Assembly: GCA_910587625.1 (NCBI GenBank)
Contig: CAJUMW010000002.1
Span: 86,002 to 150,001, forward strand
Direction of reading: 5' to 3'
Origin: an uncultured Christensenellaceae bacterium
GTDB taxonomy: Bacteria > Bacillota > Clostridia > Christensenellales > Borkfalkiaceae
Length of the DNA stretch: 64,000 nt
Part shown: in pieces, positions 1 through 64,000 of the stretch
Layout: each line of letters opens with the position of its first letter
Numbering within the stretch: position 1 is the first letter of the stretch
The notes under the pieces: model-generated
The model's input: the letters and a program-made list of their open reading frames with translations, nothing else
Told to the model about the DNA's origin: nothing
Databases searched by the model: none
Translations under genes and position numbers: made by a program

Positions 1-1139
1 GCCCCGATAAAACGGGCAGGCTTTCGCTCAATTTCGGGCCGTTAAACCAATTCGGAGGTTGGCGCAGGCTGAACGTAGCGGTGTCGCGAGCGAGGGAGGA
101 GATGATAGTGTTCTCGTCGATGAGATATTCTATGATTGACTCGTCGCGCACGACCTCGCGCGGAGTTGCTGGGCTTAAAGCCTTCTTGGAATTTGCAGAA
201 AAGGGCAGAACGAGTATCTCGGTCAAGAGCGGAGATATAATTTTGAACAAGCAGGGCATTGGCAAGTTTGTTGCGGAAGAGCTTTCTAACTACGGTTATG
301 ACTGCCGCTGCGACGTCGGCGTATCCGACTTTAAAATTGACGTCGGCGTACTCGACCCCAAAAACAAGCACAATTTCATACTCGGAATACTTTGCGACGG
401 CACCAAGCAGTTCTCCGTTAAGGACCGCTCGGTTATGCAGGTGCAGACCTTAAAGCGCAATAATTGGAACGTTTACAGGCTGTACGCAATCAACTTTTTC
501 AACAATCCCAAGCGCGAAATTAAAAAGATAAAGGAATTTTTGGACAAGCTGTGCGACGACGGCAAGCCGTCCGCAATAAGCTTTAAAAAGCCCTACCGCG
601 TTGCTAAGTTGGAGAGTAAAACGCAGACGCCCGACTACATTCTTTGCAGCGACAACGACAACGAAATCTGCAAGGTAATAAAGGCGGTGGTTTGTGCCGA
701 AGAGCCCATTTCAACGCAATTTCTGATGAAGAGAACGCTTGCCGCATACGGCATTTCCAAGTACGGAATAAAGCTTGAAAGCAAGCTGCGTTCGCTTATA
801 GACAAGTGCGCGTTCGAAAGCTGCGAGATGATGGGCAACGTATATCATTTCAGGGCAGATAAATATTCGTTGTTTGACAGGTACCGCGTGGAGGTGGATA
901 CCGCGCTGCGTTCGGCGGACGTCGACTATACGCCGTACGACGTAATTTCTTTGATAAAGGGAATACTTTTGAATAAGGTTAGTATGTATGCCGACGAACT
1001 TGTGCCCATGGTGTTGCGCGAGTTGAAGGTTCCCCGTTCGAGCGACAAACTCAACTCGTTTGTATATTCCTGCATTGACGAGGGGGCGCGCCGAGGTCTG
1101 TTTATACGCAGTGTGTCCGATAAAATTTCTCTTTCATAG
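1..1139 (+). CDS. 3' part of a superfamily-1 (Upf1-like) helicase with C-terminal restriction-endonuclease-like and DUF3320-like regions; the 5' end lies outside the window
   Basis: Frame 3 is open from the window edge. Translation from nt 3 reads ..GGWRRLNVAVSRAREEMIVFSS (SF1 helicase motif VI). It is followed by GYDCRCDVGVSDFKIDVGV..ILCDG (PD-(D/E)xK-like core) and a helical tail. The ORF track only starts at an internal GTG (81). Confidence 0.7.
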   Translation, partial: PDKTGRLSLNFGPLNQFGGWRRLNVAVSRAREEMIVFSSMRYSMIDSSRTTSRGVAGLKAFLEFAEKGRTSISVKSGDIILNKQGIGKFVAEELSNYGYDCRCDVGVSDFKIDVGVLDPKNKHNFILGILCDGTKQFSVKDRSVMQVQTLKRNNWNVYRLYAINFFNNPKREIKKIKEFLDKLCDDGKPSAISFKKPYRVAKLESKTQTPDYILCSDNDNEICKVIKAVVCAEEPISTQFLMKRTLAAYGISKYGIKLESKLRSLIDKCAFESCEMMGNVYHFRADKYSLFDRYRVEVDTALRSADVDYTPYDVISLIKGILLNKVSMYADELVPMVLRELKVPRSSDKLNSFVYSCIDEGARRGLFIRSVSDKISLS

Positions 1140-1146
1140 TAACATT

Positions 1147-1187
1147 AAAAAGGCAGGCGCGGTTTAATTCCGCGCCTGCCTTTTTTT
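1147..1187. terminator. Bidirectional intrinsic terminator between convergent genes
   Basis: aaaaGGCAGGCGCGG-tttaatt-CCGCGCCTGCCttttttt; GC-rich stem flanked by an A-run and a T-run. Confidence 0.75.
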
Positions 1188-1195
1188 ATCGTCAT

Positions 1196-1945
1196 TTATA
1201 AATTTTCGAAAATATCGTTCATATCGTATTTGCCGCAGGGCTTGCCGACAAGCCACTTTGCCGCGCGTATTGCGCCGACGGCAAAAACCTTTTTGGAACG
1301 GGCGGAGTGCGACAGAGTGATAATTTCGTCCTCTCCGGCAAAAATAACCTCGTGCTCGCCCACGATGGTTCCGCCCCTTACGGCGTGTATTCCAATCTCG
1401 TTTCCGCGCTTACCAACAATGCCGTCGCGACCCTTTAAATAGGGTTTGCCCCCGTCATATGCCTCGTTTACGCTTTCTGCAAGCATAAGCGCGGTACCCG
1501 ACGGCGCGTCGACTTTCTTGTTGTGATGTTTTTCTATTATCTCGATATCGAAGCTTTCAAGCGTCTTTGCCGCCTTGTTTACAAGCTTAACCAAAAGGTT
1601 TATGCCAAGCGAAAAATTGCCCGTCTTAAATATGGCAATGCTCTTTGCCGCCTCGTCTATTTGCTTCAACTGTTCGTCCGAGTATCCCGTCGCTGCAAGC
1701 ACTACGGGCACATTTCTTTCCTTTGCCCACTTTAATTCCGCACTTAAAACGGAGGGGGAGGAAAAGTCCAAAATTACGTCTACTTCCTCTTTTACGTCGT
1801 TAAACGAGGCATATACGGGGGGTAACGTCGCGTTTGCCGCCAAGTCTACGCCGCAAACAACCTGCATTTCGCTGTCATCGGCTAGAAGCTCGACAAGGTT
1901 TTGCCCCATTTTCCCGTTGATACCGCAAATCAATAATTTTTTCAT
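1196..1945 (-). CDS. dapB: 4-hydroxy-tetrahydrodipicolinate reductase
   Basis: 249 aa. N-terminal Rossmann motif MKKLLICGINGKMGQ, EKHHNKKVDAPSGTA signature, typical length. 4-nt ATGA overlap with dapA. Confidence 0.92.
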   Translation of the reverse strand: MKKLLICGINGKMGQNLVELLADDSEMQVVCGVDLAANATLPPVYASFNDVKEEVDVILDFSSPSVLSAELKWAKERNVPVVLAATGYSDEQLKQIDEAAKSIAIFKTGNFSLGINLLVKLVNKAAKTLESFDIEIIEKHHNKKVDAPSGTALMLAESVNEAYDGGKPYLKGRDGIVGKRGNEIGIHAVRGGTIVGEHEVIFAGEDEIITLSHSARSKKVFAVGAIRAAKWLVGKPCGKYDMNDIFENL

Positions 1946-2823
1946 ATTAAACCCACCTTTTTAATTTCGGCTTGTAAAAGCTTTTTGTGTTCGTCCTCAA
2001 GCTCGGTAAGCGGCGCGCGCGGCGTGCCTACGTCAAAGCCGAGCATATTCATAGCCGCCTTTACGGGTATGGGGTTTACTTCGCAAAACAGCGCGTTTTC
2101 GAGCGGCAAAATCAAGTCCTGAATTCTCATTGCCTCGTCGAATTTATTGTCGCGTGCAAGCTTAACCATTTTTGTAACAAGCTTTGGCGCAACGTTGGAA
2201 GCTACCGAAATTACGCCTGCGCCGCCTATTGCCATTATGGGCAGGTTGAGCGCGTCCTCTCCCGAAAACAAATTCATTTTGCCGCGAATTCTGCGCATTG
2301 TTTCCATTGTCTGCGCCATAATGCCGCTTGCCTCTTTTATAGCCTCCATATTGGGTAAGTCCGCAAGCTTTTCGGCTGTTTCGGGGGTAATATTCACGCC
2401 CGTCCGCGAGGGCACGTTGTAAGCGATTACGGGAATTTTTACTGCGTCACATATAGCTTTGTAGTACCCGTAAATTCCGCGCTGCGTGCATTTATTATAG
2501 TAGGGGGTTACTGCGAGAACGCCGTTCGCACCCAGCTTTTCGGCATTTATTGACGAGGCTACTGCTTTTGCCGTGTCGTTGCTGCCCGTGCCTATAATAA
2601 TTTTTACGCGTTTGTCGGCTTTCTTAACGCAATATTTTATGACCTCGGTCTTTTCCTCGTCGGTCATAGTGGACGGCTCTCCCGTAGTGCCGAGTATAAC
2701 CAGTCCGTCGACTCCGCCGACTATTTGAAAATCAATAAGTCTGCCTAGTTCGTCAAAGTTTACGCCGCTTTGATTGAACGGCGTTATAAGCGCGGTAAAA
2801 ACTCCCTCAAAATGTCCTTTCAT
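1942..2823 (-). CDS. dapA: 4-hydroxy-tetrahydrodipicolinate synthase
   Basis: 293 aa. GVDGLVILGTTGE.., TGSNDT, AVTPYYNK motifs typical of the DapA/NAL family. Operon with dapB and asd. Confidence 0.92.
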   Translation of the reverse strand: MKGHFEGVFTALITPFNQSGVNFDELGRLIDFQIVGGVDGLVILGTTGEPSTMTDEEKTEVIKYCVKKADKRVKIIIGTGSNDTAKAVASSINAEKLGANGVLAVTPYYNKCTQRGIYGYYKAICDAVKIPVIAYNVPSRTGVNITPETAEKLADLPNMEAIKEASGIMAQTMETMRRIRGKMNLFSGEDALNLPIMAIGGAGVISVASNVAPKLVTKMVKLARDNKFDEAMRIQDLILPLENALFCEVNPIPVKAAMNMLGFDVGTPRAPLTELEDEHKKLLQAEIKKVGLI

Positions 2824-2856
2824 AATACCCTCAATATGATTGATTTTTTAAAAATG

Positions 2857-3936
2857 TTAATCGAAGTAGCCCTTAGCCGCCAAAAGTTCGGCAAGCAGTA
2901 CGGCGCCGCCTGCCGCGCCGCGCAAGGTATTGTGCGAAAAACCTATAAATTTATAGTCGAAGAGGTTGTCCTCTCTCAATCTTCCGCAAAGCACAGCCAT
3001 TCCGTTTTCGAGGTTTCTGTCAAGCTTGGGCTGAGGTCTGTCGTCCTCGTCGAAATAGTGAATAAACTGTTTGGGTGCCGAGGGCAAACCGAGCTTCTGC
3101 GGTTCGCCTGCGAACTCGCGCCAAGCCTGTATAATTTGTTGCTTTGCAGGCTTTTGTGTAAATTTTACAAAGCAAGCCGCCGTGTGTCCGTCGGATACGG
3201 GCACTCGCAGGCACTGCGCCGTAATTTTAGGGCAGTCGGCGCATACGATTTTACCGTTTTCGAGCTTGCCCCAAATTTTTAAAGGCTCTTTTTCGCTTTT
3301 TTCTTCTTCACCGCCGATATAGGGGATTACGTTATCGCAAATTTCCGGCATAGTTTCAAAGGTCTTACCCGCACCCGATATGGCTTGATAGGTCGTTACC
3401 GCCACGCTCTCTATGCCGAACTTTTTCAAGGGGTGCAACAGGGGGACGTACGATTGCAGCGAACAGTTGCTCTTTACCGCGATAAATCCGCGCTTTGTGC
3501 CAAGCCTCTTTCTCTGTAGGGGGATAACCTCGAGGTGTTCGGGGTTGACCTCGGGAATAATCATAGGCACGTCGTCCGTAAACCTGTGCGCCGAGTTGTT
3601 TGAAACAATGGGGCACTCGAGTTTTGCATAGGCGTATTCAAGCTCGCGTATTTCGTCCTTTTTCATGTTTACCGCGCAAAAGCAAAAGTCGACTTTTTTT
3701 GCTATTGTCGTTATGTCTGCGGTTGCGTCCAAAACTTGCATATCTGCAAATTTCTCGGGCATGGGCGTTGACATGTGCCAGCGCCTTACCGCGTTTTTAT
3801 AGCTCTTGTTTGCGGAATTTTTGGAAGCCGCAAGCACGGTTACTTCAAATAAGGGGTGGTTTTCCAGCAACAGCAAAAATCTTTGCCCTACCATTCCCGT
3901 GGCGCCGATAACGCCGACTTTGTATCTTTTTTGCAT
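2857..3936 (-). CDS. asd: Aspartate-semialdehyde dehydrogenase
   Basis: MQKRYKVGVIGATGMVGQRF (NADP-binding fold), active-site SNCS, about 359 aa. The ORF-track start at 4071 is rejected because that extension runs through the riboswitch leader. ATG confirmed at 3934-3936 (cat on the + strand). Confidence 0.9.
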   Translation of the reverse strand: MQKRYKVGVIGATGMVGQRFLLLLENHPLFEVTVLAASKNSANKSYKNAVRRWHMSTPMPEKFADMQVLDATADITTIAKKVDFCFCAVNMKKDEIRELEYAYAKLECPIVSNNSAHRFTDDVPMIIPEVNPEHLEVIPLQRKRLGTKRGFIAVKSNCSLQSYVPLLHPLKKFGIESVAVTTYQAISGAGKTFETMPEICDNVIPYIGGEEEKSEKEPLKIWGKLENGKIVCADCPKITAQCLRVPVSDGHTAACFVKFTQKPAKQQIIQAWREFAGEPQKLGLPSAPKQFIHYFDEDDRPQPKLDRNLENGMAVLCGRLREDNLFDYKFIGFSHNTLRGAAGGAVLLAELLAAKGYFD

Positions 3937-3965
3937 ATTAACTCCATAGATTGATATAGTGCGTT

Positions 3966-4180
3966 TTAAAAAAATAAAAGACAGTACGCCGTACTGCCGC
4001 AAAAAGCAATTAGCGCAACACATAAGTGACAGTCGCAAAGGTATTAGCCCGTACGCCCGACGGAATTTCAAGGTAAAAAACCGCCTCGGCGGAGGTACCC
4101 TTTTGCCGAAACTTAAAATCGGAATTTCCTTTAAATTCCTGTTTTCGGTTACTTTTGTCCGTCCGCTCCTCTAATTTGCA
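3966..4180 (-). promoter_or_regulatory. Lysine riboswitch (L-box) leader with a putative terminator expression platform, upstream of asd-dapA-dapB
   Basis: The minus-strand transcript reads TTAGAGGAGCGGACGG..AAAGTAACCGAAAACAGG..GTTTCGGCAAAAGGGTACCTCCGCCGAGGCGG..TCGGGCGTACGGGC..GCGACTGTCACTT. It contains the conserved L-box blocks AGAGGxGC, AGTA, GAAAGGG-like, GCCGAGG and CTGTCA. It is followed by a short hairpin GCAGTAC-ggc-GTACTGT and TCTTTTATTTTTTT. Confidence 0.75.
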
Positions 4181-4293
4181 AGGTTATCATATCACAACGC
4201 TTTAAAATTGTAAAGAAAAAGCGCTCGGTTTTAAAAAATTTATTTCGGGCAATTGTGTGAAAAAATAACATTATATTATATAATGTGGTTTGC

Positions 4294-4322
4294 TTGACAA
4301 AATCAAGGTGGTGTGGTATATA
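4294..4322 (+). promoter_or_regulatory. Sigma-A-type promoter candidate
   Basis: TTGACA (4294-4299), 17-nt spacer, TGgTATATA extended -10 (4314-4322), about 40 nt upstream of the 4364 start. Confidence 0.45.
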
Positions 4323-4363
4323 CTTATTATGGTAAATATTATAACAAATCAAAGGAGAGAAAA

Positions 4364-6307
4364 ATGAAACTTATCAAAAGACTTTTGGTCGTTTTTGCGG
4401 CGTTTGTTCTTGCGTTTTCGGTATTTGCGCTGTCGGCTTCGGCGTGCAATCCTTCCGATAATACAGATAATACCGACAATACCGATAACAACGGCGGAAA
4501 TAACGGCGGTAACAACAACGAAGAAGACGATATTACGGGACCTTCCGTAAGTCCCAACGCTTCGCTTATAAACGCCGTTTACAATCAAAGCTACGTTGCT
4601 GCTTCGTTCACAGGCAAGATTGACATTACGCGTGAGGAAGCACTTTTCAGCGTAAGCGAGAACGGCGGAAAGGGTGAGCAATTAAAACCCTCGGAAGTTG
4701 TAGAAACTATGCATATGTTCGGCAGCGGTAACGTAAACCTTGCCGACGCGGACGCCGATTTGGTAGTCGGTATGGAAAATCACTATGCTTCAAACGAAGA
4801 GCCCGACTTAACGTTGATAAACATTTTAATGCGCGGCGGTGAAGTTTTTACGGCTGTCGAATACGATGACGACGGCAATCCCATAGAGATTAAAGATTAT
4901 ACGGGCATTGATTTACATTATGAATTTAACTTAATAGAAGAACTCATTCCGTCGTTACCCGGCGGCAGTTCGATAAGGGAATTGGTGGACGGTCTGCTTG
5001 AAGAAATTGCCGAAACGAACGGTATTACAATCGAACAAGCCGAAGAGCTGTTGGACGAAGAGCTCGCTGAACTCGGCATAACGGTTGAAGAGTTGAGAAA
5101 TATTAATCCGGCGGCTGTTCTTACGGAATATGCGTTGAATTGCGAAACGTTTATAATTATGTCGCTTACCGATAATTTCGGCGCGCTGAAAGTTGAAAAT
5201 AGCACAGCCACCGCCGATTTGCTTTTAATGGCTCAGAATATAGTTAAAGAAGCAAAAGATTTTGTAAATTCAATCAACGGCGATACAACTATCGGAGATT
5301 TACTCAACAATAAAGCGGTAAAGGGAGTTTTAGAACCCCTGCTGAACGTAATCGAGCCTGAAATTTTCAGACAGATGCTCCCGTCGTTGACTTTGCAGAT
5401 ATTGGTAAGCACAACGCAGTCGCAGGACGCGTTGATGCAACTGTTGGAAATTTACAACAGTGTGGATTGGGAAGCTATTTTGGTGGAACCCGACGAGGGC
5501 GCAACTACATACGACTACCTTATAAAGTTTATTTCATCGGAGGCTTTAAGGGTTGAAGCAAGCAAAGTTATAGCTGCGCTCGAAAATGCCGAAGATATTC
5601 CGCAGCTGCCTGTGGAAATCGAGTTGCCCGTAACCCTCGACAAAATGACAATCGACTATTTTGTCAGATTTTCAGGCCATACCTTGGCAGAGTTGAAGGA
5701 AGAGGTTTTGCCTTATCTCGACTGTGTTACGGAAAACGGCGTTGTCCTCAGTTCCGAAATTTTGGGCGATAATATGTTGGACGTGGAAATTGCCGAGGCA
5801 AAAATAATTTATACGCTCAACGGTAAAAAAGTTACCGGTCAACGCGTTAAAGCTGATTTTGTCACAAAATATTATGAAGAAGAATATATTGCCAACAACG
5901 GTGAGATTACTTATATTTGGAATGAGGAAAGCGTTTCCTGTACTTTTGACGGCAATGTTATCTATACCGACACAGAGTATGAGCTTTACGACGTTTCAAA
6001 CAATTTAGAAAAAGCTTTAATTTGCGGAACTTATTATTTTGAATCTTTGAGAATTTCTTCCGGTGGTGAAGTTGTCGAAATTAAGGTCGGAGAAGAGTAT
6101 TCGGGGTTAATTTTATCTGAAAGATTTTACGTTTTGGAGTTGTATACAGACGGCACATATATTCTCACTGCAAACTATCTTCCGGTTAAAGGGCGCTGGG
6201 AACTGAGAAACGGCGTTTGCTATTTAAGTGACACGATAGAGTGCACGATAGACGGGTCGAGAATTACAATTAAACAGGAAGATGGCGATATTGTTCTCAG
6301 AAAATAA
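4364..6307 (+). CDS. Large secreted lipoprotein, function unknown
   Basis: ATG at 4364 preceded by AAAGGAGAG. Signal peptide MKLIKRLLVVFAAFVLAFSVFALSASAC with a lipobox-like ASAC. Low-complexity NTDNTDNTDNNGGNNGGNNNEEDD linker. No catalytic motif recognised. Confidence 0.75.
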   Translation: MKLIKRLLVVFAAFVLAFSVFALSASACNPSDNTDNTDNTDNNGGNNGGNNNEEDDITGPSVSPNASLINAVYNQSYVAASFTGKIDITREEALFSVSENGGKGEQLKPSEVVETMHMFGSGNVNLADADADLVVGMENHYASNEEPDLTLINILMRGGEVFTAVEYDDDGNPIEIKDYTGIDLHYEFNLIEELIPSLPGGSSIRELVDGLLEEIAETNGITIEQAEELLDEELAELGITVEELRNINPAAVLTEYALNCETFIIMSLTDNFGALKVENSTATADLLLMAQNIVKEAKDFVNSINGDTTIGDLLNNKAVKGVLEPLLNVIEPEIFRQMLPSLTLQILVSTTQSQDALMQLLEIYNSVDWEAILVEPDEGATTYDYLIKFISSEALRVEASKVIAALENAEDIPQLPVEIELPVTLDKMTIDYFVRFSGHTLAELKEEVLPYLDCVTENGVVLSSEILGDNMLDVEIAEAKIIYTLNGKKVTGQRVKADFVTKYYEEEYIANNGEITYIWNEESVSCTFDGNVIYTDTEYELYDVSNNLEKALICGTYYFESLRISSGGEVVEIKVGEEYSGLILSERFYVLELYTDGTYILTANYLPVKGRWELRNGVCYLSDTIECTIDGSRITIKQEDGDIVLRK

Positions 6308-6315
6308 ATTGAAAA

Positions 6316-6347
6316 TACGGTTTTCCCGAAAGGGGAAGCCGTATTTT
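6316..6347 (+). terminator. Intrinsic terminator candidate
   Basis: TACGGTTTTCCC-gaaa-GGGGAAGCCGTA followed by TTTTTTG (imperfect stem with wobble pairs). Confidence 0.55.
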
Positions 6348-6492
6348 TTGTTTTCGTCGCAAATTATTTGCGTTAAGCGATAAAACTAATTGACAAGCAT
6401 TTTTAATTATTGTAAAATTAACAGGTACAAATAAAATTAAAAGTAAAAGTGCAACGTTTTTTGATTGTGCTTTGAATATGTGAGTTTAGCTT

Positions 6493-8901
6493 ATGAAATC
6501 TTTGAGATTAAAATTATTTTCTATAATTGCCCTTGCTGTCGCGTTTGTGGCTTGTGTAGGCGCGTTTTTCGGATTTAATTTCGCAAACGCGGACAGAAAC
6601 GTAACCGTTTCGGGTTCGAGTATTTTCTACACCACGGGAAATGCCGAAGTTTGGGCGCACGAGGTTGCCGCGGAAGAGGGCGTTGAAGACAGCACTTCTA
6701 CCTATTATTCTATGTTTGTCTTAAAGTCGGACGGAGACGGCGTCAATTACAGAAAAAATCTTGCTCATCATTGGTTCTATAACGCAAACTTCAAGTACGA
6801 AGACGAAAATGACAAGGATAAAGACAATGACGAGGGCAACGAAGAGGTAAAAGTACTTGAAAAGGCGGAAGGCTTTTTCAATATGGATATAGGCTTCGAA
6901 CTCGAGGACGGCAAGCTTGCTTTCAAAAAATATGTAATTACCTTTGAAAGTCAGCAGTTTTCCCAAACCAAGGACAGTAAGTCTAAAAACTATATAATAT
7001 TCTATCCCACGGCTTCGGGCACCGGTCTCAACGTAGTTATAGGCAACTACGCGGAAGCGCAACTGCCCGAAAACCCCGTTGAAATCGGCTACGACAATAT
7101 CAGTATCAAATTTTCCAAGAGCGAAGTCGGCGGCAACTACAATGTTACCGTATCCACGAGCGAAACTGCAAAAGTCGAGGGGGAGTTTGAGAATATAGGC
7201 GGCAACTACGCAAGATATTCTTCCTCGTCGACGACGCCCGTAACGCCCCTTTCATTCAAAGCGGAATTCGAAGAGGGTGTTACCGCAAACGCAAAAATGG
7301 TAATGTACAACCTCAACGGTCAAAGCTTTTTGCTTACAGGCACGCGTGAGTCGGACGGTCATCGCGTCGGCGGCACCGTAAACGACACTACGCCCCCCGT
7401 GCTCTGCCTTGACAAGGGAGTTTCCTTTATTCAGCTCGGCGGAGAAATTAGCTTCAGATATACCGTTGTCGACGTGCTTGCTTCCTCTCCCAGCATTACA
7501 ACTTCATACTTTATGCTCACCAAAAATCAGGTAAAAGACGGAGTCAATGCAGAGGACTACACCAACGAAAGTTTATTCAGAAAAGTAGCGGACAGCGACG
7601 ACCAGAAGATGATACCCCACGCTACTCACTATATCCCCAACTCAAACGACTTCGGCGCCGACAGCAGCTTCGGAGACCAGCTCGAGGCAAAGGCGGCGGT
7701 AAAGGTTTGCCTTAAACTTACCGATACTTCGTCGAGCGGCGGCGTTTCGGACTATGTAATGCTCGATTGGTTTGTTGAGGACGAGTTTATTCTTAACATA
7801 GACAGTCAAAACTATATCGCAGTTGCCGAAGATACTGTCGGCACAACGTATGCATATACAGACGGCACGGCAAGCAACCCCGACTCGGAAGAGTGGGACA
7901 ACCTTGTAAAGGAATATCAGGCGGCTGTTGACGAGGCGGCAAAGGACTTGCTTGCGGGCAGTAAAAACTACTTCTATCTTCCCTCGGCTGAAAAGCTGTT
8001 CAAGGACAATGCCACAAGATATGCGGATATGACGTTTGCTATCTATTATAACAACGGCAGTCAGCAACAGCAATCGAACAAGGCGGCAAACGCGCTTTCG
8101 ATAAATATCAGCAAAGCCGGCAGATATATGTTTACTATATTTGCAAACGACTCCGTAGCAAATCCTATGTACTATTACGACGCCGAGAACGAAAAGAAAG
8201 AGTTCACGACAAACGATATCTGGAATATGTACGAGGAGAAGAAGGACAGCGATTTTGAGAATACGAGAAGGTATTTGCCTTGGTTCTACTTCGACGTTGA
8301 AGCTTCTGAAATTTCAATAGAAACCCCCGAAGAGCAGGACACTGCGTACGTCGGCAGCAGCTATACTCCCGAATCTTTCGATATCAACGGCGTATCTTAC
8401 AACACCGAATACAATTTATATCTCTTCAATAACGACAAATATTTTGAGGATAAGGGCGTTGCTCTCACTTACGAGCAGTTTTTAGAGCAGAAGGACGAGC
8501 TTTTGAACGACGACGTAAACAGAAAGTGGTTCACTTATATCTACTCGAGTTCCGAGCTCAACGAGGGTACCGAGGAGTACGAAAAGTATAACGAATACGC
8601 CTGGAACAGCAGTTCGCTTACCTTCGTTCCTCAGGACGAAAACGCGTTCTACCTCATTCAATGCGTCGTAAAGAGCACCACGGGCAGCGCGCAGGAAGCT
8701 ACGGCGTATATGGCTATTGCTTCGGCGCCTCAGGTAAAGCCCTTGACAGGTGAAGATACCTGGGTTCGCGACAATATGATTTCCATTGTGCTTTTGAGCA
8801 TTGCCGGCGTTTCGCTTATCGGCATTGTGCTTCTCATAGTCATTAAGCCCAAGGATAAGGGTGACCTCGACGATATGGAATTGGAAAAACCCAAAAAATA
8901 A
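6493..8901 (+). CDS. Large surface/secreted protein with N-terminal signal-anchor and C-terminal transmembrane anchor, function unknown
   Basis: 802 aa. N-terminal hydrophobic LFSIIALAVAFVACVGAFFGF. C-terminal TM MISIVLLSIAGVSLIGIVLLIVI followed by a basic/acidic tail. Acidic DENDKDKDNDEGNEE stretch. No domain recognised by eye. Confidence 0.75.
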   Translation: MKSLRLKLFSIIALAVAFVACVGAFFGFNFANADRNVTVSGSSIFYTTGNAEVWAHEVAAEEGVEDSTSTYYSMFVLKSDGDGVNYRKNLAHHWFYNANFKYEDENDKDKDNDEGNEEVKVLEKAEGFFNMDIGFELEDGKLAFKKYVITFESQQFSQTKDSKSKNYIIFYPTASGTGLNVVIGNYAEAQLPENPVEIGYDNISIKFSKSEVGGNYNVTVSTSETAKVEGEFENIGGNYARYSSSSTTPVTPLSFKAEFEEGVTANAKMVMYNLNGQSFLLTGTRESDGHRVGGTVNDTTPPVLCLDKGVSFIQLGGEISFRYTVVDVLASSPSITTSYFMLTKNQVKDGVNAEDYTNESLFRKVADSDDQKMIPHATHYIPNSNDFGADSSFGDQLEAKAAVKVCLKLTDTSSSGGVSDYVMLDWFVEDEFILNIDSQNYIAVAEDTVGTTYAYTDGTASNPDSEEWDNLVKEYQAAVDEAAKDLLAGSKNYFYLPSAEKLFKDNATRYADMTFAIYYNNGSQQQQSNKAANALSINISKAGRYMFTIFANDSVANPMYYYDAENEKKEFTTNDIWNMYEEKKDSDFENTRRYLPWFYFDVEASEISIETPEEQDTAYVGSSYTPESFDINGVSYNTEYNLYLFNNDKYFEDKGVALTYEQFLEQKDELLNDDVNRKWFTYIYSSSELNEGTEEYEKYNEYAWNSSSLTFVPQDENAFYLIQCVVKSTTGSAQEATAYMAIASAPQVKPLTGEDTWVRDNMISIVLLSIAGVSLIGIVLLIVIKPKDKGDLDDMELEKPKK

Positions 8902-8911
8902 CAAATAAATT

Positions 8912-8942
8912 AAAGCGGTTGCTTAGCGCAACCGCTTTTTTT
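8912..8942. terminator. Bidirectional intrinsic terminator between convergent genes
   Basis: AAAGCGGTTGC-ttag-CGCAACCGCTTTTTTTTG. Confidence 0.72.
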
Positions 8943-8949
8943 GTTTGAG

Positions 8950-9417
8950 TTATTTGTTAAAAGAAAGTGTAATTTCGTAAATAATTTTATTTAAAGAATA
9001 ACAGATATTTGTGTGATAGCAGGCTGTTGTTTCATTGATCTTGATTTTAATGACTCCGTTACACACATAAAAACCGTACTCAGCTCTTTCGCCCTTAAAA
9101 CTTATAAATGAAACACTGCTGTTTTCCGACTTGGCGTTAAACTCCGCGTTATCCGTAGCTTGAAAGCACGCAATCGAAAAAAGCTCTCTTACGTTTTTAA
9201 GCACGTCCTCGTCGTAAAAGTTTCCGCGCAGGTTGGGATTGTTGCCCTCGTCTGCGTACATTTCGGTAATCGCGTCGTCAAAAAACGCCCCCAAGCCTAT
9301 TTGATATGCGTCCGTTATAGGCTTATCTTTATCGGCTGTCATTGCAATTATCGATAAAATAATTGCGGCAATCGACAAAACTATTGCAATTACGGATAAA
9401 ATAGATTTAAGTTTCAT
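8950..9417 (-). CDS. Small membrane-anchored protein, function unknown
   Basis: ATG at 9417 (MKLKSILSVIAIVLSIAAIILSIIAMT..) is preferred over the TTG at 9432. Single N-terminal TM helix plus a domain of about 125 aa. Confidence 0.6.
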   Translation of the reverse strand: MKLKSILSVIAIVLSIAAIILSIIAMTADKDKPITDAYQIGLGAFFDDAITEMYADEGNNPNLRGNFYDEDVLKNVRELFSIACFQATDNAEFNAKSENSSVSFISFKGERAEYGFYVCNGVIKIKINETTACYHTNICYSLNKIIYEITLSFNK

Positions 9418-9499
9418 AAATTTAGCCCCCAAAAATTTTTTTGTTCAATATTATTTTACATCTGAATTTAATTTTGTCAATAGAGATATCAAAAAATGC

Positions 9500-9554
9500 T
9501 TGACAAGGGTGAAATTACATATTATACTATTATCATATGAATAAGCATTCATAT
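9500..9554 (+). promoter_or_regulatory. Promoter plus palindromic operator candidate for the ArsR-family repressor
   Basis: TTGACA (9500-9505), 17 nt, TATACT (9523-9528). A perfect 8-4-8 inverted repeat ATATGAAT-aagc-ATTCATAT lies at 9535-9554, between the promoter and the arsR-like start. Confidence 0.5.
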
Positions 9555-9584
9555 AAAAGCATATAATAATAACGGAGAAATAAT

Positions 9585-9938
9585 ATGGCTATAGAGTGCG
9601 GCAGCGAAAAGCTGCATGAAGAAAGAATAAAGGTTGCGCTTGAAAATATGCCTGCGGACGGGCGTATCGAGGAGATGGCGGCAAGATTTAAAGCAATAAG
9701 CGAGCCGTCGCGGCTTAAAATTTTGCTTGCGTTGGAGGGCGGAGAGCTGTGCGTGGAGCACATAGTCGACGCGGTCGGCGGAAATCAAAGCGCGGTTTCG
9801 CACCAGCTTAAAACGCTTAAAGACAACAAAATCGTAAAGAGCAGGCGCGAGGGCAAAAAGATTTTATATTCCGTGTCGGACGAACACATTATGAATATGA
9901 TAGAGCTTGCGAAACAGCATTTGGACTGCGAGGAATAA
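9585..9938 (+). CDS. ArsR/SmtB-family metal-responsive transcriptional repressor
   Basis: 117 aa. Winged-helix signature SEPSRLKILLALEGGELCVEHIVDAVGGNQSAVSHQLKTLKDNKIVKSRREGKKILYS. Confidence 0.9.
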   Translation: MAIECGSEKLHEERIKVALENMPADGRIEEMAARFKAISEPSRLKILLALEGGELCVEHIVDAVGGNQSAVSHQLKTLKDNKIVKSRREGKKILYSVSDEHIMNMIELAKQHLDCEE

Positions 9939-9942
9939 ATTT

Positions 9943-12263
9943 ATGAAAAACATAATAAAAATTTGCGGGCTCGATTGCGCCAACTGCGCAAGGGAGCTGG
10001 AAGAGGAGATTCAAAAGATAGACGGGGTTGCGGAAGCAACCGTCGACTTTATGGCTCAAAAGGTAATTTGCGATTGCGACGGCGCAACGCTTGAAAAAGT
10101 AAAGCATTGCTGCAACAACTTCGAGGACGTTAAGGTTGTAGAGGAAAATCCCACTCAAAGCCGAGCGTTTGGAGAAAAAATAAAGATAGCAAACTTATGC
10201 TGCGCCAACTGCGCGAGGGAACTCGAAGAGGAGTTGAATAAGCTTGAAGGGGTTCAAGCTACCGTCGATTTTGTCAATGCGAGGGTTGTTTTAAACGCGG
10301 ACTCGACAGACTCGCGCGAGAAGGCAATATATGCCATTACGCATTTCGAGGATGTGAAAATAGTCGACGGCAGCGAAAGAAAAAGGTCGTTTGTACGGGA
10401 GCATTTAAAGGATATAATCTGCATAATTATAGGCGCGCTGTTCTTTATACCCGTATTTATAATCGACGTTATGGGTCTAACCGAAAATAATTTTACGCTG
10501 CAAATAGTTTCGTATGTACTGTTTTCGGTTGCGTATATTTCTGTCGGGCACCCCGTGCTTATAAACACTGCAAAAAATATTATAAAAGGCAGAGTTTTCG
10601 ATGAAAACTTTTTGATGACTATTGCCTCGCTCGGCGCGATTGCGCTTGGTGTTTTTGCCGGTGACGGTTTTGCCGAGGGCGTGGCGGTAATGCTTTTGTA
10701 CCAGCTTGGAGAGCTGTTGCAGGCGGCGGCAGTCGGCTCGTCGCGCAATTCGATTTCGCAGCTTATGGATTTGAAGAGCGAGAGCGCGACTATTCTTGCA
10801 GACGGGGCTTGGCGCGTAGTATCACCCGAAGAGTTGAATATCGGGGATACGATATTAATCAAAGTCGGGGAAAAGGTGCCCGTAGACTGCCGAGTGACGG
10901 ACGGCGCAAGTTCGCTGGATATGAAGAGCCTCAACGGAGAAGCCCTGCCGCGTTCGGTAAAGGAAGGGGACGAAATTTGTCGGGGGTAATTCAAGCCGAG
11001 GTTATAAGGCGGTATTCCGACTCAGCGGTATCCAAAATACTCGAGCTTGTCGAAAACTCTACCGCCAAAAAGTCAAAGCCCGAAAAATTTATTTCTAAGT
11101 TTGCAAAGTATTACACTCCGCTTGTGTGCCTTGCGGCTGTAATTGTTGCCGCGCTGGTGCCCACGGTAATTTGCGCCGTGTCGGGCGGTTTCGGCTGGCC
11201 GGTCTATCGCGATTGGATATATAAGGCGCTCAACTTCCTTGTAATTTCCTGCCCGTGCGCGCTGGTTATTTCCGTGCCGCTTTCGTATTTCGGCGGTATC
11301 GGCAGATGCGCAAAATTCGGCATTCTCGTCAAGGGCTCGACCTGTATAGACGCGCTTGCGCTTGCAAAGGTTGCTGCATTCGACAAGACGGGTACGCTTA
11401 CGGAGGGCACTTTCGAGGTTGTTTCAAGCTCGTCAAAGCAGGCGCTCGAACTTGCGGCGGCGGCAGAAAAATATTCGTCGCACCCCATAGCCGCGGCGTT
11501 CAAAAAAATTGCGGTAACGGCGGAGGTCACGGATATAGAGGAAGTTGCCGGCAAGGGCGTAAAATGCAAGTTCGAGGGTAAACCTTTATTGTGCGGCAAC
11601 ATAAAACTGCTTTTGGAAAACGCAGTCGAGTGCGAGCCGCGCGACAGTCTGTCCACGGTGGTATACGTCGCGCTTGACGGAAAATTTGTCGGCTTTGTCG
11701 AAATTGACGACAAGATAAAGACCGACGCCGCGCAAGCTATTGCCGAGCTTAAAGGTTCGGGCGTGGAATACACCGCAATGCTTACTGGTGACAGGCGCGA
11801 GCGCGCGCAAGCCGTTGCTAACAGCGTGGGGCTGGACGGCTTTGACGCCGAGCTTTTGCCCGATGAAAAGTTGCGCATAGCCGAGTCGCTTAAACAGCGC
11901 GGCAAGCTTATATACGTCGGGGACGGAATAAACGACGCGCCCGTTATGACCGCGGCGGACTGTGCGGTTTCGATGGGTAAAGTGGGTTCGGACGCTGCCA
12001 TAGAGGCAAGCGATATTGTGCTTGTGTCCGACAATATAAATCTGTTGCCCAAGGGCAGAAAGATAGCCAAGGGAACACGCAGGCTTGTCATCGAAAACAT
12101 AGTCGGCTCACTGCTGGTCAAGGCAGTGATTATGGCGCTTAGCGTTGCGATAGCCGACTTTCCGCTTATCGTTTCGGTAGTGGCGGACGTGGGCGTAATG
12201 CTGCTTGCGGTGTTAAATTCGCTAAGGACAAATTTGATGGGCGGAAGCGGCAAAAAGCATTAA
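9943..12263 (+). pseudogene. Heavy-metal (Cd/Zn/Co-type) P1B-type ATPase, interrupted by a frameshift near 10975 (pseudogene or assembly error)
   Basis: Two N-terminal metal-binding-like domains (CGLDCANCARELE, NLCCANCARELE). Further motifs are SCPCALVIS (CPC), DKTGTLT and GDGINDAP. The reading frame changes from frame 1 (ends EGDEICRG* at 10989) to frame 3 (..NLSGVIQAEVIRRYSDSAVSKILELVEN..). Confidence 0.85.
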
Positions 12264-12287
12264 AAAATCAATGTAAAATTCAATCAA

Positions 12288-12326
12288 ATTCTGCAATTGT
12301 AATTCAAACGATTGCAGAATTTTTTT
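12288..12326 (+). terminator. Intrinsic terminator after the ATPase gene
   Basis: ATTCTGCAAT-tgtaattcaaacg-ATTGCAGAAT followed by TTTTTT. Confidence 0.75.
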
Positions 12327-12390
12327 GTATATGTTATCATTGTAATATACTTGTGAAAAACGAGTGAAAACGCAAAGGAGGTTCACTTTA

Positions 12391-14157
12391 ATGAGTGAAG
12401 AAACAAAGGAAGAAGTAGTTCCCGAAACCAACGAAGAAGTAGTTGCGGAAACTGCGGAAGGTACGCAAGCTGCGGTACAGAGTCCCTACAAGGGCTTTTT
12501 CGGAAAGGTGGATAACTTTTTCGGAATAACAAAAGCCAAGTCAAACTTTAAGGCTGAAATAGTAGCCGGTCTTACGACGTTTATGGCTATGGTTTACATT
12601 TTGATTGTAAACCCCAGCTTGTTCAGCAACATACCCGGTGTTTCTTTCCAGGGAATGTATATAGCGACCTCCGTAGGCGCGATTATAGGAACACTGCTTA
12701 TGGCGTTGCTTGCAAAAATGCCCCTTGCGCAAGCCTCGGGTATGGGCGTAAACGCGTTTGTAGTATTCAACCTTGTACTCGGCGGCGGTTTAAGCTATCC
12801 CAACGCAATGGTGTTCACTCTGCTCGACGGCGTAATTTTTATAATTTTGACCGCAACGGGACTGCGTAAATACATATTTACCGCTATACCCGACGAGGTG
12901 AAAAAAGCAATTACCGTCGGACTCGGTATGTTCATCGCGTTTATCGGTTTGCAGAATGCAAGCGTAGTTATCGACAACAGCTCGACGCTTGTTCAGCTTG
13001 TTTCGTTAAACGTGCTTGTAAGCAACCTTGTCACATACAGCGCAGGTACTGTCGGCGCAATGCTTCCCGCATTCGTTGCATTGGCGGGCGTAATTGCAAT
13101 AGCCGTGCTTTCGCACTACAAAGTTAAGGGCGCGATACTGTGGGGTATTCTCGGCTCGACCGTTTTGTTCTATGCTCTTGCGGGAATAGGCTGCCTTATC
13201 CCCGGCGCGGATTTGATTACATATACCGCTCCCGTAGCTTCGGAGTCGGCTCCTCTGTTCCTTGACGAAAGCCTTTCGTCGTATCTCTCCACAAATTGGA
13301 ACGCTATTACGGGCGTATACGACTACACTTTGACCAACGTTCCCAAAGAGGCGTTTGAAGCGGTGTTCGGCAATCTTGCGGAAACCGAGCTTCCCGTTTC
13401 GCACTTCTTTACCAACGGAGAGGCTTGCAAAGCTATATTCACAAATATTGCTTTCAGCAATCCCTTGGCGGCGTTCAGCGCGTGGGGTGTTGAGTCCGCA
13501 GGTAAGGTTTTCTATGAAGGCTTCGATTTCAGCGGCTACCTCGAAGTCGGCGGCAACACCGTAGGCTCGCTTATAGTTCTATTGATAACCTCGGCGCTTT
13601 CGCTTTGCATGCTCGATATGTTCGATACGCTGGGCACGCTTTACGGCGCATGCTCGAAGGGCGGACTTCTCGACGAAGAGGGCAACCCCTTGAATATGAA
13701 CAGATGTATGCTTTCCGACGCCATAGCAACGTGCTGCGGCGCAATTGCGGGAACTTCCACCGTAACCACCTTTGTCGAGTCGTCGGCAGGCGTGGCGGCA
13801 GGCGGCAAAACGGGCTTTACCTCACTTGTAACAGGGCTTTTGTTCCTTTTGGCAATGTTCTTAAGCCCCTTGGCGCAGTTAATCCCCTCGGCGGCAACGG
13901 CAACCGCGCTTATTTGGGTAGGCGTGCTTATGATGAGTTCCGTAACGGATATCGAGTGGACAAATCCTCTTGCGGCGCTTCCCGCATTCCTTACCATTGC
14001 GGTAATGGCGTTCGGCTATGAAATTTCATACGGTATCGGTATAGGCATTATTTCAAGCGTTATCGTAAGGGTTTGCGCAGGCAAGGTAAAGACGGTTTCC
14101 ATAGTTACCTGGATAATTGCCGCATTCTTCCTTGCAACGTTCATCTTTACCCACTGA
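12391..14157 (+). CDS. NCS2/AzgA-family purine (adenine/guanine/hypoxanthine) permease
   Basis: ATG at 12391 preceded by AAAGGAGG. FKAEIVAGLTTFMAMVYILIVNP and MLDMFDTLGTLYG blocks typical of AzgA/PbuG-like permeases. At least 12 hydrophobic segments. It sits next to adenine deaminase. Confidence 0.85.
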   Translation: MSEETKEEVVPETNEEVVAETAEGTQAAVQSPYKGFFGKVDNFFGITKAKSNFKAEIVAGLTTFMAMVYILIVNPSLFSNIPGVSFQGMYIATSVGAIIGTLLMALLAKMPLAQASGMGVNAFVVFNLVLGGGLSYPNAMVFTLLDGVIFIILTATGLRKYIFTAIPDEVKKAITVGLGMFIAFIGLQNASVVIDNSSTLVQLVSLNVLVSNLVTYSAGTVGAMLPAFVALAGVIAIAVLSHYKVKGAILWGILGSTVLFYALAGIGCLIPGADLITYTAPVASESAPLFLDESLSSYLSTNWNAITGVYDYTLTNVPKEAFEAVFGNLAETELPVSHFFTNGEACKAIFTNIAFSNPLAAFSAWGVESAGKVFYEGFDFSGYLEVGGNTVGSLIVLLITSALSLCMLDMFDTLGTLYGACSKGGLLDEEGNPLNMNRCMLSDAIATCCGAIAGTSTVTTFVESSAGVAAGGKTGFTSLVTGLLFLLAMFLSPLAQLIPSAATATALIWVGVLMMSSVTDIEWTNPLAALPAFLTIAVMAFGYEISYGIGIGIISSVIVRVCAGKVKTVSIVTWIIAAFFLATFIFTH

Positions 14158-14171
14158 TAAATAAACTTTTG

Positions 14172-14201
14172 TTGCCCTCGCCGTTGTTACTGCGAGGGCA
14201 A
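14172..14201 (+). terminator. Hairpin/terminator candidate after the permease gene
   Basis: TTGCCCTCG-ccgttgttactg-CGAGGGCAA followed by an AT-rich TTATATTTA tail (weak T-run). Confidence 0.5.
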
Positions 14202-14233
14202 TTATATTTAGAAATAAATAAGACAATGTTTTT

Positions 14234-14270
14234 ATTTGTTTCGCAGAATAGAAATAAATTTTTGTGAGAT
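14234..14270 (+). repeat. Copy 1 of a perfect 37-bp direct repeat
   Basis: ATTTGTTTCGCAGAATAGAAATAAATTTTTGTGAGAT, identical to 14428-14464. Confidence 0.95.
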
Positions 14271-14427
14271 TTCAAATTATCTACTGCGCGGCTAAAAATC
14301 GCACTTTTTAGACGGCGCACTCAATTTGCGCAAACTTGCGCCTCAGCGGGGTGAATTTGCGTGACTTAAAAATTGTGTGCCCTTAGCGGTCACGCAAAGA
14401 GGGCAAGCAGCCCTCGGGTCACGAAAA

Positions 14428-14464
14428 ATTTGTTTCGCAGAATAGAAATAAATTTTTGTGAGAT
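14428..14464 (+). repeat. Copy 2 of a perfect 37-bp direct repeat, ending 9 nt before the ade start codon
   Basis: Identical 37-mer. The two copies are separated by 157 bp of visibly more GC-rich, hairpin-rich sequence. Confidence 0.95.
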
Positions 14465-14473
14465 AGATTAATC

Positions 14474-16186
14474 ATGTTAGAAAAATATATAAAAGCTGCC
14501 CGTTGCGAAGTTGACAGCGATTTAGTATTAAAAAACGCGTCGTACGTCGACGTGTTCACGGCTAAGATAAGAAGGGGAGATATAGCAATAGTCGACGGAA
14601 AGATAGTCGGCATAGGCAGCTATAACGGAATTAAAGAAATAGACTGCACCGACTTTACCGTTTTGCCGGGATATATCGACGGACACGTCCATATCGAAAG
14701 TTCGCAGCTTTCCCCCGAGGAGTTTGCCTCGCTTATAGTTCCGCGCGGCACCACCACGATAATTGCCGACCCCCACGAAATAACCAACGTCTGCGGAATG
14801 GCAGGCTGCGAGTACATAGCAAACGCCTCTAAAAGCGTGCCGCTGGACGTAAAAATTCAGCTGCCCTCGTGCGTGCCCGCAACCCCGTTTGAAACGAGCG
14901 GCGCAATTTTAAACGGCAAGGACATAGAGCAAAACATAGGCAACGACTATATATTCGGCTTGGGAGAGTTTATGAACTACCCCGGCGTTATCTATTGCGA
15001 CGCCGACGTCATTCAAAAGCTCGAAGCCGCGCACAGCCGCGGCAAGGTAATCGACGGGCACGCGCCTGCCGTTTACGGCAACGACTTAAACGCATATCTC
15101 TGCGGCGGCATAACCACCGACCACGAGTGTGTAACCGAAGAAGAGATCGAAGAAAAAATTTCAAAGGGTATGTACGTCCATATCCGCCACGGCTCGTCCA
15201 CGCAAAACCTCGGCAACGCAAAGTACGTTACGGACGGCAATATGCGCCGTTTTCTGCTTTGCACAGACGACAGGCACGCGGCCGATTTAAAGGAAAAGGG
15301 ACACCTCGACGACGCGCTCAGGCGGCTTGTTGCCGAGGGTTTAAACCCCGTTACCGCCGTAATATGCGCCACTTTAAACGCTGCCGAGTGCTATAATTTA
15401 AAGTGGAAGGGCGCGATAGCTCCATTCTATACCGCCGACCTCGTTATAGTCGGGGATATGTCGCAGTTTAACGCCAAATACGTCATTAAGGACGGCAAAA
15501 TAGTTGCCAAAGACGGCGAGCCGCTATTCGACACTTCAAAGCGTTATCTGCCCGAAAACGTGCTTAACACCGTGCATTTGGGTGAGCTTAGCGAAAACTG
15601 TTTCAAGCTTACTTTAAAGGGCAAAAGAGCCAAGGCAATGACTATAGAGCCGGGCGGCGTTGTCACGGGCTGCGAAATTGTAGAGGTGGAAAGCCGCGAC
15701 GGGGACGTAGTGCTCGAAGGCACGGACTTGTTGAAGCTTACCGTTGTCGAACGCCACAAAATGACGGGCAACATAGGCAAGGCGCTGTTCAAGGGCTACG
15801 GCTTTAAGGGCGGAGCTATGGGCATAACGATAGCGCACGACTCGCACAATATAATTTTGCTCGGCGACGACAATAAAAGTATGGTAAAGGCATGCGCAAA
15901 GCTGAAAGAAATAGGCGGCGGCATGGTAATTGTCGACAAAAATTCGGGAGAAGTGCACTCGCTCACGCTGGATATTGCAGGGCTTATGTCCTCGCGCGAC
16001 GCCGACGGATTGCAGCGCGACAGCCGCGCGCTTATCGAACGCGCCCACTCGATGGGAGTAAAGCGCGACTACGAGGCGTTTATGTCCCTTGCGTTTTTGT
16101 CGCTTGCGGTAATACCCAAGCTTAAAATAACCGACGCAGGGCTTTTCGACGTCGAAAAATTTTCGTTTACCGATATCAACGCATAA
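14474..16186 (+). CDS. ade: Adenine deaminase
   Basis: 570 aa. Amidohydrolase metal site VLPGYIDGHVHIESS. Length and overall pattern match the Ade family. Confidence 0.9.
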   Translation: MLEKYIKAARCEVDSDLVLKNASYVDVFTAKIRRGDIAIVDGKIVGIGSYNGIKEIDCTDFTVLPGYIDGHVHIESSQLSPEEFASLIVPRGTTTIIADPHEITNVCGMAGCEYIANASKSVPLDVKIQLPSCVPATPFETSGAILNGKDIEQNIGNDYIFGLGEFMNYPGVIYCDADVIQKLEAAHSRGKVIDGHAPAVYGNDLNAYLCGGITTDHECVTEEEIEEKISKGMYVHIRHGSSTQNLGNAKYVTDGNMRRFLLCTDDRHAADLKEKGHLDDALRRLVAEGLNPVTAVICATLNAAECYNLKWKGAIAPFYTADLVIVGDMSQFNAKYVIKDGKIVAKDGEPLFDTSKRYLPENVLNTVHLGELSENCFKLTLKGKRAKAMTIEPGGVVTGCEIVEVESRDGDVVLEGTDLLKLTVVERHKMTGNIGKALFKGYGFKGGAMGITIAHDSHNIILLGDDNKSMVKACAKLKEIGGGMVIVDKNSGEVHSLTLDIAGLMSSRDADGLQRDSRALIERAHSMGVKRDYEAFMSLAFLSLAVIPKLKITDAGLFDVEKFSFTDINA

Positions 16187-16199
16187 TATATAACTTTAA

Positions 16200-16239
16200 A
16201 CGTGCGGGCAACAACACCGTTGTTGCCCGCACGTTTTTT
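16200..16239. terminator. Bidirectional intrinsic terminator
   Basis: ACGTGCGGGCAACAAC-acc-GTTGTTGCCCGCACGT followed by TTTTTT; a 16-bp stem between convergent genes. Confidence 0.8.
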
Positions 16240-16522
16240 AATTTTTTAAAAAGTTTAACAGTTGTTCTATCTGGTTAAGCTTGTCGTGCATTTGCCTTAT
16301 AACATTTTCTACTGCCTCAACTTCCCTCTTGGTTCTGTCAACGTCCTCCTCGAAAAATTCGCAGTTTTTTTGCAGCGCGCATTTATTTTTCTTTCTGCTT
16401 TCATAAAGCTCGGCGTTTGAGCAGTGCCCGCTGTTTAAATTTATAAATCTTGTGCCGTCTTTTGAATAGTAGTGCCGCAAATAATACCTGCATTTTTCGC
16501 ATTTAAAATCTTTGTCGTACAT
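16238..16522 (-). CDS. Small Cys-containing hypothetical protein
   Basis: 94 aa. CEKC..GHC..C pattern at the N-terminus and a helical acidic C-terminus. No family recognised. Confidence 0.55.
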   Translation of the reverse strand: MYDKDFKCEKCRYYLRHYYSKDGTRFINLNSGHCSNAELYESRKKNKCALQKNCEFFEEDVDRTKREVEAVENVIRQMHDKLNQIEQLLNFLKN

Positions 16523-16797
16523 AAAACCTCTAAATTATGTTGTTGAATAGTTTTGTTTTAAGCTATTTTACAACATATTTTTGCAAATGTCTTTAAGTAC
16601 AGAAAATTCTGTTACACAAAATACAAACTTATTAAAGCGATGATTATATCATATTCTTATTGTTTATATATAATTGTAGGTTTTTTTATAAAAATCGAGG
16701 GGAAACGGGTTTACTTATTTCTTATTTTATAGTACAATAATATTTGGCGGAAAATAAAAAACCGATTGACCGCAATAATTTTAAAAGGGTTTTAATT

Positions 16798-19700
16798 ATG
16801 GGACTTATCAAATTCATTTTCGGCGCAGATTCGAGAAGCGCGTTGAGAAAACTTAATAGACTTGCCGACAAGGTCGAAGAACTCGACCCCAAGTACTCGG
16901 CTATGGACGACGCCGAGCTTAAAAGCCAAACTCAAAAATTGAAGGACAGGCTTGCGGCAGGGGAAACGCTGGACGATATTATGTTCGACGCGTTTGCCGC
17001 GTTCAGGGAGGCAAGTTGGAGAGTTCTCGGAATGAAGCATTTCCACGTTCAGATTGTGGGCGGTATCTGCCTGCATCAGGGACGTATTGCCGAAATGAAG
17101 ACAGGTGAAGGTAAAACGCTTGTTTCTACCCTTCCCGCATATTTGAACGCACTAACGGGCAAGGGCGTGCACATTGTCACCGTCAACGACTACCTTGCTA
17201 AGCGCGACGCCGAGTGGATGGGTAAAGTTCACAAATTTATGGGGCTTACCGTCGGCGTAGTTGTGCCCGGTATGGACGACGCCGAAAAACAGAGGGCGTA
17301 CAAGTGCGACATTATTTACGCAACAAACAACGAGCTGGGCTTCGACTACCTTCGCGACAACCTCAAAACTTCGATATCCTCGATGGTTCAGCGCGAGCTT
17401 AACTACTGTATTATCGACGAGGTAGACTCGATTTTAATAGACGAAGCAAGAACGCCGCTTATCATTTCGGGCAAGGGCGGAGAAAGCTCGAAGCTCTACG
17501 AGGACGTGGATAAGTTTGTAAGAACGTTGAAGGGCGGTTTTGACGACGACAAAAAGGACGCCGAAAAGCACACTCCGTCAAAGAAGAAAAAGGAACTTTC
17601 CGACGAGGACAGGGCGGCTGAGGAAAAGCTGGCGGCAATTCTCGAAGAAATGGAGAATTGGGACTATATAATCGACAGAAAGGACAAGTCGGTAACTATT
17701 ACCGAAAAGGGCGCGGAAAAAGCCGAAAGGTTCTTCAATATCAAAAACCTCGGCGATATCGAAAACGCAGATTTGAACCACCACATTCAACAGGCGTTGA
17801 AGGCGCACGAGTTGTTCCACAACGGTGAGGAATACATTGTTTCGGGCGATGGGGAAATTTTGATAGTAGACGAGTTTACGGGCCGTGTTTTGAACGGCAG
17901 GCGCTATTCGGACGGACTTCATCAGGCAATCGAAGCCAAGGAAAAGGTCAAGGTCAAGGAAGAAAATAAAACTCACGCTACCGTTACTTTCCAAAACTAT
18001 TTCAGGTTGTATAAAAAGCTTGCGGGTATGACGGGTACGGCTATGACCGAGGAGGACGAGTTCAGAACTATCTATGCGCTCGACGTCGTTCCCATTCCCA
18101 CTAACAGACCCGTTCAGCGCGTCGATTACGCGGATATGATTTATTCCACGGTAGAGGGCAAAAAGCGCGCTATCGTAAACGAGGTTGTCGAGCGTCACGC
18201 AAAGGGACAGCCCATTCTTATCGGTACTATCACGGTCGAAAAGTCGGAAGAGATTTCAAGACTTTTGAGAAGAAACGGCGTAAAGCATAACATTCTGAAC
18301 GCAAAAAATCACGAGCGCGAAGCCGAAATAGTCGCGCAGGCAGGCAGGCTCAACCAATATGGCGGGGCGCGGCACCGATATTCTGCTTGGCGGCAACCCC
18401 GAGTATCTCGCTAAAAAGCGCATGAGGGAAGAGGGCTACGACCACGAAATGGTGGAAGTTGCTATCTCCTACGCCGACAGGGAGTTTACCGAGGAAGAGA
18501 AAACCGCCCGTGCAAGATATGCCGAGCTGTACGCCGCATATAAAAAGGAAACGGAAGCCGAAAAGCAGGAAGTTATCGCGGCAGGCGGACTTTGCATTTT
18601 AGGTACCGAGCGGCACGAGTCGCGCCGTATCGATAACCAGCTTCGAGGACGTGCGGGTCGTCAGGGTGACCCCGGCGCTTCGGTGTTCTTTATTTCGCTC
18701 GAGGACGACCTTGCAAAGAGGTTTGGCGGAGAGAGCATGAAGAGGCTGTATGCCACATTCAAGATTGACGAGGACACCTGTCTGCAATCGAAGATGCTTA
18801 CAAGAAGCATCGAGGGTGCGCAAAAAGCCATAGAGGGCAGAAACTTCGGTATCAGAAAGCACACGCTGCAATACGACGAGGTTATGAACGAGCAGCGTAA
18901 AACTATGTATGCCGAAAGGTTAAACGTTTTAAAGGGCGCCGACGTTCACGGACAAATGCTTAAATATATTCCCGACTATATAGCAAAGGTCGTCGGGGAA
19001 ACGGTAAATACCGACGCGTTGCCCGAAAAGTGGGACGAAAACGCGCTTAACGCCGCGCTTCAACAGAAGGTATATCCCGACGAGTGCAACTTTGTTATCA
19101 CCCGTGAAATGTTGGAAAAGTGGGACACCGAAACCGCTATGCAGAAAATTACCGAAGCGGTCATAGCCTCCTACGAGCAGAAAATTTACAATATCGGAGA
19201 GATGACAGACGGTCAGGTCGACTATCATCAGGTAGAGAGAAACGAGCTGTTGCGCAGCGTTGACAGAAACTGGATTGACCATATCGACGCTATGGACCAG
19301 CTCAGAAAGGGTATCGGGCTTCGCGGTTACGCCCAGCAAGACCCCGTAATTTCCTACAAGCAGGAAGGTTACGAAATGTTCGAAGAGATGATCGACCGCA
19401 TTCAGACCACTACAATTTCAAGGCTTTTAAAGGGCAGAATCGTGCGCATTCAGCAGCAGCCCCGTCAAAGACCCGACGTAAGGCGCGCGCCGCAGCCCCG
19501 ACAGGAGCAGGCAGGCGAACAGTCCGCGCCTCCCCGTCCTATGCCTCCGCAGCTTCCTCCCGAGCTTATCGAAAAGGCAAGGGAGCTTATGGCAAAGAGG
19601 TTGAAGGAACACGAGGAGGCTATGAAGCAACAGGCGCAGAACGCCGAAACCGAAGATAGCGGCAACGCCGAGCAGCAGAGTAAAGCTTCTAACGGCGGCC

Positions 19701-19870
19701 CCGTCATAGGTGACGCGCCCGAAGCGCCCACCGACCTTATGGCTAATATCGGCGGCAAACAGCTTCCCAAAGTTGCGCAAAAGAACACCAAGATAGGCAG
19801 AAACGACCCCTGCCCTTGCGGAAGCGGCAAGAAGTATAAGGACTGCTGTTATTGGAAAGACCACAAGTAA
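16798..19870 (+). pseudogene. secA: Preprotein translocase ATPase SecA, interrupted by a frameshift at about 18350 (assembly error or pseudogene)
   Basis: The ATG at 16798 gives MGLIKFIFG... [10 protein letters not shown] (Walker A) and [19 protein letters not shown] (DEAD-like) are present. ORF1 ends ..[11 protein letters not shown].. and ORF2 restarts at [14 protein letters not shown]-terminal zinc motif CPCGSGKKYKDCC. Confidence 0.9.
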
Positions 19871-19930
19871 AAAGTTCACGAAAATTGCGACGTTTAAGTA
19901 TGTCGCGATTTTCAATTAATTAGGTAGAAT

Positions 19931-21031
19931 ATGTTTAAAGCGGATGATTACAGATTAAAACTTAAAGCGCTTGCCGACACGCTTTCCGAAGCGAAGTATG
20001 CGCTGGATATCGACAACCTCGGGGAAAAGCTTGAAAAATTGAAAGCCGAGCAGGAGCTGCCCGAAGTCTGGCAGGACTTGGAAAAGTCAAAGAAAATCGG
20101 CAGGGAAATTTCCTCGGTCGAGGGCAAGATAGCGTCGTACAGGGGCGGAGAAAGCGCGCTTCAAGACGCGTACGCTTTTATCGACTTAATCGAAGAGGCG
20201 GACGACGAAAGCCTTATTCCCGAGCTTGAAAGTATGATTTCTACGGCGGAAGAGGACATTGAAAATATGCGCATACGCGCACTTCTTCGCGGCAAGTACG
20301 ACGCAAACAACGCAATTTTGAACCTGCACTCGGGCGCAGGCGGCACCGAGGCTTGCGATTGGACTTCTATGCTGTACAGAATGTATATCCGCTATTGCGA
20401 GCAACAGGGCTTTAAAGTTACCCAGCTCGACTTCGAGGACGGTGACGAAGCGGGATTGAAGAGCGTGTCGTTCAAGGTTGACGGTGAAAATGCCTACGGC
20501 TTTTTAAAGGCTGAAAAGGGCGTGCACAGGCTTGTAAGAATTTCCCCGTTCGACTCAAACAAGCGCAGGCATACTTCATTTGCCTCGCTCGAAGTTATGC
20601 CCGAAGTCGATGACGACGCCGCGGTGGAAATACGCGACGAGGACATCAGAATAGACGTTTTCCGCGCTTCCGGCGCAGGCGGTCAAAAGGTAAACAAAAC
20701 CGAAACCGCGATAAGAATAACCCACTTCCCCACGGGTATTGTTGTTACCTGTCAGAACGAGCGCAGCCAGTTGCAGAACAAGGCTATGGCGTTCGAGTAT
20801 CTTAGGGCAAAGCTCGTTGAAAGGCAGATTGCCGAGCGCGAAGCCGCAGACGCCGAAATTAAGGGGGAAATCAAAAAAATAGAATGGGGCAGTCAGATAC
20901 GGTCATACGTTTTCTGCCCGTATACGCTCGTCAAAGACCACAGAACGGGGTTTGAAAACACCAACGTTCAGGCGGTTATGGACGGGGACATTCAGGGCTT
21001 TATTATCGACTACCTTAAAAAGACGGTATAA
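19931..21031 (+). CDS. prfB: Peptide chain release factor 2, encoded in a single frame
   Basis: 366 aa. SPF tripeptide (RISPFDS) and GGQ (SGAGGQKVNKTETA). The usual CTT TGA C recoding site position is occupied by in-frame YALD. Confidence 0.92.
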   Translation: MFKADDYRLKLKALADTLSEAKYALDIDNLGEKLEKLKAEQELPEVWQDLEKSKKIGREISSVEGKIASYRGGESALQDAYAFIDLIEEADDESLIPELESMISTAEEDIENMRIRALLRGKYDANNAILNLHSGAGGTEACDWTSMLYRMYIRYCEQQGFKVTQLDFEDGDEAGLKSVSFKVDGENAYGFLKAEKGVHRLVRISPFDSNKRRHTSFASLEVMPEVDDDAAVEIRDEDIRIDVFRASGAGGQKVNKTETAIRITHFPTGIVVTCQNERSQLQNKAMAFEYLRAKLVERQIAEREAADAEIKGEIKKIEWGSQIRSYVFCPYTLVKDHRTGFENTNVQAVMDGDIQGFIIDYLKKTV

Positions 21032-21036
21032 AAGCT

Positions 21037-22074
21037 ATGTACGATATTTCCAAATTTCAAATTAAAGAAAACCCCGTTATCCTGGGGCTCGAGTCGAGCT
21101 GCGACGAAACCGCTGCGGCGGTAATACGCGGCAGGGAGCTGTTATCAAGCAAGATAATTTCCTCCGCAACCGAACAGTCTAAGTTCGGCGGGGTCGTTCC
21201 CGAAATAGCTTCTCGCGCGCATACCGAGGCTGTCGACGAGGTGGTGGCTCAGGCGCTTGCCGAAGCGCACGTTTCGGTAAACGAACTTGACGCCGTGGCT
21301 GTGACTTACGGCGCAGGGCTTCTCGGCGCTCTGCTTGTCGGGCTGTCGTTTGCCAAATCGCTTGCGTACTCGCTAAATATTCCGCTTATTGCGGTAAATC
21401 ATATCCGCGGTCATATGGCGGCGGCGTATCTCATCGATAAGCAGTTGAAGCCGCCATTTGTCACTTTGCTTGCAAGCGGCGGTCACACGGCTATCTTACA
21501 CACTAAGTCTTTTACCGAGTTCGAAATACTCGGCGGTACTTGCGACGACGCCGCGGGAGAAGCGTTCGACAAGGTTGCTAGGGTGCTTTCTCTGCCCTAT
21601 CCCGGCGGAGTGAACGTGGAAAGGCTTGCAAAAAGCGGCAAAAACAATATTGCCTTTCCCAAATGCCTTGTCAAAAATTCAAAGTCGCTGCAATTTTCGT
21701 ACAGCGGCTTAAAGACCGCGGTAATAAACTATTGTCACAACCTCGAACAGAAGGGGGAAAGCGTAGTGCGCGAGGACGTGGCGGCTTCCTTTGAGTTTGC
21801 GGCGGTGCAACCGCTGGTTCAAAAGACGGTCGAGTGCGCAAAACTGCTTGGCGTCGGCACGGTTACGGCAGGCGGCGGAGTTATAGCCAACGGATACCTC
21901 AGGGAAATGCTTAAAAAGGAGTGCGACCGCGAAAATTTAAGGCTTGTGTTGCCCGAAAAGGCGTACTGTACCGACAACGCGGCTATGATTGCCGCAGAGG
22001 GGCTGATAGGTTATATGAACGGTAATTTTGCTTCGCTCGATATCAACGCGAGGGCGCAGATACCTTTAAAATAA
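21037..22074 (+). CDS. tsaD: tRNA N6-adenosine threonylcarbamoyltransferase
   Basis: 345 aa. ILGLESSCDETAAAV, NHIRGH, GGGVIAN motifs of the Kae1/TsaD family. Confidence 0.92.
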   Translation: MYDISKFQIKENPVILGLESSCDETAAAVIRGRELLSSKIISSATEQSKFGGVVPEIASRAHTEAVDEVVAQALAEAHVSVNELDAVAVTYGAGLLGALLVGLSFAKSLAYSLNIPLIAVNHIRGHMAAAYLIDKQLKPPFVTLLASGGHTAILHTKSFTEFEILGGTCDDAAGEAFDKVARVLSLPYPGGVNVERLAKSGKNNIAFPKCLVKNSKSLQFSYSGLKTAVINYCHNLEQKGESVVREDVAASFEFAAVQPLVQKTVECAKLLGVGTVTAGGGVIANGYLREMLKKECDRENLRLVLPEKAYCTDNAAMIAAEGLIGYMNGNFASLDINARAQIPLK

Positions 22075-22085
22075 AAAAGTAGCGA

Positions 22086-22118
22086 TTGCGGCGTAGGTAA
22101 ACGCCGCAACATTTTTTT
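22086..22118 (+). terminator. Intrinsic terminator after tsaD
   Basis: TTGCGGCG-taggtaaa-CGCCGCAA-ca-TTTTTTT. Confidence 0.72.
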
Positions 22119-22216
22119 GGCGGGGCAAAATTTTCCAAACGATTGCCGCTCGGCTTGCCGCAACAATACGGTTAAATACTTGCTAATTTCAATAAAATAT
22201 GCTATAATTTTTGACA

Positions 22217-23614
22217 ATGAAAAGACGGACGTTTTTAATTTTTTGTATAATAATTTCCGTATTCGCAGCGTTTACCGCGCTTTACGGCTGTCAATTTAAG
22301 CTGGACGTCGAAAAGCCGCACGAGCACGCCTTTGTCGAAAGCGTAGTTGCGCCTACTTGTACGCAAAAGGGCTATACGCTTCACTCCTGCAACTGCGGAG
22401 AAACATATACAGACAATTTTATAGAAAGTACGGGACATTCCCCCGTTGAAGTCGAATACTCCGCGCCCACTTGCTCGGCAGAGGGCACTACGGGCGGCAA
22501 GCGCTGCGAAGTTTGCGGCGCGGCTATCGAGGGGTGCGAAGTTATCGAAAAGCTTCCGCATACCGTCGTCTATACGCAAGGAAAAAGCGCAACCTGCACC
22601 GAGGACGGATATTCTTCTGGCGCAAGTTGCAGTGTATGCAATGAAGTCATTTTGGAAAGACAGCCCATTAAAGCCAAGGGACACCGCGTTCGTCGCGGAG
22701 AAAAAACTCAAAACCGCGCAGAGTGCGCAGTCTGCAACAGCTATTATACCCCCAGACTTGGCAACAGCGCGTTCGGGTATTACGATTTTTATTACACCTC
22801 CAACGGCGCGGCAAAGCAACAGCTATATTACGACATATATCTTGCGTGCGAAAGGCTTGTTTCCGGTTGCGACGACCTGCAATCTTCATTTGCGGAGGAC
22901 GGGGACGGCAACAGAATCGTATATTATCCCGTTGACGAAATCGAACTGACGGGGCGTAACCTCACCAACGAGGAGGCTGTGGCAGTTTGGCAGGTGTTCT
23001 ACTTTGAAAATCCCGCATATTATTGGCTGAAAAACGACTTGCTGATTATAAATAAAATTTCGTCGGAGGACGAAAGCGTAATTGCGCTTGTTCTTATGGC
23101 GGACGAGGACTATGTCGAATACTCCGCCCGTGCCGAAATGGATTTAAAAATCAGAGATATGGAGGCTGAGTGCGCAAAGTATATAGACGGCAGCTCATCC
23201 GAAAGACAGAAGGCGTTAAAAATACACGACTATATAGTCAATAAAATAGATTACGCGTATAAAGACGGCACAAACAAGCCCGAGGACGCAGGCTGGGCGC
23301 ACAGCATTGTCGGCGTTGCGGACAAGGGATTGGGCGTTTGCGAGGCGTATGCAAAGACGTTTTTGTATCTTTGCGAGGTGTACGACGTCAACTGCGTGAT
23401 AGTTGCAGGCTGGGCAAACGAAGAGCACGCTTGGAACTATATTCAAATCGACGGCAGTTGGTACGGTGCGGACTTGACCTGGGACGACGGTAAGACGATA
23501 ACTTATAAGTACTTCGGCGCGTCGGAAACCGATATGTCAAAGGAGCACCGCCCCTATTTTTCACAGGACGGCTATTACGATTTGCCGACTTTGAGCAAGA
23601 ATAATTTAAATTAA
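22217..23614 (+). CDS. Lipoprotein with three Cys-rich repeats and a C-terminal transglutaminase-like cysteine-protease fold
   Basis: ATG at 22217. Signal plus lipobox (FTALYGC). Three repeats of H..(A/S)PTC(T/S)..G(Y/T)....C..C. C-terminal GVCEAYAKTF..EHAWNYI..GADLTWDD gives a Cys-His-Asp arrangement. Confidence 0.72.
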   Translation: MKRRTFLIFCIIISVFAAFTALYGCQFKLDVEKPHEHAFVESVVAPTCTQKGYTLHSCNCGETYTDNFIESTGHSPVEVEYSAPTCSAEGTTGGKRCEVCGAAIEGCEVIEKLPHTVVYTQGKSATCTEDGYSSGASCSVCNEVILERQPIKAKGHRVRRGEKTQNRAECAVCNSYYTPRLGNSAFGYYDFYYTSNGAAKQQLYYDIYLACERLVSGCDDLQSSFAEDGDGNRIVYYPVDEIELTGRNLTNEEAVAVWQVFYFENPAYYWLKNDLLIINKISSEDESVIALVLMADEDYVEYSARAEMDLKIRDMEAECAKYIDGSSSERQKALKIHDYIVNKIDYAYKDGTNKPEDAGWAHSIVGVADKGLGVCEAYAKTFLYLCEVYDVNCVIVAGWANEEHAWNYIQIDGSWYGADLTWDDGKTITYKYFGASETDMSKEHRPYFSQDGYYDLPTLSKNNLN

Positions 23615-23638
23615 TATTACTGCATACAGGAGTTTATT

Positions 23639-26600
23639 ATGTACAAGAAAGTGGACACGTCCTTGAACTTTATCGAGCGTGAAAAGCAAGTTATCGAGTT
23701 TTGGAAGGATAATAAAATTTTTGAGCAGTCGATAGAAAAAAACGACGGCAATAAAGAATTTTCTTTCTACGACGGCCCCCCTACGGCAAACGGAAAGCCG
23801 CACGTCGGGCATATTCTTACGCGCGTTATGAAGGATTTGATTCCCAGATATCAGACTATGAAGGGCAAGCACGTTTTAAGAAAGGCGGGCTGGGATACCC
23901 ACGGTCTGCCCGTAGAGCTCGAGGTGGAAAAACTTCTCGGTCTTGACGGCAAACAACAGATTGAAAATTACGGTATCGAGCCGTTTATCTCGCAGTGCAA
24001 ACAGTCGGTTTGGAAATACAAGGGCGAGTGGGAAAAGATGAGCGACAGAGTGGGTTATTGGGTGGATATGGACAACCCCTATGTGACCTACGACGATAAA
24101 TATATCGAGTCCGAATGGTGGGCGTTGAAGGAAATGCACAAAAAAGGGCTGCTATACAAGGGGCACAAAATAGTTCCCTATTGCCCGAGGTGCGGAACTG
24201 CGCTTTCCTCGCACGAGGTCGCTCAGGGCTATAAGATTGTAAAGGAGAACTCCGCCGTTGCAAGGTTTAAGGTAAAGGGCAGTAAAAACCGCTATATTCT
24301 TGCCTGGACCACAACGCCCTGGACGTTGCCTTCAAACGTGGCGCTCTGCGTTAATCCCGACGAGCAGTACGTCGAAATAGAGAGCGAGGGCGTAAACTAT
24401 ATTCTTGCGGAAGCGCTTGTGGGCAAATTCTTCGAGGAATATAAGCTTATATCCAAACAATGCGGCAAGCAGCTCGAATATCTCGAATACGAGCCGCTTT
24501 TCGAGGAAACTACTGCGGAAATTGCGCGTATTTCTCCCAACAACGCAAGCATAAAGGCGCACTTTGTCGTTTGCGACGGCTACGTCACTATGGGTGACGG
24601 CACGGGCGTGGTTCACATTGCGCCGGCGTTCGGCGAGGACGACTATAAAGTAGGTAAAAAATACAACTTGCCCGTAGTTCAGCTTGTAAACGAGCGCGGC
24701 TGTTTTGACGAAAGGTTTGCCTCTCTTTCGGGCGTGTTTGCAAAAAAAGCCGACAAAGCCATACTTGAAAGACTGACAGACAGCGGACTTTTATTTAAAG
24801 TGATACCTTTCGAGCACGACTATCCCCATTGTTGGAGGTGCGATACGCCGCTTCTGTACTATGCAAAGTCGAGCTGGTTTATAGAGGTAACAAAGGTCAA
24901 GGACGACATAATAAAAGCCAACCGTTCGGTAAATTGGATGCCCGACAACATAAAAGAGGGCAGAATGGGCAACTTTCTTGAAAACGTAATCGATTGGGGT
25001 CTGTCGCGCGACAGATATTGGGGAACGCCCCTGCCCGTATGGATTTGCCCCGACTGCGGAGAGATAGAGGTAATTGGCAGCAAAGCCGAACTAAAAGAGA
25101 AGTGCGGACTTGACAAAAATGCTGATATCGAGCTGCACCGCCCCTATCTTGACAAATTAACTTGCAAATGCCAAAAGTGCGGCGGTAAAATGTCGAGAAC
25201 GCACGAGGTTATCGACTGCTGGTTTGATTCGGGTTCGATGCCTTTTGCGCAGTATCACTATCCGTTTGAAAATAAAGATTTATTCGACGAAACATTTCCT
25301 GCGGACTTTATTTCAGAGGCAGTTGATCAGACTCGCGGTTGGTTCTATACTCTGCTTGTAATAAACACCATACTTTTCGGCAAGGCGCCCTTTAAAAACT
25401 GTATTGTCTTGGGGCACGTCAACGACAAAAACGGCATAAAAATGTCAAAGCACAAGGGCAACGTAGTTGACCCGTGGAGCGTTCTCGACAAACAGGGCGC
25501 CGACGCGGTGCGCTGGTATTTCTATTCTTCGAGCGCGCCCTGGCTGCCTTCGCGCTTCTCGGAAGAAACCGTAAGCGAGGCGCAGAGGAAGTATATAGGC
25601 ACGCTGTGGAACACTTACGCTTTCTTTACGCTGTATGCCGAAATCGACAAGTACGACCCGTCCGAATACAGTTTAAAGAACTGTAAACTTTCTTTAATGG
25701 ATAGGTGGATTTTATCGAAGCTCAACTCGCTTATAAAATTCATCGACGAAAGCTTGGCAAACTACGAAATTTGCGAAAGCTCGCGTAAATTGCAGGATTT
25801 TTCGGACGTGCTTTCAAATTGGTATGTGCGCCGCTGCCGCGACAGGTATTGGGGTGCGGATATGACCGACGACAAGGCGGCGGCTTACACAACGCTTTAC
25901 ACCGTGCTTGTAACGCTTGCAAAGCTCACCGCGCCTTATACTCCGTTTATTGCCGAGATGATGTACCAAAACCTTGTTCCGTCGTTCTATGCAAGCGAGC
26001 CCAAGTCGGTACATTTGTGTTCCTTCCCCGTTGCGGACGAAAGCTTTATAGACAAAAAGTTAGAGGACGCAATGGACGAAGTTACCGAAATAGTAATTTT
26101 GGGCAGAGCGGCAAGAAATACCGGCAACCTCAAAAACCGCCAACCGCTTTCCGAAATGTACGTCGTAACCGACAGAGATATTGCCCTCGACGACGAAGAG
26201 GTTTGCGTTGTTTTGGACGAGCTGAACGTCAAAAGCTTGAAAACGTCAAAAGACGCCGACAAATTTTTAAGTTATAAATTAAAGCCCCAGCTTAAAACGC
26301 TTGGGCCCAAATACGGCAAGCAGCTTGGATTGATTTCAAAATTCCTTGCCGAATGCGACGGAAAAGAGGTTGTAAACGCCGTTAAACGTGACGGTTCGTA
26401 TACAATAAGCGGCACGGATATCGAACTCAAATTGGAGGATTTGCAAATTTTTCCTCAAAGCGCGCAAGGCTATATAGCCGCTGAGGACAGGGGTATTACC
26501 GTGGCGTTGAACTCGCAACTTTCCGAAGAACTCATTTTAGAGGGTATCGAGCGCGAGCTTGTTTCCAAAATTCAGAATATGAGAAAGGAAGCCGGCTTTG

Positions 26601-26782
26601 AAGTAACCGACAGAATAGAGGTATATTTCAAGGCTGACGGAAAGGCATTGCAGGTTTTGAAAGCTGCGGCGTTTGCGGTCGACGTACTTGCCGAAAAAGT
26701 GGAAGATGGCACAGCGGACGGGTTTACGCGCGATCAGAACGTAAACGGAGAAAAAGTAACTTTGACGCTTGTGCGCAAATAG
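23639..26782 (+). CDS. ileS: Isoleucine--tRNA ligase (long, type-2-like form)
   Basis: 1047 aa. HIGH-type PPTANGKPHVGH, KMSKHKGN (KMSKS), CP1 editing-domain pattern, Cys clusters CPRCG / CPDCG. Confidence 0.95.
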   Translation: MYKKVDTSLNFIEREKQVIEFWKDNKIFEQSIEKNDGNKEFSFYDGPPTANGKPHVGHILTRVMKDLIPRYQTMKGKHVLRKAGWDTHGLPVELEVEKLLGLDGKQQIENYGIEPFISQCKQSVWKYKGEWEKMSDRVGYWVDMDNPYVTYDDKYIESEWWALKEMHKKGLLYKGHKIVPYCPRCGTALSSHEVAQGYKIVKENSAVARFKVKGSKNRYILAWTTTPWTLPSNVALCVNPDEQYVEIESEGVNYILAEALVGKFFEEYKLISKQCGKQLEYLEYEPLFEETTAEIARISPNNASIKAHFVVCDGYVTMGDGTGVVHIAPAFGEDDYKVGKKYNLPVVQLVNERGCFDERFASLSGVFAKKADKAILERLTDSGLLFKVIPFEHDYPHCWRCDTPLLYYAKSSWFIEVTKVKDDIIKANRSVNWMPDNIKEGRMGNFLENVIDWGLSRDRYWGTPLPVWICPDCGEIEVIGSKAELKEKCGLDKNADIELHRPYLDKLTCKCQKCGGKMSRTHEVIDCWFDSGSMPFAQYHYPFENKDLFDETFPADFISEAVDQTRGWFYTLLVINTILFGKAPFKNCIVLGHVNDKNGIKMSKHKGNVVDPWSVLDKQGADAVRWYFYSSSAPWLPSRFSEETVSEAQRKYIGTLWNTYAFFTLYAEIDKYDPSEYSLKNCKLSLMDRWILSKLNSLIKFIDESLANYEICESSRKLQDFSDVLSNWYVRRCRDRYWGADMTDDKAAAYTTLYTVLVTLAKLTAPYTPFIAEMMYQNLVPSFYASEPKSVHLCSFPVADESFIDKKLEDAMDEVTEIVILGRAARNTGNLKNRQPLSEMYVVTDRDIALDDEEVCVVLDELNVKSLKTSKDADKFLSYKLKPQLKTLGPKYGKQLGLISKFLAECDGKEVVNAVKRDGSYTISGTDIELKLEDLQIFPQSAQGYIAAEDRGITVALNSQLSEELILEGIERELVSKIQNMRKEAGFEVTDRIEVYFKADGKALQVLKAAAFAVDVLAEKVEDGTADGFTRDQNVNGEKVTLTLVRK

Positions 26783-26785
26783 AAA

Positions 26786-27577
26786 ATGTACGATATCGCA
26801 AACAAATTAAAGCAATTAAGAATAAAAAATAAGGTTTCGCAGGACGAGCTTGCCGACGGCATTTTGGTATCGCGTCAGACAATATCCAAATGGGAAAACG
26901 GCGTTGTTTTGCCTAGCCTCGATAATCTGCAAGCGCTGTGTGCATTTTTCAAAGTTGAAATAAATTATTTTTTCGATGAAAAATACGACGTGCGCAACGG
27001 CGCGGAGGAAGAGGGCGCTACAACAATTTCTGCGCAAGAAGAGGGTAAGAGCTCTATCCGCCGTTCAAGGTCTACGGAAAAATATTTTCGTATAATTCTT
27101 TCGTGCTTCGGCTCTGTCGATTTTGCCCTTCAAGCAATACTTGTAGGATTTTTATGTATTTATTTCCCGACTTTCGGGCGTAAAGACGTAGCGCCTATTG
27201 TGTATATTTCGTTGCCGCTAACTGTGACCATTATAATACTTTTTTGCATATTTTGCGCATTTACGGCGTTTTCAGCTTTAAAGTATATTAAATATAGACG
27301 CGCAGTTTATGGGAAACGTATTATTGTAGCCGCCAGGCGTTCGCAAATTGCAGACTGCCTATATCCAGTTGCGCTTGTTTTTTTAGCGCTTTGCGATATT
27401 GTTTTGGAAGTTATTGTAATAGCTTTTAGCTGTTTGTGTATTTTCGAGACCACGCACTTTGAATTTATTGTCGTAATTTCAATTGCACTTGCCGCATTTT
27501 TGATATTTACAGGTTTGACTGTGTTCACTATATTCAAGTTTGTAAAGTACAGGCGGTCAATAAGTATTTCAGAATAA
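26786..27577 (+). CDS. XRE-family HTH domain fused to a multi-pass membrane domain
   Basis: The N-terminus LKQLRIKNKVSQDELADGILVSRQTISKWENG is a Cro/C1-type HTH. It is followed by at least 4 hydrophobic helices. Confidence 0.8.
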   Translation: MYDIANKLKQLRIKNKVSQDELADGILVSRQTISKWENGVVLPSLDNLQALCAFFKVEINYFFDEKYDVRNGAEEEGATTISAQEEGKSSIRRSRSTEKYFRIILSCFGSVDFALQAILVGFLCIYFPTFGRKDVAPIVYISLPLTVTIIILFCIFCAFTAFSALKYIKYRRAVYGKRIIVAARRSQIADCLYPVALVFLALCDIVLEVIVIAFSCLCIFETTHFEFIVVISIALAAFLIFTGLTVFTIFKFVKYRRSISISE

Positions 27578-27590
27578 ATTTTTGTAAATA

Positions 27591-27617
27591 AAACCACGCA
27601 AAATTGCGTGGTTTTTT
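27591..27617 (+). terminator. Intrinsic terminator
   Basis: AAACCACGCA-aaat-TGCGTGGTTT followed by TTTT. Confidence 0.8.
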
Positions 27618-27930
27618 ATTTTTACGACGTTTGTAAACAACCTTTTACACTAATGTAAACAAGTTTATAGCTTAAAGTTAATGATTTATTAAATTTTCGT
27701 GCTATAATTTGATCGTAAATATTTACGTACGCCCGGTCATAGCTTGGGTCTTTGTGTGGTTGCCGATGTGTTTAAAGTAACTTATGAAACTTGGAAATAT
27801 GATGATTGGTGGTGGGGAGATTTAGAAGTTGATAATATAGAAAAAAACAAACTGCTTATCTAACATACGCACCCATGATAACAATATTATATGATGAAAA
27901 ACCTGTATTAAAAGATATGGTGGAAATAAA

Positions 27931-28554
27931 ATGAAAAAAGTATTGATTGCAGTTTTAAGTTTATTAATAATTGTAATAAGCTTGAGCGGTTGCGGGTATA
28001 AGCCTGAGGCGGAGTATTACTTTGAAATAGGAGATGTCTATCGTGTAATCGAGCTTGAAAATGCCGAACCGGAACATAAGGAAAAGTTCGGATTGGAGGC
28101 TTATAATTATATTTTGTTTAGCGAAAATGAGAAAAACGACAGTAAATTGAAACTTACTATAAATTCGTTTTACATAACAAACGATATATTGTTTGATAAC
28201 ATAGCGGCATTAAATAGAGGCGGGGTGGAGGTTGTATATAATTATTTGGGGATAAGACCAAATAAATTGAAAAATGATTTAACTGCATGTTTTAAGACCG
28301 GATTTTATTCTTATTGTGGAAAAACAGCCGCTTCTGTAACTATTGACGTTGAAAAAGATACAATAGATTTTAATGCCGATAAACTGTTTGGGCAAATTGC
28401 AGATGTGGATATTTATACCTTTAAATATACGGATTTATCTGTTATAGACGGTAGCGAGATGGATAACGGTAGTTTTAAAATTATTATAGTTACAGGTAAT
28501 TATTATGTCGGTTATTTTTCAAATGACGATAACTTAGGAGTGAATTTAGTTTGA
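27931..28554 (+). CDS. Small lipoprotein, tandem paralogue 1
   Basis: Signal plus lipobox (LSGCGYKPEAEYYFEI). Shares KPEAEYYFEI, VYR.IEL.N..PEH.E.FGLE, ADVDIYTF.YTDL and FK.I.VTGN..GYF blocks with the next ORF. Confidence 0.75.
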   Translation: MKKVLIAVLSLLIIVISLSGCGYKPEAEYYFEIGDVYRVIELENAEPEHKEKFGLEAYNYILFSENEKNDSKLKLTINSFYITNDILFDNIAALNRGGVEVVYNYLGIRPNKLKNDLTACFKTGFYSYCGKTAASVTIDVEKDTIDFNADKLFGQIADVDIYTFKYTDLSVIDGSEMDNGSFKIIIVTGNYYVGYFSNDDNLGVNLV

Positions 28555-29198
28555 AAAAATTTTATGTTTTAATTGTAAGTATTATATTGACAATAGCGAT
28601 GTTATGTGGCTGCGCGTCTTTCAAGCCTGAGGCGGAGTATTATTTTGAAATAGATAGTTTTTATTCAGAGAATAACGTAACTAAAATATGCAAAGTCTAC
28701 CGCACAATAGAGCTAAAAAACGACAAACCCGAACATAGAGAAAACTTCGGTTTGGAAACGTTTCTGGTTGATATGAATACCGGTATATTTGATAGTTTAA
28801 CTATTACCGAAAACGTCAAACCCTGCTATGTTGAAAACGATTTGTTTTTCACTAAGCCGAACATTTTAAATAAAGAGGGGGTAGATGAAGTTTACAGATG
28901 TATTGGATTAGAAGTTCCCTTTACATTATGTGAAGAGCGAAATGATTGTTCAAGAACAGGATTATACACTTATAATGCAAAAATCAGCGGCGTTACGACT
29001 TCAATGAATTTTGATATGGTTGTAGAAAACGAGCGTTTACCCAAACGGATAGGCTATATGGCGGACGTGGATATTTATACTTTTACTTATACCGATTTAT
29101 TAAAAGAGGACGGTAGAGCAATAATAAGCGGAGAATTTAAAGTTATAGTAGTTACGGGTAACTCGCACTTGGGGTATTTTCAACCTGTTATTGTCTAA
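28551..29198 (+). CDS. Small lipoprotein, tandem paralogue 2
   Basis: Signal plus lipobox (MLCGCASFKPEAEYYFEI). 4-nt overlap with paralogue 1. Shares the conserved blocks listed for paralogue 1. Confidence 0.75.
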   Translation: MKKFYVLIVSIILTIAMLCGCASFKPEAEYYFEIDSFYSENNVTKICKVYRTIELKNDKPEHRENFGLETFLVDMNTGIFDSLTITENVKPCYVENDLFFTKPNILNKEGVDEVYRCIGLEVPFTLCEERNDCSRTGLYTYNAKISGVTTSMNFDMVVENERLPKRIGYMADVDIYTFTYTDLLKEDGRAIISGEFKVIVVTGNSHLGYFQPVIV

Positions 29199-29238
29199 AA
29201 ATCAACATTAAAACAGACAAACTCTCATAGTTTATTCT

Positions 29239-29460
29239 ATGAGAGTTTTTGATTTAAAGACGGGTGACAGCGCACAAATAGTAAAAATACAGTTGGACGG
29301 CGGCGCGTTGGAAAGATTAAACGCGCTGGGCATACGCGTGGGAGAAAGAATAGAGGTGCTCTCTTTTTCGCTGTTTAAAAGCAGTATCTTGATATCGTGC
29401 GCGGCAGTGCGCGTAGGGCTCAGGCGTTCGCTTGCGCAAAAAATAGAGGTGCGCGTATGA
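29239..29460 (+). CDS. feoA: Ferrous iron transport protein A
   Basis: 73 aa. SH3-like FeoA pattern L..L..G..A.I..I..GG...RL..LGI..G..I.V. ATGA overlap with feoB. Confidence 0.85.
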   Translation: MRVFDLKTGDSAQIVKIQLDGGALERLNALGIRVGERIEVLSFSLFKSSILISCAAVRVGLRRSLAQKIEVRV

Positions 29461-31148
29461 ACTTAACAAAATTTAAGACACGCACCGACGAAAAGACGAC
29501 AATCAAAAAAATTGTGCTTGCCGGAAATCCGAACGCAGGCAAAACTACGCTTTTTAACGCGCTTACGCACAGCAGTTTGCGCACGGGCAATTTTCACGGA
29601 GTTACAACTTCTCCTTCGGAAAAAACAGTAGGCGGAATTAAGTTTGTAGACGTGCCCGGAGCGTATGCCTTCAGGGTATATTCAATGGAGGAGCGTTCGG
29701 CTGTAGACGAGCTTAAAAGCGCGGATATAGTCGTAAACGTTATCGACGCGCTGACGCTCGAAAACAGCCTACACCTCACTAAACAAATAATTGCGCTTGG
29801 GAAATATACCGTCGTTTACATAACAAAGTACGAAAAGCTTTTAAAGCGCGGCGGACATATAGATGCGCAAAAACTTTCCGAACACCTCGGCATACCCGTG
29901 TTTATATGTTCTCCCAAACAACTTTTAAAGGAGCTGGAAAAGGGCGCGTTGCCGCAAGCCGTCAAAAACGTAAATACGCCATTAAACGCGGCATATAACG
30001 GGGGTAATCTAAAAGTATCGAAGGTTGACCGACTGTTTTATAACCGCTTTTTTGCACTGTTTGTGTTTATAGCAAGCATTATTTTAATGTTCTTTCTTGC
30101 TTTTCATCCGTTGATGCCGGGTGCTCTGTTGAAAAATCTCACCGAGGGGCTTATATGCGATTCTTTCGGTGGATTTTTGACCGCCAATATGAGCAACGAA
30201 GCGGTCAAATCGCTCGTTAGCGAGGGCATATTAGGGGGTATAGGCGGAGTTTTGTCGTTTATACCGCAGATAATGATACTCTATCTTTTTTTGACTTTGC
30301 TCGACGAAAGCGGAGTAACTTCCGCACTTGCGTTTGCAACCGACGGGGTTTTTGAAAAAGTAAAGCTGTCCGGCAGAGCCGCGTTTTCGCTTATTTCGGG
30401 GTTCGGCTGTACGGCGGCTGCCATTCTTACCACGCGCGGCTATTCCTCTGTTTCGGCGCAAAGGCGCACGGTAGCTATTTTGCCGTTTATTCCCTGCGGC
30501 GCAAAATTGCCCGTATTTTTGACTTTTCTATCTCCGCTGTTTGATAATCCTTTTCCCGCAATAACTCTGTTGTATTTTGCGGGCTTGGTGTTTGCGGTGG
30601 CTGTATCCGCTATTTTAAAGGGCGAAAGGGAAAGTATGCTGTTCGAAGTTACGCCTATTTTTGTTCCTTCTTTTAAAGCAGTCGCTGAAAAGTTGTGTTT
30701 TTACTTAAAAGGGTTTATAATAAAGGTGGTCGGCGTGGTCGCGCTGTTTTGCGTGGTTTCCTGGGTGCTGTCGCACTTTTCGTTTACCTTCGAATACGTC
30801 GATGCGGACAAGAGCATGCTTGCGGCTATAAGTCGATTGATTTTGCCGCTGTTCTATCCCATGGGCATAACAGATTGGAGGCTGGCTTACGCAGCGCTGT
30901 GCGGCTTTATCGCAAAGGAAAACGTAGCCGCAACCGTGGCAATGTTGATGGGCGGAAATATAGGGCTGGGGCTTGCTCCGACGCTTGCCATTTGTACCTT
31001 CGAGCTTTTATGTCCGGCGTGTATTTCGGCGTTTTCCGCTTCGTGCAAGGAGTGCGGTTTGATTTTTACGCTGAAATGCGTGGGGTTTCAAATTTTAGTC
31101 AGTTTTATATTTGCATATCTTGTAAGGCTTGCGTTTTTTTGGGTTTGA
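29457..31148 (+). CDS. feoB: Ferrous iron transport protein B
   Basis: The ATG at 29457 gives MNLTKF... G1 motif LAGNPNAGKTTLFNALT and G3 motif VDVPGAY, followed by a polytopic membrane domain. The G4 region is divergent (TKYE). Confidence 0.9.
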   Translation: MNLTKFKTRTDEKTTIKKIVLAGNPNAGKTTLFNALTHSSLRTGNFHGVTTSPSEKTVGGIKFVDVPGAYAFRVYSMEERSAVDELKSADIVVNVIDALTLENSLHLTKQIIALGKYTVVYITKYEKLLKRGGHIDAQKLSEHLGIPVFICSPKQLLKELEKGALPQAVKNVNTPLNAAYNGGNLKVSKVDRLFYNRFFALFVFIASIILMFFLAFHPLMPGALLKNLTEGLICDSFGGFLTANMSNEAVKSLVSEGILGGIGGVLSFIPQIMILYLFLTLLDESGVTSALAFATDGVFEKVKLSGRAAFSLISGFGCTAAAILTTRGYSSVSAQRRTVAILPFIPCGAKLPVFLTFLSPLFDNPFPAITLLYFAGLVFAVAVSAILKGERESMLFEVTPIFVPSFKAVAEKLCFYLKGFIIKVVGVVALFCVVSWVLSHFSFTFEYVDADKSMLAAISRLILPLFYPMGITDWRLAYAALCGFIAKENVAATVAMLMGGNIGLGLAPTLAICTFELLCPACISAFSASCKECGLIFTLKCVGFQILVSFIFAYLVRLAFFWV

Positions 31149-31150
31149 CA

Positions 31151-31975
31151 ATGCGTGAATTTACAGTTAAAGAAAAACTTAATTTAAAGGATTTTACCGA
31201 TGCCGTCTATCCGCAGGGTTCGTTTTGCTATGCAAGGCTTTTGAAGGACAGGGACATAAAGGTAAACGGTAAACGCGTCGATAAAAACGTAACGCTGGAA
31301 ATCGGGGATATCGTAGCTTATTACACCACGAAGAAGCAGGAAGAGCTTAAAAGCCATTTGATAGCCTATGAGGACGACAACGTATATGTTGCGGACAAGT
31401 TGTCGGGAGTGAGCTTCGAGGGGCTGTACAGCGAAATTTCGGCGCATACGCAGTTGTTTGCGATACACAGGCTGGACAGAAATACGCAGGGGCTGATAAT
31501 TTTTGCCAAGACACGTCCGGCTGAGCAAGAGCTTTTGAGCGCGTTCAAGCAGCATAAAATCAACAAGACTTATTTTGCGCTCTGTAAAAACAACTTTAAA
31601 GAGGATAAAAAGCTACTGCGCGCCTATCTTAAAAAAGACGAAAAAGTTAGCTTGGTAAAAGTTTTTCAAAACCCTCGACAGGGCGCGGAAGAGATTGTTA
31701 CTCAATATGAGGTCTTACAAAAATTAAGCGACGTTGCGCTTGTTAAAATAGAGCTGCACACGGGCAGAACGCACCAGATAAGGGCGCATATGGCGTTTAT
31801 CGGCTGTCCCGTTCTCGGGGACGGCAAGTACGGGGATAGCGCGCTGAACAAAAAATACGGCTTAAAGAGGCAGTGTCTTGTGGCTAAATATTTAAGTTTC
31901 GAGCTGTCGGGCAGTCTTGCCTATTTAAACGATATAAAAATTCAAAGCGCATTTGAGCCGTCAATTAAGAATTGA
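31151..31975 (+). CDS. RluA-family pseudouridine synthase with N-terminal S4-like domain
   Basis: ATG at 31151 (MREFTVKEK..). Catalytic-Asp motif HRLDRNTQGLIIFAK. HTGRTHQIRAHMA motif. The upstream part of the 426-aa ORF overlaps feoB and is rejected. Confidence 0.85.
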   Translation: MREFTVKEKLNLKDFTDAVYPQGSFCYARLLKDRDIKVNGKRVDKNVTLEIGDIVAYYTTKKQEELKSHLIAYEDDNVYVADKLSGVSFEGLYSEISAHTQLFAIHRLDRNTQGLIIFAKTRPAEQELLSAFKQHKINKTYFALCKNNFKEDKKLLRAYLKKDEKVSLVKVFQNPRQGAEEIVTQYEVLQKLSDVALVKIELHTGRTHQIRAHMAFIGCPVLGDGKYGDSALNKKYGLKRQCLVAKYLSFELSGSLAYLNDIKIQSAFEPSIKN

Positions 31976-32039
31976 GTGTTTTTAACGCGCTAATGGAGTT
32001 TATAATTAATATATAAGAACATTATTAAGGACGGGAAAT

Positions 32040-32348
32040 ATGCAACAGGTAAAACTTATTTCGGCGGACGAGAGGCTTGTTTTCGAGCTTTCGGGAGAGA
32101 TTGACGCCGCCACAAGCGAGGATTTTTACGCACAGGTTTCGGCGGCTTACAACCACGATAAAAAGGACGTAACGTTCGACTGCGCCGCGCTGTCTTTCAT
32201 AGACAGTACTACGTTGGGTACTTTTGTCAAAATTTTTAAGATGCTCAGGCAGGACGGGAACAATATGCTACTCGACAGAGTGCGCCCGAACGTAAAAAAG
32301 CTATTTGATATCTGCGCGCTGAACACTATTATGGAGATACGGTCATGA
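32040..32348 (+). CDS. STAS-domain anti-sigma-factor antagonist (SpoIIAA/RsbV-like)
   Basis: 102 aa. LSFIDSTTLG contains the conserved phosphorylatable Ser context. Confidence 0.85.
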   Translation: MQQVKLISADERLVFELSGEIDAATSEDFYAQVSAAYNHDKKDVTFDCAALSFIDSTTLGTFVKIFKMLRQDGNNMLLDRVRPNVKKLFDICALNTIMEIRS

Positions 32349-32689
32349 ACCAATTTACCGTAAAATTCAACCTTGCCGACAGCGAGTATATGACGGCTTT
32401 GCGGCTTGTCTGCGGCGCGATAGGCAGCGTTCACGAGCTGGATATCGACGCTTTGGAGGACTTTAAAGTCTGCGTTACCGAAAGCGCCATTATACTTAAA
32501 AACTGCGGCTTTGAAAGCCTTGTTGCCGCGTTCTCGGGAGAGGGGGCGGCTTGCACGCTTTACGGAGAGGGCGGAGTTCCCCAAGAGGGGGACAACGAGT
32601 TTTCGCTTGCGCTGATTTCCGCACTTGTCGACGAGTGCGACATAGAGCGTAGCGGTGACGTTATAAAGAGAGTTACTATTAAGCTATGA
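32345..32689 (+). CDS. Short, apparently degenerate HATPase-like anti-sigma-factor homologue in the spoIIAB position
   Basis: 114 aa. The N-terminal half aligns by eye with SpoIIAB/RsbW (..YMTALRLVCGAIGSVHELDIDALEDFKVCVTESAII..). I cannot find the N-box Asn context or a DxGxG box. Confidence 0.5.
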   Translation: MNQFTVKFNLADSEYMTALRLVCGAIGSVHELDIDALEDFKVCVTESAIILKNCGFESLVAAFSGEGAACTLYGEGGVPQEGDNEFSLALISALVDECDIERSGDVIKRVTIKL

Positions 32690-33417
32690 TGGATATAAAC
32701 GCGTCGGACGAGCTGTTCAAGCAATATAAAATAACGCGCGACGTAGAGCTGCGCAATAAGCTTGTCGAAAATTATTTTTACATTGCCGAGATACTTGCCA
32801 AAAAGTTTTCTGGCAGAGGTGTGGAATACGACGATTTGTTGCAGGTTGCTTCGGAAGCGCTTATTTCGGGCGTTGAAAAATTCGACCCCGATATGGGCAA
32901 CCGCTTTACTTCTTACATAACCCCTACTATTACGGGTATGATAAAAAATTATTTTCGCGACTTTTCACGTTCTGTGAGGGTACCGCGCAGAATTTATTCG
33001 GTGGCGGCAAAGGTAAAAAATCAGATAAACGAGTACTATAAAATTCACGGCGTAAAGCCGACCGTAAGGCAACTTGCGGAATCGCTCGGGCTGTCCGAGG
33101 AACTCATTGTGGAGGCGCTTGAATGCCGCGCAACCGTAAGCCTTGACCAAAAGGTAATAGGTGACGACGGAGAAGCCGACACAGCTCTAAGCGATATGAT
33201 TGCGTCCGACAAGGACAATTTCGAGGAGTTTGAGGACAGCGAGTCGTTAAGGACTGAAATAAGCAAGTTGGAGCCAATAGAACAGCAGGTAATTTCGCTG
33301 CGTTATTTGCAGGGAAAGTCGCAGACCGAGGTCGGTAAAATTCTCGGCGTAAGTCAGATGTTTGTGTCGCGTGCCGAGAGAAAGATTTTTGAAAAATTAA
33401 AGGACGCGCTGTCATAA
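32686..33417 (+). CDS. Group-3 sigma-70 family sigma factor (SigF/SigB/SigG-like)
   Basis: 243 aa. Region 2 (DDLLQVASEALISGVEKFDP..FTSYITPTITGMIKNYFRD). Region 4 HTH (QTEVGKILGVSQMFVSRAERK). Confidence 0.9.
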   Translation: MMDINASDELFKQYKITRDVELRNKLVENYFYIAEILAKKFSGRGVEYDDLLQVASEALISGVEKFDPDMGNRFTSYITPTITGMIKNYFRDFSRSVRVPRRIYSVAAKVKNQINEYYKIHGVKPTVRQLAESLGLSEELIVEALECRATVSLDQKVIGDDGEADTALSDMIASDKDNFEEFEDSESLRTEISKLEPIEQQVISLRYLQGKSQTEVGKILGVSQMFVSRAERKIFEKLKDALS

Positions 33418-33782
33418 TGTTTACTTTCAGAGTCGATGATTTAAGTAAAATGAACGAAAAGCTGCGCGCGTTTGCCGAGTTTTTGCGTTCGGAAAATATT
33501 GAGGACAACGACGTGTTTTTTTGTCGTCTGGTTTCGTGCGAGCTTATATCCAACGTGATCCGTCACGGCGGAGAGGCGGCGGAGTTTAACGGCGGCATAG
33601 GGGACGGCAAGGTTGTTATTACGGTCGTAGCTTCGAGTTTCGACGGCGTAAGCCTAACGTCTGAGTTGCCCGACGTGCTTGCCGAAAACGGCAGGGGTAT
33701 GTACATTGTCAGAAATATCTGTTCGGGAGAAGTTGAAAAGTTAAATGGCGGCGTGCGCGTGACGTACAAGCTTAATAAATAA
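33417..33782 (+). CDS. Second small HATPase_c-like (RsbW/SpoIIAB-like) protein downstream of the sigma gene
   Basis: 121 aa. N-box-like ELISNVIRHGG and G1-like ENGRGMYIVRNI. Confidence 0.6.
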   Translation: MFTFRVDDLSKMNEKLRAFAEFLRSENIEDNDVFFCRLVSCELISNVIRHGGEAAEFNGGIGDGKVVITVVASSFDGVSLTSELPDVLAENGRGMYIVRNICSGEVEKLNGGVRVTYKLNK

Positions 33783-33791
33783 AAGAATAAA

Positions 33792-33831
33792 TTTAAACGG
33801 CGCAAGGCTTGAAAGCCTTGCGCCGTTTAAA
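33792..33831 (+). terminator. Long hairpin after the sigma operon (no clear T-run)
   Basis: TTTAAACGGCGCAAGGCTT-gaa-AAGCCTTGCGCCGTTTAAA. Confidence 0.5.
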
Positions 33832-33837
33832 AAATAA

Positions 33838-33861
33838 AACCCCTTCCGCAAGGAAGGGGTT
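33838..33861 (-). terminator. Intrinsic terminator for the convergent membrane-protein gene
   Basis: AACCCCTTCC-gcaa-GGAAGGGGTT. On the minus strand it is followed by TTATTTTTT. Confidence 0.65.
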
Positions 33862-33866
33862 ATTTG

Positions 33867-35420
33867 TTACATCATATTAGCTTGTTTATAAAGCATATTC
33901 ATAAGTTCGTCAGAAACAAGGTCGCGTATTCTCGCATAGTAGATAAAGATGGAGGTAAAGAACTTTTCGTTTTTGCCGCCTACCGTGTAATCGGGAATGC
34001 AGGAAATAGGTCCGTTCTGACGTTCGAGGAATACTCTCGAAAACTCGACTTTCTGCTCGTTGGCAAGCGTGCGAATGAAGTCGTCGGTGGGTCCTTGGTA
34101 TATGATAGGTGTGTAAAGCCTTTCCGTATTTTCGACCGTGGGCGCCGCCTTTGTATCCGCAACGGGAACGACCCTTGCAGGCTGTTCCTCTGCGTGAGGC
34201 TTCTTTTTCTTTTCGGGTTTTTCCGTTTTTTCCGCCGTAGGTTTTGCGGTTTCTTTCGACTTTTTAGCTTTTTTCTTGCCTGCTGCCTTAGCCTTCTTTT
34301 TGTCGAGAAGGGCTACGCGGAACACGTTGATTACATGTGAGATAAGAGCAAGTATAGCCGCAATAATTACAAAGTTGCCAAGCGCCACGCCTTCCGCAAA
34401 GAAGGTGGTAACAACTATTACAATCAACGCCGCGACTTCGAGGGTGTATCTTATTATATTTACCACAAACATAAACTTGTTTGTCTTTTTGCCGAGACCC
34501 ATAAGGTCAAGCACAAGGTTTACAAACGCAAGATATCCGAATGTAACTGCCGCAAGCTCAAGTGTAATTACGGTAATTTCTCTGCCCTCGAATGCAAGCC
34601 CCGTCGTGAACAGAGAGTTTATAAGTCCGAGCACGTCTGCCGCCGTTTCCCCCGACGTGTAGAGCGTAAGGTTGAGTCCCGACGCAAAATCCGTGAGGAA
34701 GGGGAGCATAAACGGAATGCCGTAGATAAAAATTACTACGACTGCCGACATAAGCGCAAGCAAAAATTTTACTAAACCCGAGCCGCCCTTGTAGAAAATA
34801 GCCTGTACAATCAACATCAAAAGCGTGCCGCCGATTGCGGAGATAAGCCCGTAATTTGTAAAATCGGCTATTGTTTTGCCGTCGATAATAAATTGATTAA
34901 AAAGAATAATTACGAAGGTCGACAAAGTTGCTATCGCAAGCACTTCGATAAACGAGGCTGCTCTCAAAGCGACGTTTTTGTCCTTCTTGCTCTTTCTGTC
35001 CGCAGTTTCGTCAGTTGTTTCGGGGTCTGTTGAAGCGTCCTTGGACTTTTTCTTACCCTTTTTCCCGCTGAACGCGCTGACGCAGACGGGAATAAGAGCA
35101 ACTACTCCCGCAAGGGTAACAAGCGCGTAAAGTACTACGAGTATAGCGGCAAGATTAATTCCGCCCTCGGGCCAACCGGCAACGTTAAAGGGGAAATTGT
35201 AGGTAAAGTCGGGAGTACCGAACATACCCTGCAGACCTGTTTCCCCGATTTTCCAGATGCTGTCAAAAGCCGCCGGAATCTGTAATCCGAGCATAGAGTC
35301 AACCGGATTTGCAAAATCGGAGGGCAAAAACAGACCTAATAAAAGGCAGACAAGCGCGATAAAATATGTTATCAACGCAAAAATTTTATTGGGCTTTTTA
35401 GATTTCTTCTCGTTTCCCAT
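33867..35420 (-). CDS. Polytopic membrane protein with Lys-rich low-complexity linkers and a soluble C-terminal domain, function unknown
   Basis: 517 aa. Many hydrophobic helices. Linkers GKKGKKKSKDAS.. and KKKAKAAGKKKAKKSKETAKPTAEKTEKPEKKKKP. No family recognised. Confidence 0.7.
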   Translation of the reverse strand: MGNEKKSKKPNKIFALITYFIALVCLLLGLFLPSDFANPVDSMLGLQIPAAFDSIWKIGETGLQGMFGTPDFTYNFPFNVAGWPEGGINLAAILVVLYALVTLAGVVALIPVCVSAFSGKKGKKKSKDASTDPETTDETADRKSKKDKNVALRAASFIEVLAIATLSTFVIILFNQFIIDGKTIADFTNYGLISAIGGTLLMLIVQAIFYKGGSGLVKFLLALMSAVVVIFIYGIPFMLPFLTDFASGLNLTLYTSGETAADVLGLINSLFTTGLAFEGREITVITLELAAVTFGYLAFVNLVLDLMGLGKKTNKFMFVVNIIRYTLEVAALIVIVVTTFFAEGVALGNFVIIAAILALISHVINVFRVALLDKKKAKAAGKKKAKKSKETAKPTAEKTEKPEKKKKPHAEEQPARVVPVADTKAAPTVENTERLYTPIIYQGPTDDFIRTLANEQKVEFSRVFLERQNGPISCIPDYTVGGKNEKFFTSIFIYYARIRDLVSDELMNMLYKQANMM

Positions 35421-35697
35421 AATGTGTTTCTCCGTTAAGCTTTAAAATTCCGCGATATGCGAAATGTGAAGTTTGATACAATAGTTATGTACTCTAACAT
35501 TTTATACCAAAATGTGTGATATGTCAAGAATAAATTAAACAAAATTATATAGTTGACAAAAATAAAACGATTTAAAACGTTATAAACCGATAAATTTGTG
35601 AGTATAATCGTTCGTAAAGAGATTGTGCAATTCAAAGGCTTAATATTCCGCGTTTTTTTACCGGGCTTTAGTTATGCGATAAAAATAACAAAATCTA

Positions 35698-35726
35698 TTG
35701 CTTTCCTTTGAAAAGACTGCTATAAT
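35698..35726 (+). promoter_or_regulatory. Sigma-A-type promoter candidate
   Basis: TTGCTT (35698-35703), 17 nt, TATAAT (35721-35726). Confidence 0.45.
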
Positions 35727-35796
35727 GGCGGTAAAGGCAGGTTCATTTGCCTGTATAAATTGCCTTTGCGGCAATATATAAGGACGGTTAAAAATT

Positions 35797-36156
35797 TTGG
35801 AAAATATTCATAGGGTGCCGAATATGCCCGAGTTAAGCAGGTTTAAGGACGGCGACATCATTAATTTCGGAGAGGTAATTGCAACGCTTCCGAAGTCTGT
35901 TCGCGAAAAACTTGCAGAAGGCTTCGATATGAAGTGTTTTGCAAAAGTTTTCGAAGACGCCGATATGATGAGCACCATAGACAGCTTTTTGGAAAACGGT
36001 ATGAACGTGTCGCAGGCGGCGCGCACGCTGTATATGCACAGAAATACGCTTATATACAGACTCAACTCGGTAAAGCGGCTTACGGGTTTGGATTTGCGGA
36101 ACTTTGAAATGGCTACGACTTTTATGTTATTACATTATTTATATTTATTAAAGTGA
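35797..36156 (+). CDS. Small PucR/CdaR-type C-terminal HTH protein
   Basis: NVSQAARTLYMHRNTLIYRLNSVKRLTGLDLRNFE matches the PucR-type HTH. The start is uncertain: TTG at 35797 or ATG at 35824. Confidence 0.68.
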   Translation: MENIHRVPNMPELSRFKDGDIINFGEVIATLPKSVREKLAEGFDMKCFAKVFEDADMMSTIDSFLENGMNVSQAARTLYMHRNTLIYRLNSVKRLTGLDLRNFEMATTFMLLHYLYLLK

Positions 36157-36168
36157 GGTTGAAAATCC

Positions 36169-37521
36169 GTGAACGACAGCGAAAACAAAGTGTTTGAAAA
36201 CGGCGGCAAAAAAGTTAAAATTATAGTCAGCGTAATTGTCGCTTTGATAATTGCGGTTTCGTCCTTTTTTATAGGTTTTTTTACCCATAAACTTACCCGT
36301 GACGAATATGTTTCGTCGGTGGAATGGGTAATGTCGATGATTGAAAAAAACTATTATTTTTCAGAGGATTTCGACAAGGAGGACGCAAAAAATCTTTCCC
36401 TTAAAGCGCTTGTAAGCAAGCTTGATATATATTCCGAATACTACACGGCGGAAGAGTATCGAGCCGTTATGTCCGACAACGAAGGGGAAAAGAGCGGCAT
36501 AGGCATAACCTATCAATTTCTCAAAGATAAGGGCGTTTTGCTTGTGTCGGTTATGGGCAATTCCCCGGCCTGGATTTCCGGACTTAGATCGGGTGACATA
36601 CTTACGGGAGGAATAGCCGACGGAGAGCAATATCCGTTCGACACGTCAGCCGCTTTTTCCGATTTTATATCGGCGCAAAGTCCGGGAGAGAAGTTTACGG
36701 TAACTACCGAACACGCAGAATATACGCTGTCGAGAGAGGTATATACCGCGAGCTACGCATATATGGCAACAGCCGCCACCTCGTGGGAGTTTGTAGCTTC
36801 CGGGGACGGTAAAGGGCTTGCCTTGGTCGAGAACCGCAGCGGCGCTATACCATATTTGCCTGACGGCGCGGCGTATATAAATCTTTCGCAGTTTTTCGGA
36901 ACTATGGCGGACGAGTTCGGCGTGCTTATGTCAAAGTTCAATGCCGAGCACTACACTACAATGTATCTCGATTTGAGAAATAACGGCGGAGGCTATGTTT
37001 CCGCAATGCAGGATATCGCAGGTTACTTTACTTCCTCGCTTTCAAACAAAACTCACGTCGCAATGACGGCAAAATACAGAAACGGTCGCAACGAGGTCTA
37101 CGACTGCGTAAAGCATTCGGGCACAAGCCTTGTTTCCAAGGACACGAAAATTTACGTTCTTGCCAACAGCGGCACGGCAAGCGCTTCCGAGGCGCTGATA
37201 GGCGTGCTTGTCAGTTACGGGTTTGTGGACTACTCGGATATATTTGTTTCAAACTATTCGGACGACTATATGAAGTTTATAGGCGTGGGACAGAAAAACG
37301 CGCAGACCTACGGCAAGGGCATAATGCAGTCGACGTTTTATAATTATTATACGGGGGAGGCTGTCAAGCTGACTACGGCGCGCATCTATTGGCCGAACGA
37401 CAAGTGCATTCACGACGTGGCGCTTTCCGAAAGGGACGGGGTAACTTTGGTCGACGCGGACTGGATTGTGACGAGGGAGGATACCGAACTTCAACGCGTT
37501 GTGCAAAAGACGACAAGTTAA
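36169..37521 (+). CDS. S41-family C-terminal processing peptidase with PDZ domain
   Basis: GTG start with GAGG upstream. N-terminal TM. PDZ-like GIGITYQ..GNSPAWISGLRSGDIL. Catalytic-Ser context NSGTASASEALIGVL. Confidence 0.85.
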   Translation: MNDSENKVFENGGKKVKIIVSVIVALIIAVSSFFIGFFTHKLTRDEYVSSVEWVMSMIEKNYYFSEDFDKEDAKNLSLKALVSKLDIYSEYYTAEEYRAVMSDNEGEKSGIGITYQFLKDKGVLLVSVMGNSPAWISGLRSGDILTGGIADGEQYPFDTSAAFSDFISAQSPGEKFTVTTEHAEYTLSREVYTASYAYMATAATSWEFVASGDGKGLALVENRSGAIPYLPDGAAYINLSQFFGTMADEFGVLMSKFNAEHYTTMYLDLRNNGGGYVSAMQDIAGYFTSSLSNKTHVAMTAKYRNGRNEVYDCVKHSGTSLVSKDTKIYVLANSGTASASEALIGVLVSYGFVDYSDIFVSNYSDDYMKFIGVGQKNAQTYGKGIMQSTFYNYYTGEAVKLTTARIYWPNDKCIHDVALSERDGVTLVDADWIVTREDTELQRVVQKTTS

Positions 37522-37532
37522 ATTATTAAATT

Positions 37533-37565
37533 AACCCGCCTTGCGATTTTGCAAGGCGGGTTTTT
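37533..37565. terminator. Bidirectional intrinsic terminator
   Basis: AACCCGCCTTGC-gatttt-GCAAGGCGGGTT followed by TTT. Confidence 0.75.
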
Positions 37566-37764
37566 ATATGGGCTTTTTAACTGTTTTAATTCTGCGCGCC
37601 GAAAAAATTACGCACACCAAAAATCCTTCCTCGGTTCGGGTTACGTCAATCGACGCGTCGTCGTTTCTTTCAAAGTACTCGTCGGTTAAGCGCTGTAAAT
37701 CCTTTAAAAACAAGCCGCGCTCGAACTCGGACATATCGTCCCTGTCTAAAATTACTTTGTTCAT
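37564..37764 (-). CDS. Small MinE-like protein (topological-specificity-domain-like, no N-terminal MinD-interacting helix seen)
   Basis: 66 aa from the ATG at 37764, with ATGA overlap to the upstream MinD-like gene. ..LKDLQRLTDEYFE..ASIDVTRTEEGFLVCVIFSARRIKTVKK resembles the C-terminal half of clostridial MinE by eye. Confidence 0.45.
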   Translation of the reverse strand: MNKVILDRDDMSEFERGLFLKDLQRLTDEYFERNDDASIDVTRTEEGFLVCVIFSARRIKTVKKPI

Positions 37765-38492
37765 ACATGCTCCCTCAGTTTTCTCTTTAAATATCCTCTG
37801 AGTCCCCTGTAATTTTTTAAAACGTCGTGCACGTCCTTGCTCTTGCCCGTCAGGTTTTCTGCGGCGGACCTGAACGCCGCAAGCGTGTTTGCTCTCCATC
37901 TTCCGACGGGCAGCGATAAATCTTCGGGTATCGCTGCGGCAAGTTCGACGCGTATAAGGGTGGAAATTTCCTTTGCCGTCATACTTTCTCCGCTAAGTAT
38001 AAGCGCGGCGCTGAGTTTGTTTACCATAAGCTTAATATCTTTAACTCCGCCGTCCCAAAGCGCCGAGCGGCAGACGTCCGCACTCTTTACGGAATATGGG
38101 AAGGGGTCGGTTACTATTACTGCGCTGTCGCAAGTTTCGGGCGCAAATTTATCCAACAGCAGATAGTCGAACAGCCCTTCTAAATCTTCGACGGCTCTTT
38201 TTGCATAGGCCTCGTCCTTTAAACCCAGCGAGGACATAAAGTGCAGGTTTGAATATTTCGGGTGAGAGATTATTGTCTGTTTTGCTCGGCACGCCCCCTT
38301 TTCGTAGTCGGATAGGGTGTACACAAGCATATCTCGCACGTCACCCATAATAAGCGCATCCGCGCCTCGTCTGTCTCCGTCGCAGATAAGGGTGCGTTCT
38401 CCAAGTTCGGCAAGCGCGCGGCCAACTCCCACGCAGCAGGTAGTTACGCCCGTGCCGCCTTTAAAGCTTGTAAAAAAAATTTTTTTTGCCAT
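37761..38492 (-). CDS. MinD/ParA-superfamily protein with a degenerate deviant Walker A
   Basis: 243 aa from the ATG at 38492. It aligns with MinD along its length (IFFTSFKGGTGVTT vs canonical SGKGGVGKTT; IPEDLSL..; basic amphipathic C-terminal tail). The P-loop GK(T/S) lysine is replaced by Val. Confidence 0.75.
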   Translation of the reverse strand: MAKKIFFTSFKGGTGVTTCCVGVGRALAELGERTLICDGDRRGADALIMGDVRDMLVYTLSDYEKGACRAKQTIISHPKYSNLHFMSSLGLKDEAYAKRAVEDLEGLFDYLLLDKFAPETCDSAVIVTDPFPYSVKSADVCRSALWDGGVKDIKLMVNKLSAALILSGESMTAKEISTLIRVELAAAIPEDLSLPVGRWRANTLAAFRSAAENLTGKSKDVHDVLKNYRGLRGYLKRKLREHV

Positions 38493-38597
38493 AATCAAGA
38501 TTTTATACGCGCGCGAGGTAAAAAATTTCACTATTTGCGTCGAAAAAGCGCTAAGTTTGTGATGTATATAAGCACAGGTCAAATCATACCATATTAT

Positions 38598-38843
38598 ATG
38601 AAACTTCTCGAACAGATTTTAAACGAACTCGGTGCGGACACTTTAAAGTCGTTTACCGTCATACCCTCTTTCGGCGGATATTTTCAAAGCGTAAGAAGCA
38701 TTGCCGAGTATTCTCCCCAAAAAATTTTGCTTGTGCTCAAAAAAACCGTGGTTACTATCGAGGGGGAAAAGCTCGAAATAGGCAAATATTTCGAACAGGA
38801 CATATTTATAAAGGGTAACATTAAGGTGATTAACGTTGACTGA
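38598..38843 (+). CDS. yqfC: YabP-family sporulation protein (YqfC-like)
   Basis: 81 aa. ..IPSFGGYFQSVRSIAEYSPQKILL..VTIEGEKLEI......DIFIKGNI pattern. Conserved position upstream of yqfD-phoH. Confidence 0.78.
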   Translation: MKLLEQILNELGADTLKSFTVIPSFGGYFQSVRSIAEYSPQKILLVLKKTVVTIEGEKLEIGKYFEQDIFIKGNIKVINVD

Positions 38844-39726
38844 CCTTACTGTAATTTCAATTGTTTCTACGGCGGAAAACGCGCTAAACAGACTTAAAAA
38901 GGCGGAAGTAGCCGTTTTTAACTGCAAAAAAGAGAGTGCGGAATTTATATTTTCCATAAAAAGCAAAGATATTAAAAAAGTTTTTGCAATTTTCAATAAA
39001 CCGTGCTATAATATTAAAGTAAAAAAGCACGGATTATTTCGACGTATTTTGTCGTTTGCCGCACTCAGAGTCGGGCTATTGGTCGGCGCAATCGCGTTTG
39101 TTGCGCTTGCCGCCGTTTCCAACTCGTTTGTGTTAAAAATCGAAGTGAGCGGCAGCGGCAGTTATTTGGAGCCCGAGATACGGCGCATAGTTCTCGACGA
39201 AGGCGCGGCAGAGTTCAAAAGCTTTTCCGCCTTTAACGGCGCGACGGCTACGGGCAGAATCCTTGCCCTTCCTCAGGTTACTTACTGCAACATTTTAAAA
39301 AAGGGCAGCGTGCTTATTGTCGACGTGCAGGTTGACGAAGAGCACTACGCTTCGCAGGAAAAGGGCAGCCTTTTGAGCGATTGCGACGGGGTTGTTAAAA
39401 ATATAGTGGCGGTGTGCGGGACTCCGGCTGTAAACGTCGGGGACGCGGTAAAACGCGGAGACGCGCTTATTTACGCTCACACCGTTATAGGTGAAGAACA
39501 ACAAAGCTGCCTTGCGGTGGGATATGTCGAGATAGAGCTTTATCGCACCGTGGAATACTTTGCCGACGAGGATAACGAGCAGAACTTGAAGGAAGCTTAC
39601 GCTTCTTGCCTTATAGAAAACGAGCAGATAACCGAGCGCAAGCACACGGTAAAACCTACCGAGGGCGGAGTTATTTACGTTATAGAATTTACCTGTTTGC
39701 ACAAATTAAGTATCAATCTCAATTAA
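38836..39726 (+). CDS. yqfD: Sporulation protein YqfD-like
   Basis: 296 aa with a TTG start. An N-terminal domain, one TM (ILSFAALRVGLLVGAIAFVALAAV) and a C-terminal beta-rich domain. Synteny yqfC-yqfD-phoH. Confidence 0.68.
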   Translation: MTDLTVISIVSTAENALNRLKKAEVAVFNCKKESAEFIFSIKSKDIKKVFAIFNKPCYNIKVKKHGLFRRILSFAALRVGLLVGAIAFVALAAVSNSFVLKIEVSGSGSYLEPEIRRIVLDEGAAEFKSFSAFNGATATGRILALPQVTYCNILKKGSVLIVDVQVDEEHYASQEKGSLLSDCDGVVKNIVAVCGTPAVNVGDAVKRGDALIYAHTVIGEEQQSCLAVGYVEIELYRTVEYFADEDNEQNLKEAYASCLIENEQITERKHTVKPTEGGVIYVIEFTCLHKLSINLN

Positions 39727-39728
39727 TT

Positions 39729-40715
39729 ATGGATAAGAGCATAAGAAAAATAAATGCGGAAAGCGCCGATACATTGCAAAAGTTTTTAGGGACGTTCGAC
39801 GAGAACGTCAATTTGATTATGCAAGAGCTGGGCGTCATTGTGCGCGTGGACGGGGATAAAGTAGTTATAAGCGGCGCGGAGGACAAAGTAAACTGCGCCA
39901 CGTCTGTTACGGAAAGTTTATTGGAGCTTGCCGCCAAGGGTGAAAATATCGACAGGGGCAGGGTTGCGTACTGTATCGAGCTTGCCAAGGAGGGAAAGGC
40001 GCGCGACATAAACAAGCTGTCGTCGGGTGCGATTGCGATTACATCTCGCGGAAAGCCCATAAAGTGCAAGACCGTCGGGCAAAAGACTTACGTCGACGCA
40101 ATACGCAAAACAACCGTCACGTTCGGCATCGGCCCTGCCGGCACCGGTAAAACCTATCTTGCAGTCTGCCTTGCCGTACAGGCATATAAACAAAAGCAAG
40201 TCGATAAAATTATTTTAACCCGACCCGCGGTGGAGGCGGGGGAAAAGCTGGGTTTTCTTCCCGGAGATTTGCAGACGAAAGTCGACCCTTATCTTCGACC
40301 TCTCTACGACGCGCTCGAAGAAATGCTGGGTACGGAAACATATTTAAAGCTTATGGAGCGCGGCACTATCGAGGTTGCACCGCTTGCGTATATGCGCGGC
40401 AGAACGCTTTCAAATGCGTTTATAATTCTCGACGAGGCGCAGAACACCACGCGCGAACAGATGAAAATGTTTTTGACAAGGCTTGGGGATTCGAGTAAAA
40501 TGGTGGTGACGGGCGACGTTACGCAGATTGACTTGCCCGACGGCAAAAAAAGCGGACTTGAACATTCCGTTGCGGTATTGAAGGAAGTGGACGGAATTTC
40601 TGTAATTTACCTTACTGACAAAGACGTTGTGCGCAATCCCTTGGTTATGAGTATAGTCAGGGCGTACGAGGCGGACGCGTCGAGGAGGAGCAATGACAAA
40701 GATAAAAATGAGTAA
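39729..40715 (+). CDS. phoH: PhoH-family ATPase
   Basis: ATG at 39729. Walker A GPAGTGKTYLAV and ILDEAQN. Typical length of about 328 aa. Confidence 0.92.
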   Translation: MDKSIRKINAESADTLQKFLGTFDENVNLIMQELGVIVRVDGDKVVISGAEDKVNCATSVTESLLELAAKGENIDRGRVAYCIELAKEGKARDINKLSSGAIAITSRGKPIKCKTVGQKTYVDAIRKTTVTFGIGPAGTGKTYLAVCLAVQAYKQKQVDKIILTRPAVEAGEKLGFLPGDLQTKVDPYLRPLYDALEEMLGTETYLKLMERGTIEVAPLAYMRGRTLSNAFIILDEAQNTTREQMKMFLTRLGDSSKMVVTGDVTQIDLPDGKKSGLEHSVAVLKEVDGISVIYLTDKDVVRNPLVMSIVRAYEADASRRSNDKDKNE

Positions 40716-42156
40716 AAAAGAGATAGTTATAAGCGCGTTTATGTTTATATTTGCCTATGTCTTTTTGATGCTCTCTATGTTCTTAATGTTTTTTATAAAC
40801 AACGGCAATCAGGTTTTTGCGCTGTTTCAGGAGAGAGTGAACAACGTCATAACCGTGACGGTATCTTCGGCAATACTTACATTAGTCGTGTATTTCTATT
40901 TCTTTATAGAAAATAAAAACGTGCTTGCCAGACCCTCTAAGATAATAGAAATGTTCTTGTTGATGTACATTGCATTTATTATCTGCGGAACAATTGCAAA
41001 GTATATCGCGCCTACGGCGCGCCCGTTGCTTTTTTACTCGCTTATGACCGCAATGATATTGCGCCGCCGCGAGGCAATTTTTGTAAACAGCGTATTTGCG
41101 CTTATTCTCTTCATTTTCAACAGGCTATTGAACAGTGCGGATATCGTAAGTGGAGAAATTCAGCTAATAGAGAGCTTTTCGAGCCTTTTGACCGTATTTG
41201 CGGGCGGCGTCGTTGCGATATTTATGCTTAAAAACATAAAAACGCGCCTTGCTTGCGTTCTTATTGGCGTGGTGCTGTTTATTCCCACCGTGCTCATAAA
41301 CGTGGTTATGCAGCTTACGATTATCAGCGGAGACGTGGGCTTCGAGGTCATCGAAGTGTTCCTGTACAGCGCGTTCGACTGTATGTTCTCGGTGTTGCTG
41401 TTTATGGCTATTTTGCCGATAGTGGAGGCGGTGTTCGGGGAATTTACTCCGTTCAGACTGCGCGAGTTGACTTCCGACGGAGCAAAGCTCATATCAAAAA
41501 TGAAGCAAAACGCGCTTGGTACTTACAATCATTGCATAGTGGTGGCTCAGCTTGCCGAAGCTTGCGCTTCCGCAATAGGAGAGGATTCCGAGCTTGCAAG
41601 GGCGGCCGCGTACTATCACGACGTCGGTAAGCTCAAAAACCCCGAAATGTTTACCGAAAACCAAAGCGAGTTCGACCTGCATAAAGAGCTTACTCCCGAG
41701 CTTTCGGTGGATATAATTCGCTCGCACACCCGCGAGGGGGCAAAGCTTATAAAAAAGAACAGGTTGCCCGAGTTTTTCGCGGATATAGCCGTCGAGCATC
41801 ACGGCACTATGCCAATTAAATATTTCTATGCAAAGGCGCTTAAAATGAGCGACGGTGAGTTGAACGTAGCTAACTATTCATACCCCGGTCCCACCCCGAC
41901 AACAAAAATTGCGGCTATAATTATGATAGCGGACGCGTCGGAGGCTGCGTGCCGTTCGCTTCGCGACCGCTCTCCCGAAAACGTCGCTGCGCTTGTGGGA
42001 AATATAGTTGAAGAGCGTATGAATATGGAACAGTTTTCCAACTGTGAAATTACAATGCGCGAGCTTACGCTTATCACTCGCACGGTAATCAATCAGCTTG
42101 CCGGAGTATATCATTCGAGGGTCAAATATCCCAAGCTTCAGCTTTCACGCAAATAG
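40693..42156 (+). CDS. 7TM-receptor HD-domain phosphohydrolase (YqfF/PgpH-like), short form without the large extracellular domain
   Basis: GAGGAGG precedes the ATG at 40693. Seven hydrophobic helices, then the HD domain (NHCIVVAQLAE..AAYYHDVGK..HHG). Confidence 0.85.
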   Translation: MTKIKMSKKEIVISAFMFIFAYVFLMLSMFLMFFINNGNQVFALFQERVNNVITVTVSSAILTLVVYFYFFIENKNVLARPSKIIEMFLLMYIAFIICGTIAKYIAPTARPLLFYSLMTAMILRRREAIFVNSVFALILFIFNRLLNSADIVSGEIQLIESFSSLLTVFAGGVVAIFMLKNIKTRLACVLIGVVLFIPTVLINVVMQLTIISGDVGFEVIEVFLYSAFDCMFSVLLFMAILPIVEAVFGEFTPFRLRELTSDGAKLISKMKQNALGTYNHCIVVAQLAEACASAIGEDSELARAAAYYHDVGKLKNPEMFTENQSEFDLHKELTPELSVDIIRSHTREGAKLIKKNRLPEFFADIAVEHHGTMPIKYFYAKALKMSDGELNVANYSYPGPTPTTKIAAIIMIADASEAACRSLRDRSPENVAALVGNIVEERMNMEQFSNCEITMRELTLITRTVINQLAGVYHSRVKYPKLQLSRK

Positions 42157-42166
42157 GGGGAGATAT

Positions 42167-42628
42167 ATGTTATACGTCTATTGCGACGAGTACGATTTTT
42201 CAAAACTTTCTCAAGTTTTCGAGGGAGAGTATCTAAGCAACTGTGATTTGGCTGCGGAGGTTGTGTTTGTCGACGAGCAAGAGATACGCCGCTTGAACCG
42301 CGAAATGCGCGGCGTTGACGCCGTTACCGACGTGCTTAGTTTTCCTTCAATCGAGCATATCAGGGGGGTAACGCTGAATATCGAGGACTTTCCCACCGAA
42401 ATCGACGAGGAGGACAACCTGTTTTTGGGCAGCATAGCCATATGTGTAAAACGCGCAAAAGAGCAGGCGGAAGAGTACGGGCACAGTTACTTGCGCGAGC
42501 TGTATTACCTTGTAACGCACGGGCTTTTTCATCTTTTGGGCTACGACCATATGACTGATAGCGACAAAGCCGAGATGCGTGAAAGGGAAGAGCGTGTTCT
42601 GGAAAAATTGGCGTTATCGCGCGACTAA
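42167..42628 (+). CDS. ybeY: rRNA maturation endoribonuclease YbeY
   Basis: ATG at 42167. Zinc motif HGLFHLLGYDH. Confidence 0.9.
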   Translation: MLYVYCDEYDFSKLSQVFEGEYLSNCDLAAEVVFVDEQEIRRLNREMRGVDAVTDVLSFPSIEHIRGVTLNIEDFPTEIDEEDNLFLGSIAICVKRAKEQAEEYGHSYLRELYYLVTHGLFHLLGYDHMTDSDKAEMREREERVLEKLALSRD

Positions 42629-42666
42629 AATAACTGTAATTAAGGCATATATAGGGGTCAATCAGT

Positions 42667-43545
42667 ATGAAAAGCGGATTTATAGGTGTAATAGGCAGGG
42701 CTAACGCAGGCAAAAGCACGCTGGTAAACGTACTTGTCGGGGAAAAGGTTGCCATAGTTTCACCTAAGCCACAGACGACGCGCCACTCGATAATGGGCGT
42801 TTTAAATAAAGATGAGTATCAGCTTGTATTCGTCGACACTCCAGGTATCTATAAAAGCGCAAACTATCTTACCGATATGATGATGAAAGCGACTGACGAC
42901 ACCGCAAAGGACGTGGATTTTATTTTGTACGTTCACGACGGACACAACGGTATTTCGGAAAACGATTTGCAGCTTATGAAACGCTATTCGTCGGGGCATA
43001 TACCCATGGCAATCGCCTATACGAAGATAGATATTATGCCCAAAGAGGCAATTGCCGAAGACGCTAAAAAGCTGTATGAAGCCTCAATCGATTGCGACGT
43101 TTTTCCCGTTTCGGCACGAAAATATCAAAATATAAAAAAGCTTGAAGCTTATCTCGCGGAAAAAATGCCCGAAGGGCACAGAGTAATTTCCGAGGACATT
43201 GTTTCCGACAAAAGCGAAAAGTTTATGATTGCCGAAATAATGCGCGAAAAAATATTGCTTAAATTCGACGAGGAAATACCGCACGGCATAGCTATAGTTG
43301 TAAACGCATTCGAGCGCAAGGACAACGGCACATACGATATAAACCTCGATATTATCTGCGAAAAAGCCAATCATAAAGCAATTCTTATCGGCAAGCAGGG
43401 CAGAGCCATTAAGGAAGTTTCCGGCTTTGCGCGCGAGGGAATGGAAAAGTTTTTGGGCGCGAAGGTATTTTTGACTACATACGTCCGCGTTGAAGAGGAT
43501 TGGCGCAACAGACCGGGGCTTATAAAGGACGTATTTATAAGTTAA
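42667..43545 (+). CDS. era: GTPase Era
   Basis: G1 motif GRANAGKSTL, G3 motif DTPG, G4 motif TKID, C-terminal KH domain. 292 aa. Confidence 0.93.
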   Translation: MKSGFIGVIGRANAGKSTLVNVLVGEKVAIVSPKPQTTRHSIMGVLNKDEYQLVFVDTPGIYKSANYLTDMMMKATDDTAKDVDFILYVHDGHNGISENDLQLMKRYSSGHIPMAIAYTKIDIMPKEAIAEDAKKLYEASIDCDVFPVSARKYQNIKKLEAYLAEKMPEGHRVISEDIVSDKSEKFMIAEIMREKILLKFDEEIPHGIAIVVNAFERKDNGTYDINLDIICEKANHKAILIGKQGRAIKEVSGFAREGMEKFLGAKVFLTTYVRVEEDWRNRPGLIKDVFIS

Positions 43546-43593
43546 AGGTATAATTTTCTTAAACGTACGCACCTTATTTGTAAGAGGTGTAAA

Positions 43594-43695
43594 ATGAAAA
43601 AGGACAAAGACGCAGCCGAGCTTGCCTGGAAAATGTTTGAAAAAACGGGCAACGTGAGCTATTATATGCTGTATAAAAATCTTACCGAAAGATAA
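43594..43695 (+). CDS. YqzL-like small protein (unlisted 33-codon ORF between era and recO)
   Basis: The ATG at 43594 is preceded by TAAGAGGTG. It encodes MKKDKDAAELAWKMFEKTGNVSYYMLYKNLTER. The W..F..TG....Y pattern and the era-recO position match the Bacillus YqzL family. Confidence 0.6.
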   Translation: MKKDKDAAELAWKMFEKTGNVSYYMLYKNLTER

Positions 43696-43706
43696 ATCAA
43701 ACGTTT

Positions 43707-44429
43707 ATGGATATTAAAGTAAACGCGCTTGTTTTGCGAGCGACGGACTACAATGAAAACGATAAAATTCTGACGCTTTTGACAGCCGAAAACGGAAAAA
43801 TTTCCGCAGGTATAAAGGGCGTAAAAAAGCCTAACGCCAAGCTAAGGTTCGCGGCGCAGCCATTTTGCTTTGCCGAGTACGTTCTTGCAAAGCGCGGAGA
43901 AAAATATACGGTAATAAACTGTTCAGAGTGCGAGAGCTTTTACGATTTAAGGACGGATATCGACAAATTTTATGCGGCAAGCGCGGTTGTCGAGGCGGCT
44001 TCGGCGCTTACTTTCGAGGGCGGAGAATGCGCCGAAATTTTTTACGACTGTATAAAGACGCTTACAAATATGTGTTTAAGCGACGAGAGAGCGCTGCTTT
44101 TGCAATTTCTTATAGGCGCGCTTGAAAAGTCGGGCTATGCTATTTCTCTCGGTGACTGTCGGGTCTGCGGCAAGTCCTTGTGCCGTGAGGAAAAAGTAAG
44201 GTTTGAAATGGATTCGGGCACGTTTACATGCTTTGATTGCGGCAAGGGGGCGGGAGTAAGCCGAGTTACCTACAACGTTTTGAGAAAGCTTAAAAACAAG
44301 AGTTTCGAGCGCGAGTTTATAACGCCAGACGGGGAAATGCGTGCTTTGAAGTTAATAAAAGAGTACTTTTATTATAAGACCGAAAACCCCGTAAAAAGTC
44401 TTTTGGAATACATAAAAATAAAACAATAA
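43707..44429 (+). CDS. recO: DNA repair protein RecO
   Basis: 240 aa. N-terminal OB fold (ALVLRATDYNENDKILTLLT), zinc motif C..C...C..C, and synteny after era. Confidence 0.88.
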   Translation: MDIKVNALVLRATDYNENDKILTLLTAENGKISAGIKGVKKPNAKLRFAAQPFCFAEYVLAKRGEKYTVINCSECESFYDLRTDIDKFYAASAVVEAASALTFEGGECAEIFYDCIKTLTNMCLSDERALLLQFLIGALEKSGYAISLGDCRVCGKSLCREEKVRFEMDSGTFTCFDCGKGAGVSRVTYNVLRKLKNKSFEREFITPDGEMRALKLIKEYFYYKTENPVKSLLEYIKIKQ

Positions 44430-44434
44430 TTCAA

Positions 44435-44475
44435 CACAGCGGCTCGGACAACTTATCGTTGTCCGAGCCGCTGTG
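44435..44475 (+). terminator. Strong hairpin after recO (terminator candidate without a clear T-run)
   Basis: CACAGCGGCTCGGACAAC-ttatc-GTTGTCCGAGCCGCTGTG, an 18-bp perfect stem. Confidence 0.6.
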
Positions 44476-44536
44476 TAATATCGCGTAATTTTCCTATTTA
44501 AAGTGAAAATTTCGTGAAATAATTTTTTTAAAACTA

Positions 44537-44565
44537 TTGCTATTTACACTATTATATGTTATAAT
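44537..44565 (+). promoter_or_regulatory. Sigma-A-type promoter candidate for the Hsp70/GTPase operon
   Basis: TTGCTA (44537-44542), 17 nt, TGtTATAAT extended -10 (44557-44565). Confidence 0.5.
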
Positions 44566-44619
44566 CAAAAAGAATTTGTGTACAAACAGGTTGTACAAAA
44601 AAATGATAAGGAGAACAGT

Positions 44620-45636
44620 GTGGCGGAAGAAATTAAGGTTATAGGCGTTACCGTCGAAAACGTAAATTACGACGAGTTTAAGGCAACGCTCGACAGATAT
44701 TACGACAAATTTGCCAGACTTATAAAGACCTATAAGGCAAAGGACGACACTATAGCAAAGCTCAGCGACGAGGTTACGAAATACAGGGGCGGATTTGCGC
44801 TTTCTATTGTAAAACCGCTTTGCGTTTCGCTTATATCGCTTAGGGAGGATTGCCGCAAGACGCTTGCAAATATCGAAAAATATTGCAAGGACGTCGAAAG
44901 CGTAGTCAGGTATTCGGACTATCTTTTATCCGACGTGGACGAGTTTATGTCAACTTACGGTCTTATTTACGGAGAGGACGGGTTTATTTTGAACGGAAAA
45001 AAGCTTAGCGACTGCGTGTCGAGAAAAGCCGCGTCCGTTTGCGACGAAGAGCAAAATTGCGAAAGTATCGAAAGCAATAGCGAAAACGTCGACGAAGGAG
45101 AGCAGAGCGAAGCGTGCGGCAAGGAGAGTTATTCGTTCAATACGCTTCTTTCCGAAATAGATTACGGACGGGAAAGGATGGAACAGCTTTTAACGGATTG
45201 TGCAAAAGCCGACGAAAATCTCGACCGTTACGTCAAGCTTGCGGCGTCTATCGAGGAGAACTATACCGACGCTATGCTGTTGCCGCTTTACAGGGAAATA
45301 GCTAATTTTTACGAAAAGCTGAAAGACAACGTCGAAGATGTCAAACAGAGGATAAACGAGGGCAATCTCGTACAGAGTTATTCCTCCTCGGTTAGCCTTG
45401 TAATAGACGAAACCTGGAAGCTGCTTATAATGGCAGGCGTTACAGTGGAGCACGACATATCCGACAGTTACGATATGCGCACCAACAAGATAGTCAAAAT
45501 TGTAAATTGCGACGATGAAAAACTTGATAGAACGGTTGCCGTAAGGCATACCGACTGTTACCTTTTCGACGGAAAAATTTTGTATCCCTCGAAAGTAGAC
45601 GTATATAAATACGTCCCCAAAAAAGTTGAAGAATAA
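44620..45636 (+). CDS. GrpE-like nucleotide-exchange-factor homologue (divergent, extended coiled-coil region)
   Basis: The C-terminal end aligns by eye with the GrpE beta-domain (LLIMAGVTVEHDISDSYDMRTNKIVKIV..RTVAVRHTDCYLFDGKILYPSKVDVYK vs GrpE GVE.I...G..FDP..H.A.......V..V...GY.L.GR.LR.A.V.V.K). The GTG at 44620 has AAGGAGA upstream. An alternative GTG lies at 44578. Confidence 0.65.
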   Translation: MAEEIKVIGVTVENVNYDEFKATLDRYYDKFARLIKTYKAKDDTIAKLSDEVTKYRGGFALSIVKPLCVSLISLREDCRKTLANIEKYCKDVESVVRYSDYLLSDVDEFMSTYGLIYGEDGFILNGKKLSDCVSRKAASVCDEEQNCESIESNSENVDEGEQSEACGKESYSFNTLLSEIDYGRERMEQLLTDCAKADENLDRYVKLAASIEENYTDAMLLPLYREIANFYEKLKDNVEDVKQRINEGNLVQSYSSSVSLVIDETWKLLIMAGVTVEHDISDSYDMRTNKIVKIVNCDDEKLDRTVAVRHTDCYLFDGKILYPSKVDVYKYVPKKVEE

Positions 45637-45669
45637 AAAATATTAAATAAAAAAGAGGAGAAAATCACA

Positions 45670-47328
45670 ATGGGTAAAAAAGTAGGTATAGACTTAGGTA
45701 CGACGTATTCAGTCGTAAGCTATGTTGACGAAACGGGCACAATCGTCAATATCGAGAGCGAAGAGGGAGAAAAGACCACCCCTTCGGTAGTATATTTCGA
45801 CCCCGACGGGCAGACCGCAGTTGTCGGAACGAGAGCGAGAGAGGCAGGTGCTTTGAACCCCGAGTTCCTTGTAGAGCGCGTAAAACAGTTTATGGACGAC
45901 CCCGATTACCAGCTTGAAATGCACGGCACTACATACTCGGCAAGCGCGGTTTCGTCTATTATTCTTAAAAAACTTATAACCGACGCCGAAAATGCGCTCG
46001 GCGGAGAGGAGATTGACGGCGCGGTTATTACCTGCCCCGCATACTTCGGTGACGTTGCCAAGGACGCAACGAGAAAAGCCGGAGAAAACGTAATTCTTTC
46101 CAACGGCAAAAAACTCAACGTTATGCGTATAATCGACGAGCCTACCGCAGCTGCGATAGCTTACGGTAACTCGCGCAGGGAGGACATGCACAAGACAGTT
46201 CTTATTTACGACCTCGGCGGCGGTACTTTCGACTGTACCGTAATGAAGCTCGACTTCGAGGGCACTAAGAAGGAATACAGAGTAATTACCACCAACGGCA
46301 ACCACAAGCTCGGCGGTAAAAACTGGGACGATACTCTTGCCGAATACGTTATGAGCGAGTTCTGCAACGCTACGGGCTGCGATATCGAGCTTATGCGTCA
46401 GGACTTCGAGGTCAAGGCTTGGTTTTCCGAAAACGTTGAAAAGGCTAAAAAACAGCTCACAAAAATGTCCAAAACAACGCTTACGCCCAGCTTTGACGGA
46501 CAAAAATACAGGGTTGAAATCGAGCGCACTCTTTTCGACGAAATTACCGACGGTCTTTTCAACGAAACTATTACGCTTATAAATCAGATGATGGATCAGG
46601 CAAACTTAAACTTTGCAACAGATATCGACGAAATTATACTTATCGGCGGTTCCACGCGTATGCCTCAGGTTGAAGAAAAGCTTACCGCCATTTACAATAA
46701 GCCCATTATGCAGTACGACCCCGACAAGGCTGTTTCAAACGGCGCGGCGTTGGTTGCAAGCGGTATGGACGCAGGCAATTCATCTTACGACCATGCCGAC
46801 AGTTCGGTGCCCTCAACCCCCGGAAAACCTTCTAACCTCGAACCTACCGAGTTTACGGATAAAGATGGTAATGAAGGATGTATTTTCGAGGTCTGCACCA
46901 AGTCGTATTGTCTGAGATATTACAGCGGCGGACAGGAAACTTATGTCAACCTTATAAAGAAGGACACCCCCAAGCCTGCAACGGGAACAACTGCTTTCCT
47001 TTTGCCCGGGCTTGTGATAGGCGGCGGTGACGGAAGCGGAATGACAAGCGAAATAGGCTTGCTTATTATGGAAAACGATTATAACGGCGACGAAGTAAGC
47101 CGCGACCAGTGCGTTGAAATTTACGAGGAAACTCCCCTTAAATTCGATACGCCCATTCCTTCGGATACAAAGGTTTCGGTCGAACTTTACGTCGACATTT
47201 CGGGTACGCTTACCCTTATTCTCACCGAAACGGACACGGGCAGAACGCATAAGCTCTATCCCGAGCGTATCGGCGGAGGAAATATAGGCAACGGTATGGA
47301 CGCAGCTGCAAAAATTACGCTGGGTTAA
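45670..47328 (+). CDS. Hsp70-family ATPase paralogue 1 (NBD plus SBD-beta-like region, no helical lid)
   Basis: GIDLGTTYS (phosphate-1), IYDLGGGTFDCTV (phosphate-2), IILIGGSTRMPQV (adenosine). 552 aa. The C-terminal beta-rich segment ends VDISGTLTLILTETDTGR. Confidence 0.88.
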   Translation: MGKKVGIDLGTTYSVVSYVDETGTIVNIESEEGEKTTPSVVYFDPDGQTAVVGTRAREAGALNPEFLVERVKQFMDDPDYQLEMHGTTYSASAVSSIILKKLITDAENALGGEEIDGAVITCPAYFGDVAKDATRKAGENVILSNGKKLNVMRIIDEPTAAAIAYGNSRREDMHKTVLIYDLGGGTFDCTVMKLDFEGTKKEYRVITTNGNHKLGGKNWDDTLAEYVMSEFCNATGCDIELMRQDFEVKAWFSENVEKAKKQLTKMSKTTLTPSFDGQKYRVEIERTLFDEITDGLFNETITLINQMMDQANLNFATDIDEIILIGGSTRMPQVEEKLTAIYNKPIMQYDPDKAVSNGAALVASGMDAGNSSYDHADSSVPSTPGKPSNLEPTEFTDKDGNEGCIFEVCTKSYCLRYYSGGQETYVNLIKKDTPKPATGTTAFLLPGLVIGGGDGSGMTSEIGLLIMENDYNGDEVSRDQCVEIYEETPLKFDTPIPSDTKVSVELYVDISGTLTLILTETDTGRTHKLYPERIGGGNIGNGMDAAAKITLG

Positions 47329-47353
47329 TAATTTAAGGTATAAAAGTTAAAAT

Positions 47354-47384
47354 TCCGCCGACGCCCGTTTACGACGTCGGCGGA
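47354..47384 (+). other. Intercistronic GC-rich hairpin between the two Hsp70 genes
   Basis: TCCGCCGACG-cccgtttacga-CGTCGGCGGA, a 10-bp stem with no T-run after it. Confidence 0.5.
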
Positions 47385-47421
47385 TAAGCCTATTTTAAAG
47401 TTAAATATAGCGAGAGTAAAT

Positions 47422-49500
47422 ATGAAAGAAATAAACGTCGGCATAGATTTAGGAACTACATATTCCGCAGTGGCGGTGTTCGATAGCGCAAGCGGCAGCG
47501 TAAAAATACTTAAAAACCACTTGGAGGAAGAAACTACGCCCTCGGTCGTGTGCATAGAAAACGGCAACGTGCTCATCGGCGTCGAGGCAAAGGACGAGCA
47601 AGCCGCAGGCAATGTCGGTGTTGCCGCGTTCTATAAAAATATGATGGGCAACGACGATTTAAAACCCTATCTCGACGGACGGGAATACACTGCGGAGCAG
47701 CTTTCGGGAATTTTTTTAAGCAAGCTTAAAGAGTCGGTCGAGGGCGCGAACAACGTTAAAATAGGCGGCGCGGTAATAACCGTTCCCGCATACTTCAACG
47801 AGGCGCAGCGTCAGGCAACGATACGCGCGGGAGAGGCGGCCGGGCTTAAAGTGCTTAAAATTATCAACGAGCCGACGGCGGCAATTATCGCATACGGACT
47901 TACGGGCATCGGCAAACGCAACGTAATGGTCTATGATTTGGGCGGAGGCACGTTCGACGTGACTATAGCAAAAATCGACGGGGCAAACGTTCAGGTTATA
48001 GCGACCAACGGCAACCACCAGCTCGGCGGCAAGGATTGGGACAACGCACTTGTCGAAATGGTAACGTCGCAGTTCGAAAACGATTACGAAATAAGGCTTG
48101 CGGAATATCCCGAGGCATATAACGGACTTTTAGTCCAGTGCGAAAGGGCAAAAAAACAGCTTACTGCAATTCCATCGACTACAATTTCAATAACCTGTTC
48201 GGGTTATAAGGGCAGATATACCGTTACACGCGAGGAGTTTGACGCGAAAACTGCACCCTATCTCAACGAGACGCTTACGCTGTCCGAAAATTGCTTTTCG
48301 GAAATCGGCGGCGGCTTCGGCTGGCACTCGATAGACGAAGTGGTGCTTGTCGGCGGTTCCACGCGTATGCCTCAGGTATCCGAGCTGATAACAAAAGTTT
48401 TCGGCAAACCGCCCAAGATTATAGGCAACAAGGTGGATACCATTGTTGCGACGGGCGCGGCTATGCAGGCAAGTTTATGCACTTCGGGCACGATAACTTT
48501 AAACTTGCGGAGCTTCGGCGTCAAGACATCGGCAAACGGCGGCAGCGCGCCAGCAACTTTGACTTTGAGTAACGACAATATCAAGGACGTAACCTCGCAC
48601 AGCCTCGGAATGCTGGCGTTATCAAAGGACGGGGGCGATATTGTAAACAGTATAATTATAAAGAAAAACAGCCTTACTGGCGTTCCGTATGGCAGGCAAT
48701 ATAACTTCAAGGGGGAAAAACTTGAAGTCTATGTTTTGCAGGGAGAGCTTACTTCACCCTACGAATGTACTTTGCTCTACAAATACATAGTTACGGGAAT
48801 GGATAAAAACGCCAAAAACGAGTTTACCATAAACTTTCAATACAACCAGAACGGCGTAGTTGAAGTTACGGGCAATCTTAAAAACGGCGCGGCGTTAGCC
48901 GTGCAAAAGACAATTGTCGACGAGAGTATAGAGGAAATTATAGCAAGATTAAAGCGCGAGAGGGAAGAGGCTCAAAGCCGTAGGCGTTCACTCGACGTCA
49001 CGTTTGCTATCGATACTTCGGGCAGTATGGCAGGCTCGGGCATAAGGGAAGCCAAAAAATCAATTACAAAATTTATCGAAAAGCTCGATTTGAAGTACGC
49101 GCGCGTGTCGGTAATAAGCTTCGACAGCAATTACAGGTGGATTTGCAGAAACGATAAGTCGGCAGGTTCAATCAACTCGGCGGTTGAAAGACTTTCGGCG
49201 GACGGCGGCACCAGCGCAGACCCGTTTGAACTCTATCTTTCCGACGTAAATTTAAGCGTTGACGAGCAGAGGGTGATAATAGCTTTGACTGACGGGGAAT
49301 GGTTCTATCCCGACGAGGCAATAAGAAACGCGGACAATTTGAAATCGCGAGGAGTAATTATATATGCCGTCGGCGTGGACGGAGCGAATTACTCGTTCCT
49401 TGAAAAAATCGCTTCCCCCGGCGGAGCTAAAAAAATAGATTTGTCGCAGTTGACAAAGACGTTTTCGGACATTGCGTCGTCAATTGCTACCGAACAGTAA
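47422..49500 (+). CDS. Hsp70-family ATPase paralogue 2 fused to a C-terminal von Willebrand factor A (vWA) domain
   Basis: GIDLGTTYSAVAV, VYDLGGGTFDVTI, VVLVGGSTRMPQV, and an SBD-beta-like DVTSHSLGM... A short helix follows, then a vWA domain with MIDAS residues DTSGS..GGT..TDG (about 48991-49497). Confidence 0.88.
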   Translation: MKEINVGIDLGTTYSAVAVFDSASGSVKILKNHLEEETTPSVVCIENGNVLIGVEAKDEQAAGNVGVAAFYKNMMGNDDLKPYLDGREYTAEQLSGIFLSKLKESVEGANNVKIGGAVITVPAYFNEAQRQATIRAGEAAGLKVLKIINEPTAAIIAYGLTGIGKRNVMVYDLGGGTFDVTIAKIDGANVQVIATNGNHQLGGKDWDNALVEMVTSQFENDYEIRLAEYPEAYNGLLVQCERAKKQLTAIPSTTISITCSGYKGRYTVTREEFDAKTAPYLNETLTLSENCFSEIGGGFGWHSIDEVVLVGGSTRMPQVSELITKVFGKPPKIIGNKVDTIVATGAAMQASLCTSGTITLNLRSFGVKTSANGGSAPATLTLSNDNIKDVTSHSLGMLALSKDGGDIVNSIIIKKNSLTGVPYGRQYNFKGEKLEVYVLQGELTSPYECTLLYKYIVTGMDKNAKNEFTINFQYNQNGVVEVTGNLKNGAALAVQKTIVDESIEEIIARLKREREEAQSRRRSLDVTFAIDTSGSMAGSGIREAKKSITKFIEKLDLKYARVSVISFDSNYRWICRNDKSAGSINSAVERLSADGGTSADPFELYLSDVNLSVDEQRVIIALTDGEWFYPDEAIRNADNLKSRGVIIYAVGVDGANYSFLEKIASPGGAKKIDLSQLTKTFSDIASSIATEQ

Positions 49501-49538
49501 TTTTATATTAAATACAGCAGGTTAAAAAGGAGTATTTT

Positions 49539-52328
49539 ATGGCAGCGGTTAAAACGAGAACTGCAGAAGAATTAAAACAGTCTAAATATAATTATTTTAT
49601 CGTCCTCGATTTGAGCGTCAACGAAAAGAATCCTACTACAATACTGCAGGCACTTAAAAAGAAGTTTCCGGCCAATCAGGGTACGCCCAAAGACCCTTAC
49701 TTAGCTCGGCTTTTGGAGTTAAAGGGGGATATGGAGCAGGTACTTGTAAACGACGCAAGATATGACGACGCTTCCGGACAGTACGTTGCAAAGAGCGGAA
49801 TAAGAAAGGAAGAGGGAGATAGGGCTAAAAACTTTAAGCTTTCCGAAGTTATGACTATTGTTAGGGTCAAGTGCCAATCAAACGGCATAATGTACAAGAC
49901 CGAGCTTAGAAAGCTGTGCGTAGACGCAAACAAGAAAGCCGTGTTCTTCGAATTTGCCGAGCTTGAAAAAAAGTTTAAAGACGAAAAGCTCGATTCGGTC
50001 GTAAAATACATAGACAACGAAACCAACATCATAAATTTTATAGCGTTCGACGATATTTCCGATTTGTTGCAGGTTGAAGGCTTTGCCGACTTATACGCAT
50101 ATCTAGGACTGACAAACTCGGCAAGCTCGCAGCAGATTTTGTCGGAAGAAAAGAGAATTACAAACGAAAAGCTTGCAAACACGGGCGACAAGGAAAAAAA
50201 GAACCGCATAAACGCCTTTTCTGGCAACATTCAGACGATATTCAAGACGCCGGCATCGAGAAAGCAGTACGACGACTATCTGAAATCGCGTGAAAGCGTT
50301 TGGTCGCAGTTCAAAATTAGAAAGGCGTACAGCAAGGAAATTTCGCTGAACGAGTATATAGATTTCGTCGAAAAGCTTATGAAGGCTTTGAATATCCGCT
50401 TGGACGACGCGCAAACTATGCTCGGCGCAGGTTTAAAAAACTACGGCTTTATAGTCACGGGCGGCACAGCTAACGGAGCCGAAAAGAGCAAAATGGGTAT
50501 TACCGACCTGTCCTCTTGCCGTTTCTGCGGTTCGCTGTATAAAAAGGGCGCAAAAAGTTGCCCCAACTGCGGAAAATTGCTTGTTTCGGCGTGCTGGAAC
50601 TGCGGCGCTTCAATGGATTTGACAGTCACAAGCGTCTGCGGCAAGTGCGGAGCGAGCGAGGCGTTAAAAAAGAGCTTTGCGGCGGAAGTTATAAATTTGA
50701 ACAAGCTTTTTCAGTCGGGACAGTACAAGGAGTATGCGTTAAAGAGCGAGGCGTTCAAGCGCACTTATTCAAGCTTTAACCAGCCGCGTTCGCAGGTGGA
50801 AAGGGAGATGGCGGCAATAACCAAGACCTCCGACGACATTGTTTCGAAACAGCGCGAAAAGGAAACTACTTCAAAAAACTATCTTGCTAAAATAAACGCG
50901 GCAATAACTTCGAGAAAGTATTTCGAGGCGCAAAATCTTTTAAGGCAGTTAAAGCAGGTCGTTCCCGACGCAAACGTTAAGGCGGAAGAGAGCAGAATAA
51001 ACGCCGTCATTGCCGAGGTTCAGCAAATTTACAGGCAGATATGCGCGCTCGGCTCTGACGAGGCAAGAATTATACCCGAGTATATGCGTCTTTACGAAAA
51101 GTGCGTTGACTATTCCGAGGCGCAGTCGGTTATAAAAAAATTCCCGCCCAAACCTCCCGTCGAAGTTACCGTATCCGTGAGCGAAAGGGGCAATATAATA
51201 AAGTGGAACGTTCGTCCCGACGACACTATCACATACTCGGTAGTCAGAAAAATAGGCGCGGCGCCGAGAAGCGCAAGCGACGGAGATTTGCTTGTTTCGG
51301 GTCTGCGCGCGTTTACGTTTACCGACCTTAAAGCCGAAAACGTAGTACCTTATTTTTACGGCGTTTTTGCAACAAGGCTGGGTAGCGATTCTGCACTAAC
51401 CTGCACCAAAGCTTCTTGCCAAAGGTACGCAAACGTCACTATAAAGAGCAGTAAAGTGCTTGTTAACGGGCTCAAAGTAGAGTTTGCCTCTCTTTCGGGC
51501 GTAAGTAAAGTCATAGTTGTGCGCTCAAACGACGCTACGCCGCCCAAGAGCATTTCAAGCGGTACCAAAATTCCCGTAGACGAAAACGGGTTCACCGATT
51601 CTACTTTGCCCGGTTCGGGATTATACGGCTATTTCATTGTCTGTGAGTACATTGTAAACGGCAAACCCGTGTACTCGTCGGGAATATCCGAAACTTTCGA
51701 GTTCTACGAAAGACCGTCGTTTGTGGAAAACGTCAGGTTCAAAAAGGAAGAGGGCAACCTTTTTTGCGTAACTTTCAACGAGCTGGCTGTGGGTAAATTT
51801 GATATTTACGCTTCAAAGACGGCTGTCGTCGGCTTGAAATCCAACGAGTATTACAATATTTCAAAGCTAAACGGGCTTACGGATATCGAGTGTAAAAACG
51901 TAAAGCCCACTTCGGTAAACTTCGAGCTGCCGGGCAGGGGAGATTGGTTCTTCTACCCCGTGTGCGTGCAAAAGAGCGAGTTTACGGTGGGAGACGAGTA
52001 TATCTACCGCGATACCTCCCCCAAGTCGGCGGTGGTGCAGTATGAAGTTAAAGTAAATAAAAACAGCACTGTTTCCATCGATTTTGCCTGCGACCACCTT
52101 GTGGAGCTTGACGCTGTGAGGGTTGTGGGGACTGTCGGCAGACGGCCGAGAAACGTAAACGACGGAGAATGCGTGTCCGTGCTTGACGGAATAAAATTCA
52201 AAAAACCGCTGTTCTCCAAGGAGTACAAGGCAAGCATAAAAGTGTCCGTAGAGGGACGTAATCGCGGCAACGTTTACGCAGTATTTGCCGAAAACGACCA
52301 AGGAATAATATTTAAGAGGAAAGGATAA
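49539..52328 (+). CDS. 929-aa multidomain protein: J-like domain lacking HPD, double zinc ribbon, helical region, C-terminal beta-sandwich-like repeats
   Basis: The J-like stretch DLYAYLGLTNSASSQQI..KLANTGDKEKK..TPASRKQYDDYL (about 50088-50282) has ANT where HPD is expected. Four CxxC pairs (CRFC..CPNC..CWNC..CGKC) lie at 50517-50648. The beta-rich C-terminal half is Fn3/Ig-like by pattern only. Confidence 0.7.
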   Translation: MAAVKTRTAEELKQSKYNYFIVLDLSVNEKNPTTILQALKKKFPANQGTPKDPYLARLLELKGDMEQVLVNDARYDDASGQYVAKSGIRKEEGDRAKNFKLSEVMTIVRVKCQSNGIMYKTELRKLCVDANKKAVFFEFAELEKKFKDEKLDSVVKYIDNETNIINFIAFDDISDLLQVEGFADLYAYLGLTNSASSQQILSEEKRITNEKLANTGDKEKKNRINAFSGNIQTIFKTPASRKQYDDYLKSRESVWSQFKIRKAYSKEISLNEYIDFVEKLMKALNIRLDDAQTMLGAGLKNYGFIVTGGTANGAEKSKMGITDLSSCRFCGSLYKKGAKSCPNCGKLLVSACWNCGASMDLTVTSVCGKCGASEALKKSFAAEVINLNKLFQSGQYKEYALKSEAFKRTYSSFNQPRSQVEREMAAITKTSDDIVSKQREKETTSKNYLAKINAAITSRKYFEAQNLLRQLKQVVPDANVKAEESRINAVIAEVQQIYRQICALGSDEARIIPEYMRLYEKCVDYSEAQSVIKKFPPKPPVEVTVSVSERGNIIKWNVRPDDTITYSVVRKIGAAPRSASDGDLLVSGLRAFTFTDLKAENVVPYFYGVFATRLGSDSALTCTKASCQRYANVTIKSSKVLVNGLKVEFASLSGVSKVIVVRSNDATPPKSISSGTKIPVDENGFTDSTLPGSGLYGYFIVCEYIVNGKPVYSSGISETFEFYERPSFVENVRFKKEEGNLFCVTFNELAVGKFDIYASKTAVVGLKSNEYYNISKLNGLTDIECKNVKPTSVNFELPGRGDWFFYPVCVQKSEFTVGDEYIYRDTSPKSAVVQYEVKVNKNSTVSIDFACDHLVELDAVRVVGTVGRRPRNVNDGECVSVLDGIKFKKPLFSKEYKASIKVSVEGRNRGNVYAVFAENDQGIIFKRKG

Positions 52329-52329
52329 A

Positions 52330-53448
52330 ATGTCGGGAAAAATTATTTGCCCCTATTGCTATACCGAACAAAAACTTAAACTTATGAAAAAAATTTGCAT
52401 AAGCGACGGTTGCGAGGAAAACACAAAAAACACAAAGTTTTCCGCAAAGGAGAGCAACTGCCCCAAATGCGGCAGCAACCTGCGCTATGCCTGCACTAAT
52501 CCCAAGTGCGGACACTCTATTGAAAAGGACGAGTTGGAGTGCAAAGACCCCCTGCCCATAGCTATTATCGGGGCAAGGTATTCGGGCAAATCCAACTATA
52601 TAGCCGTTGCCGTGCACGAGTTGCAGGTTAAGGGCAACAGATTCGGAATAGGTATCAGAGCCAACGCCGCGACGGCTTCCGTGTATTCACAGGAATACGA
52701 AGCGCCGGTTTTCAAGCGTCAGGTTCCAATTACCACCACGCGCGCCGCAACAAAGAAAAATAAGCGCGAGCCGCTTATATTTATGCTTACCACGGGACTG
52801 AATAAGGGTAAGCGCGGAACATTTCCGCTGTCATTCTATGATACCGCAGGGGAAAATATGGAAAAGAGCGACCTCGATACCGAGGAGTACGTCGGATATA
52901 TCTCCTATGCAAAGGGGCTTATCATACTTATGGACCCGTGGCAGATACCTTACGTCAAAGACAGGCTCGGCGGCATAATTCCGCCCGAGGCAAAGAACGC
53001 CATAGGTTTAAGTCCCTACGAAATTTTGGAGCGAGCTATTCGCGTCATACGCAGTCAGACCAAAATGAAGGTCAATGACAAAATCAAAATACCCATTGCA
53101 ATTGCGTTCAGTAAAATAGACTCGCTTGAAAGCGGCGGACTTTTGGAGGACGGCAGTTGCCTTACGCGCCCGTCGTCGCACATAGACGAGGGCAAGTATT
53201 CAAAGCTCGAACACGACGACACCAACAGCGACATAATGAGTATGCTTCAATACTTCGACGAGGAAGAGGCGGAAAGGTTTTTGAACCTTACTCGCAACAA
53301 TTTCGAGACATATTCGTTTTTCGGGTTTTCGTCGTTCGGCTGCGGACTTACGGGCGGCAAGCTCAGTCAAAAGGTCAAACCGAGAAGGGTGCTCGACCCG
53401 TTCCTTTGGCTGCTTAGCATAAACAAACGTATTCAGACTACAAAATAA
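52330..53448 (+). CDS. Zinc-ribbon plus small-GTPase-like P-loop protein (soluble paralogue)
   Basis: It starts 1 nt after the upstream stop. CPYC..C..C..CPKCG..CTNPKCGH. Walker A/G1 GARYSGKS (52570-52593), G3-like FYDTAGE, G4-like FSKID. C-terminal LDPFLWLL motif. Confidence 0.75.
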   Translation: MSGKIICPYCYTEQKLKLMKKICISDGCEENTKNTKFSAKESNCPKCGSNLRYACTNPKCGHSIEKDELECKDPLPIAIIGARYSGKSNYIAVAVHELQVKGNRFGIGIRANAATASVYSQEYEAPVFKRQVPITTTRAATKKNKREPLIFMLTTGLNKGKRGTFPLSFYDTAGENMEKSDLDTEEYVGYISYAKGLIILMDPWQIPYVKDRLGGIIPPEAKNAIGLSPYEILERAIRVIRSQTKMKVNDKIKIPIAIAFSKIDSLESGGLLEDGSCLTRPSSHIDEGKYSKLEHDDTNSDIMSMLQYFDEEEAERFLNLTRNNFETYSFFGFSSFGCGLTGGKLSQKVKPRRVLDPFLWLLSINKRIQTTK

Positions 53449-53462
53449 GGGGAATTGAAAAA

Positions 53463-56183
53463 ATGAGATATAAACAGTTGATTTATACGTCTTACAAAAA
53501 ATACAACTCGGACGTAACGGGTGAATCAAGCGGTTACGACGTGTTTGCGATGACGCCCGGTATAAGCGAAGAAGAGCGCGACGAGCTTATTGCAATGTTC
53601 ACAAACTATGCCGTTCCCAACGACCCGAGGTTGAACGATTTGGAAAATATCGAAAAGAACGTCGAGCTGTACGCGCCCAAACAGCGCGCATACCTCAAGC
53701 TGTCCACGGGCAGGTACTGCTGGTGTCAGGTTTCGCTTATGCCCTACGATTTCAGCGGACGTTACAACAGCATTTACTTTCACGCCGTATTATCGGATGA
53801 AGAGCCCGATTTTGCTCCCGTCGACTTTTTCGAAAACTTTACCTTTAAAACAAAGCTCACCGACGACGAGTTTCACGCGCGCGTTACGCCGCCCGAGCTC
53901 AGGGAGGAAAACATCGACGGCAAGCTTATGCAGAGGGCAAGGCAGACGGTTAAGTTCGAGCGCGCGGTTTTAACTAAAATTCTCAACTCTGTTTTATATT
54001 GCGTAAGAGAAAATAAGCCTCTGTTTTTAAATTGCAAGACGGAAGAGGCTTACGACGCAATAAAATCCGTGCTCGCATTTTTGCCCGTTTCGCTTGCAAA
54101 AGCCGCTTATTTTTCCACATACTCCTCCGACGAACAGGAGGACGGGCGCGCGTTCAGAATTTGCCATATGGGCGATGAATTCGGCTATTCAAACAGGCTT
54201 TCAAACACCTATGTAGCCGTTGCCGATTTAATTGAAAATAAATTTTCCGAACACATTCCCGACGACGCGTTTATTGCAAGGCTTGTCGAGTATGCGTACA
54301 CGAACGCGGCTAATTTGGACAGGTTAAAAGCGTTTTACGAAAATTATACGAAAGGCTCGCTCGGCTTTTCGTCGGAGGCGCTTGTCAACGCATACGACTT
54401 TATGTACACCGAAGCATACGAGCAGTTTGATTTGCACACTTTCAAATCGGTAATATCGGACGCGTACATAACTACCGTGCCCCAAAATGCGAGGGCGTCG
54501 AGAATAAAAGAATATCTTGCCGCAAATATGCCGGATGTGCGGGAGCGCGGCGTACTGCTCAATGAAATTTATAAGCTTACGGCAGATAAGCGAATTCTTA
54601 CCGACTACACAAGCGAGCTTTTGAAAATGGTTGTAGACGTCGAGCTTAAAACCGACGAAGCTGCGGAAATTTTAAAGAGCGTTTTCGGCTGCGATTTAAG
54701 AATGGTTGTTTTAGCCGAACTTGACACATACACAAATCTTTTGTCGTCAAACATCTCTGAAACCGCGGTGTTCGAGCTGGTTGTCGGATTGCTTTTGAGT
54801 GCGGAAAAGGTGGACAGAGCAAAGGCTGACGAGCTGTATTCGTTGCTCTTCAACGGAATTTCGGCTAAGGGTGACTTGAATTTGTTGACGGGCATGCTTT
54901 TGCCGAGCTTAAAAAATAGCGCATATTTCAACGTGTGCGTTAAAAAGATTTTTTCAAGCTACTGTAAAAATGCCGAGCACGCGGCATATTGGCTTGATTT
55001 CTGCATTAATTGTGCCGACGAAACTATACGCGACGTATTTTTAAACCTTACGCTCGAGTACGTCGGCAGCGACGAGCTTTTGCGTGTAGTCGCTGTCAAC
55101 CCTCAGATATGCAATCACATTCTGGCTCTGCTTAAAAAAATCGACCAAAAGAACCTTTGTAAGGACGCAATTTTCAATATTATTTGCAAGCTGCTTCGCG
55201 CGGCGCTTGCCGTATCTCCCGTTGCGGATACTGCGGTAAATATTATTAAATTTTACGACGTTTTGAAGTATGAACGCATAGGGGAGTTGTACGACATAAC
55301 TTACGAAGTTTTACAGGGCAACATTTCAAACGTGTTTATCAAACTTGCCGAGCAGTACGGAGACGATTATGTAAGCGCAATTGCGCGCGGTAAGTGGAGT
55401 AATTTTGCCGAAAATATTCTTATTTCGAGCATTCGTACCGACGAGGACGTAATTTCGAGATATATAAAGAAGTATTATGTAAAGGGCAACTTCCGCGAGT
55501 GTTACGACGGAATTATGTCGGCAATCGAGTTTGGGGACGACACCCGGCAGTGGTTGTTCTACGGCAGGCTTTTAAACGAAGTAAAGGGACTGCACGATAA
55601 CGCTTTAACTAAGGTATATACCTTGCTAAACGCCAAACTTTTCGATATTTCTCACAGTGACAGAAAGGCTGTTGCAAAGGTAATTTCGGACATTTGCGCT
55701 ATATCCGACATACGCGTTTCAAAGGAAATAGAACTTGTTTCGAGACTTATTAACTTTGACGGAAAATATAAGACGGCTGTTGAACTTGAGGACTTTATTT
55801 TAGCAGTTTGCTCAAACGATGATAAGGTCGGTTCGGGAGTGTTCGCCTACTACTATGACGTACTTTTGGGCGTTTCGCTTGTAATTGTCAAAAAGAAAAA
55901 GCCGTCAAAGCTTTTGTCGCTCATCTACGCAAGCGGCTTGGAAGACGAGTATATTGCAAAGCTTTGGGACGTCTATTTTAAAAAGGACAAAAAAGCGCAG
56001 ATTATGTATATGCTCGAGCTTATGCGCGAGGATATAAGCTGTGCGGACAGTGATTACAAAAACAGTCTTTTAAAATATTTTTACGGACATTCCGACGAGA
56101 AGTTTATAGCTAAGTTCAATAAATTGCTGTCAAAAAGCAAGAACGATAAATTTGCGGCTTCGGCGGAAAAATATAAAAATTGA
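53463..56183 (+). CDS. 906-aa predominantly helical protein, function unknown (possible GTPase-associated partner)
   Basis: Good SD (AAGGGGA). The N-terminus is MRYKQLIYTSY....GYDVFAMTPGIS.. followed by ..YDFSGRYNSIYFHAVL. The rest is a helix-rich repeat-like sequence. No catalytic motif seen. Confidence 0.7.
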   Translation: MRYKQLIYTSYKKYNSDVTGESSGYDVFAMTPGISEEERDELIAMFTNYAVPNDPRLNDLENIEKNVELYAPKQRAYLKLSTGRYCWCQVSLMPYDFSGRYNSIYFHAVLSDEEPDFAPVDFFENFTFKTKLTDDEFHARVTPPELREENIDGKLMQRARQTVKFERAVLTKILNSVLYCVRENKPLFLNCKTEEAYDAIKSVLAFLPVSLAKAAYFSTYSSDEQEDGRAFRICHMGDEFGYSNRLSNTYVAVADLIENKFSEHIPDDAFIARLVEYAYTNAANLDRLKAFYENYTKGSLGFSSEALVNAYDFMYTEAYEQFDLHTFKSVISDAYITTVPQNARASRIKEYLAANMPDVRERGVLLNEIYKLTADKRILTDYTSELLKMVVDVELKTDEAAEILKSVFGCDLRMVVLAELDTYTNLLSSNISETAVFELVVGLLLSAEKVDRAKADELYSLLFNGISAKGDLNLLTGMLLPSLKNSAYFNVCVKKIFSSYCKNAEHAAYWLDFCINCADETIRDVFLNLTLEYVGSDELLRVVAVNPQICNHILALLKKIDQKNLCKDAIFNIICKLLRAALAVSPVADTAVNIIKFYDVLKYERIGELYDITYEVLQGNISNVFIKLAEQYGDDYVSAIARGKWSNFAENILISSIRTDEDVISRYIKKYYVKGNFRECYDGIMSAIEFGDDTRQWLFYGRLLNEVKGLHDNALTKVYTLLNAKLFDISHSDRKAVAKVISDICAISDIRVSKEIELVSRLINFDGKYKTAVELEDFILAVCSNDDKVGSGVFAYYYDVLLGVSLVIVKKKKPSKLLSLIYASGLEDEYIAKLWDVYFKKDKKAQIMYMLELMREDISCADSDYKNSLLKYFYGHSDEKFIAKFNKLLSKSKNDKFAASAEKYKN

Positions 56184-56340
56184 TCCTGCTTCTATAATTG
56201 CTGTTCCGATTTTGGTGATAAGTGCGTGTATTGCACTATTATGCAACCGTAAATTTTTTGCCGCAGGCTTTATTTTCGGGCTTATTATATATTGCCTGTG
56301 TCGCTTGAAAAAATTCGCGGTATTATCTCTTACGGCGTGA
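56152..56340 (+). CDS. Doubtful small two-TM ORF in the only long intergenic gap of the operon
   Basis: 62 codons with a TTG start, no SD and no in-frame ATG. Two hydrophobic stretches (IIAVPILVISACIALL, AAGFIFGLIIYCLC). It overlaps the upstream gene by 32 nt. Confidence 0.2.
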   Translation: MRLRRKNIKIDPASIIAVPILVISACIALLCNRKFFAAGFIFGLIIYCLCRLKKFAVLSLTA

Positions 56341-56367
56341 GAAAATATTGGAAAAATTGAGGTAACT

Positions 56368-57315
56368 ATGGGTTATTTAATTGGTTTTGGTATCATACTC
56401 GGTATAATAGCCGGTATTTGTTACGGAATATACACGTTATGCGTAATTATCTGGAATATGCAGGTATGCTATCACGGCAGTATGGACGCTATGTTCAGTG
56501 TCACGCTGATTATTGTCGTTTTGTTGGCTGCTTTGGTTGTAGTTTGTTTAATTGTTGCGGCATTGTTTGAATTGGACGGATTGAAAACCGTTGTATTGCG
56601 CATTATGTTGCCCGCAGCGATAGGCTTTTTGGCTCTTTCGGGCATAGTTTATATTTACGGCTATTGCGAACCTGTATTTTTGGGTGTTGACGCATTAAGT
56701 GACCCTGCGTATAACAATTATTTTTTGAATACAGAACGGGATATAATGGTCAATGATTTGAGTCCGTTTACTACAATTCAGGCTTGGGTCATATTGATAA
56801 GCGGAACTTTGCTTTTCATTGCCGCAGCATTTTCGATTATAGCGGCGCTGATATCGTCCGTCCGTTACGGAGATATATATCTCGGCAGTGCATTCAGTGT
56901 GTTGTTTAAATGCTTATACCGCATATTTTTACCTGTTTTAATTCTTGTTGCGGTGCTCGTAGGCTGGTACTATTTAACCACTATCGTTCTTTGGGACTAT
57001 GATTTATTCGATTTGATTATTCACGGCATAGCAACCTCGGGCGCGCTGCTCGGAGCGGTAGTCGGGTTTGCTTTTCTTGTAAACAGACAGCCGCTTGCCG
57101 CCGCCTTTTCACTCGGGCTTGCCGCGGCTGTGGCATTTGTAAGCTACACCGTGTTCGGCGCAAAGATACTGCTTGATTTGATGAGCGAGTATTATCTGTT
57201 TATAATTTTAGGTTTCATAGGGTTATACTTATTGCTCGGCGTTGTTTACTGTCTTACAAGAATTAAAGTAATAAGAAATATCATAAGACGTGCAAAATAT
57301 ATGTATTGGTTATAA
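56368..57315 (+). CDS. Polytopic membrane protein (about 8 TM), function unknown
   Basis: 315 aa, almost entirely hydrophobic helices. SD TGAGGT upstream. Confidence 0.75.
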   Translation: MGYLIGFGIILGIIAGICYGIYTLCVIIWNMQVCYHGSMDAMFSVTLIIVVLLAALVVVCLIVAALFELDGLKTVVLRIMLPAAIGFLALSGIVYIYGYCEPVFLGVDALSDPAYNNYFLNTERDIMVNDLSPFTTIQAWVILISGTLLFIAAAFSIIAALISSVRYGDIYLGSAFSVLFKCLYRIFLPVLILVAVLVGWYYLTTIVLWDYDLFDLIIHGIATSGALLGAVVGFAFLVNRQPLAAAFSLGLAAAVAFVSYTVFGAKILLDLMSEYYLFIILGFIGLYLLLGVVYCLTRIKVIRNIIRRAKYMYWL

Positions 57316-57330
57316 TTATTCGGAGAAAAT

Positions 57331-58731
57331 ATGAAAAAACAAAGATTGGAAGAACCTGCAAGGACTAAACTGTTTTGGATTCCCATTTACAACATTCTTT
57401 TTTATACCGTCAAAGAAATTCTTTTGGACGTATGGGATTTGGCGTCGACTGTCGGCAATAAATTTTTCCGCCTGCTCTGGGTGGTAGTGTTTCCCTTTCT
57501 TCTGGTAATTTATCCGGCTACCTGTCTTGTACTGCTGCTGGTAATTATAGTTTTACTTTTTGTTACGCTGGTTAACTATATTTTCGGCGGCGTCAGCTAT
57601 GTGGTGGACAGCTTGTATTTAAAAATTCACGGAATAGGGCTTGTGTGTCCCGCGTGCAACAACAAGTATCAGTTGCCGACATACATATGTCCAAGATGTA
57701 ACGCCCAACATAAGAACCTGCGCCCCGGCAGGTACGGCATTGCAAAGCGCACCTGTAAGTGCGGCGCAAAGCTGCCCACAACGTTCTTTAACGGCAGGCA
57801 GCATCTTGACGCCATATGCCCTAACCCGGCTTGCCGCTATGCTTTCAAATCGAAGATACTGCCGGCACGCCCCATATGTATTCCCATTATCGGCGGCGTA
57901 TCCTCGGGTAAAACAAGCCTTATAAACGCAGGTATAGACGGGCTGAATAAATATTGCCAAATCCCCGACAATAAAATGGAGTTCGAGTATTGCTCGAACG
58001 AGGACGAGCAGAGGCACAAGAGAAACCTTGAAATTTTAAAGACGAGGAACACCGACAAGACTCATAAACAGCAGTTCGACTCGTACAAGTTCTATTTCTC
58101 TCCTCAGGGCGCAAAGGTAAAGAACAGGGTTTACGTCTATGACGTTGCCGGAGAGGTCTACGACGCCAAAAAGCAGAATATTGTTGAAAAGACGCAGGTT
58201 TTCGACTTTACAAACAGCTTGCTGTTCGTATTGGACCCTCTGTCTATCGACGATTTTTACGACGACTGCGTTCAGGCAAAGGTGCCCAATCTCGAAAGAT
58301 ACAAGCGTTCGGACAGAAGTATGAACGACGTTGTTACAAATATGATAAACAGCCTCGGCGTGTTTGCAAGTCTTACGCCCGAAAGGTGTAAAAAGGTGTT
58401 TGTAGCGATAGTTATTACAAAGGGCGACTTGCCGCTAATTAAAGACCAAATCGGTGACGAGTACGTCGCAGAGCTTGCAAGGCAGAACAGAACGACATGG
58501 AATAGGGCTAAAAATATTGCCTGCGAGCAGTTCCTTGACAAGTATCAGGCTATGAACTTTCTCAACATAATAAGGAATAAGTTTGAAAATTATCAGTTTT
58601 TCACAACCAGCTCGTGGAGCGGAGAACAGAACAAGTACGTTGCGGAAAATGCCGAGGACCCGTTCCTTTGGCTGATTGATATGGAAAGTCCCGAAATTGA
58701 CCTTAAAACAAAGTGGAACAGCAATAAATAG
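57331..58731 (+). CDS. Membrane-anchored zinc-ribbon plus small-GTPase-like P-loop protein (paralogue of 52330-53448)
   Basis: Two N-terminal TM helices. CPACN..CPRCN..CKCG..CPNPAC. G1 GGVSSGKT (57892-57915), G3-like VYDVAGE, G4-like ITKGD. C-terminal EDPFLWLI motif shared with the soluble paralogue. Confidence 0.75.
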   Translation: MKKQRLEEPARTKLFWIPIYNILFYTVKEILLDVWDLASTVGNKFFRLLWVVVFPFLLVIYPATCLVLLLVIIVLLFVTLVNYIFGGVSYVVDSLYLKIHGIGLVCPACNNKYQLPTYICPRCNAQHKNLRPGRYGIAKRTCKCGAKLPTTFFNGRQHLDAICPNPACRYAFKSKILPARPICIPIIGGVSSGKTSLINAGIDGLNKYCQIPDNKMEFEYCSNEDEQRHKRNLEILKTRNTDKTHKQQFDSYKFYFSPQGAKVKNRVYVYDVAGEVYDAKKQNIVEKTQVFDFTNSLLFVLDPLSIDDFYDDCVQAKVPNLERYKRSDRSMNDVVTNMINSLGVFASLTPERCKKVFVAIVITKGDLPLIKDQIGDEYVAELARQNRTTWNRAKNIACEQFLDKYQAMNFLNIIRNKFENYQFFTTSSWSGEQNKYVAENAEDPFLWLIDMESPEIDLKTKWNSNK

Positions 58732-58744
58732 GAGGTCGCTTAAA

Positions 58745-59335
58745 ATGGGTTCGACTTATTCGGCGGTGTGCCCGGGGTGCGGCGGCAGCCCAAAACCCGG
58801 TACAAACATATGCGAGTTTTGCGGAAAAGAGCTGTTTATAACTACTTTCAATCCGCTTTTCAATATGAATTTTCCCGACGTAAACAAGTATATGAGGTCT
58901 TATTCCTCGGGCGGATTCGGAGAAACCGACGAGCAAAAGGCAAAGCGGCTTATGGCGCTTGGGCTATGTCAATTAAAATTAAAACTCTACGATAAGGCGG
59001 CGCAGAGCTTCGAAGAGGTAGTAAATATCGCGTACGACTGTGCTGAGGCATATTACTGTGCGGCGTTGTGCGTGTTCAAGGGCAACAGACCCTTTCTTTC
59101 AAACATTAAAAGCGTCGAAAGGGCGGAACAGCTTTTAAGTGCCGCACTGTCCGTAAGCAGAAAGGGAATATATTATCTGTTTGCCGCTTTTATAAAAAAG
59201 GACTTTTACGAGCGTAAGTTTTATAAGACGAGCCCGAGCAGCAGGGACTATAAGGCCGAAGCAGATAAATTGGGCGTGCCGCAGGGAGATAAAACTTCGC
59301 TCGAGCAGCTTTTAAACACAAGAATAGATATTTAA
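58745..59335 (+). CDS. Zinc-ribbon protein with TPR-like helical repeats
   Basis: The ATG at 58745 is preceded by AGGAGG. CPGCG..CEFCG lies at 58769-58822. Helical hairpins follow: ALGLCQLKLKLYDKAAQSFEEVV..AEAYYCAALCVFKG. Confidence 0.65.
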   Translation: MGSTYSAVCPGCGGSPKPGTNICEFCGKELFITTFNPLFNMNFPDVNKYMRSYSSGGFGETDEQKAKRLMALGLCQLKLKLYDKAAQSFEEVVNIAYDCAEAYYCAALCVFKGNRPFLSNIKSVERAEQLLSAALSVSRKGIYYLFAAFIKKDFYERKFYKTSPSSRDYKAEADKLGVPQGDKTSLEQLLNTRIDI

Positions 59336-59345
59336 GGAGTAGAAT

Positions 59346-60377
59346 ATGACGCTTTATTCGGTTATAAAAAACCAAAGTCCGTTGCCCTGCCTTTTATGGA
59401 AACACCCGGGTGAGGACTTCAATAACAACTCGCAGCTTACCGTATCCGAGTCGGAGGTGGCGCTGTTTTATAAAGAGGGAGTAATAGTTCAGGAGTACAC
59501 GGGCGGCAGGTATACGCTCAACACCAATAACGTTCCCTTTATAAGGCGCATAATTTCGAAGTTTTCAGGCGGTGTTTCGGCGTTCAACTGCGCAGTATAT
59601 TTTATAAGCAAGACGCATGCAATGGACGTGAAGTGGGGAACTCAATCTCCCATTCCCATGCGCGACGCACAGTACGGGTTTGCCGTCGGCGTGCGCGCGA
59701 GGGGGTCTTATACCGTTCAGGTAAAGGACGCAAAGAAATTTCTTTTAAAGATGCTCGGCACAAATATGACGACGTATTCGGTGGAGGAGTTAAACAGTTG
59801 TTTCAGAACGGCGTTCCAGCAAAAGATAAAGGTCGAAGTTGCGACCGTTATGAAAAACCTTAAAATGACTATTCTCGATATGGCTACGGAATACGAGAAT
59901 ATCGCAAACAAACTTCACCCCGTTATAAACGGCTTGTTGGATGAATACGGGCTTCGCTGTGTAAACTTTTATGTTTCGGATATTTCCATACCGCAGGACG
60001 ACCCCAACTATCAAAAGATAAACGAGGCGTATGCGCGCGTCGGTTCGAGAAATATCGAGGGAATAACCTGGCAGCAGGACACACAGGCAAACATCTTGCG
60101 CGATATGGCTAACAATCAGGGCTTCGGAGGAATGGGCGCAGGTATGGGTATGGGCTTTGCCGCCGGAAATATTTTCGGCAGTATGGCTAACGGCGCTTTC
60201 TCGCAGCAGGCTCCTCAACAGCAGGGCGCAAAGTGCCCGTCGTGCGGAACGGATAATGCAAAGTCGGCAAAATTCTGTTCCAACTGCGGCAAACCGCTTG
60301 CGGCTGTCTGCCCCAATTGCGGCGCTTCTTTGACGTCGGGCGTAAAATTCTGCTCGAACTGCGGATTTAAAGTGTAG
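59346..60377 (+). CDS. SPFH/band-7-like protein with Gly/Met-rich linker and C-terminal double zinc ribbon (B. subtilis YdjI / COG4260-like)
   Basis: N-terminus LLWKHP.EDF...SQL.V.ESE.A.F.K.G. followed by a beta/alpha SPFH-like core. Linker GFGGMGAGMGMGFAAGNIFG. CPSCG..CSNCG..CPNCG..CSNCG at 60234-60362. Confidence 0.78.
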   Translation: MTLYSVIKNQSPLPCLLWKHPGEDFNNNSQLTVSESEVALFYKEGVIVQEYTGGRYTLNTNNVPFIRRIISKFSGGVSAFNCAVYFISKTHAMDVKWGTQSPIPMRDAQYGFAVGVRARGSYTVQVKDAKKFLLKMLGTNMTTYSVEELNSCFRTAFQQKIKVEVATVMKNLKMTILDMATEYENIANKLHPVINGLLDEYGLRCVNFYVSDISIPQDDPNYQKINEAYARVGSRNIEGITWQQDTQANILRDMANNQGFGGMGAGMGMGFAAGNIFGSMANGAFSQQAPQQQGAKCPSCGTDNAKSAKFCSNCGKPLAAVCPNCGASLTSGVKFCSNCGFKV

Positions 60378-60387
60378 AGGTGTACAT

Positions 60388-61068
60388 ATGAAACTGCTTC
60401 CCAAAATAATTATATACGTCTTGTTTTTAGTTGCGTATTCTCTGCTTGTATTTCTTCTCAACGCCGATTATACCGTCGTGTTCGGTCTGGCATACGCGTT
60501 TGCGGCGCTTGCCGTGCTGGTGCAATTTACCTGCACGATACTCGTCGATAAAAAGATTAAGGCTGAATTTTTGACCTATCATCTGGTCTTTGTATTGCTG
60601 TCGTACACGGTTATCAACCTTATTGCAAATACCCTTTGCGCGTTTTTCCACAGGGAGATTACCTATCTTGTACCGTTGCTTGTAAACGTGTGCCTGCTTG
60701 CAGGTTATACAATTTACTTTATAATTCATTTCAACAGCGTTAAAGCCATTGAAAGCAACGTCAAAGAGGAGCGCGCTCGCTTGCAGTTTGTAAGGGTTGC
60801 GGCGCAAAAGCTCGAACTGATAATGAGTTCCCTTACGGATATTTCCGTTAGCAAAAAAGTGGAAATACTTTACGACGCAGTGAGGGGCAGTCAGGCGCTC
60901 GGCAACGAGGGCGTTGCCGCCCTCGAGCTTGAAATTTTGTCCGACATAGATATGCTGCAAATTTTATATGACGACGATAATTTCGAGGGTGCGGACAGAC
61001 TTTCGCAGAGCATTTTGACAAAATTAAACAGGCGCAACGCATATATAACTTCTTCACAGGTGGTGTAA
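60388..61068 (+). CDS. 4-TM membrane protein with cytoplasmic helical tail, function unknown
   Basis: 226 aa. SD GAGGTG. Four hydrophobic helices, then a helical segment of about 100 aa. Confidence 0.7.
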   Translation: MKLLPKIIIYVLFLVAYSLLVFLLNADYTVVFGLAYAFAALAVLVQFTCTILVDKKIKAEFLTYHLVFVLLSYTVINLIANTLCAFFHREITYLVPLLVNVCLLAGYTIYFIIHFNSVKAIESNVKEERARLQFVRVAAQKLELIMSSLTDISVSKKVEILYDAVRGSQALGNEGVAALELEILSDIDMLQILYDDDNFEGADRLSQSILTKLNRRNAYITSSQVV

Positions 61069-61851
61069 ATGAGGCTTTTAAAAATACTTACCGCGTTGTT
61101 TGTGCCCTTTCCCGATATTACGGGGCAAGAGTTTAAAAGCATGTTCAATTTCAAAATGTGGGGCAAAGCCAATTTGCATAGGTTGTCCGTTTACGAACAG
61201 AACAGACTGTTTTTTACCTCGGGCGCGTCTAAAATCAACTACGTTGCAATGCTTGTTTGGCTGCTTATCGGCGTCGCGCTGGTAACTTCGGGCTTAATTT
61301 TTGCAATAGTTTTGGGCGTTTTGCTTGTCGTATCGGTTCTGAGCCTGCTTGTTATGAGGATAATGTCGATACCTAAAATTACAAGGTTGGATGTGGAAAA
61401 TAATATTCAAATAATAGTCGGCGGAATCGAGCAGGAGGGGTTGAATGCAAACGGAATAGATGCGTCTCAGGTGAATATAGCAGGCGATCCGCTCTGCCTT
61501 ATGCAGTACATAGACGAGGATATTGCAGACCGTCACTACGTCAAGGACAAAATGAGCTCGAACATTTCGGTCACATATTTCTACGTCGGTATAGACCAAT
61601 TTTTTATATATAAAGTGAGGTGTTCGCTCATCTGCGAGTTTGAAAAAGTCTGTGAGTCGTACGATTATTTTTACAGAGATATTATGAGCTCGAATATAAG
61701 AACGGACGCTTCCCGTCCGAATTGCTATATGCTCGAACTTGTGTTTTTAAACAGCCGAACGGTAAGTTTTGAGTTCAGCGGCGGACCCGAAGTGCAGCAG
61801 ACTTTGTTTGCAATCAAAAATTTAATAAGAGATAAGAGAAATACCATATAA
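61069..61851 (+). CDS. Membrane-anchored protein (2 TM plus a C-terminal soluble domain), function unknown
   Basis: The ATG directly abuts the upstream stop (TAAATG). Hydrophobic hairpin MLVWLLIGVALVTSGLIFAIVLGVLLVVSVLSLLVM. Confidence 0.65.
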   Translation: MRLLKILTALFVPFPDITGQEFKSMFNFKMWGKANLHRLSVYEQNRLFFTSGASKINYVAMLVWLLIGVALVTSGLIFAIVLGVLLVVSVLSLLVMRIMSIPKITRLDVENNIQIIVGGIEQEGLNANGIDASQVNIAGDPLCLMQYIDEDIADRHYVKDKMSSNISVTYFYVGIDQFFIYKVRCSLICEFEKVCESYDYFYRDIMSSNIRTDASRPNCYMLELVFLNSRTVSFEFSGGPEVQQTLFAIKNLIRDKRNTI

Positions 61852-61852
61852 T

Positions 61853-61889
61853 AAAACTGCCGCAAAGCTTTAAACTTTGCGGCAGTTTT
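61853..61889. terminator. Bidirectional intrinsic terminator closing the Hsp70/GTPase operon
   Basis: AAAACTGCCGCAAAG-ctttaaa-CTTTGCGGCAGTTTT followed by ATT. Confidence 0.8.
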
Positions 61890-61899
61890 ATTATATAAA

Positions 61900-62232
61900 T
61901 TAATTTTCCTGTTTGGGTATAGGCGCAAGCCCTACTGCCTCGTCAACGGCTATCGAAAAGGCTATGCCCTGACCTTCGGTCTTTAATCCTGCCTGACGGT
62001 AAACGGCGTGGAGTACGTCGTCCTTAATTTCCGACGGCACAAGTATCATAACAATTTCCTTGTCGGGCTGAATGGAGATGTGGAAAAACTGTTCGGCTTC
62101 CTTGTTTGCCGTGCCGCGCGCGTGAATTATTGTGCCGCCGCGTGCGCCGACTTCCTTTGCCGCGTCCATAACCGTTTCGGAAAAGCCTGTGTTTACTATG
62201 CACAAAATCATTTCATAATTGCTGCCTGTCAT
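61900..62232 (-). CDS. P-II-family (GlnB-like fold) small protein
   Basis: 110 aa. beta-alpha-beta pattern EMILCIVNTGFSETVMDAAKEVGARGGTIIHARG ... KEIVMILVP..I.D.V..AV......GQGIAFS..V. Confidence 0.72.
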   Translation of the reverse strand: MTGSNYEMILCIVNTGFSETVMDAAKEVGARGGTIIHARGTANKEAEQFFHISIQPDKEIVMILVPSEIKDDVLHAVYRQAGLKTEGQGIAFSIAVDEAVGLAPIPKQEN

Positions 62233-62624
62233 TGTTTGTTCTCCTTTACCGCCATTTTGTTGTTGCTTAAAAATCCGTATATCAACGTGCCTATAACGCT
62301 TGAAAGCGAAACGGTGCAGGCAATGCCATTGCCGCCCTTTATGGTGTTGAACTTCTCTTCCAAGGTGTGCAGTGCATCGGGAATTTTACTTTCCTGTATC
62401 ACGCTTAAAATTACCGATTTATTCGAGTTTGCAAGACCCAAGAGGTCGAGCATTTTTTCGTTTGCCGTGCCGTTGCCCATTAGTATCATCTGCATATTTA
62501 CTTCAAACGATTGAATTAAGTCGGCAAAGAACTCGGTCTTGTTTCGCGCGACTACCGTAACCATAAGTTTGAGCTTCTGCGGCGCGGTTTGTTTATCTCT
62601 GTTTATCGATTTTTTATCCGACAT
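62229..62624 (-). CDS. Second P-II-like small protein
   Basis: 131 aa. LKLMVTVVARNKTEFFADLIQSFEVNMQMILMGNGTA.. pattern. 4-nt overlap with the downstream P-II-like gene. Confidence 0.62.
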   Translation of the reverse strand: MSDKKSINRDKQTAPQKLKLMVTVVARNKTEFFADLIQSFEVNMQMILMGNGTANEKMLDLLGLANSNKSVILSVIQESKIPDALHTLEEKFNTIKGGNGIACTVSLSSVIGTLIYGFLSNNKMAVKENKQ

Positions 62625-62631
62625 ACGGCAC

Positions 62632-64000
62632 CTACTTAAAATAAATAATCTGTTCGTCGTCCGCGGAAAGTATGCGCTTCATTGTAATGCGCGAGCGCAT
62701 CTTTGACGACATTACCGCTTTAAAGCCCAAGGATTGGATTGTTATAAGCGGCGTCATTGCTACCATTGCCACCACGCCGAACGCGTCGGTCAGAATATCT
62801 CCGCCTATCGCGGCGCAAGCGCCTATCGCGAGGGGGAGAATAAAGCTCGAAGTAAGCGGTCCGCTTGCAACGCCGCCCGAGTCGAACGCTATAGCCGTGT
62901 ATATTTTGGGTACAAAGAAGGAGAGCCCAAGCGAAATTATGTAGCCGGGGATTATGTAGTATAGCAGCGAAAATTTAAAAATCATTCTTATGAGCGAAAG
63001 CCCTATAGACACGCCTACCGCTATCGAAAGCGCGAGAAGCATTTCGATTTTTTTAACTCCGCCGCCCGTGATTTCCTCAACCTGCCTGTTTAAAACGTGA
63101 ACGGCGGGCTCGGCAAGTACGACTACAAGTCCCAAAATAAAGCCGAACACAACAAGCAGCGGTTCGCTGAACTCGGCAATTTGCCGACCCATTTTAAAGC
63201 CGATAGGCATAAACCCTACCGTTACCGCGACAAGGAATATCACAAGCCCCAGAAGCGTGTATCCTATGCCGACGGCAATTTGCAAGAGCTTGTTTTTAGG
63301 CAGTTTCAAAATCAAAAATTGAAGTACGAGGAAGAACAGCACCACAAGCCCGAGCGCCTCCAAAACGTCGATGAAGTGTTCCGAAAGTATTTCTCCGAAG
63401 CGCGCAAGAGATGCGTCGACCGAGTATTCCGCAAGCTCGTAAACAATTTCCCCCTGCGAGGTCATTGCAAGCGCAAGTACGGCAATCATAGGGCCTATCG
63501 AGCAAAGTGCAATCAAGCCGAAGCTGTTTTCATTTGCGCCCTTGCCGCCTATGGTGGTTGCGATACCCACGCCCAAAGCCATTATAAACGGAACGGTTAT
63601 GGGGCCCGTGGTTACGCCGCCCGAGTCGAAAGCAAGCGCAAGAAAGTCACCCTTGCCGCACTCGATAAGTATTGCGCACAGCGCAAACACAAGCAGGTAA
63701 AAGAACATTAAAAACAGCGACAAATCTTTTCTGAACACTATCTTAACGACTGCAAGCACGAGAAACAGCCCCACGCCCACGCCGACGGTAACAATCAACA
63801 AGGTGCCGTCTATAACCGCGCTTACCTGACCGGCAAGCACCGAAAGATCGGGCTCGGCAACGGTAATGAGCACGCCCATTATAAAGCATACCGAAATTAA
63901 AATTATAAGTTTTTTCGATTTAGTAAGACCTGCGCCGACGTGTTCTCCCATAGGCGTCATGGCAAGGTCCGCGCCCAAGTTGAAAAGCCCTATGCCGAAT
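62632..64000 (-). CDS. DUF1538-type polytopic membrane protein (5' end outside the window)
   Basis: The frame stays open to the window edge (..FGIGLFNLGADLAMTPMGEHVG..). There are two internally similar halves (FDSGGVTTGPITVPFIMALG / FDSGGVASGPLTSSFILPLA). The usual pairing with P-II-like genes is present. Confidence 0.72.
   Translation of the reverse strand, partial: FGIGLFNLGADLAMTPMGEHVGAGLTKSKKLIILISVCFIMGVLITVAEPDLSVLAGQVSAVIDGTLLIVTVGVGVGLFLVLAVVKIVFRKDLSLFLMFFYLLVFALCAILIECGKGDFLALAFDSGGVTTGPITVPFIMALGVGIATTIGGKGANENSFGLIALCSIGPMIAVLALAMTSQGEIVYELAEYSVDASLARFGEILSEHFIDVLEALGLVVLFFLVLQFLILKLPKNKLLQIAVGIGYTLLGLVIFLVAVTVGFMPIGFKMGRQIAEFSEPLLVVFGFILGLVVVLAEPAVHVLNRQVEEITGGGVKKIEMLLALSIAVGVSIGLSLIRMIFKFSLLYYIIPGYIISLGLSFFVPKIYTAIAFDSGGVASGPLTSSFILPLAIGACAAIGGDILTDAFGVVAMVAMTPLITIQSLGFKAVMSSKMRSRITMKRILSADDEQIIYFK

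Follow-up and report, generated by a model that had tools for sequence, protein, structure and literature searches.

Results

The gene and its operon

The gene described here is an open reading frame of 929 aa with an ATG start, at positions 49539-52328 on the forward strand of the window, by which we mean the whole 64-kb stretch of DNA that was analysed. The list of open reading frames confirmed it as the first-pass annotation had given it, and the 1-nt distance to the first GTPase gene was also right, as the downstream gene begins at 52330. It lies within a 17-kb co-directional operon at 44578-61851 that encodes a GrpE-like protein, an Hsp70, an Hsp70-vWA protein, the 929-aa protein, a DO-GTPase2, a GAP1-N2 protein, membrane proteins and a second DO-GTPase2. 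Pfam searches confirmed the neighbours claimed for it, Hsp70-vWA on one side and the GTPase on the other. The features of the operon are as follows.

44537-44565, promoter-like site (promoter scan)
44578-45636, + strand, GrpE-like protein, the operon's first gene (Pfam GrpE, E 1.6e-4, below cut-off)
45670-47328, + strand, atypical Hsp70 of 552 aa (Pfam HSP70, E 2.8e-82 over 5-364)
47422-49500, + strand, Hsp70 with a C-terminal vWA domain, 692 aa, directly upstream of the 929-aa gene (Pfam HSP70, E 1.4e-97; VWA, E 5.6e-19)
49539-52328, + strand, the whole gene: two J-like domains, double zinc ribbon, helical region and four FN3 domains (open reading frame, homologues, AF2)
52330-53448, + strand, DO-GTPase2 with two N-terminal zinc ribbons, 1 nt past the stop codon (Pfam DO-GTPase2, 27.3 bits)
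53463-56183, + strand, GAP1 (GTPase-associated protein 1) with an N2-type N-terminal domain (Pfam GAP1-N2, E 1.9e-13; GAP1-M, E 2.5e-3)
56368-57315, + strand, multi-pass membrane protein of 315 aa (nine hydrophobic 19-aa windows)
57331-58731, + strand, second DO-GTPase2 with N-terminal TM segments and zinc ribbons (Pfam DO-GTPase2, E 1.1e-8; TM-like windows, CxxC motifs)

The CxxC motifs of the first DO-GTPase2 fall in its N-terminal 75 aa, and the 315-aa membrane protein has no Pfam match to a known family. The operon also encodes an SPFH/Band-7 zinc-ribbon protein, and it adjoins era-recO. GrpE was called at the equivalent place in four related loci (L006, L007, L008 and L014).

Both Hsp70s of the operon retain the ATPase catalytic residues in alignment. 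The 552-aa protein has an intact nucleotide-binding domain, with equivalents of K70, E171, DLGGGTFD and R167, and a divergent C-terminal part, and its score is under the NCBIfam DnaK cut-off. The Hsp70-vWA protein has K at the R167 position; in established DnaK-DnaJ structural work, R167 of DnaK pairs with the aspartate of HPD. The DTSGS of Hsp70-vWA, as far as the sequence can tell, fits the vWA MIDAS motif DxSxS.

GC content is 0.41-0.49 throughout with no strong departure from the flanks, and a compositionally foreign island is thus not supported. The window contains no tRNA genes and gave no plasmid match. Against PADLOC-DB v2 the 929-aa protein had no match and its operon neighbours had marginal ones only (E about 2e-3), and NCBIfam holds no model for the 929-aa protein.

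Domain layout of the 929-aa protein

The AF2 model of the whole protein has a mean pLDDT of 88.5, and from it and from profile searches the protein can be divided into the following parts.

49590-49799, + strand, degenerate N-terminal J-like domain without HPD, aa 18-87 (hhalign)
49800-50063, + strand, long helix and small beta-alpha-alpha-beta module, aa 88-175 (AF2 secondary structure)
50064-50288, + strand, central J-like domain, aa 176-250 (profile against PDB, Foldseek, hhalign)
50289-50498, + strand, second helix and beta-alpha-alpha-beta module, aa 251-320 (AF2)
50517-50648, + strand, double zinc ribbon, aa 327-370 (Pfam DZR)
50658-51143, + strand, all-helical region of seven helices, aa 374-535 (AF2 DSSP)
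51150-52325, + strand, four tandem FN3-type beta-sandwich domains, aa 538-929 (Foldseek against PDB)

The N-terminal 320 residues are a compact unit made of two J-domain homologues with a small helical/beta module after each, and the AF2 model of this part reaches a pLDDT of 92.7 and a pTM of 0.81. The two small modules share their order of secondary structure elements in AF2; that they are sequence repeats is not supported (hhalign 3.5%), and the first of them has no Pfam match to a known family. Nor does the helical region belong with confidence to any family, its Pfam matches being sub-threshold only. We set aside three antisense open reading frames within the gene (49697-50230, 50103-50414 and 51867-52301), as it is the + strand frame that the homologues conserve from end to end. 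Neither a TM segment nor a signal peptide was detected in the protein, and the FN3 array should therefore be cytoplasmic.

Two J-like domains

The segment that the first-pass annotation had read as a J-like helix pattern corresponds to residues 184-248 (nt 50088-50282) and lies within a true J-domain homologue, residues 176-250. A family profile of 27 sequences searched against PDB retrieved J domains in 42 of its 43 matches, the best at E 1.8e-7, where a 3-sequence profile gave a J-domain match at E 2.8e-4. Comparison with canonical J domains by hhalign gave 97.4%, and in Foldseek the central domain superposed on the Tid1 J domain with an rmsd of 2.5 A over 66 columns (TMt 0.68). J domains were furthermore the only compact PDB matches of the AF2 N-terminal model (rmsd 2.5-3.0 A, probability 0.85-0.97), with Foldseek E-values of 2-6 that are not significant alone.

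These E-values, and the fact that the window segment by itself scores 12 bits (E 0.23) with Pfam DnaJ (PF00226), below the gathering threshold of 27.8 bits, could be taken to mean that the resemblance is a chance likeness of a small helical bundle. This reading is very improbable, as the family profile retrieves J domains almost exclusively and end to end, control segments in hhalign stay below 1% beside the 97% of the central domain, and the Pfam DnaJ model matches 10 of 43 relatives, one of which, P0025, exceeds the cut-off with 31.4 bits. The profile search and hhalign together effectively refute it. The J-like fold, on which the first-pass annotation had staked its reading, was thus what profile and structure searches returned, and Foldseek, which it had proposed, recovered both this fold and the FN3 repeats.

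A weaker similar stretch had also been pointed out near the N-terminus. By hhalign, aa 18-87 can be assigned as a second, more degenerate J-like domain, which aligns with the central domain at 95% (E 3.5e-8) and with canonical J domains at 91% (E 1e-6), with control segments below 4%. In the family alignment N18, Y186, Y244 and D245, which are signature residues of these domains, are near-invariant family-wide, and Y244 is invariant.

Loss of the HPD tripeptide

In canonical J domains the HPD tripeptide triggers ATP hydrolysis by Hsp70, and it is well established that every J domain studied depends on the aspartate of this tripeptide. At the equivalent position the central domain has LAN (212-214) by HMMER or ANT (213-215) by hhalign, the register being good to +/-1. 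AF2 predicts a helix II-III loop of 3 residues only (T215-D217), and the loop positions are poorly conserved in the family alignment. The corresponding loop of the N-terminal domain reads FPANQGTPKD, also without HPD. Neither the H nor the D of the tripeptide survives in the window protein, no HPD was found in the operon proteins, and translating the whole window in six frames revealed no J-like pattern with HPD. The missing HPD noted in the first-pass annotation, and the conservation check that it suggested for the ANT position, lead to a family-wide loss rather than a local accident, as HPD is absent from both J-like regions in all 152 family representatives. About 30 distant relatives among these have HP[T/S/K] at the N-terminal loop, and it is therefore uncertain whether function has been lost completely in every branch of the family.

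Because HPD is missing, a non-stimulating adaptor that docks Hsp70 is a reasonable reading of these domains. An alternative is that the J-like domains are working co-chaperones that trigger the ATPase of the atypical Hsp70s through residues other than HPD, which would make the protein a specialised Hsp40, with its FN3 array selecting clients. Since a GrpE-like exchange factor is conserved, the Hsp70s should cycle nucleotide, and something must then stimulate hydrolysis; together with the intact catalytic residues in both Hsp70s, this factor leads one to expect a full ATPase cycle. The J-like domains could stimulate hydrolysis by such a route, the candidate residues lying in the central domain's Lys-rich II-III loop or in the HP[T/S/K] that about 30 of the 152 representatives retain at the N-terminal loop, and the R167 equivalent is R or K in the two operon Hsp70s. 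However, the essential aspartate is missing in 152 of 152 representatives, the window protein keeps neither H nor D, and the central loop is predicted to be just 3 residues long at poorly conserved positions, which makes this alternative rather unlikely.

Double zinc ribbon and FN3 array

The first cysteines of the four CxxC motifs are C327, C341, C352 and C367, and the array reads CRFC-x10-CPNC-x7-CWNC-x11-CGKC; the first-pass annotation had the motifs and their positions right and the spacers wrong (x13, x8 and x12 instead of x10, x7 and x11). They match Pfam DZR (PF12773) with 28.9 bits against a cut-off of 27.3 bits (E 1.3e-6), as do 42 of 43 family members, and in the family alignment seven of the eight cysteines are invariant, with C330 present in at least 90%. 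Assignment to the CxxCxGxG domain of DnaJ was rejected, as the motifs are of the DZR type (CxxCG) and Pfam gave no match to that domain in the window protein or its relatives.

The helical region followed by about 400 aa of beta-rich, Fn3/Ig-like sequence was likewise correctly foreseen, and AF2 and Foldseek resolve the C-terminal 400 aa into four tandem FN3 domains with approximate boundaries at aa 538-630, 631-725, 726-826 and 827-929. Against PDB this part matches the four-domain fibronectin fragments 3t1w (E 7.5e-9) and 1fnf (E 7.5e-8), the match to fibronectin FN7-B-8-9 spanning about 405 columns (E 7.5e-9), and 203 Foldseek matches have E<=1e-3. Pfam fn3 matches occur in 11 of 43 relatives, and in most relatives this region is about 100 aa longer. 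Across the family, mean identity is lowest in FN3-3 (19%), and FN3-1 and FN3-2 rank with the best-conserved domains (30-32%). Hypervariable FN3 loops at the strain level were considered and find no support, as 13 near-identical strain variants differ at 25 sites only, with no clear hot spot. The role of sensor for a foreign or envelope ligand, which the first-pass annotation had raised, is a speculative one for this array, predicted to be cytoplasmic and showing no hypervariable surface among strains.

Homologues and neighbourhood conservation

An exhaustive search was needed to find the family, which has 1,393 hits in all and comprises 213 representatives with full-length homology at E<=1e-30; word-indexed searching found 3-4 relatives only, even with a 43-sequence profile. 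With one alignment, the search for related loci reached two MAGs only, one of an uncultured Christensenella sp. (98%) and the other from the Erysipelotrichaceae (32%).

Nine homologues bearing the J-like domains, with 20-65% identity, were examined for their neighbours. Eight of them have Hsp70-vWA directly upstream, or just the vWA end of it if the contig stops short, and downstream, where the contig allows, DO-GTPase2 and GAP1-N2 or weaker or uncalled equivalents are found. The order with DO-GTPase and GAP1-N2 is repeated in L001, L002, L006, L007 and L009. The expectation of the first-pass annotation that homologues would have neighbouring Hsp70 genes thus holds for these eight and fails once, for P0034, which has no Hsp70 gene within the 1.4 kb upstream and about 10 kb downstream that its locus covers. 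In P0034 the module of two J-like domains and zinc ribbon has a TM helix and LRR repeats as its fusion partners. P0066 is a TPR-bearing variant and P0141 a fusion with DO-GTPase2. Extra genes at related loci are variable and encode a transglutaminase, a C-type lectin, a DUF87 ATPase and a TraG-like protein, and in L014 a Band_7_1 gene flanks the system.

The constant place of Hsp70-vWA immediately upstream wherever the two are linked (8 of 9 homologues), the fit of DTSGS to the MIDAS motif and the multimeric assemblies proposed for such systems by Kaur et al. (PMC7159879) would also suit a protein that is mainly a client or polymer substrate, which Hsp70-vWA grips through its MIDAS or substrate-binding domain and remodels or assembles, with the J-like folds as structural relics. 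We consider this quite improbable, as both J-like domains are conserved family-wide, and the near-invariance of N18, Y186, Y244 and D245 points to selection on the fold surface and not to a relic. Moreover, the module of two J-like domains and zinc ribbon is reused with TPR or LRR C-termini, as an adaptor module would be.

Discussion

Relation to known systems

Our data identify the gene product, with high confidence, as the FNIII-repeat protein of a DO-GTPase system that is of the GAP1-N2 type and belongs to the HSP70-GrpE theme. This theme of GTPase-centric conflict systems was predicted in silico (Kaur, Burroughs, Iyer, Aravind, eLife 2020, PMC7159879), and the operon, including its DnaJ-FNIII fusion protein, is already known from that prediction, which the first-pass annotation had missed. 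The paper describes the protein with FNIII repeats as "typically fused to the DnaJ domain", with TPR also given, and according to it HSP70 and GrpE genes are linked with a second HSP70 in a subset, the FNIII repeats are 'rapidly evolving', and the distribution is patchy and mobile with effector-like variable components. The gene set is alike (two DO-GTPase2, GAP1-N2, two Hsp70, GrpE and an FNIII protein with an N-terminal DnaJ-type domain), the hosts are Firmicutes in both cases, and GTPase zinc ribbons and TM segments are common to both. The two accounts differ in that the paper speaks of 'the DnaJ domain' where we find two J-like domains, with HPD in none of the 152 representatives, that the J-like domains are separated here from the FN3 array by a double zinc ribbon and a helical region, and that the larger Hsp70 here carries a vWA domain. 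Two J-like domains, HPD absence, the zinc ribbon, the helical region and the vWA domain of Hsp70 are not mentioned in the available text, and one supplementary file, in its text form, has no DnaJ, HSP70 or GrpE entries. What is new here is that the J-like domains come in tandem and that HPD has been lost throughout the family. For DO-GTPase/GAP1 systems our literature search found no experimental study, and for members of this family only the 2020 in-silico paper.

With canonical DnaJ/Hsp40 (PF00226) the window protein shares the four-helix J fold, the signature residues (Y-x-x-L-G and R-x-x-Y-D) and the genetic link to Hsp70 and GrpE genes, whereas it is below the Pfam cut-off, is without HPD, the G/F region and the C-terminal client-binding domains of DnaJ, and has a DZR-type zinc ribbon in place of the CxxCxGxG zinc-finger domain. 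Another likeness, in description only, is mitochondrial Pam16/Tim16, a J-like protein without HPD that pairs with the true J protein Pam18/Tim14. The J fold without HPD is common to Pam16 and the window protein, both of which presumably serve to bind or regulate Hsp70 and not to stimulate it, and the two packed J-type folds recall the Pam16-Pam18 heterodimer. However, the lineage is unrelated, both folds are in one chain, and HPD is missing in both copies, which leaves no obvious active partner.

Proposed mechanism and biological role

We propose that both J-like domains would act as fixed docking sites for the operon's own Hsp70 and Hsp70-vWA, and that the GrpE-like factor would recycle these two atypical Hsp70s. 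The J-like domains would in this way tether the Hsp70s to a cytoplasmic scaffold consisting of the double zinc ribbon, the helical region and the four FN3 domains, and the scaffold would act together with the DO-GTPase/GAP1 switch, with which it is translationally coupled, close to the operon's membrane proteins. The analysis shows the domain architecture, the J-domain homology, the missing HPD and the conserved gene order; docking of Hsp70 by the J-like domains, lack of canonical ATPase stimulation, coupling to the GTPases and any role in defence are what we infer. Docking as the mechanism of the J-like domains is a tentative proposal that we rate slightly below an even chance; the explanation as a whole, an FNIII component of a GAP1-N2 system combined with a docking adaptor, is in our view somewhat probable.

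A defence role can be called only putative, as no operon protein has a convincing match to a PADLOC model. The operon might instead serve as a membrane-proximal stress machine or a cytoskeleton-like machine that is not directed against invaders, with the 929-aa protein as its cytoplasmic scaffold, which is a rival on biological role and not on mechanism. The multi-pass membrane proteins and the SPFH/Band-7 zinc-ribbon protein of the operon, the Band_7_1 gene at L014, a GC content like that of the flanks (0.41-0.49), the position beside era-recO, the low strain variation without a hypervariable patch and the PADLOC result would all fit such a role. Against it stand the patchy, mobile distribution and effector-like variable components reported for these systems (PMC7159879) and the variable extra genes at related loci, the transglutaminase, C-type lectin, DUF87 ATPase and TraG-like genes, so that we regard a role outside defence as the less likely one.

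DO-GTPase/GAP1 systems are widespread, and the family of the 929-aa protein counts no fewer than 213 representative clusters at E<=1e-30. Although the step beyond the 2020 prediction is incremental, recognizing its 'DnaJ' part as two J-like domains without HPD changes the expected biochemistry, from classical co-chaperone stimulation to tethering or regulation of dedicated Hsp70s, and it supplies testable handles in a construct of aa 1-320 and in residues N18, Y186, Y244 and D245. More speculatively, and with considerable doubt on our part, the tandem HPD-less module may be a constitutive docking platform that puts non-canonical Hsp70s under the DO-GTPase/GAP1 switch instead of an HPD trigger, with FN3, TPR and LRR as interchangeable ligand-recognition arms. 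If true, bacteria would have a signalling or immune assembly derived from chaperones, of which P0034 would be a transmembrane receptor variant.

A J-like gene within a GTPase-Hsp70 operon

The open reading frame at 49539-52328 (+) was confirmed in the window, and its 929-aa product is one member of a co-directional cluster (44578-61851) that consists of the following genes:

Genes of the cluster (window coordinates)
44578-45636, co-directional, GrpE-like (Pfam GrpE, E 1.6e-4)
45670-47328, co-directional, Hsp70, 552 aa
47422-49500, co-directional, Hsp70 fused to vWA
49539-52328, +, gene under study
52330-53448, co-directional, DO-GTPase2 with two N-terminal zinc ribbons
53463-56183, co-directional, GAP1 with N2 and M domains
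56368-57315, co-directional, multi-pass membrane protein
57331-58731, co-directional, second DO-GTPase2 with N-terminal TM segments and zinc ribbons
58676-59335, co-directional, zinc-ribbon/TPR-like protein
59346-60377, co-directional, SPFH/Band-7 protein with C-terminal double zinc ribbon
60388-61068, co-directional, further membrane protein
61069-61851, co-directional, further membrane protein

As the first-pass annotation had described, the Hsp70-vWA gene lies upstream and a GTPase gene begins 1 nt past the stop codon. The cluster is bracketed by the best promoter-like site (44537-44565) and a hairpin with a 20-bp stem (61848-61894), its GC content is not distinct from that of its surroundings, and no tRNA was found in the window. 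Housekeeping genes (yqfD, phoH, a 7TM-HD gene, era and recO) lie upstream, with the operon beginning about 150 nt downstream of the era-recO pair (42667-44429), and a 98%-identical copy occurs in an uncultured Christensenella sp. MAG. A hairpin at 47354-47384 (12-bp stem, nine G-C pairs), reported on the minus strand, sits between the two Hsp70 genes, which are 93 nt apart. From its listed TTG start, the zinc-ribbon/TPR-like gene shares 56 nt with the 3' end of the second DO-GTPase2 gene; translation more likely begins at in-frame Met codon 24 (nt 58745), just 5' of a CPGC...CEFC zinc ribbon.

Two J-like domains without HPD

The stretch originally noticed as J-like corresponds to residues 184-248. 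Taken as a single sequence, the protein reaches 12 bits against Pfam DnaJ, under the cut-off, which a relative, P0025, exceeds with 31.4 bits. Against the PDB, a 3-sequence family profile matched J domains (Tid1/DNAJA3 E 2.8e-4, aligned end to end), and with a 27-sequence profile of aa 1-322, 42 of 43 matches were J domains (best E 1.8e-7), every match falling on aa 174-245. Alignment of this central domain with nine canonical J domain sequences gave an hhalign probability of 97.4% (E 1e-11). AF2 modelled the full-length protein with pLDDT 88.5 and aa 1-322 with pLDDT 92.7 and pTM 0.81; the compact Foldseek matches of the N-terminal model were J domains only, including Tid1, T. thermophilus DnaJ, CbpA and DNAJB13 (rmsd 2.5-3.0 A, 63-68 columns, probability 0.85-0.97), at E values of 2-6 that alone are non-significant. 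A weaker similar stretch suspected near the N-terminus proved real: aa 18-87 aligned with the central J-like profile (hhalign 95%, E 3.5e-8, 68 columns) and with canonical J domains (91%), compared to less than 4% for control segments aa 86-176 and 253-320. Judged by profile alignment, the protein is therefore one with two predicted J-like domains, each leading, in the AF2 model, into a long helix and then a small beta-alpha-alpha-beta module.

An exhaustive homologue search returned 1,393 representative clusters at E<=1e-3, of which 213 reach E<=1e-30. The reported absence of HPD from the J-like domain was borne out, and neither J-like region carries HPD in any of the top 152 representatives; nor does the 64-kb window encode an HPD-bearing J-like pattern elsewhere. 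At the position occupied by ANT, the HPD-equivalent residues 212-215 (register +/-1) vary among representatives and are rich in Lys, and only three residues are predicted for the helix II-III loop. The structural signature of the central domain is retained (L185, Y186, L189, L227, G229, F235, R241, Y244, D245, L248), with Y244 invariant. In about 30 distant representatives the N-terminal domain still has HP[T/S/K], typically as 'W-S-x-x-R-N-H-P-T-K-G', where the clade of the window protein has FPANQGTPKD.

The Asp of HPD is essential for canonical stimulation, and because it is absent family-wide, HPD-dependent stimulation by this protein is unlikely on sequence grounds. The J-like domains may still drive ATP hydrolysis by Hsp70 through a non-HPD route, a view with which the conserved GrpE-like factor in the operon is compatible. 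Aligned with E. coli DnaK, the two operon Hsp70s keep the equivalents of K70, E171 and DLGGGTFD of the ATPase signature; the R167 position is R or K (K in Hsp70-vWA), and in each a long insertion comes before the hydrophobic interdomain linker (VLLL in DnaK), which is itself degenerate. Their scores fall far short of the NCBIfam cut-offs for DnaK.

Zinc ribbon, helical region and FN3 array

Four CxxC motifs are present at nt 50517-50648 (starting at C327, C341, C352 and C367), with spacers of x10, x7 and x11 rather than the x13, x8 and x12 first given. DZR is the sole Pfam match above threshold (28.9 bits); it was matched in 42 of 43 relatives, and all eight Cys are kept across the family. The following aa 374-535 are all-helical in the AF2 model and have no confident Pfam family. 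The C-terminal beta-sandwich repeats turned out to be four FN3 domains (aa 538-929; AF2 model and Foldseek), with 203 PDB matches at E<=1e-3, among them four-domain fibronectin fragments (E 7.5e-9 to 7.5e-8, about 405 columns). The protein has no TM segment or signal peptide, and the FN3 array is therefore cytoplasmic. At 929 and 924 aa, the window protein and P0002, a relative at 65% identity, fall about 100 aa short of most members (980-1,050 aa). This deficit, seen against P0003 and most relatives, maps between FN3 domain three and the final one (window 51714-52325), so their clade probably lost one beta-sandwich domain.

Conserved context and variants

Nine J-like-bearing homologues, 65% down to about 20% identical, had their contigs read, and in eight the gene directly upstream is an Hsp70-vWA, or its vWA end where the contig stops, so that linkage to Hsp70 genes is conserved. 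On contigs long enough to show it, GrpE and Hsp70 lie further upstream; downstream come DO-GTPase2 and GAP1-N2 or counterparts that score more weakly or were left uncalled. Homologue P0066 has TPR instead of FN3 and retains the Hsp70-vWA neighbor, while P0141 (1406 aa) joins J-like, zinc-ribbon and FN3 regions to a DO-GTPase2 domain (aa 1125-1320) in one polypeptide. The paralogue P0034 (L011:1407-5525) continues from two J-like domains and the double zinc ribbon into a poly-Lys stretch, a single TM helix and BspA LRR_5/Flg_new/LRR_8 repeats of extracellular type, an arrangement that resembles a single-pass receptor; neither the 1.4 kb upstream of it nor the roughly 10 kb downstream contains an Hsp70 or DO-GTPase gene. 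P0106 matches through FN3 repeats only, and its context is unrelated.

Further genes, which vary between related loci, follow the second GTPase or GAP1:

Variable genes in related loci
L001:9978-10928, also L009 (18886-23588), transglutaminase-core protein
L009:18886-23588, three C-type-lectin proteins
L006:13969-17172, DUF87 ATPase, 1067 aa

In L009, three Hsp70 genes and one TraG/VirD4-like gene also lie upstream. A Band_7_1 gene (L014:3735-5012) adjoins the L014 system on the opposite strand and, as one is also found in the window operon, SPFH/Band_7_1 proteins with a zinc ribbon may be a recurrent accessory component.

Proposed role and relation to known systems

The simplest reading is that the N-terminal 320 aa would form a putative Hsp70-docking module, because there are two J-like folds, because linkage to dedicated Hsp70s is tight and conserved, and because the module of two J-like domains and zinc ribbon is reused with FN3, TPR and LRR arrays. 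Translational coupling to DO-GTPase2 and the natural fusion P0141 further suggest that such a scaffold works directly with the GTPase/GAP1 switch. The observations of the first-pass annotation stand with small corrections, and its interpretation is partly supported.

Conflict systems of the GTPase-centric kind, with DO-GTPases and GAP1 as their core, were defined by Kaur et al. (eLife 2020, PMC7159879), whose passages on the GAP1-N2 type state that an FNIII-repeat protein is always part of it, that HSP70 and GrpE are added in about 14% of neighborhoods (Actinobacteria and Firmicutes), that a second HSP70 is sometimes present in these, and that the FNIII-repeat protein is typically a fusion with the DnaJ domain. 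The window operon matches that description feature by feature, so the 929-aa protein belongs to a known, computationally predicted kind, for which a literature search found no experimental follow-up. Those passages give one DnaJ domain, compared to two J-like domains here, and this doubling and the family-wide loss of HPD appear to exceed what they describe. The system may be a membrane-stress machine, or it may be the anti-invader device proposed by Kaur et al. (PMC7159879). PADLOC gives no support for a defence role, and strain-level variation of the 929-aa protein shows no diversifying patch. Rather than revealing a new system, our result refines an existing prediction on an uncharacterized, widespread one.

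Follow-up and report, generated by a model that had tools for sequence, protein, structure and literature searches.

Two GTPase genes, A and B, lie on the forward strand of the window, which is the 64,000-nucleotide stretch of DNA analysed here; the genes of GAP1 (GTPase-associated protein 1) and of one polytopic membrane protein are located between them (Table 1). Upstream of A are the genes of one GrpE-like protein, two Hsp70 proteins and one 929-residue protein, and downstream of B four further genes are tightly packed. The promoter-like site ahead of the first gene follows a hairpin 3′ of recO; the long hairpin at the other end lies between convergent genes and is likely a bidirectional terminator at which the operon stops. 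A location within a defence island or a mobile element was considered and rejected, because the flanks are of housekeeping type and the locus comes directly after a yqfD-phoH-era-recO cluster.

The four downstream genes are probably co-transcribed with the DO-GTPase genes. They occur only in loci L001 and L067 and are absent from 64 of the 65 other DO-GTPase loci; none of the 80 metagenome loci with relatives of the SPFH/zinc-ribbon gene has a DO-GTPase nearby. On these grounds, they were rejected as a part of the system.

Table 1. Genes and features of the locus (window positions; aa, residues of the protein)
Feature	Position	Strand	Evidence
Promoter-like site TTGCTA-17-TATAAT, extended TG	44537..44565	+	consensus match only
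GrpE-like nucleotide-exchange factor, 352 aa	44578..45636	+	Pfam GrpE in orthologues
Hsp70 nucleotide-binding domain protein, 552 aa	45670..47328	+	Pfam HSP70 E=2.8e-82
Hsp70 with C-terminal vWA fusion, 692 aa	47422..49500	+	Pfam HSP70 E=1.4e-97, VWA E=5.6e-19
929-aa protein: N-terminal region, J-like domain, double zinc ribbon, helical linker, C-terminal part	49539..52328	+	
DO-GTPase A, soluble, 372 aa	52330..53448	+	Pfam, BLASTP, alignments, AlphaFold, Foldseek
A two zinc ribbons	52348-52509	+	
A CPYC	aa 7-10		
A CPKC	aa 44-47		
A P-loop/G1 IIGARYSGKS	52564-52593	+	
A G3 FYDTAGE	52834-52854	+	
A G4 AFSKID	53104-53121	+	
A β6/G5 FFGFSS	53317-53334	+	
A C-terminal helix motif DPFLWL	53395-53412	+	
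GAP1, GAP1-N2 type, 906 aa	53463..56183	+	Pfam PF20013
Polytopic membrane protein, 315 aa, about eight hydrophobic segments, variable component	56368..57315	+	hydropathy
DO-GTPase B, membrane-anchored (predicted), 466 aa	57331..58731	+	Pfam, BLASTP, alignments, AlphaFold, Foldseek
B TM hairpin (predicted)	57451-57609	+	
B two zinc ribbons: CPAC, CPRC, CKC, CPNPAC in order	57646-57834	+	
B P-loop/G1 IIGGVSSGKT	57886-57915	+	
B G3 VYDVAGE	58135-58155	+	
B G4 VITKGD	58411-58428	+	
B β6/G5 FFTTSS	58597-58614	+	
B DPFLWL	58657-58674	+	
Four tightly packed downstream genes	58745..61851	+	Pfam
Zinc ribbon + TPR	from ATG at 58745	+	
SPFH/Band_7_1 + two zinc ribbons	59346-60377	+	
Membrane protein, several hydrophobic segments	60388-61068	+	
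Protein with a single hydrophobic stretch, long enough to hold two TM helices	61069-61851	+	
Long palindromic hairpin, 20 pairs (G-T allowed, 7 G-C), A/T-run flanks	61848..61894	.	

Chaperone module, 929-residue protein and GAP1

The first gene product is called GrpE-like because of Pfam matches in its orthologues, 14 of 16 syntenic ones being matched by the GrpE model (best E=9.4e-11). The window protein itself scores 21.9 bits, under the cut-off of 25.8, and no GrpE came up when the PDB was searched with the family profile. The 552-residue Hsp70 covers only positions 2-373 of the HSP70 profile, and no substrate-binding domain is recognisable in it; the Hsp70-vWA fusion carries one DTSGS motif of the MIDAS type.

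In the 929-residue protein, the J-like domain is located at about nt 50076-50276, and the family profile matches J domains of the PDB with an E-value of 5e-6. The HPD tripeptide, which is required for canonical Hsp70 stimulation, is absent from this domain. The double zinc ribbon occupies residues 327-371 (Pfam DZR). The C-terminal part is presumed to be β-rich and to consist of FNIII repeats: the family profile gave one Fn3-like PDB match only at a weak E-value of 0.01, and Pfam fn3 was matched in one of 18 orthologues (E=0.007) and not in the window copy. At a permissive E-value, Pfam found no fn3, DnaJ or other domain in either terminal part of this protein, and no domain in the membrane proteins or the 260-residue protein.

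The GAP1 gene starts 14 nt past A. Its 906-residue product matches GAP1-N2 (PF20013) with 51 bits, compared to a cut-off of 24, and a GAP1-N2 protein is also encoded between A and B in nine of ten other loci tested. GAP1-M scores 18.5 bits in the window protein, under the cut-off of 24; four of ten ORFs from other loci exceed that cut-off and a fifth reaches 23.4. GAP1-C was not matched by Pfam. GAP1 contains no recognisable effector domain, and no toxin-like one was recognised in the cluster. The 315-residue membrane protein has no family match in Pfam (permissive E-value included), PADLOC or NCBIfam; the closest relative has three polytopic membrane genes at the same place, two of which encode proteins 36-40% identical to it.

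Sequence motifs and GTPase fold of A and B

A and B share 23% identity over almost their full length (BLASTP, E=2e-15), and profile-profile comparison of their orthologue families gave a probability of 99.9% and an E-value of 2.9e-32. The similarity is thus well above chance, and by this measure A and B are paralogues. An earlier note on this DNA had given the two proteins the same architecture and proposed their pairwise alignment; every motif was found where it had been placed, and the alignment proved significant. In alignments of 30 sequences, GxxxxGK[ST], D..GE, K.D and the D-P..W-L pattern of the C-terminal helix are invariant in both families, as is the Walker B glutamate of DxxGE (Glu175 in A and Glu275 in B). 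FF(G/T)xSS is strand β6 together with the G5 motif. Each protein contains eight N-terminal cysteines, forming two four-cysteine ribbons; seven of the eight in A and all eight in B scored as invariant. The cysteines of A listed in the earlier note are all present, and the pair Cys23 and Cys28 was missing from its list.

The DPFLWL motif is located in the last helix of both AlphaFold models, which we take, from its position, to be α5 of the G domain; therefore, it is most likely a structural signature of the family and not a docking peptide.

A has no hydrophobic segment by hydropathy analysis. B contains a single hydrophobic stretch (residues 41-93) with room for two TM helices, which agrees with the two N-terminal TM helices described earlier. 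In the AlphaFold model, residues 44-99 of B form one long helix, following one helix (residues 16-40) that appears amphipathic from its sequence; neither hydropathy nor the model gave a C-terminal TM segment. A is thus predicted to be soluble, and B to be tethered to the membrane by its N-terminal helical hairpin.

Pfam PF19993 (DO-GTPase2) matched A and B with 27.3 and 35.4 bits, respectively. Its gathering score is 27, which A exceeds by only 0.3 bits; PF19993 is also in the precomputed annotation of the database entry 100% identical to A and of nearly all of about 940 homologues. None of the Pfam Ras, Arf, Rab, Roc and MglA models matched A or B, and NCBIfam has no model for A, B, GAP1 or the 929-residue protein. 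Because PDB sequence searches with either family profile failed to identify a solved relative, fold comparison was needed. The AlphaFold models (pLDDT of 87 for A and 84 for B) were compared with the PDB using Foldseek, and all significant matches of both are GTPases, including Hbs1/eEF1A, EF2, Arl13B, atlastin, GBP1, MglA, Gs-alpha, Arl, Rac, Ras and Rab. The best matches of B include MglA, Arl, Rac, Ras and Rab, with up to 0.67 of the small-GTPase targets covered; atlastin and GBP1 were matched as well. [ST]KxD, the guanine-specificity motif, does not vary in either family. These results support the assignment of A and B, from sequences and models, to the TRAFAC/Ras-like GTPases, as the earlier note had proposed.

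One alternative is that the P-loop domains belong to an ATPase family outside the GTPases and that their Ras-like motifs are coincidental. This is extremely improbable, since Pfam matched nothing but a GTPase family, profile searches placed neither protein in a non-GTPase ATPase family, and the structural matches are exclusively GTPases. The alternative could draw on the lack of a solved structure detectable by sequence, on the low Foldseek TM-scores (about 0.3 when normalised by query length), and on SKID and TKGD, which stand in the window proteins in place of the canonical NKxD; however, Lys and Asp of G4 are invariant in both families, and the family consensus is TKxD, which is an accepted G4 variant.

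The narrower label 'small GTPase' holds for the fold and the motifs only. Like the Ras superfamily and MglA, A and B have the core fold and the G1 to G5 order. Different from them, A and B match no Ras, Arf, Rab or MglA model, and have Glu at the position of the catalytic Gln, large insertions following β4 and in the region of α4, and zinc-ribbon and TM extensions; the G domain is about 290 residues in size, compared to the compact 170-200 or so of Ras-superfamily small GTPases. The partner here is GAP1, whereas MglB or classical GAPs and GEFs serve in those families.

Occurrence and pairing of A and B

The comparison set comprised 65 other genomes, with 53 loci informative for A and B and 44 for Hsp70. 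Both A and B are present in 51 of the 53, in keeping with the co-occurrence check proposed earlier for the paralogues, and Hsp70 lies upstream in 42 of the 44. A and B fall into two distinct groups of orthologues, and not one of 124 ORFs was ambiguous between the two profiles. Their divergence is tightly correlated (Mantel r=0.92, reached by none of 2000 permutations). A, GAP1 and B are inherited as a unit with the GrpE-like protein, the two Hsp70s and the J-like/zinc-ribbon/β-rich protein.

The A-family profile retrieved 4,689 clusters of sequences grouped at 50% identity. The A proteins of Fermentimonas (Bacteroidota) and of one Bifidobacterium jacchi isolate are 79% and 63% identical to Firmicutes A proteins, respectively. 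Compared to the closest relative, identity is 72-74% for the GTPases, 47% for GAP1 and 36-40% for the membrane proteins. In some loci, one A is accompanied by two or three B-type genes. The system is apparently accessory and mobile in character, with cross-phylum transfer and a patchy distribution.

For DO-GTPases, a cooperating or heterodimeric membrane pair, as suggested in the earlier note, is the published prediction (PMC7159879). Alternatively, A and B do not heterodimerise and act in separate steps or as homodimers, with GAP1 as an indirect bridge only. For instance, A could work on the side of the sensor/Hsp70 module and B on that of the membrane proteins. Two copies occur in only 38% of DO-GTPase systems according to PMC7159879; therefore, a single GTPase can suffice. 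The loci with several B-type genes point the same way, as does the separation of the A and B genes by GAP1 and, here, also by the membrane-protein gene. However, the pair is nearly obligatory in the HSP70-theme clade and co-diverges tightly, although co-inheritance alone could give such a correlation. We consider separate action of A and B unlikely.

Relation to published systems and possible function

Kaur, Burroughs, Iyer and Aravind (eLife 2020, PMC7159879) defined DO-GTPase systems by computation and predicted them to be of immune type; PF19993, PF20013 and PF20014 represent the DO-GTPase/GAP1-N2 systems of that paper. The earlier note had pointed to predicted double-GTPase conflict systems in the literature, and rightly so: PF19993, PF20013 and the point-by-point match to PMC7159879 bear it out. 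It is almost certain that A and B are the paralogous DO-GTPases in a GTPase-centric system of the GAP1-N2 type with the HSP70/GrpE theme. The pair and its cluster were thus already described computationally in 2020, and the novelty is little.

The paper gives the DO-GTPase one or two N-terminal zinc ribbons, DxxGE and a second copy with TM helices, places GAP1 downstream of a GTPase, and describes for Firmicutes one theme with HSP70, GrpE, a second HSP70 without the peptide-binding domain, and an FNIII protein fused to DnaJ (PMC7159879). The present locus shares the two TRAFAC GTPase paralogues, each with DxxGE and two ribbons and one predicted to be membrane-anchored, the GAP1-N2 gene after the first GTPase, the Firmicute host, both kinds of HSP70, GrpE and the large variable J-domain protein. 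It differs from that description in several respects. The predicted anchor of B has two N-terminal helices and no C-terminal TM, whereas four N-terminal and one C-terminal are usual, though not defining; separate polytopic membrane gene(s) lie between GAP1 and B; the J-like domain lacks HPD and FNIII is barely detectable; and the operon additionally includes the SPFH/zinc-ribbon module. The Hsp70-vWA fusion is not mentioned in the available text. The MoxR-vWA 'ternary' conflict systems of the same paper, as described there, are alike in having one NTPase switch, one peptide-binding vWA, one constant third scaffold protein, fast-evolving non-enzymatic modules and a predicted thresholded activation; their NTPase is an AAA+ ATPase and not a GTPase pair, and the core components are not homologous (PMC7159879). 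PADLOC-DB v2 gave no match for A, B, GAP1 or the 929-residue protein, and we found no experiments on DO-GTPase or GAP1 systems in the literature, where only the 2020 paper and one passing mention came up.

Like SRP54/FtsY, the Rag heterodimers and atlastin/GBP, A and B are paralogous TRAFAC GTPases (identical ones in some of those systems). In these systems, nucleotide-dependent pairing of the G domains is the switch, and one partner is often at the membrane. A and B have no sequence relationship to them and lack NG, Roadblock and helical-bundle domains, and an A-B dimer interface is entirely hypothetical.

We propose that soluble A would associate with membrane-bound B in a GTP-dependent manner, through the G domains and/or GAP1, and that at the membrane's inner face this association would work as a thresholded switch. 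GAP1 would couple the switch to the fast-evolving 929-residue protein, the presumed sensor, whose J-like domain may recruit the dedicated Hsp70, Hsp70-vWA and GrpE-like machinery; the recruited chaperones could then assemble or remodel a protein complex, which would be the output. The role predicted in the literature is that of a conflict system, i.e. defence against invaders. Taken as a whole, a DO-GTPase pair/GAP1-N2 system with a switch mechanism and a conflict role is the explanation that we moderately favour; for the heterodimer switch by itself we are evenly divided, and the immune role of the cluster may equally well hold or fail.

The same parts could serve other biology, namely a membrane-proximal proteostasis or envelope-stress system in which the GTPases and GAP1 would direct the dedicated Hsp70/J/GrpE chaperones to the assembly or repair of membrane-associated complexes. 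The cluster contains a complete dedicated chaperone cycle (Hsp70, J-like domain and GrpE-like protein), has neither a toxin-type effector nor a PADLOC match, and sits in a housekeeping neighbourhood; in this lineage its operon runs on into the SPFH/Band_7_1 zinc-ribbon protein, a combination that is also found in the ydjFGHL (pspA) operon of B. subtilis, and then into membrane proteins. However, the distribution is patchy with cross-phylum transfer, several loci have extra B-type paralogues, the fast evolution of GAP1, the 929-residue protein and the membrane proteins is what conflict systems would show, and the SPFH module is independent of DO-GTPases elsewhere. This non-immune reading is possible, and we hold it to be less probable than a conflict role. 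One further reading is that DO-GTPase systems would be machines for the surveillance and repair of membrane integrity with a non-canonical Hsp70 cycle, and not classical anti-phage systems. It is based on the transcription of the core, in this Christensenellales lineage, with expanding polytopic membrane paralogues and the SPFH/zinc-ribbon scaffold module, and on the loss of HPD; we regard it as quite doubtful.

The locus leaves the existing predictions for the conflict-type system unchanged and is not a discovery. DO-GTPase/GAP1 systems are widespread and join a GTPase pair to dedicated Hsp70 or tubulin machinery; the locus presented here, from a gut Christensenellales genome, is a clean, compact and apparently single-operon example of them, which could guide experiments.

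Sequence and predicted structure of the two GTPases

The soluble zinc-ribbon GTPase A is 372 residues in length and the membrane-anchored B is 466. Every motif that the earlier note had read in A and B was found where it had been placed, DPFLWL included; its zinc-ribbon cysteines are correct as listed, and the omitted pair C23 and C28 completes the first ribbon of A. Hydropathy analysis found no hydrophobic segment in A and a single hydrophobic stretch in B (residues 41–93), long enough for two membrane helices, in agreement with the proposed soluble and membrane-anchored forms. At the extreme N-terminus of the B family, ahead of the membrane hairpin, there is a short motif ('QPA..NYFF' in the consensus) with invariant P9 and A10 and near-invariant Phe15.

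The two proteins had also been proposed to share one architecture. Pairwise protein alignment extends across almost their entire length, with 23% identity and an E-value of 2e-15, and hhalign comparison of the two families gives a probability of 99.9% and an E-value of 2.9e-32; by sequence, the families are clear paralogues. Their profiles separate cleanly, 0 of 124 ORFs being ambiguous between both. Both proteins match the Pfam family PF19993 'Double-GTPase 2' (A, 27.3 bits; B, 35.4 bits; gathering score, 27), and searches of NCBIfam and PADLOC with these proteins gave no match. The large-database search retrieved 596 homologues of A, typically ∼370 residues in length, and 346 of B, typically of 460–500 residues with an N-terminal hydrophobic region; PF19993 is pre-annotated on nearly all of them.

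Invariant columns were read from one 30-sequence alignment per group. In both groups, they include the P-loop GxxxxGK[ST], the Walker B/G3 D..GE with its Glu, the DP ending the strand after G3, K.D of the G4 motif [ST]KxD, the FF..S strand/G5 segment and D-P..W-L of the last helix; seven of the eight zinc-ribbon cysteines are listed as invariant in A and all eight in B.

Searching the PDB with the family profiles detected no solved structure for either family by sequence. Both AlphaFold models are confident. That of A (pLDDT 87, pTM 0.88) retrieves Hbs1/eEF1A, EF2/Snu114, Arl13B, atlastin, GBP1, MglA, Gs-alpha and YcjX; the model of B (pLDDT 84) retrieves Gs-alpha, Arl6/3/13B, Rac, Ras, Rab, MglA and eEFSec, with coverage of the small-GTPase targets reaching 0.67. 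The significant structural matches of both models are GTPases without exception, which, together with the PF19993 matches, upholds the assignment as GTPases. In the models, FF(G/T)xSS corresponds to β6 and G5 by secondary-structure order, and DPFLWL starts the last helix, which, judging by its position, is the G-domain α5. From this placement, the DPFLWL common to A and B is interpreted as a signature of the family's structure rather than as a docking peptide.

The operon and its surroundings

The 44.5–61.9 kb region is a single run of twelve tightly spaced ORFs on the + strand, with a promoter-like site ahead of the first gene and a long palindromic hairpin, a candidate terminator, 3′ of the twelfth. 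The four genes upstream of A encode a GrpE-like protein, one Hsp70 with the nucleotide-binding domain only, one Hsp70 fused to vWA (both by Pfam) and a 929-residue protein. The window copy of the GrpE-like protein falls under the Pfam cut-off; 14 of its 16 syntenic orthologues match Pfam GrpE (best E = 9.4e-11). The two Hsp70 genes are 93 nt apart, and between them lies a GC-rich hairpin with a 12-bp stem that is not followed by a T-run on the + strand; through processing, stability or partial termination, this element may set the expression ratio within the operon.

The 929-residue protein carries a double zinc ribbon (Pfam). Against the PDB, its family profile matches J domains (E = 5e-6, profile positions 180–246) and, marginally, one Fn3-like protein (E = 0.01). 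The HPD tripeptide is absent from the J-like domain of the window protein and its orthologues, where variable residues, e.g. 'TGD' or 'KSD', occupy its position, suggesting that the domain engages the two dedicated Hsp70s in a non-canonical way. The 906-residue GAP1 ('GTPase-associated protein 1'), encoded between A and B, has an N-terminal domain of the N2 type (PF20013, 51 bits) and a weak Pfam match to the GAP1 middle domain. The 315-residue polytopic membrane protein has no family match.

The four genes downstream of B are packed into the same operon. Among the annotated loci, L001 and L067 alone share them with the window; in 80 metagenome loci, no double-GTPase (DO-GTPase) was found near relatives of the SPFH protein, and the membrane gene after the SPFH gene is retained in five of the 80. 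We regard the four as a neighbouring module distinct from the DO-GTPase system. The combination of SPFH/Band_7_1 and double zinc ribbon is found in B. subtilis too, in the ydjFGHL (pspA) operon.

Elsewhere in the window, secA is broken into two ORFs that overlap and lie in different frames, with a GGGG/CCCC-rich stretch in the region, and a P-type heavy-metal ATPase gene is split likewise; both are probably assembly frameshift errors or pseudogenes. An REase_MTES_1575 endonuclease-domain protein is encoded at the window start, and Pfam gives no match at E ≤ 1e-5 for three large ORFs (664, 802 and 517 residues).

Coordinates of the features, in window positions unless a locus is named
Feature	Position	Remark
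REase_MTES_1575 protein and three large ORFs without Pfam match	81-1139, 4313-8901, 33867-35420	
Split P-type heavy-metal ATPase	9907-10989 and 10809-12263	
Split secA	16744-18414 and 18359-19870	
GGGG/CCCC-rich stretch	18364-18400	
Hairpin	47354-47384	between Hsp70 genes
J-like domain of 929-residue protein	50076-50276	aa ~180-246; detected by family profile only
A	52330-53448	
DPFLWL of A	53395-53412	
Polytopic membrane protein	56368-57315	between GAP1 and B
B	57331-58731	
N-terminal motif of B	57355-57375	aa 9-15
DPFLWL of B	58657-58674	
Four downstream genes	58745-61851	zinc ribbon + TPR; SPFH/Band_7_1 + two zinc ribbons; two membrane proteins
Membrane genes, L067	6198-8964	between GAP1 and B
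Trio and surroundings, L068	1-11398	
Fusion ORF, L055	11324-15442	DO-GTPase2 at aa 1067-1304

Comparison across genomes

Scanning a single genome of each species gave 66 loci, all of which were annotated with the A and B profiles and the window proteins. L001, from an uncultured Christensenella-like MAG of mouse gut, is 99% identical to the window. The gene order GrpE-like, Hsp70, (Hsp70-vWA), 929-residue homologue, A, GAP1, B is conserved. As expected for co-occurring paralogues, a B-type gene is present in 51 of the 53 loci whose sequence extends 6 kb or more downstream of A; Hsp70 is present in 42 of the 44 that extend 8 kb or more upstream. In loci where the single-sequence search missed GAP1, Pfam identified GAP1-N2 in nine of ten ORFs between A and B. 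The pairwise distances of A and B correlate across 48 loci (r = 0.92, reached by 0 of 2000 permutations). An exhaustive profile search yielded 4,689 clusters at 50% identity with E ≤ 0.001, and 2,960 with E ≤ 1e-10. Our analyses show that A and B are co-inherited paralogues with a GTPase fold, the former soluble and the latter tethered to the membrane, encoded on either side of GAP1, and that all three are linked to a dedicated set of Hsp70, J-like and GrpE-like proteins.

Compared with Firmicutes proteins (Faecousia, Ruminococcus and Acetatifactor), A is 79% and B 68–70% identical in L035 (Fermentimonas MAG, Bacteroidota), to which mis-binning of the MAG may contribute; in L030 (Bifidobacterium jacchi), an isolate to which this does not apply, they are 63% and 61% identical. 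These sequence identities indicate that the whole system moved between phyla recently. In the 74%-identical relative L067, the GTPases are 72–74% identical to those of the window and GAP1 is 47%; three polytopic membrane genes replace the single one of the window, and two of their products are detectably similar to it, at only 36–40% identity. Between these two loci, the polytopic membrane protein is the fastest-evolving part, and its copy number is variable. Two or three B-type genes accompany a single A-type gene in L007, L010, L011, L013, L016, L025 and L042, either in tandem or spread around the locus (L011, L025).

The horizontal transfer, the extra B paralogues in several loci and the fast evolution of accessory parts argue for a role in conflict and against the main alternative, in which the same parts serve envelope or proteostasis maintenance instead of immunity; the housekeeping genes on the flanks, the absence of a toxin-like effector and the SPFH neighbour are in favour of this alternative.

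Relation to the described double-GTPase systems

Kaur, Burroughs, Iyer and Aravind (eLife 2020, PMC7159879) defined exactly such a system. According to the available sections of their paper, two paralogous GTPase copies occur in 38% of systems, hence 'double-GTPases', with one or two N-terminal zinc ribbons in 60% and N-terminal TM segments in 13%; GAP1, of type N1 or N2, is encoded downstream, and N2 systems include an FNIII-repeat protein. An HSP70 and GrpE theme makes up ∼14% of N2 neighbourhoods (Actinobacteria and Firmicutes), sometimes with a second HSP70 without the peptide-binding domain, and with the FNIII protein fused to DnaJ. The window locus fits these sections point by point; therefore, the 'double-GTPase conflict systems' named in the earlier note are the correct identification, and the feature it reported is real and was both described and interpreted correctly. 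The differences from the same sections are all minor: one or more separate polytopic membrane genes lie between GAP1 and B, the J-like domain is without HPD, the FNIII repeats are barely detectable, and the operon runs on into four further genes.

In L068, an A-GAP1-N2-...-B trio has two VirD4/TraG-like coupling-protein genes upstream, a transglutaminase-core protein and membrane proteins between GAP1 and B, and no Hsp70 or GrpE genes in the region; this context may be a theme absent from those sections. A Kitasatospora locus (L055) encodes a 1373-residue actinobacterial fusion form of the B-type GTPase, with ∼1000 residues without assignment ahead of the C-terminal DO-GTPase2 domain.

If the 2020 model is applied to this locus, A and B would pair at the membrane in a nucleotide-dependent manner as a thresholded switch, GAP1 would couple this switch to the fast-evolving 929-residue sensor candidate, and the Hsp70/vWA machinery would provide the output. 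Our literature search found no experimental study of any DO-GTPase system member. Both the family and the system are already represented in Pfam and the literature, and this locus is an ordinary example of them.
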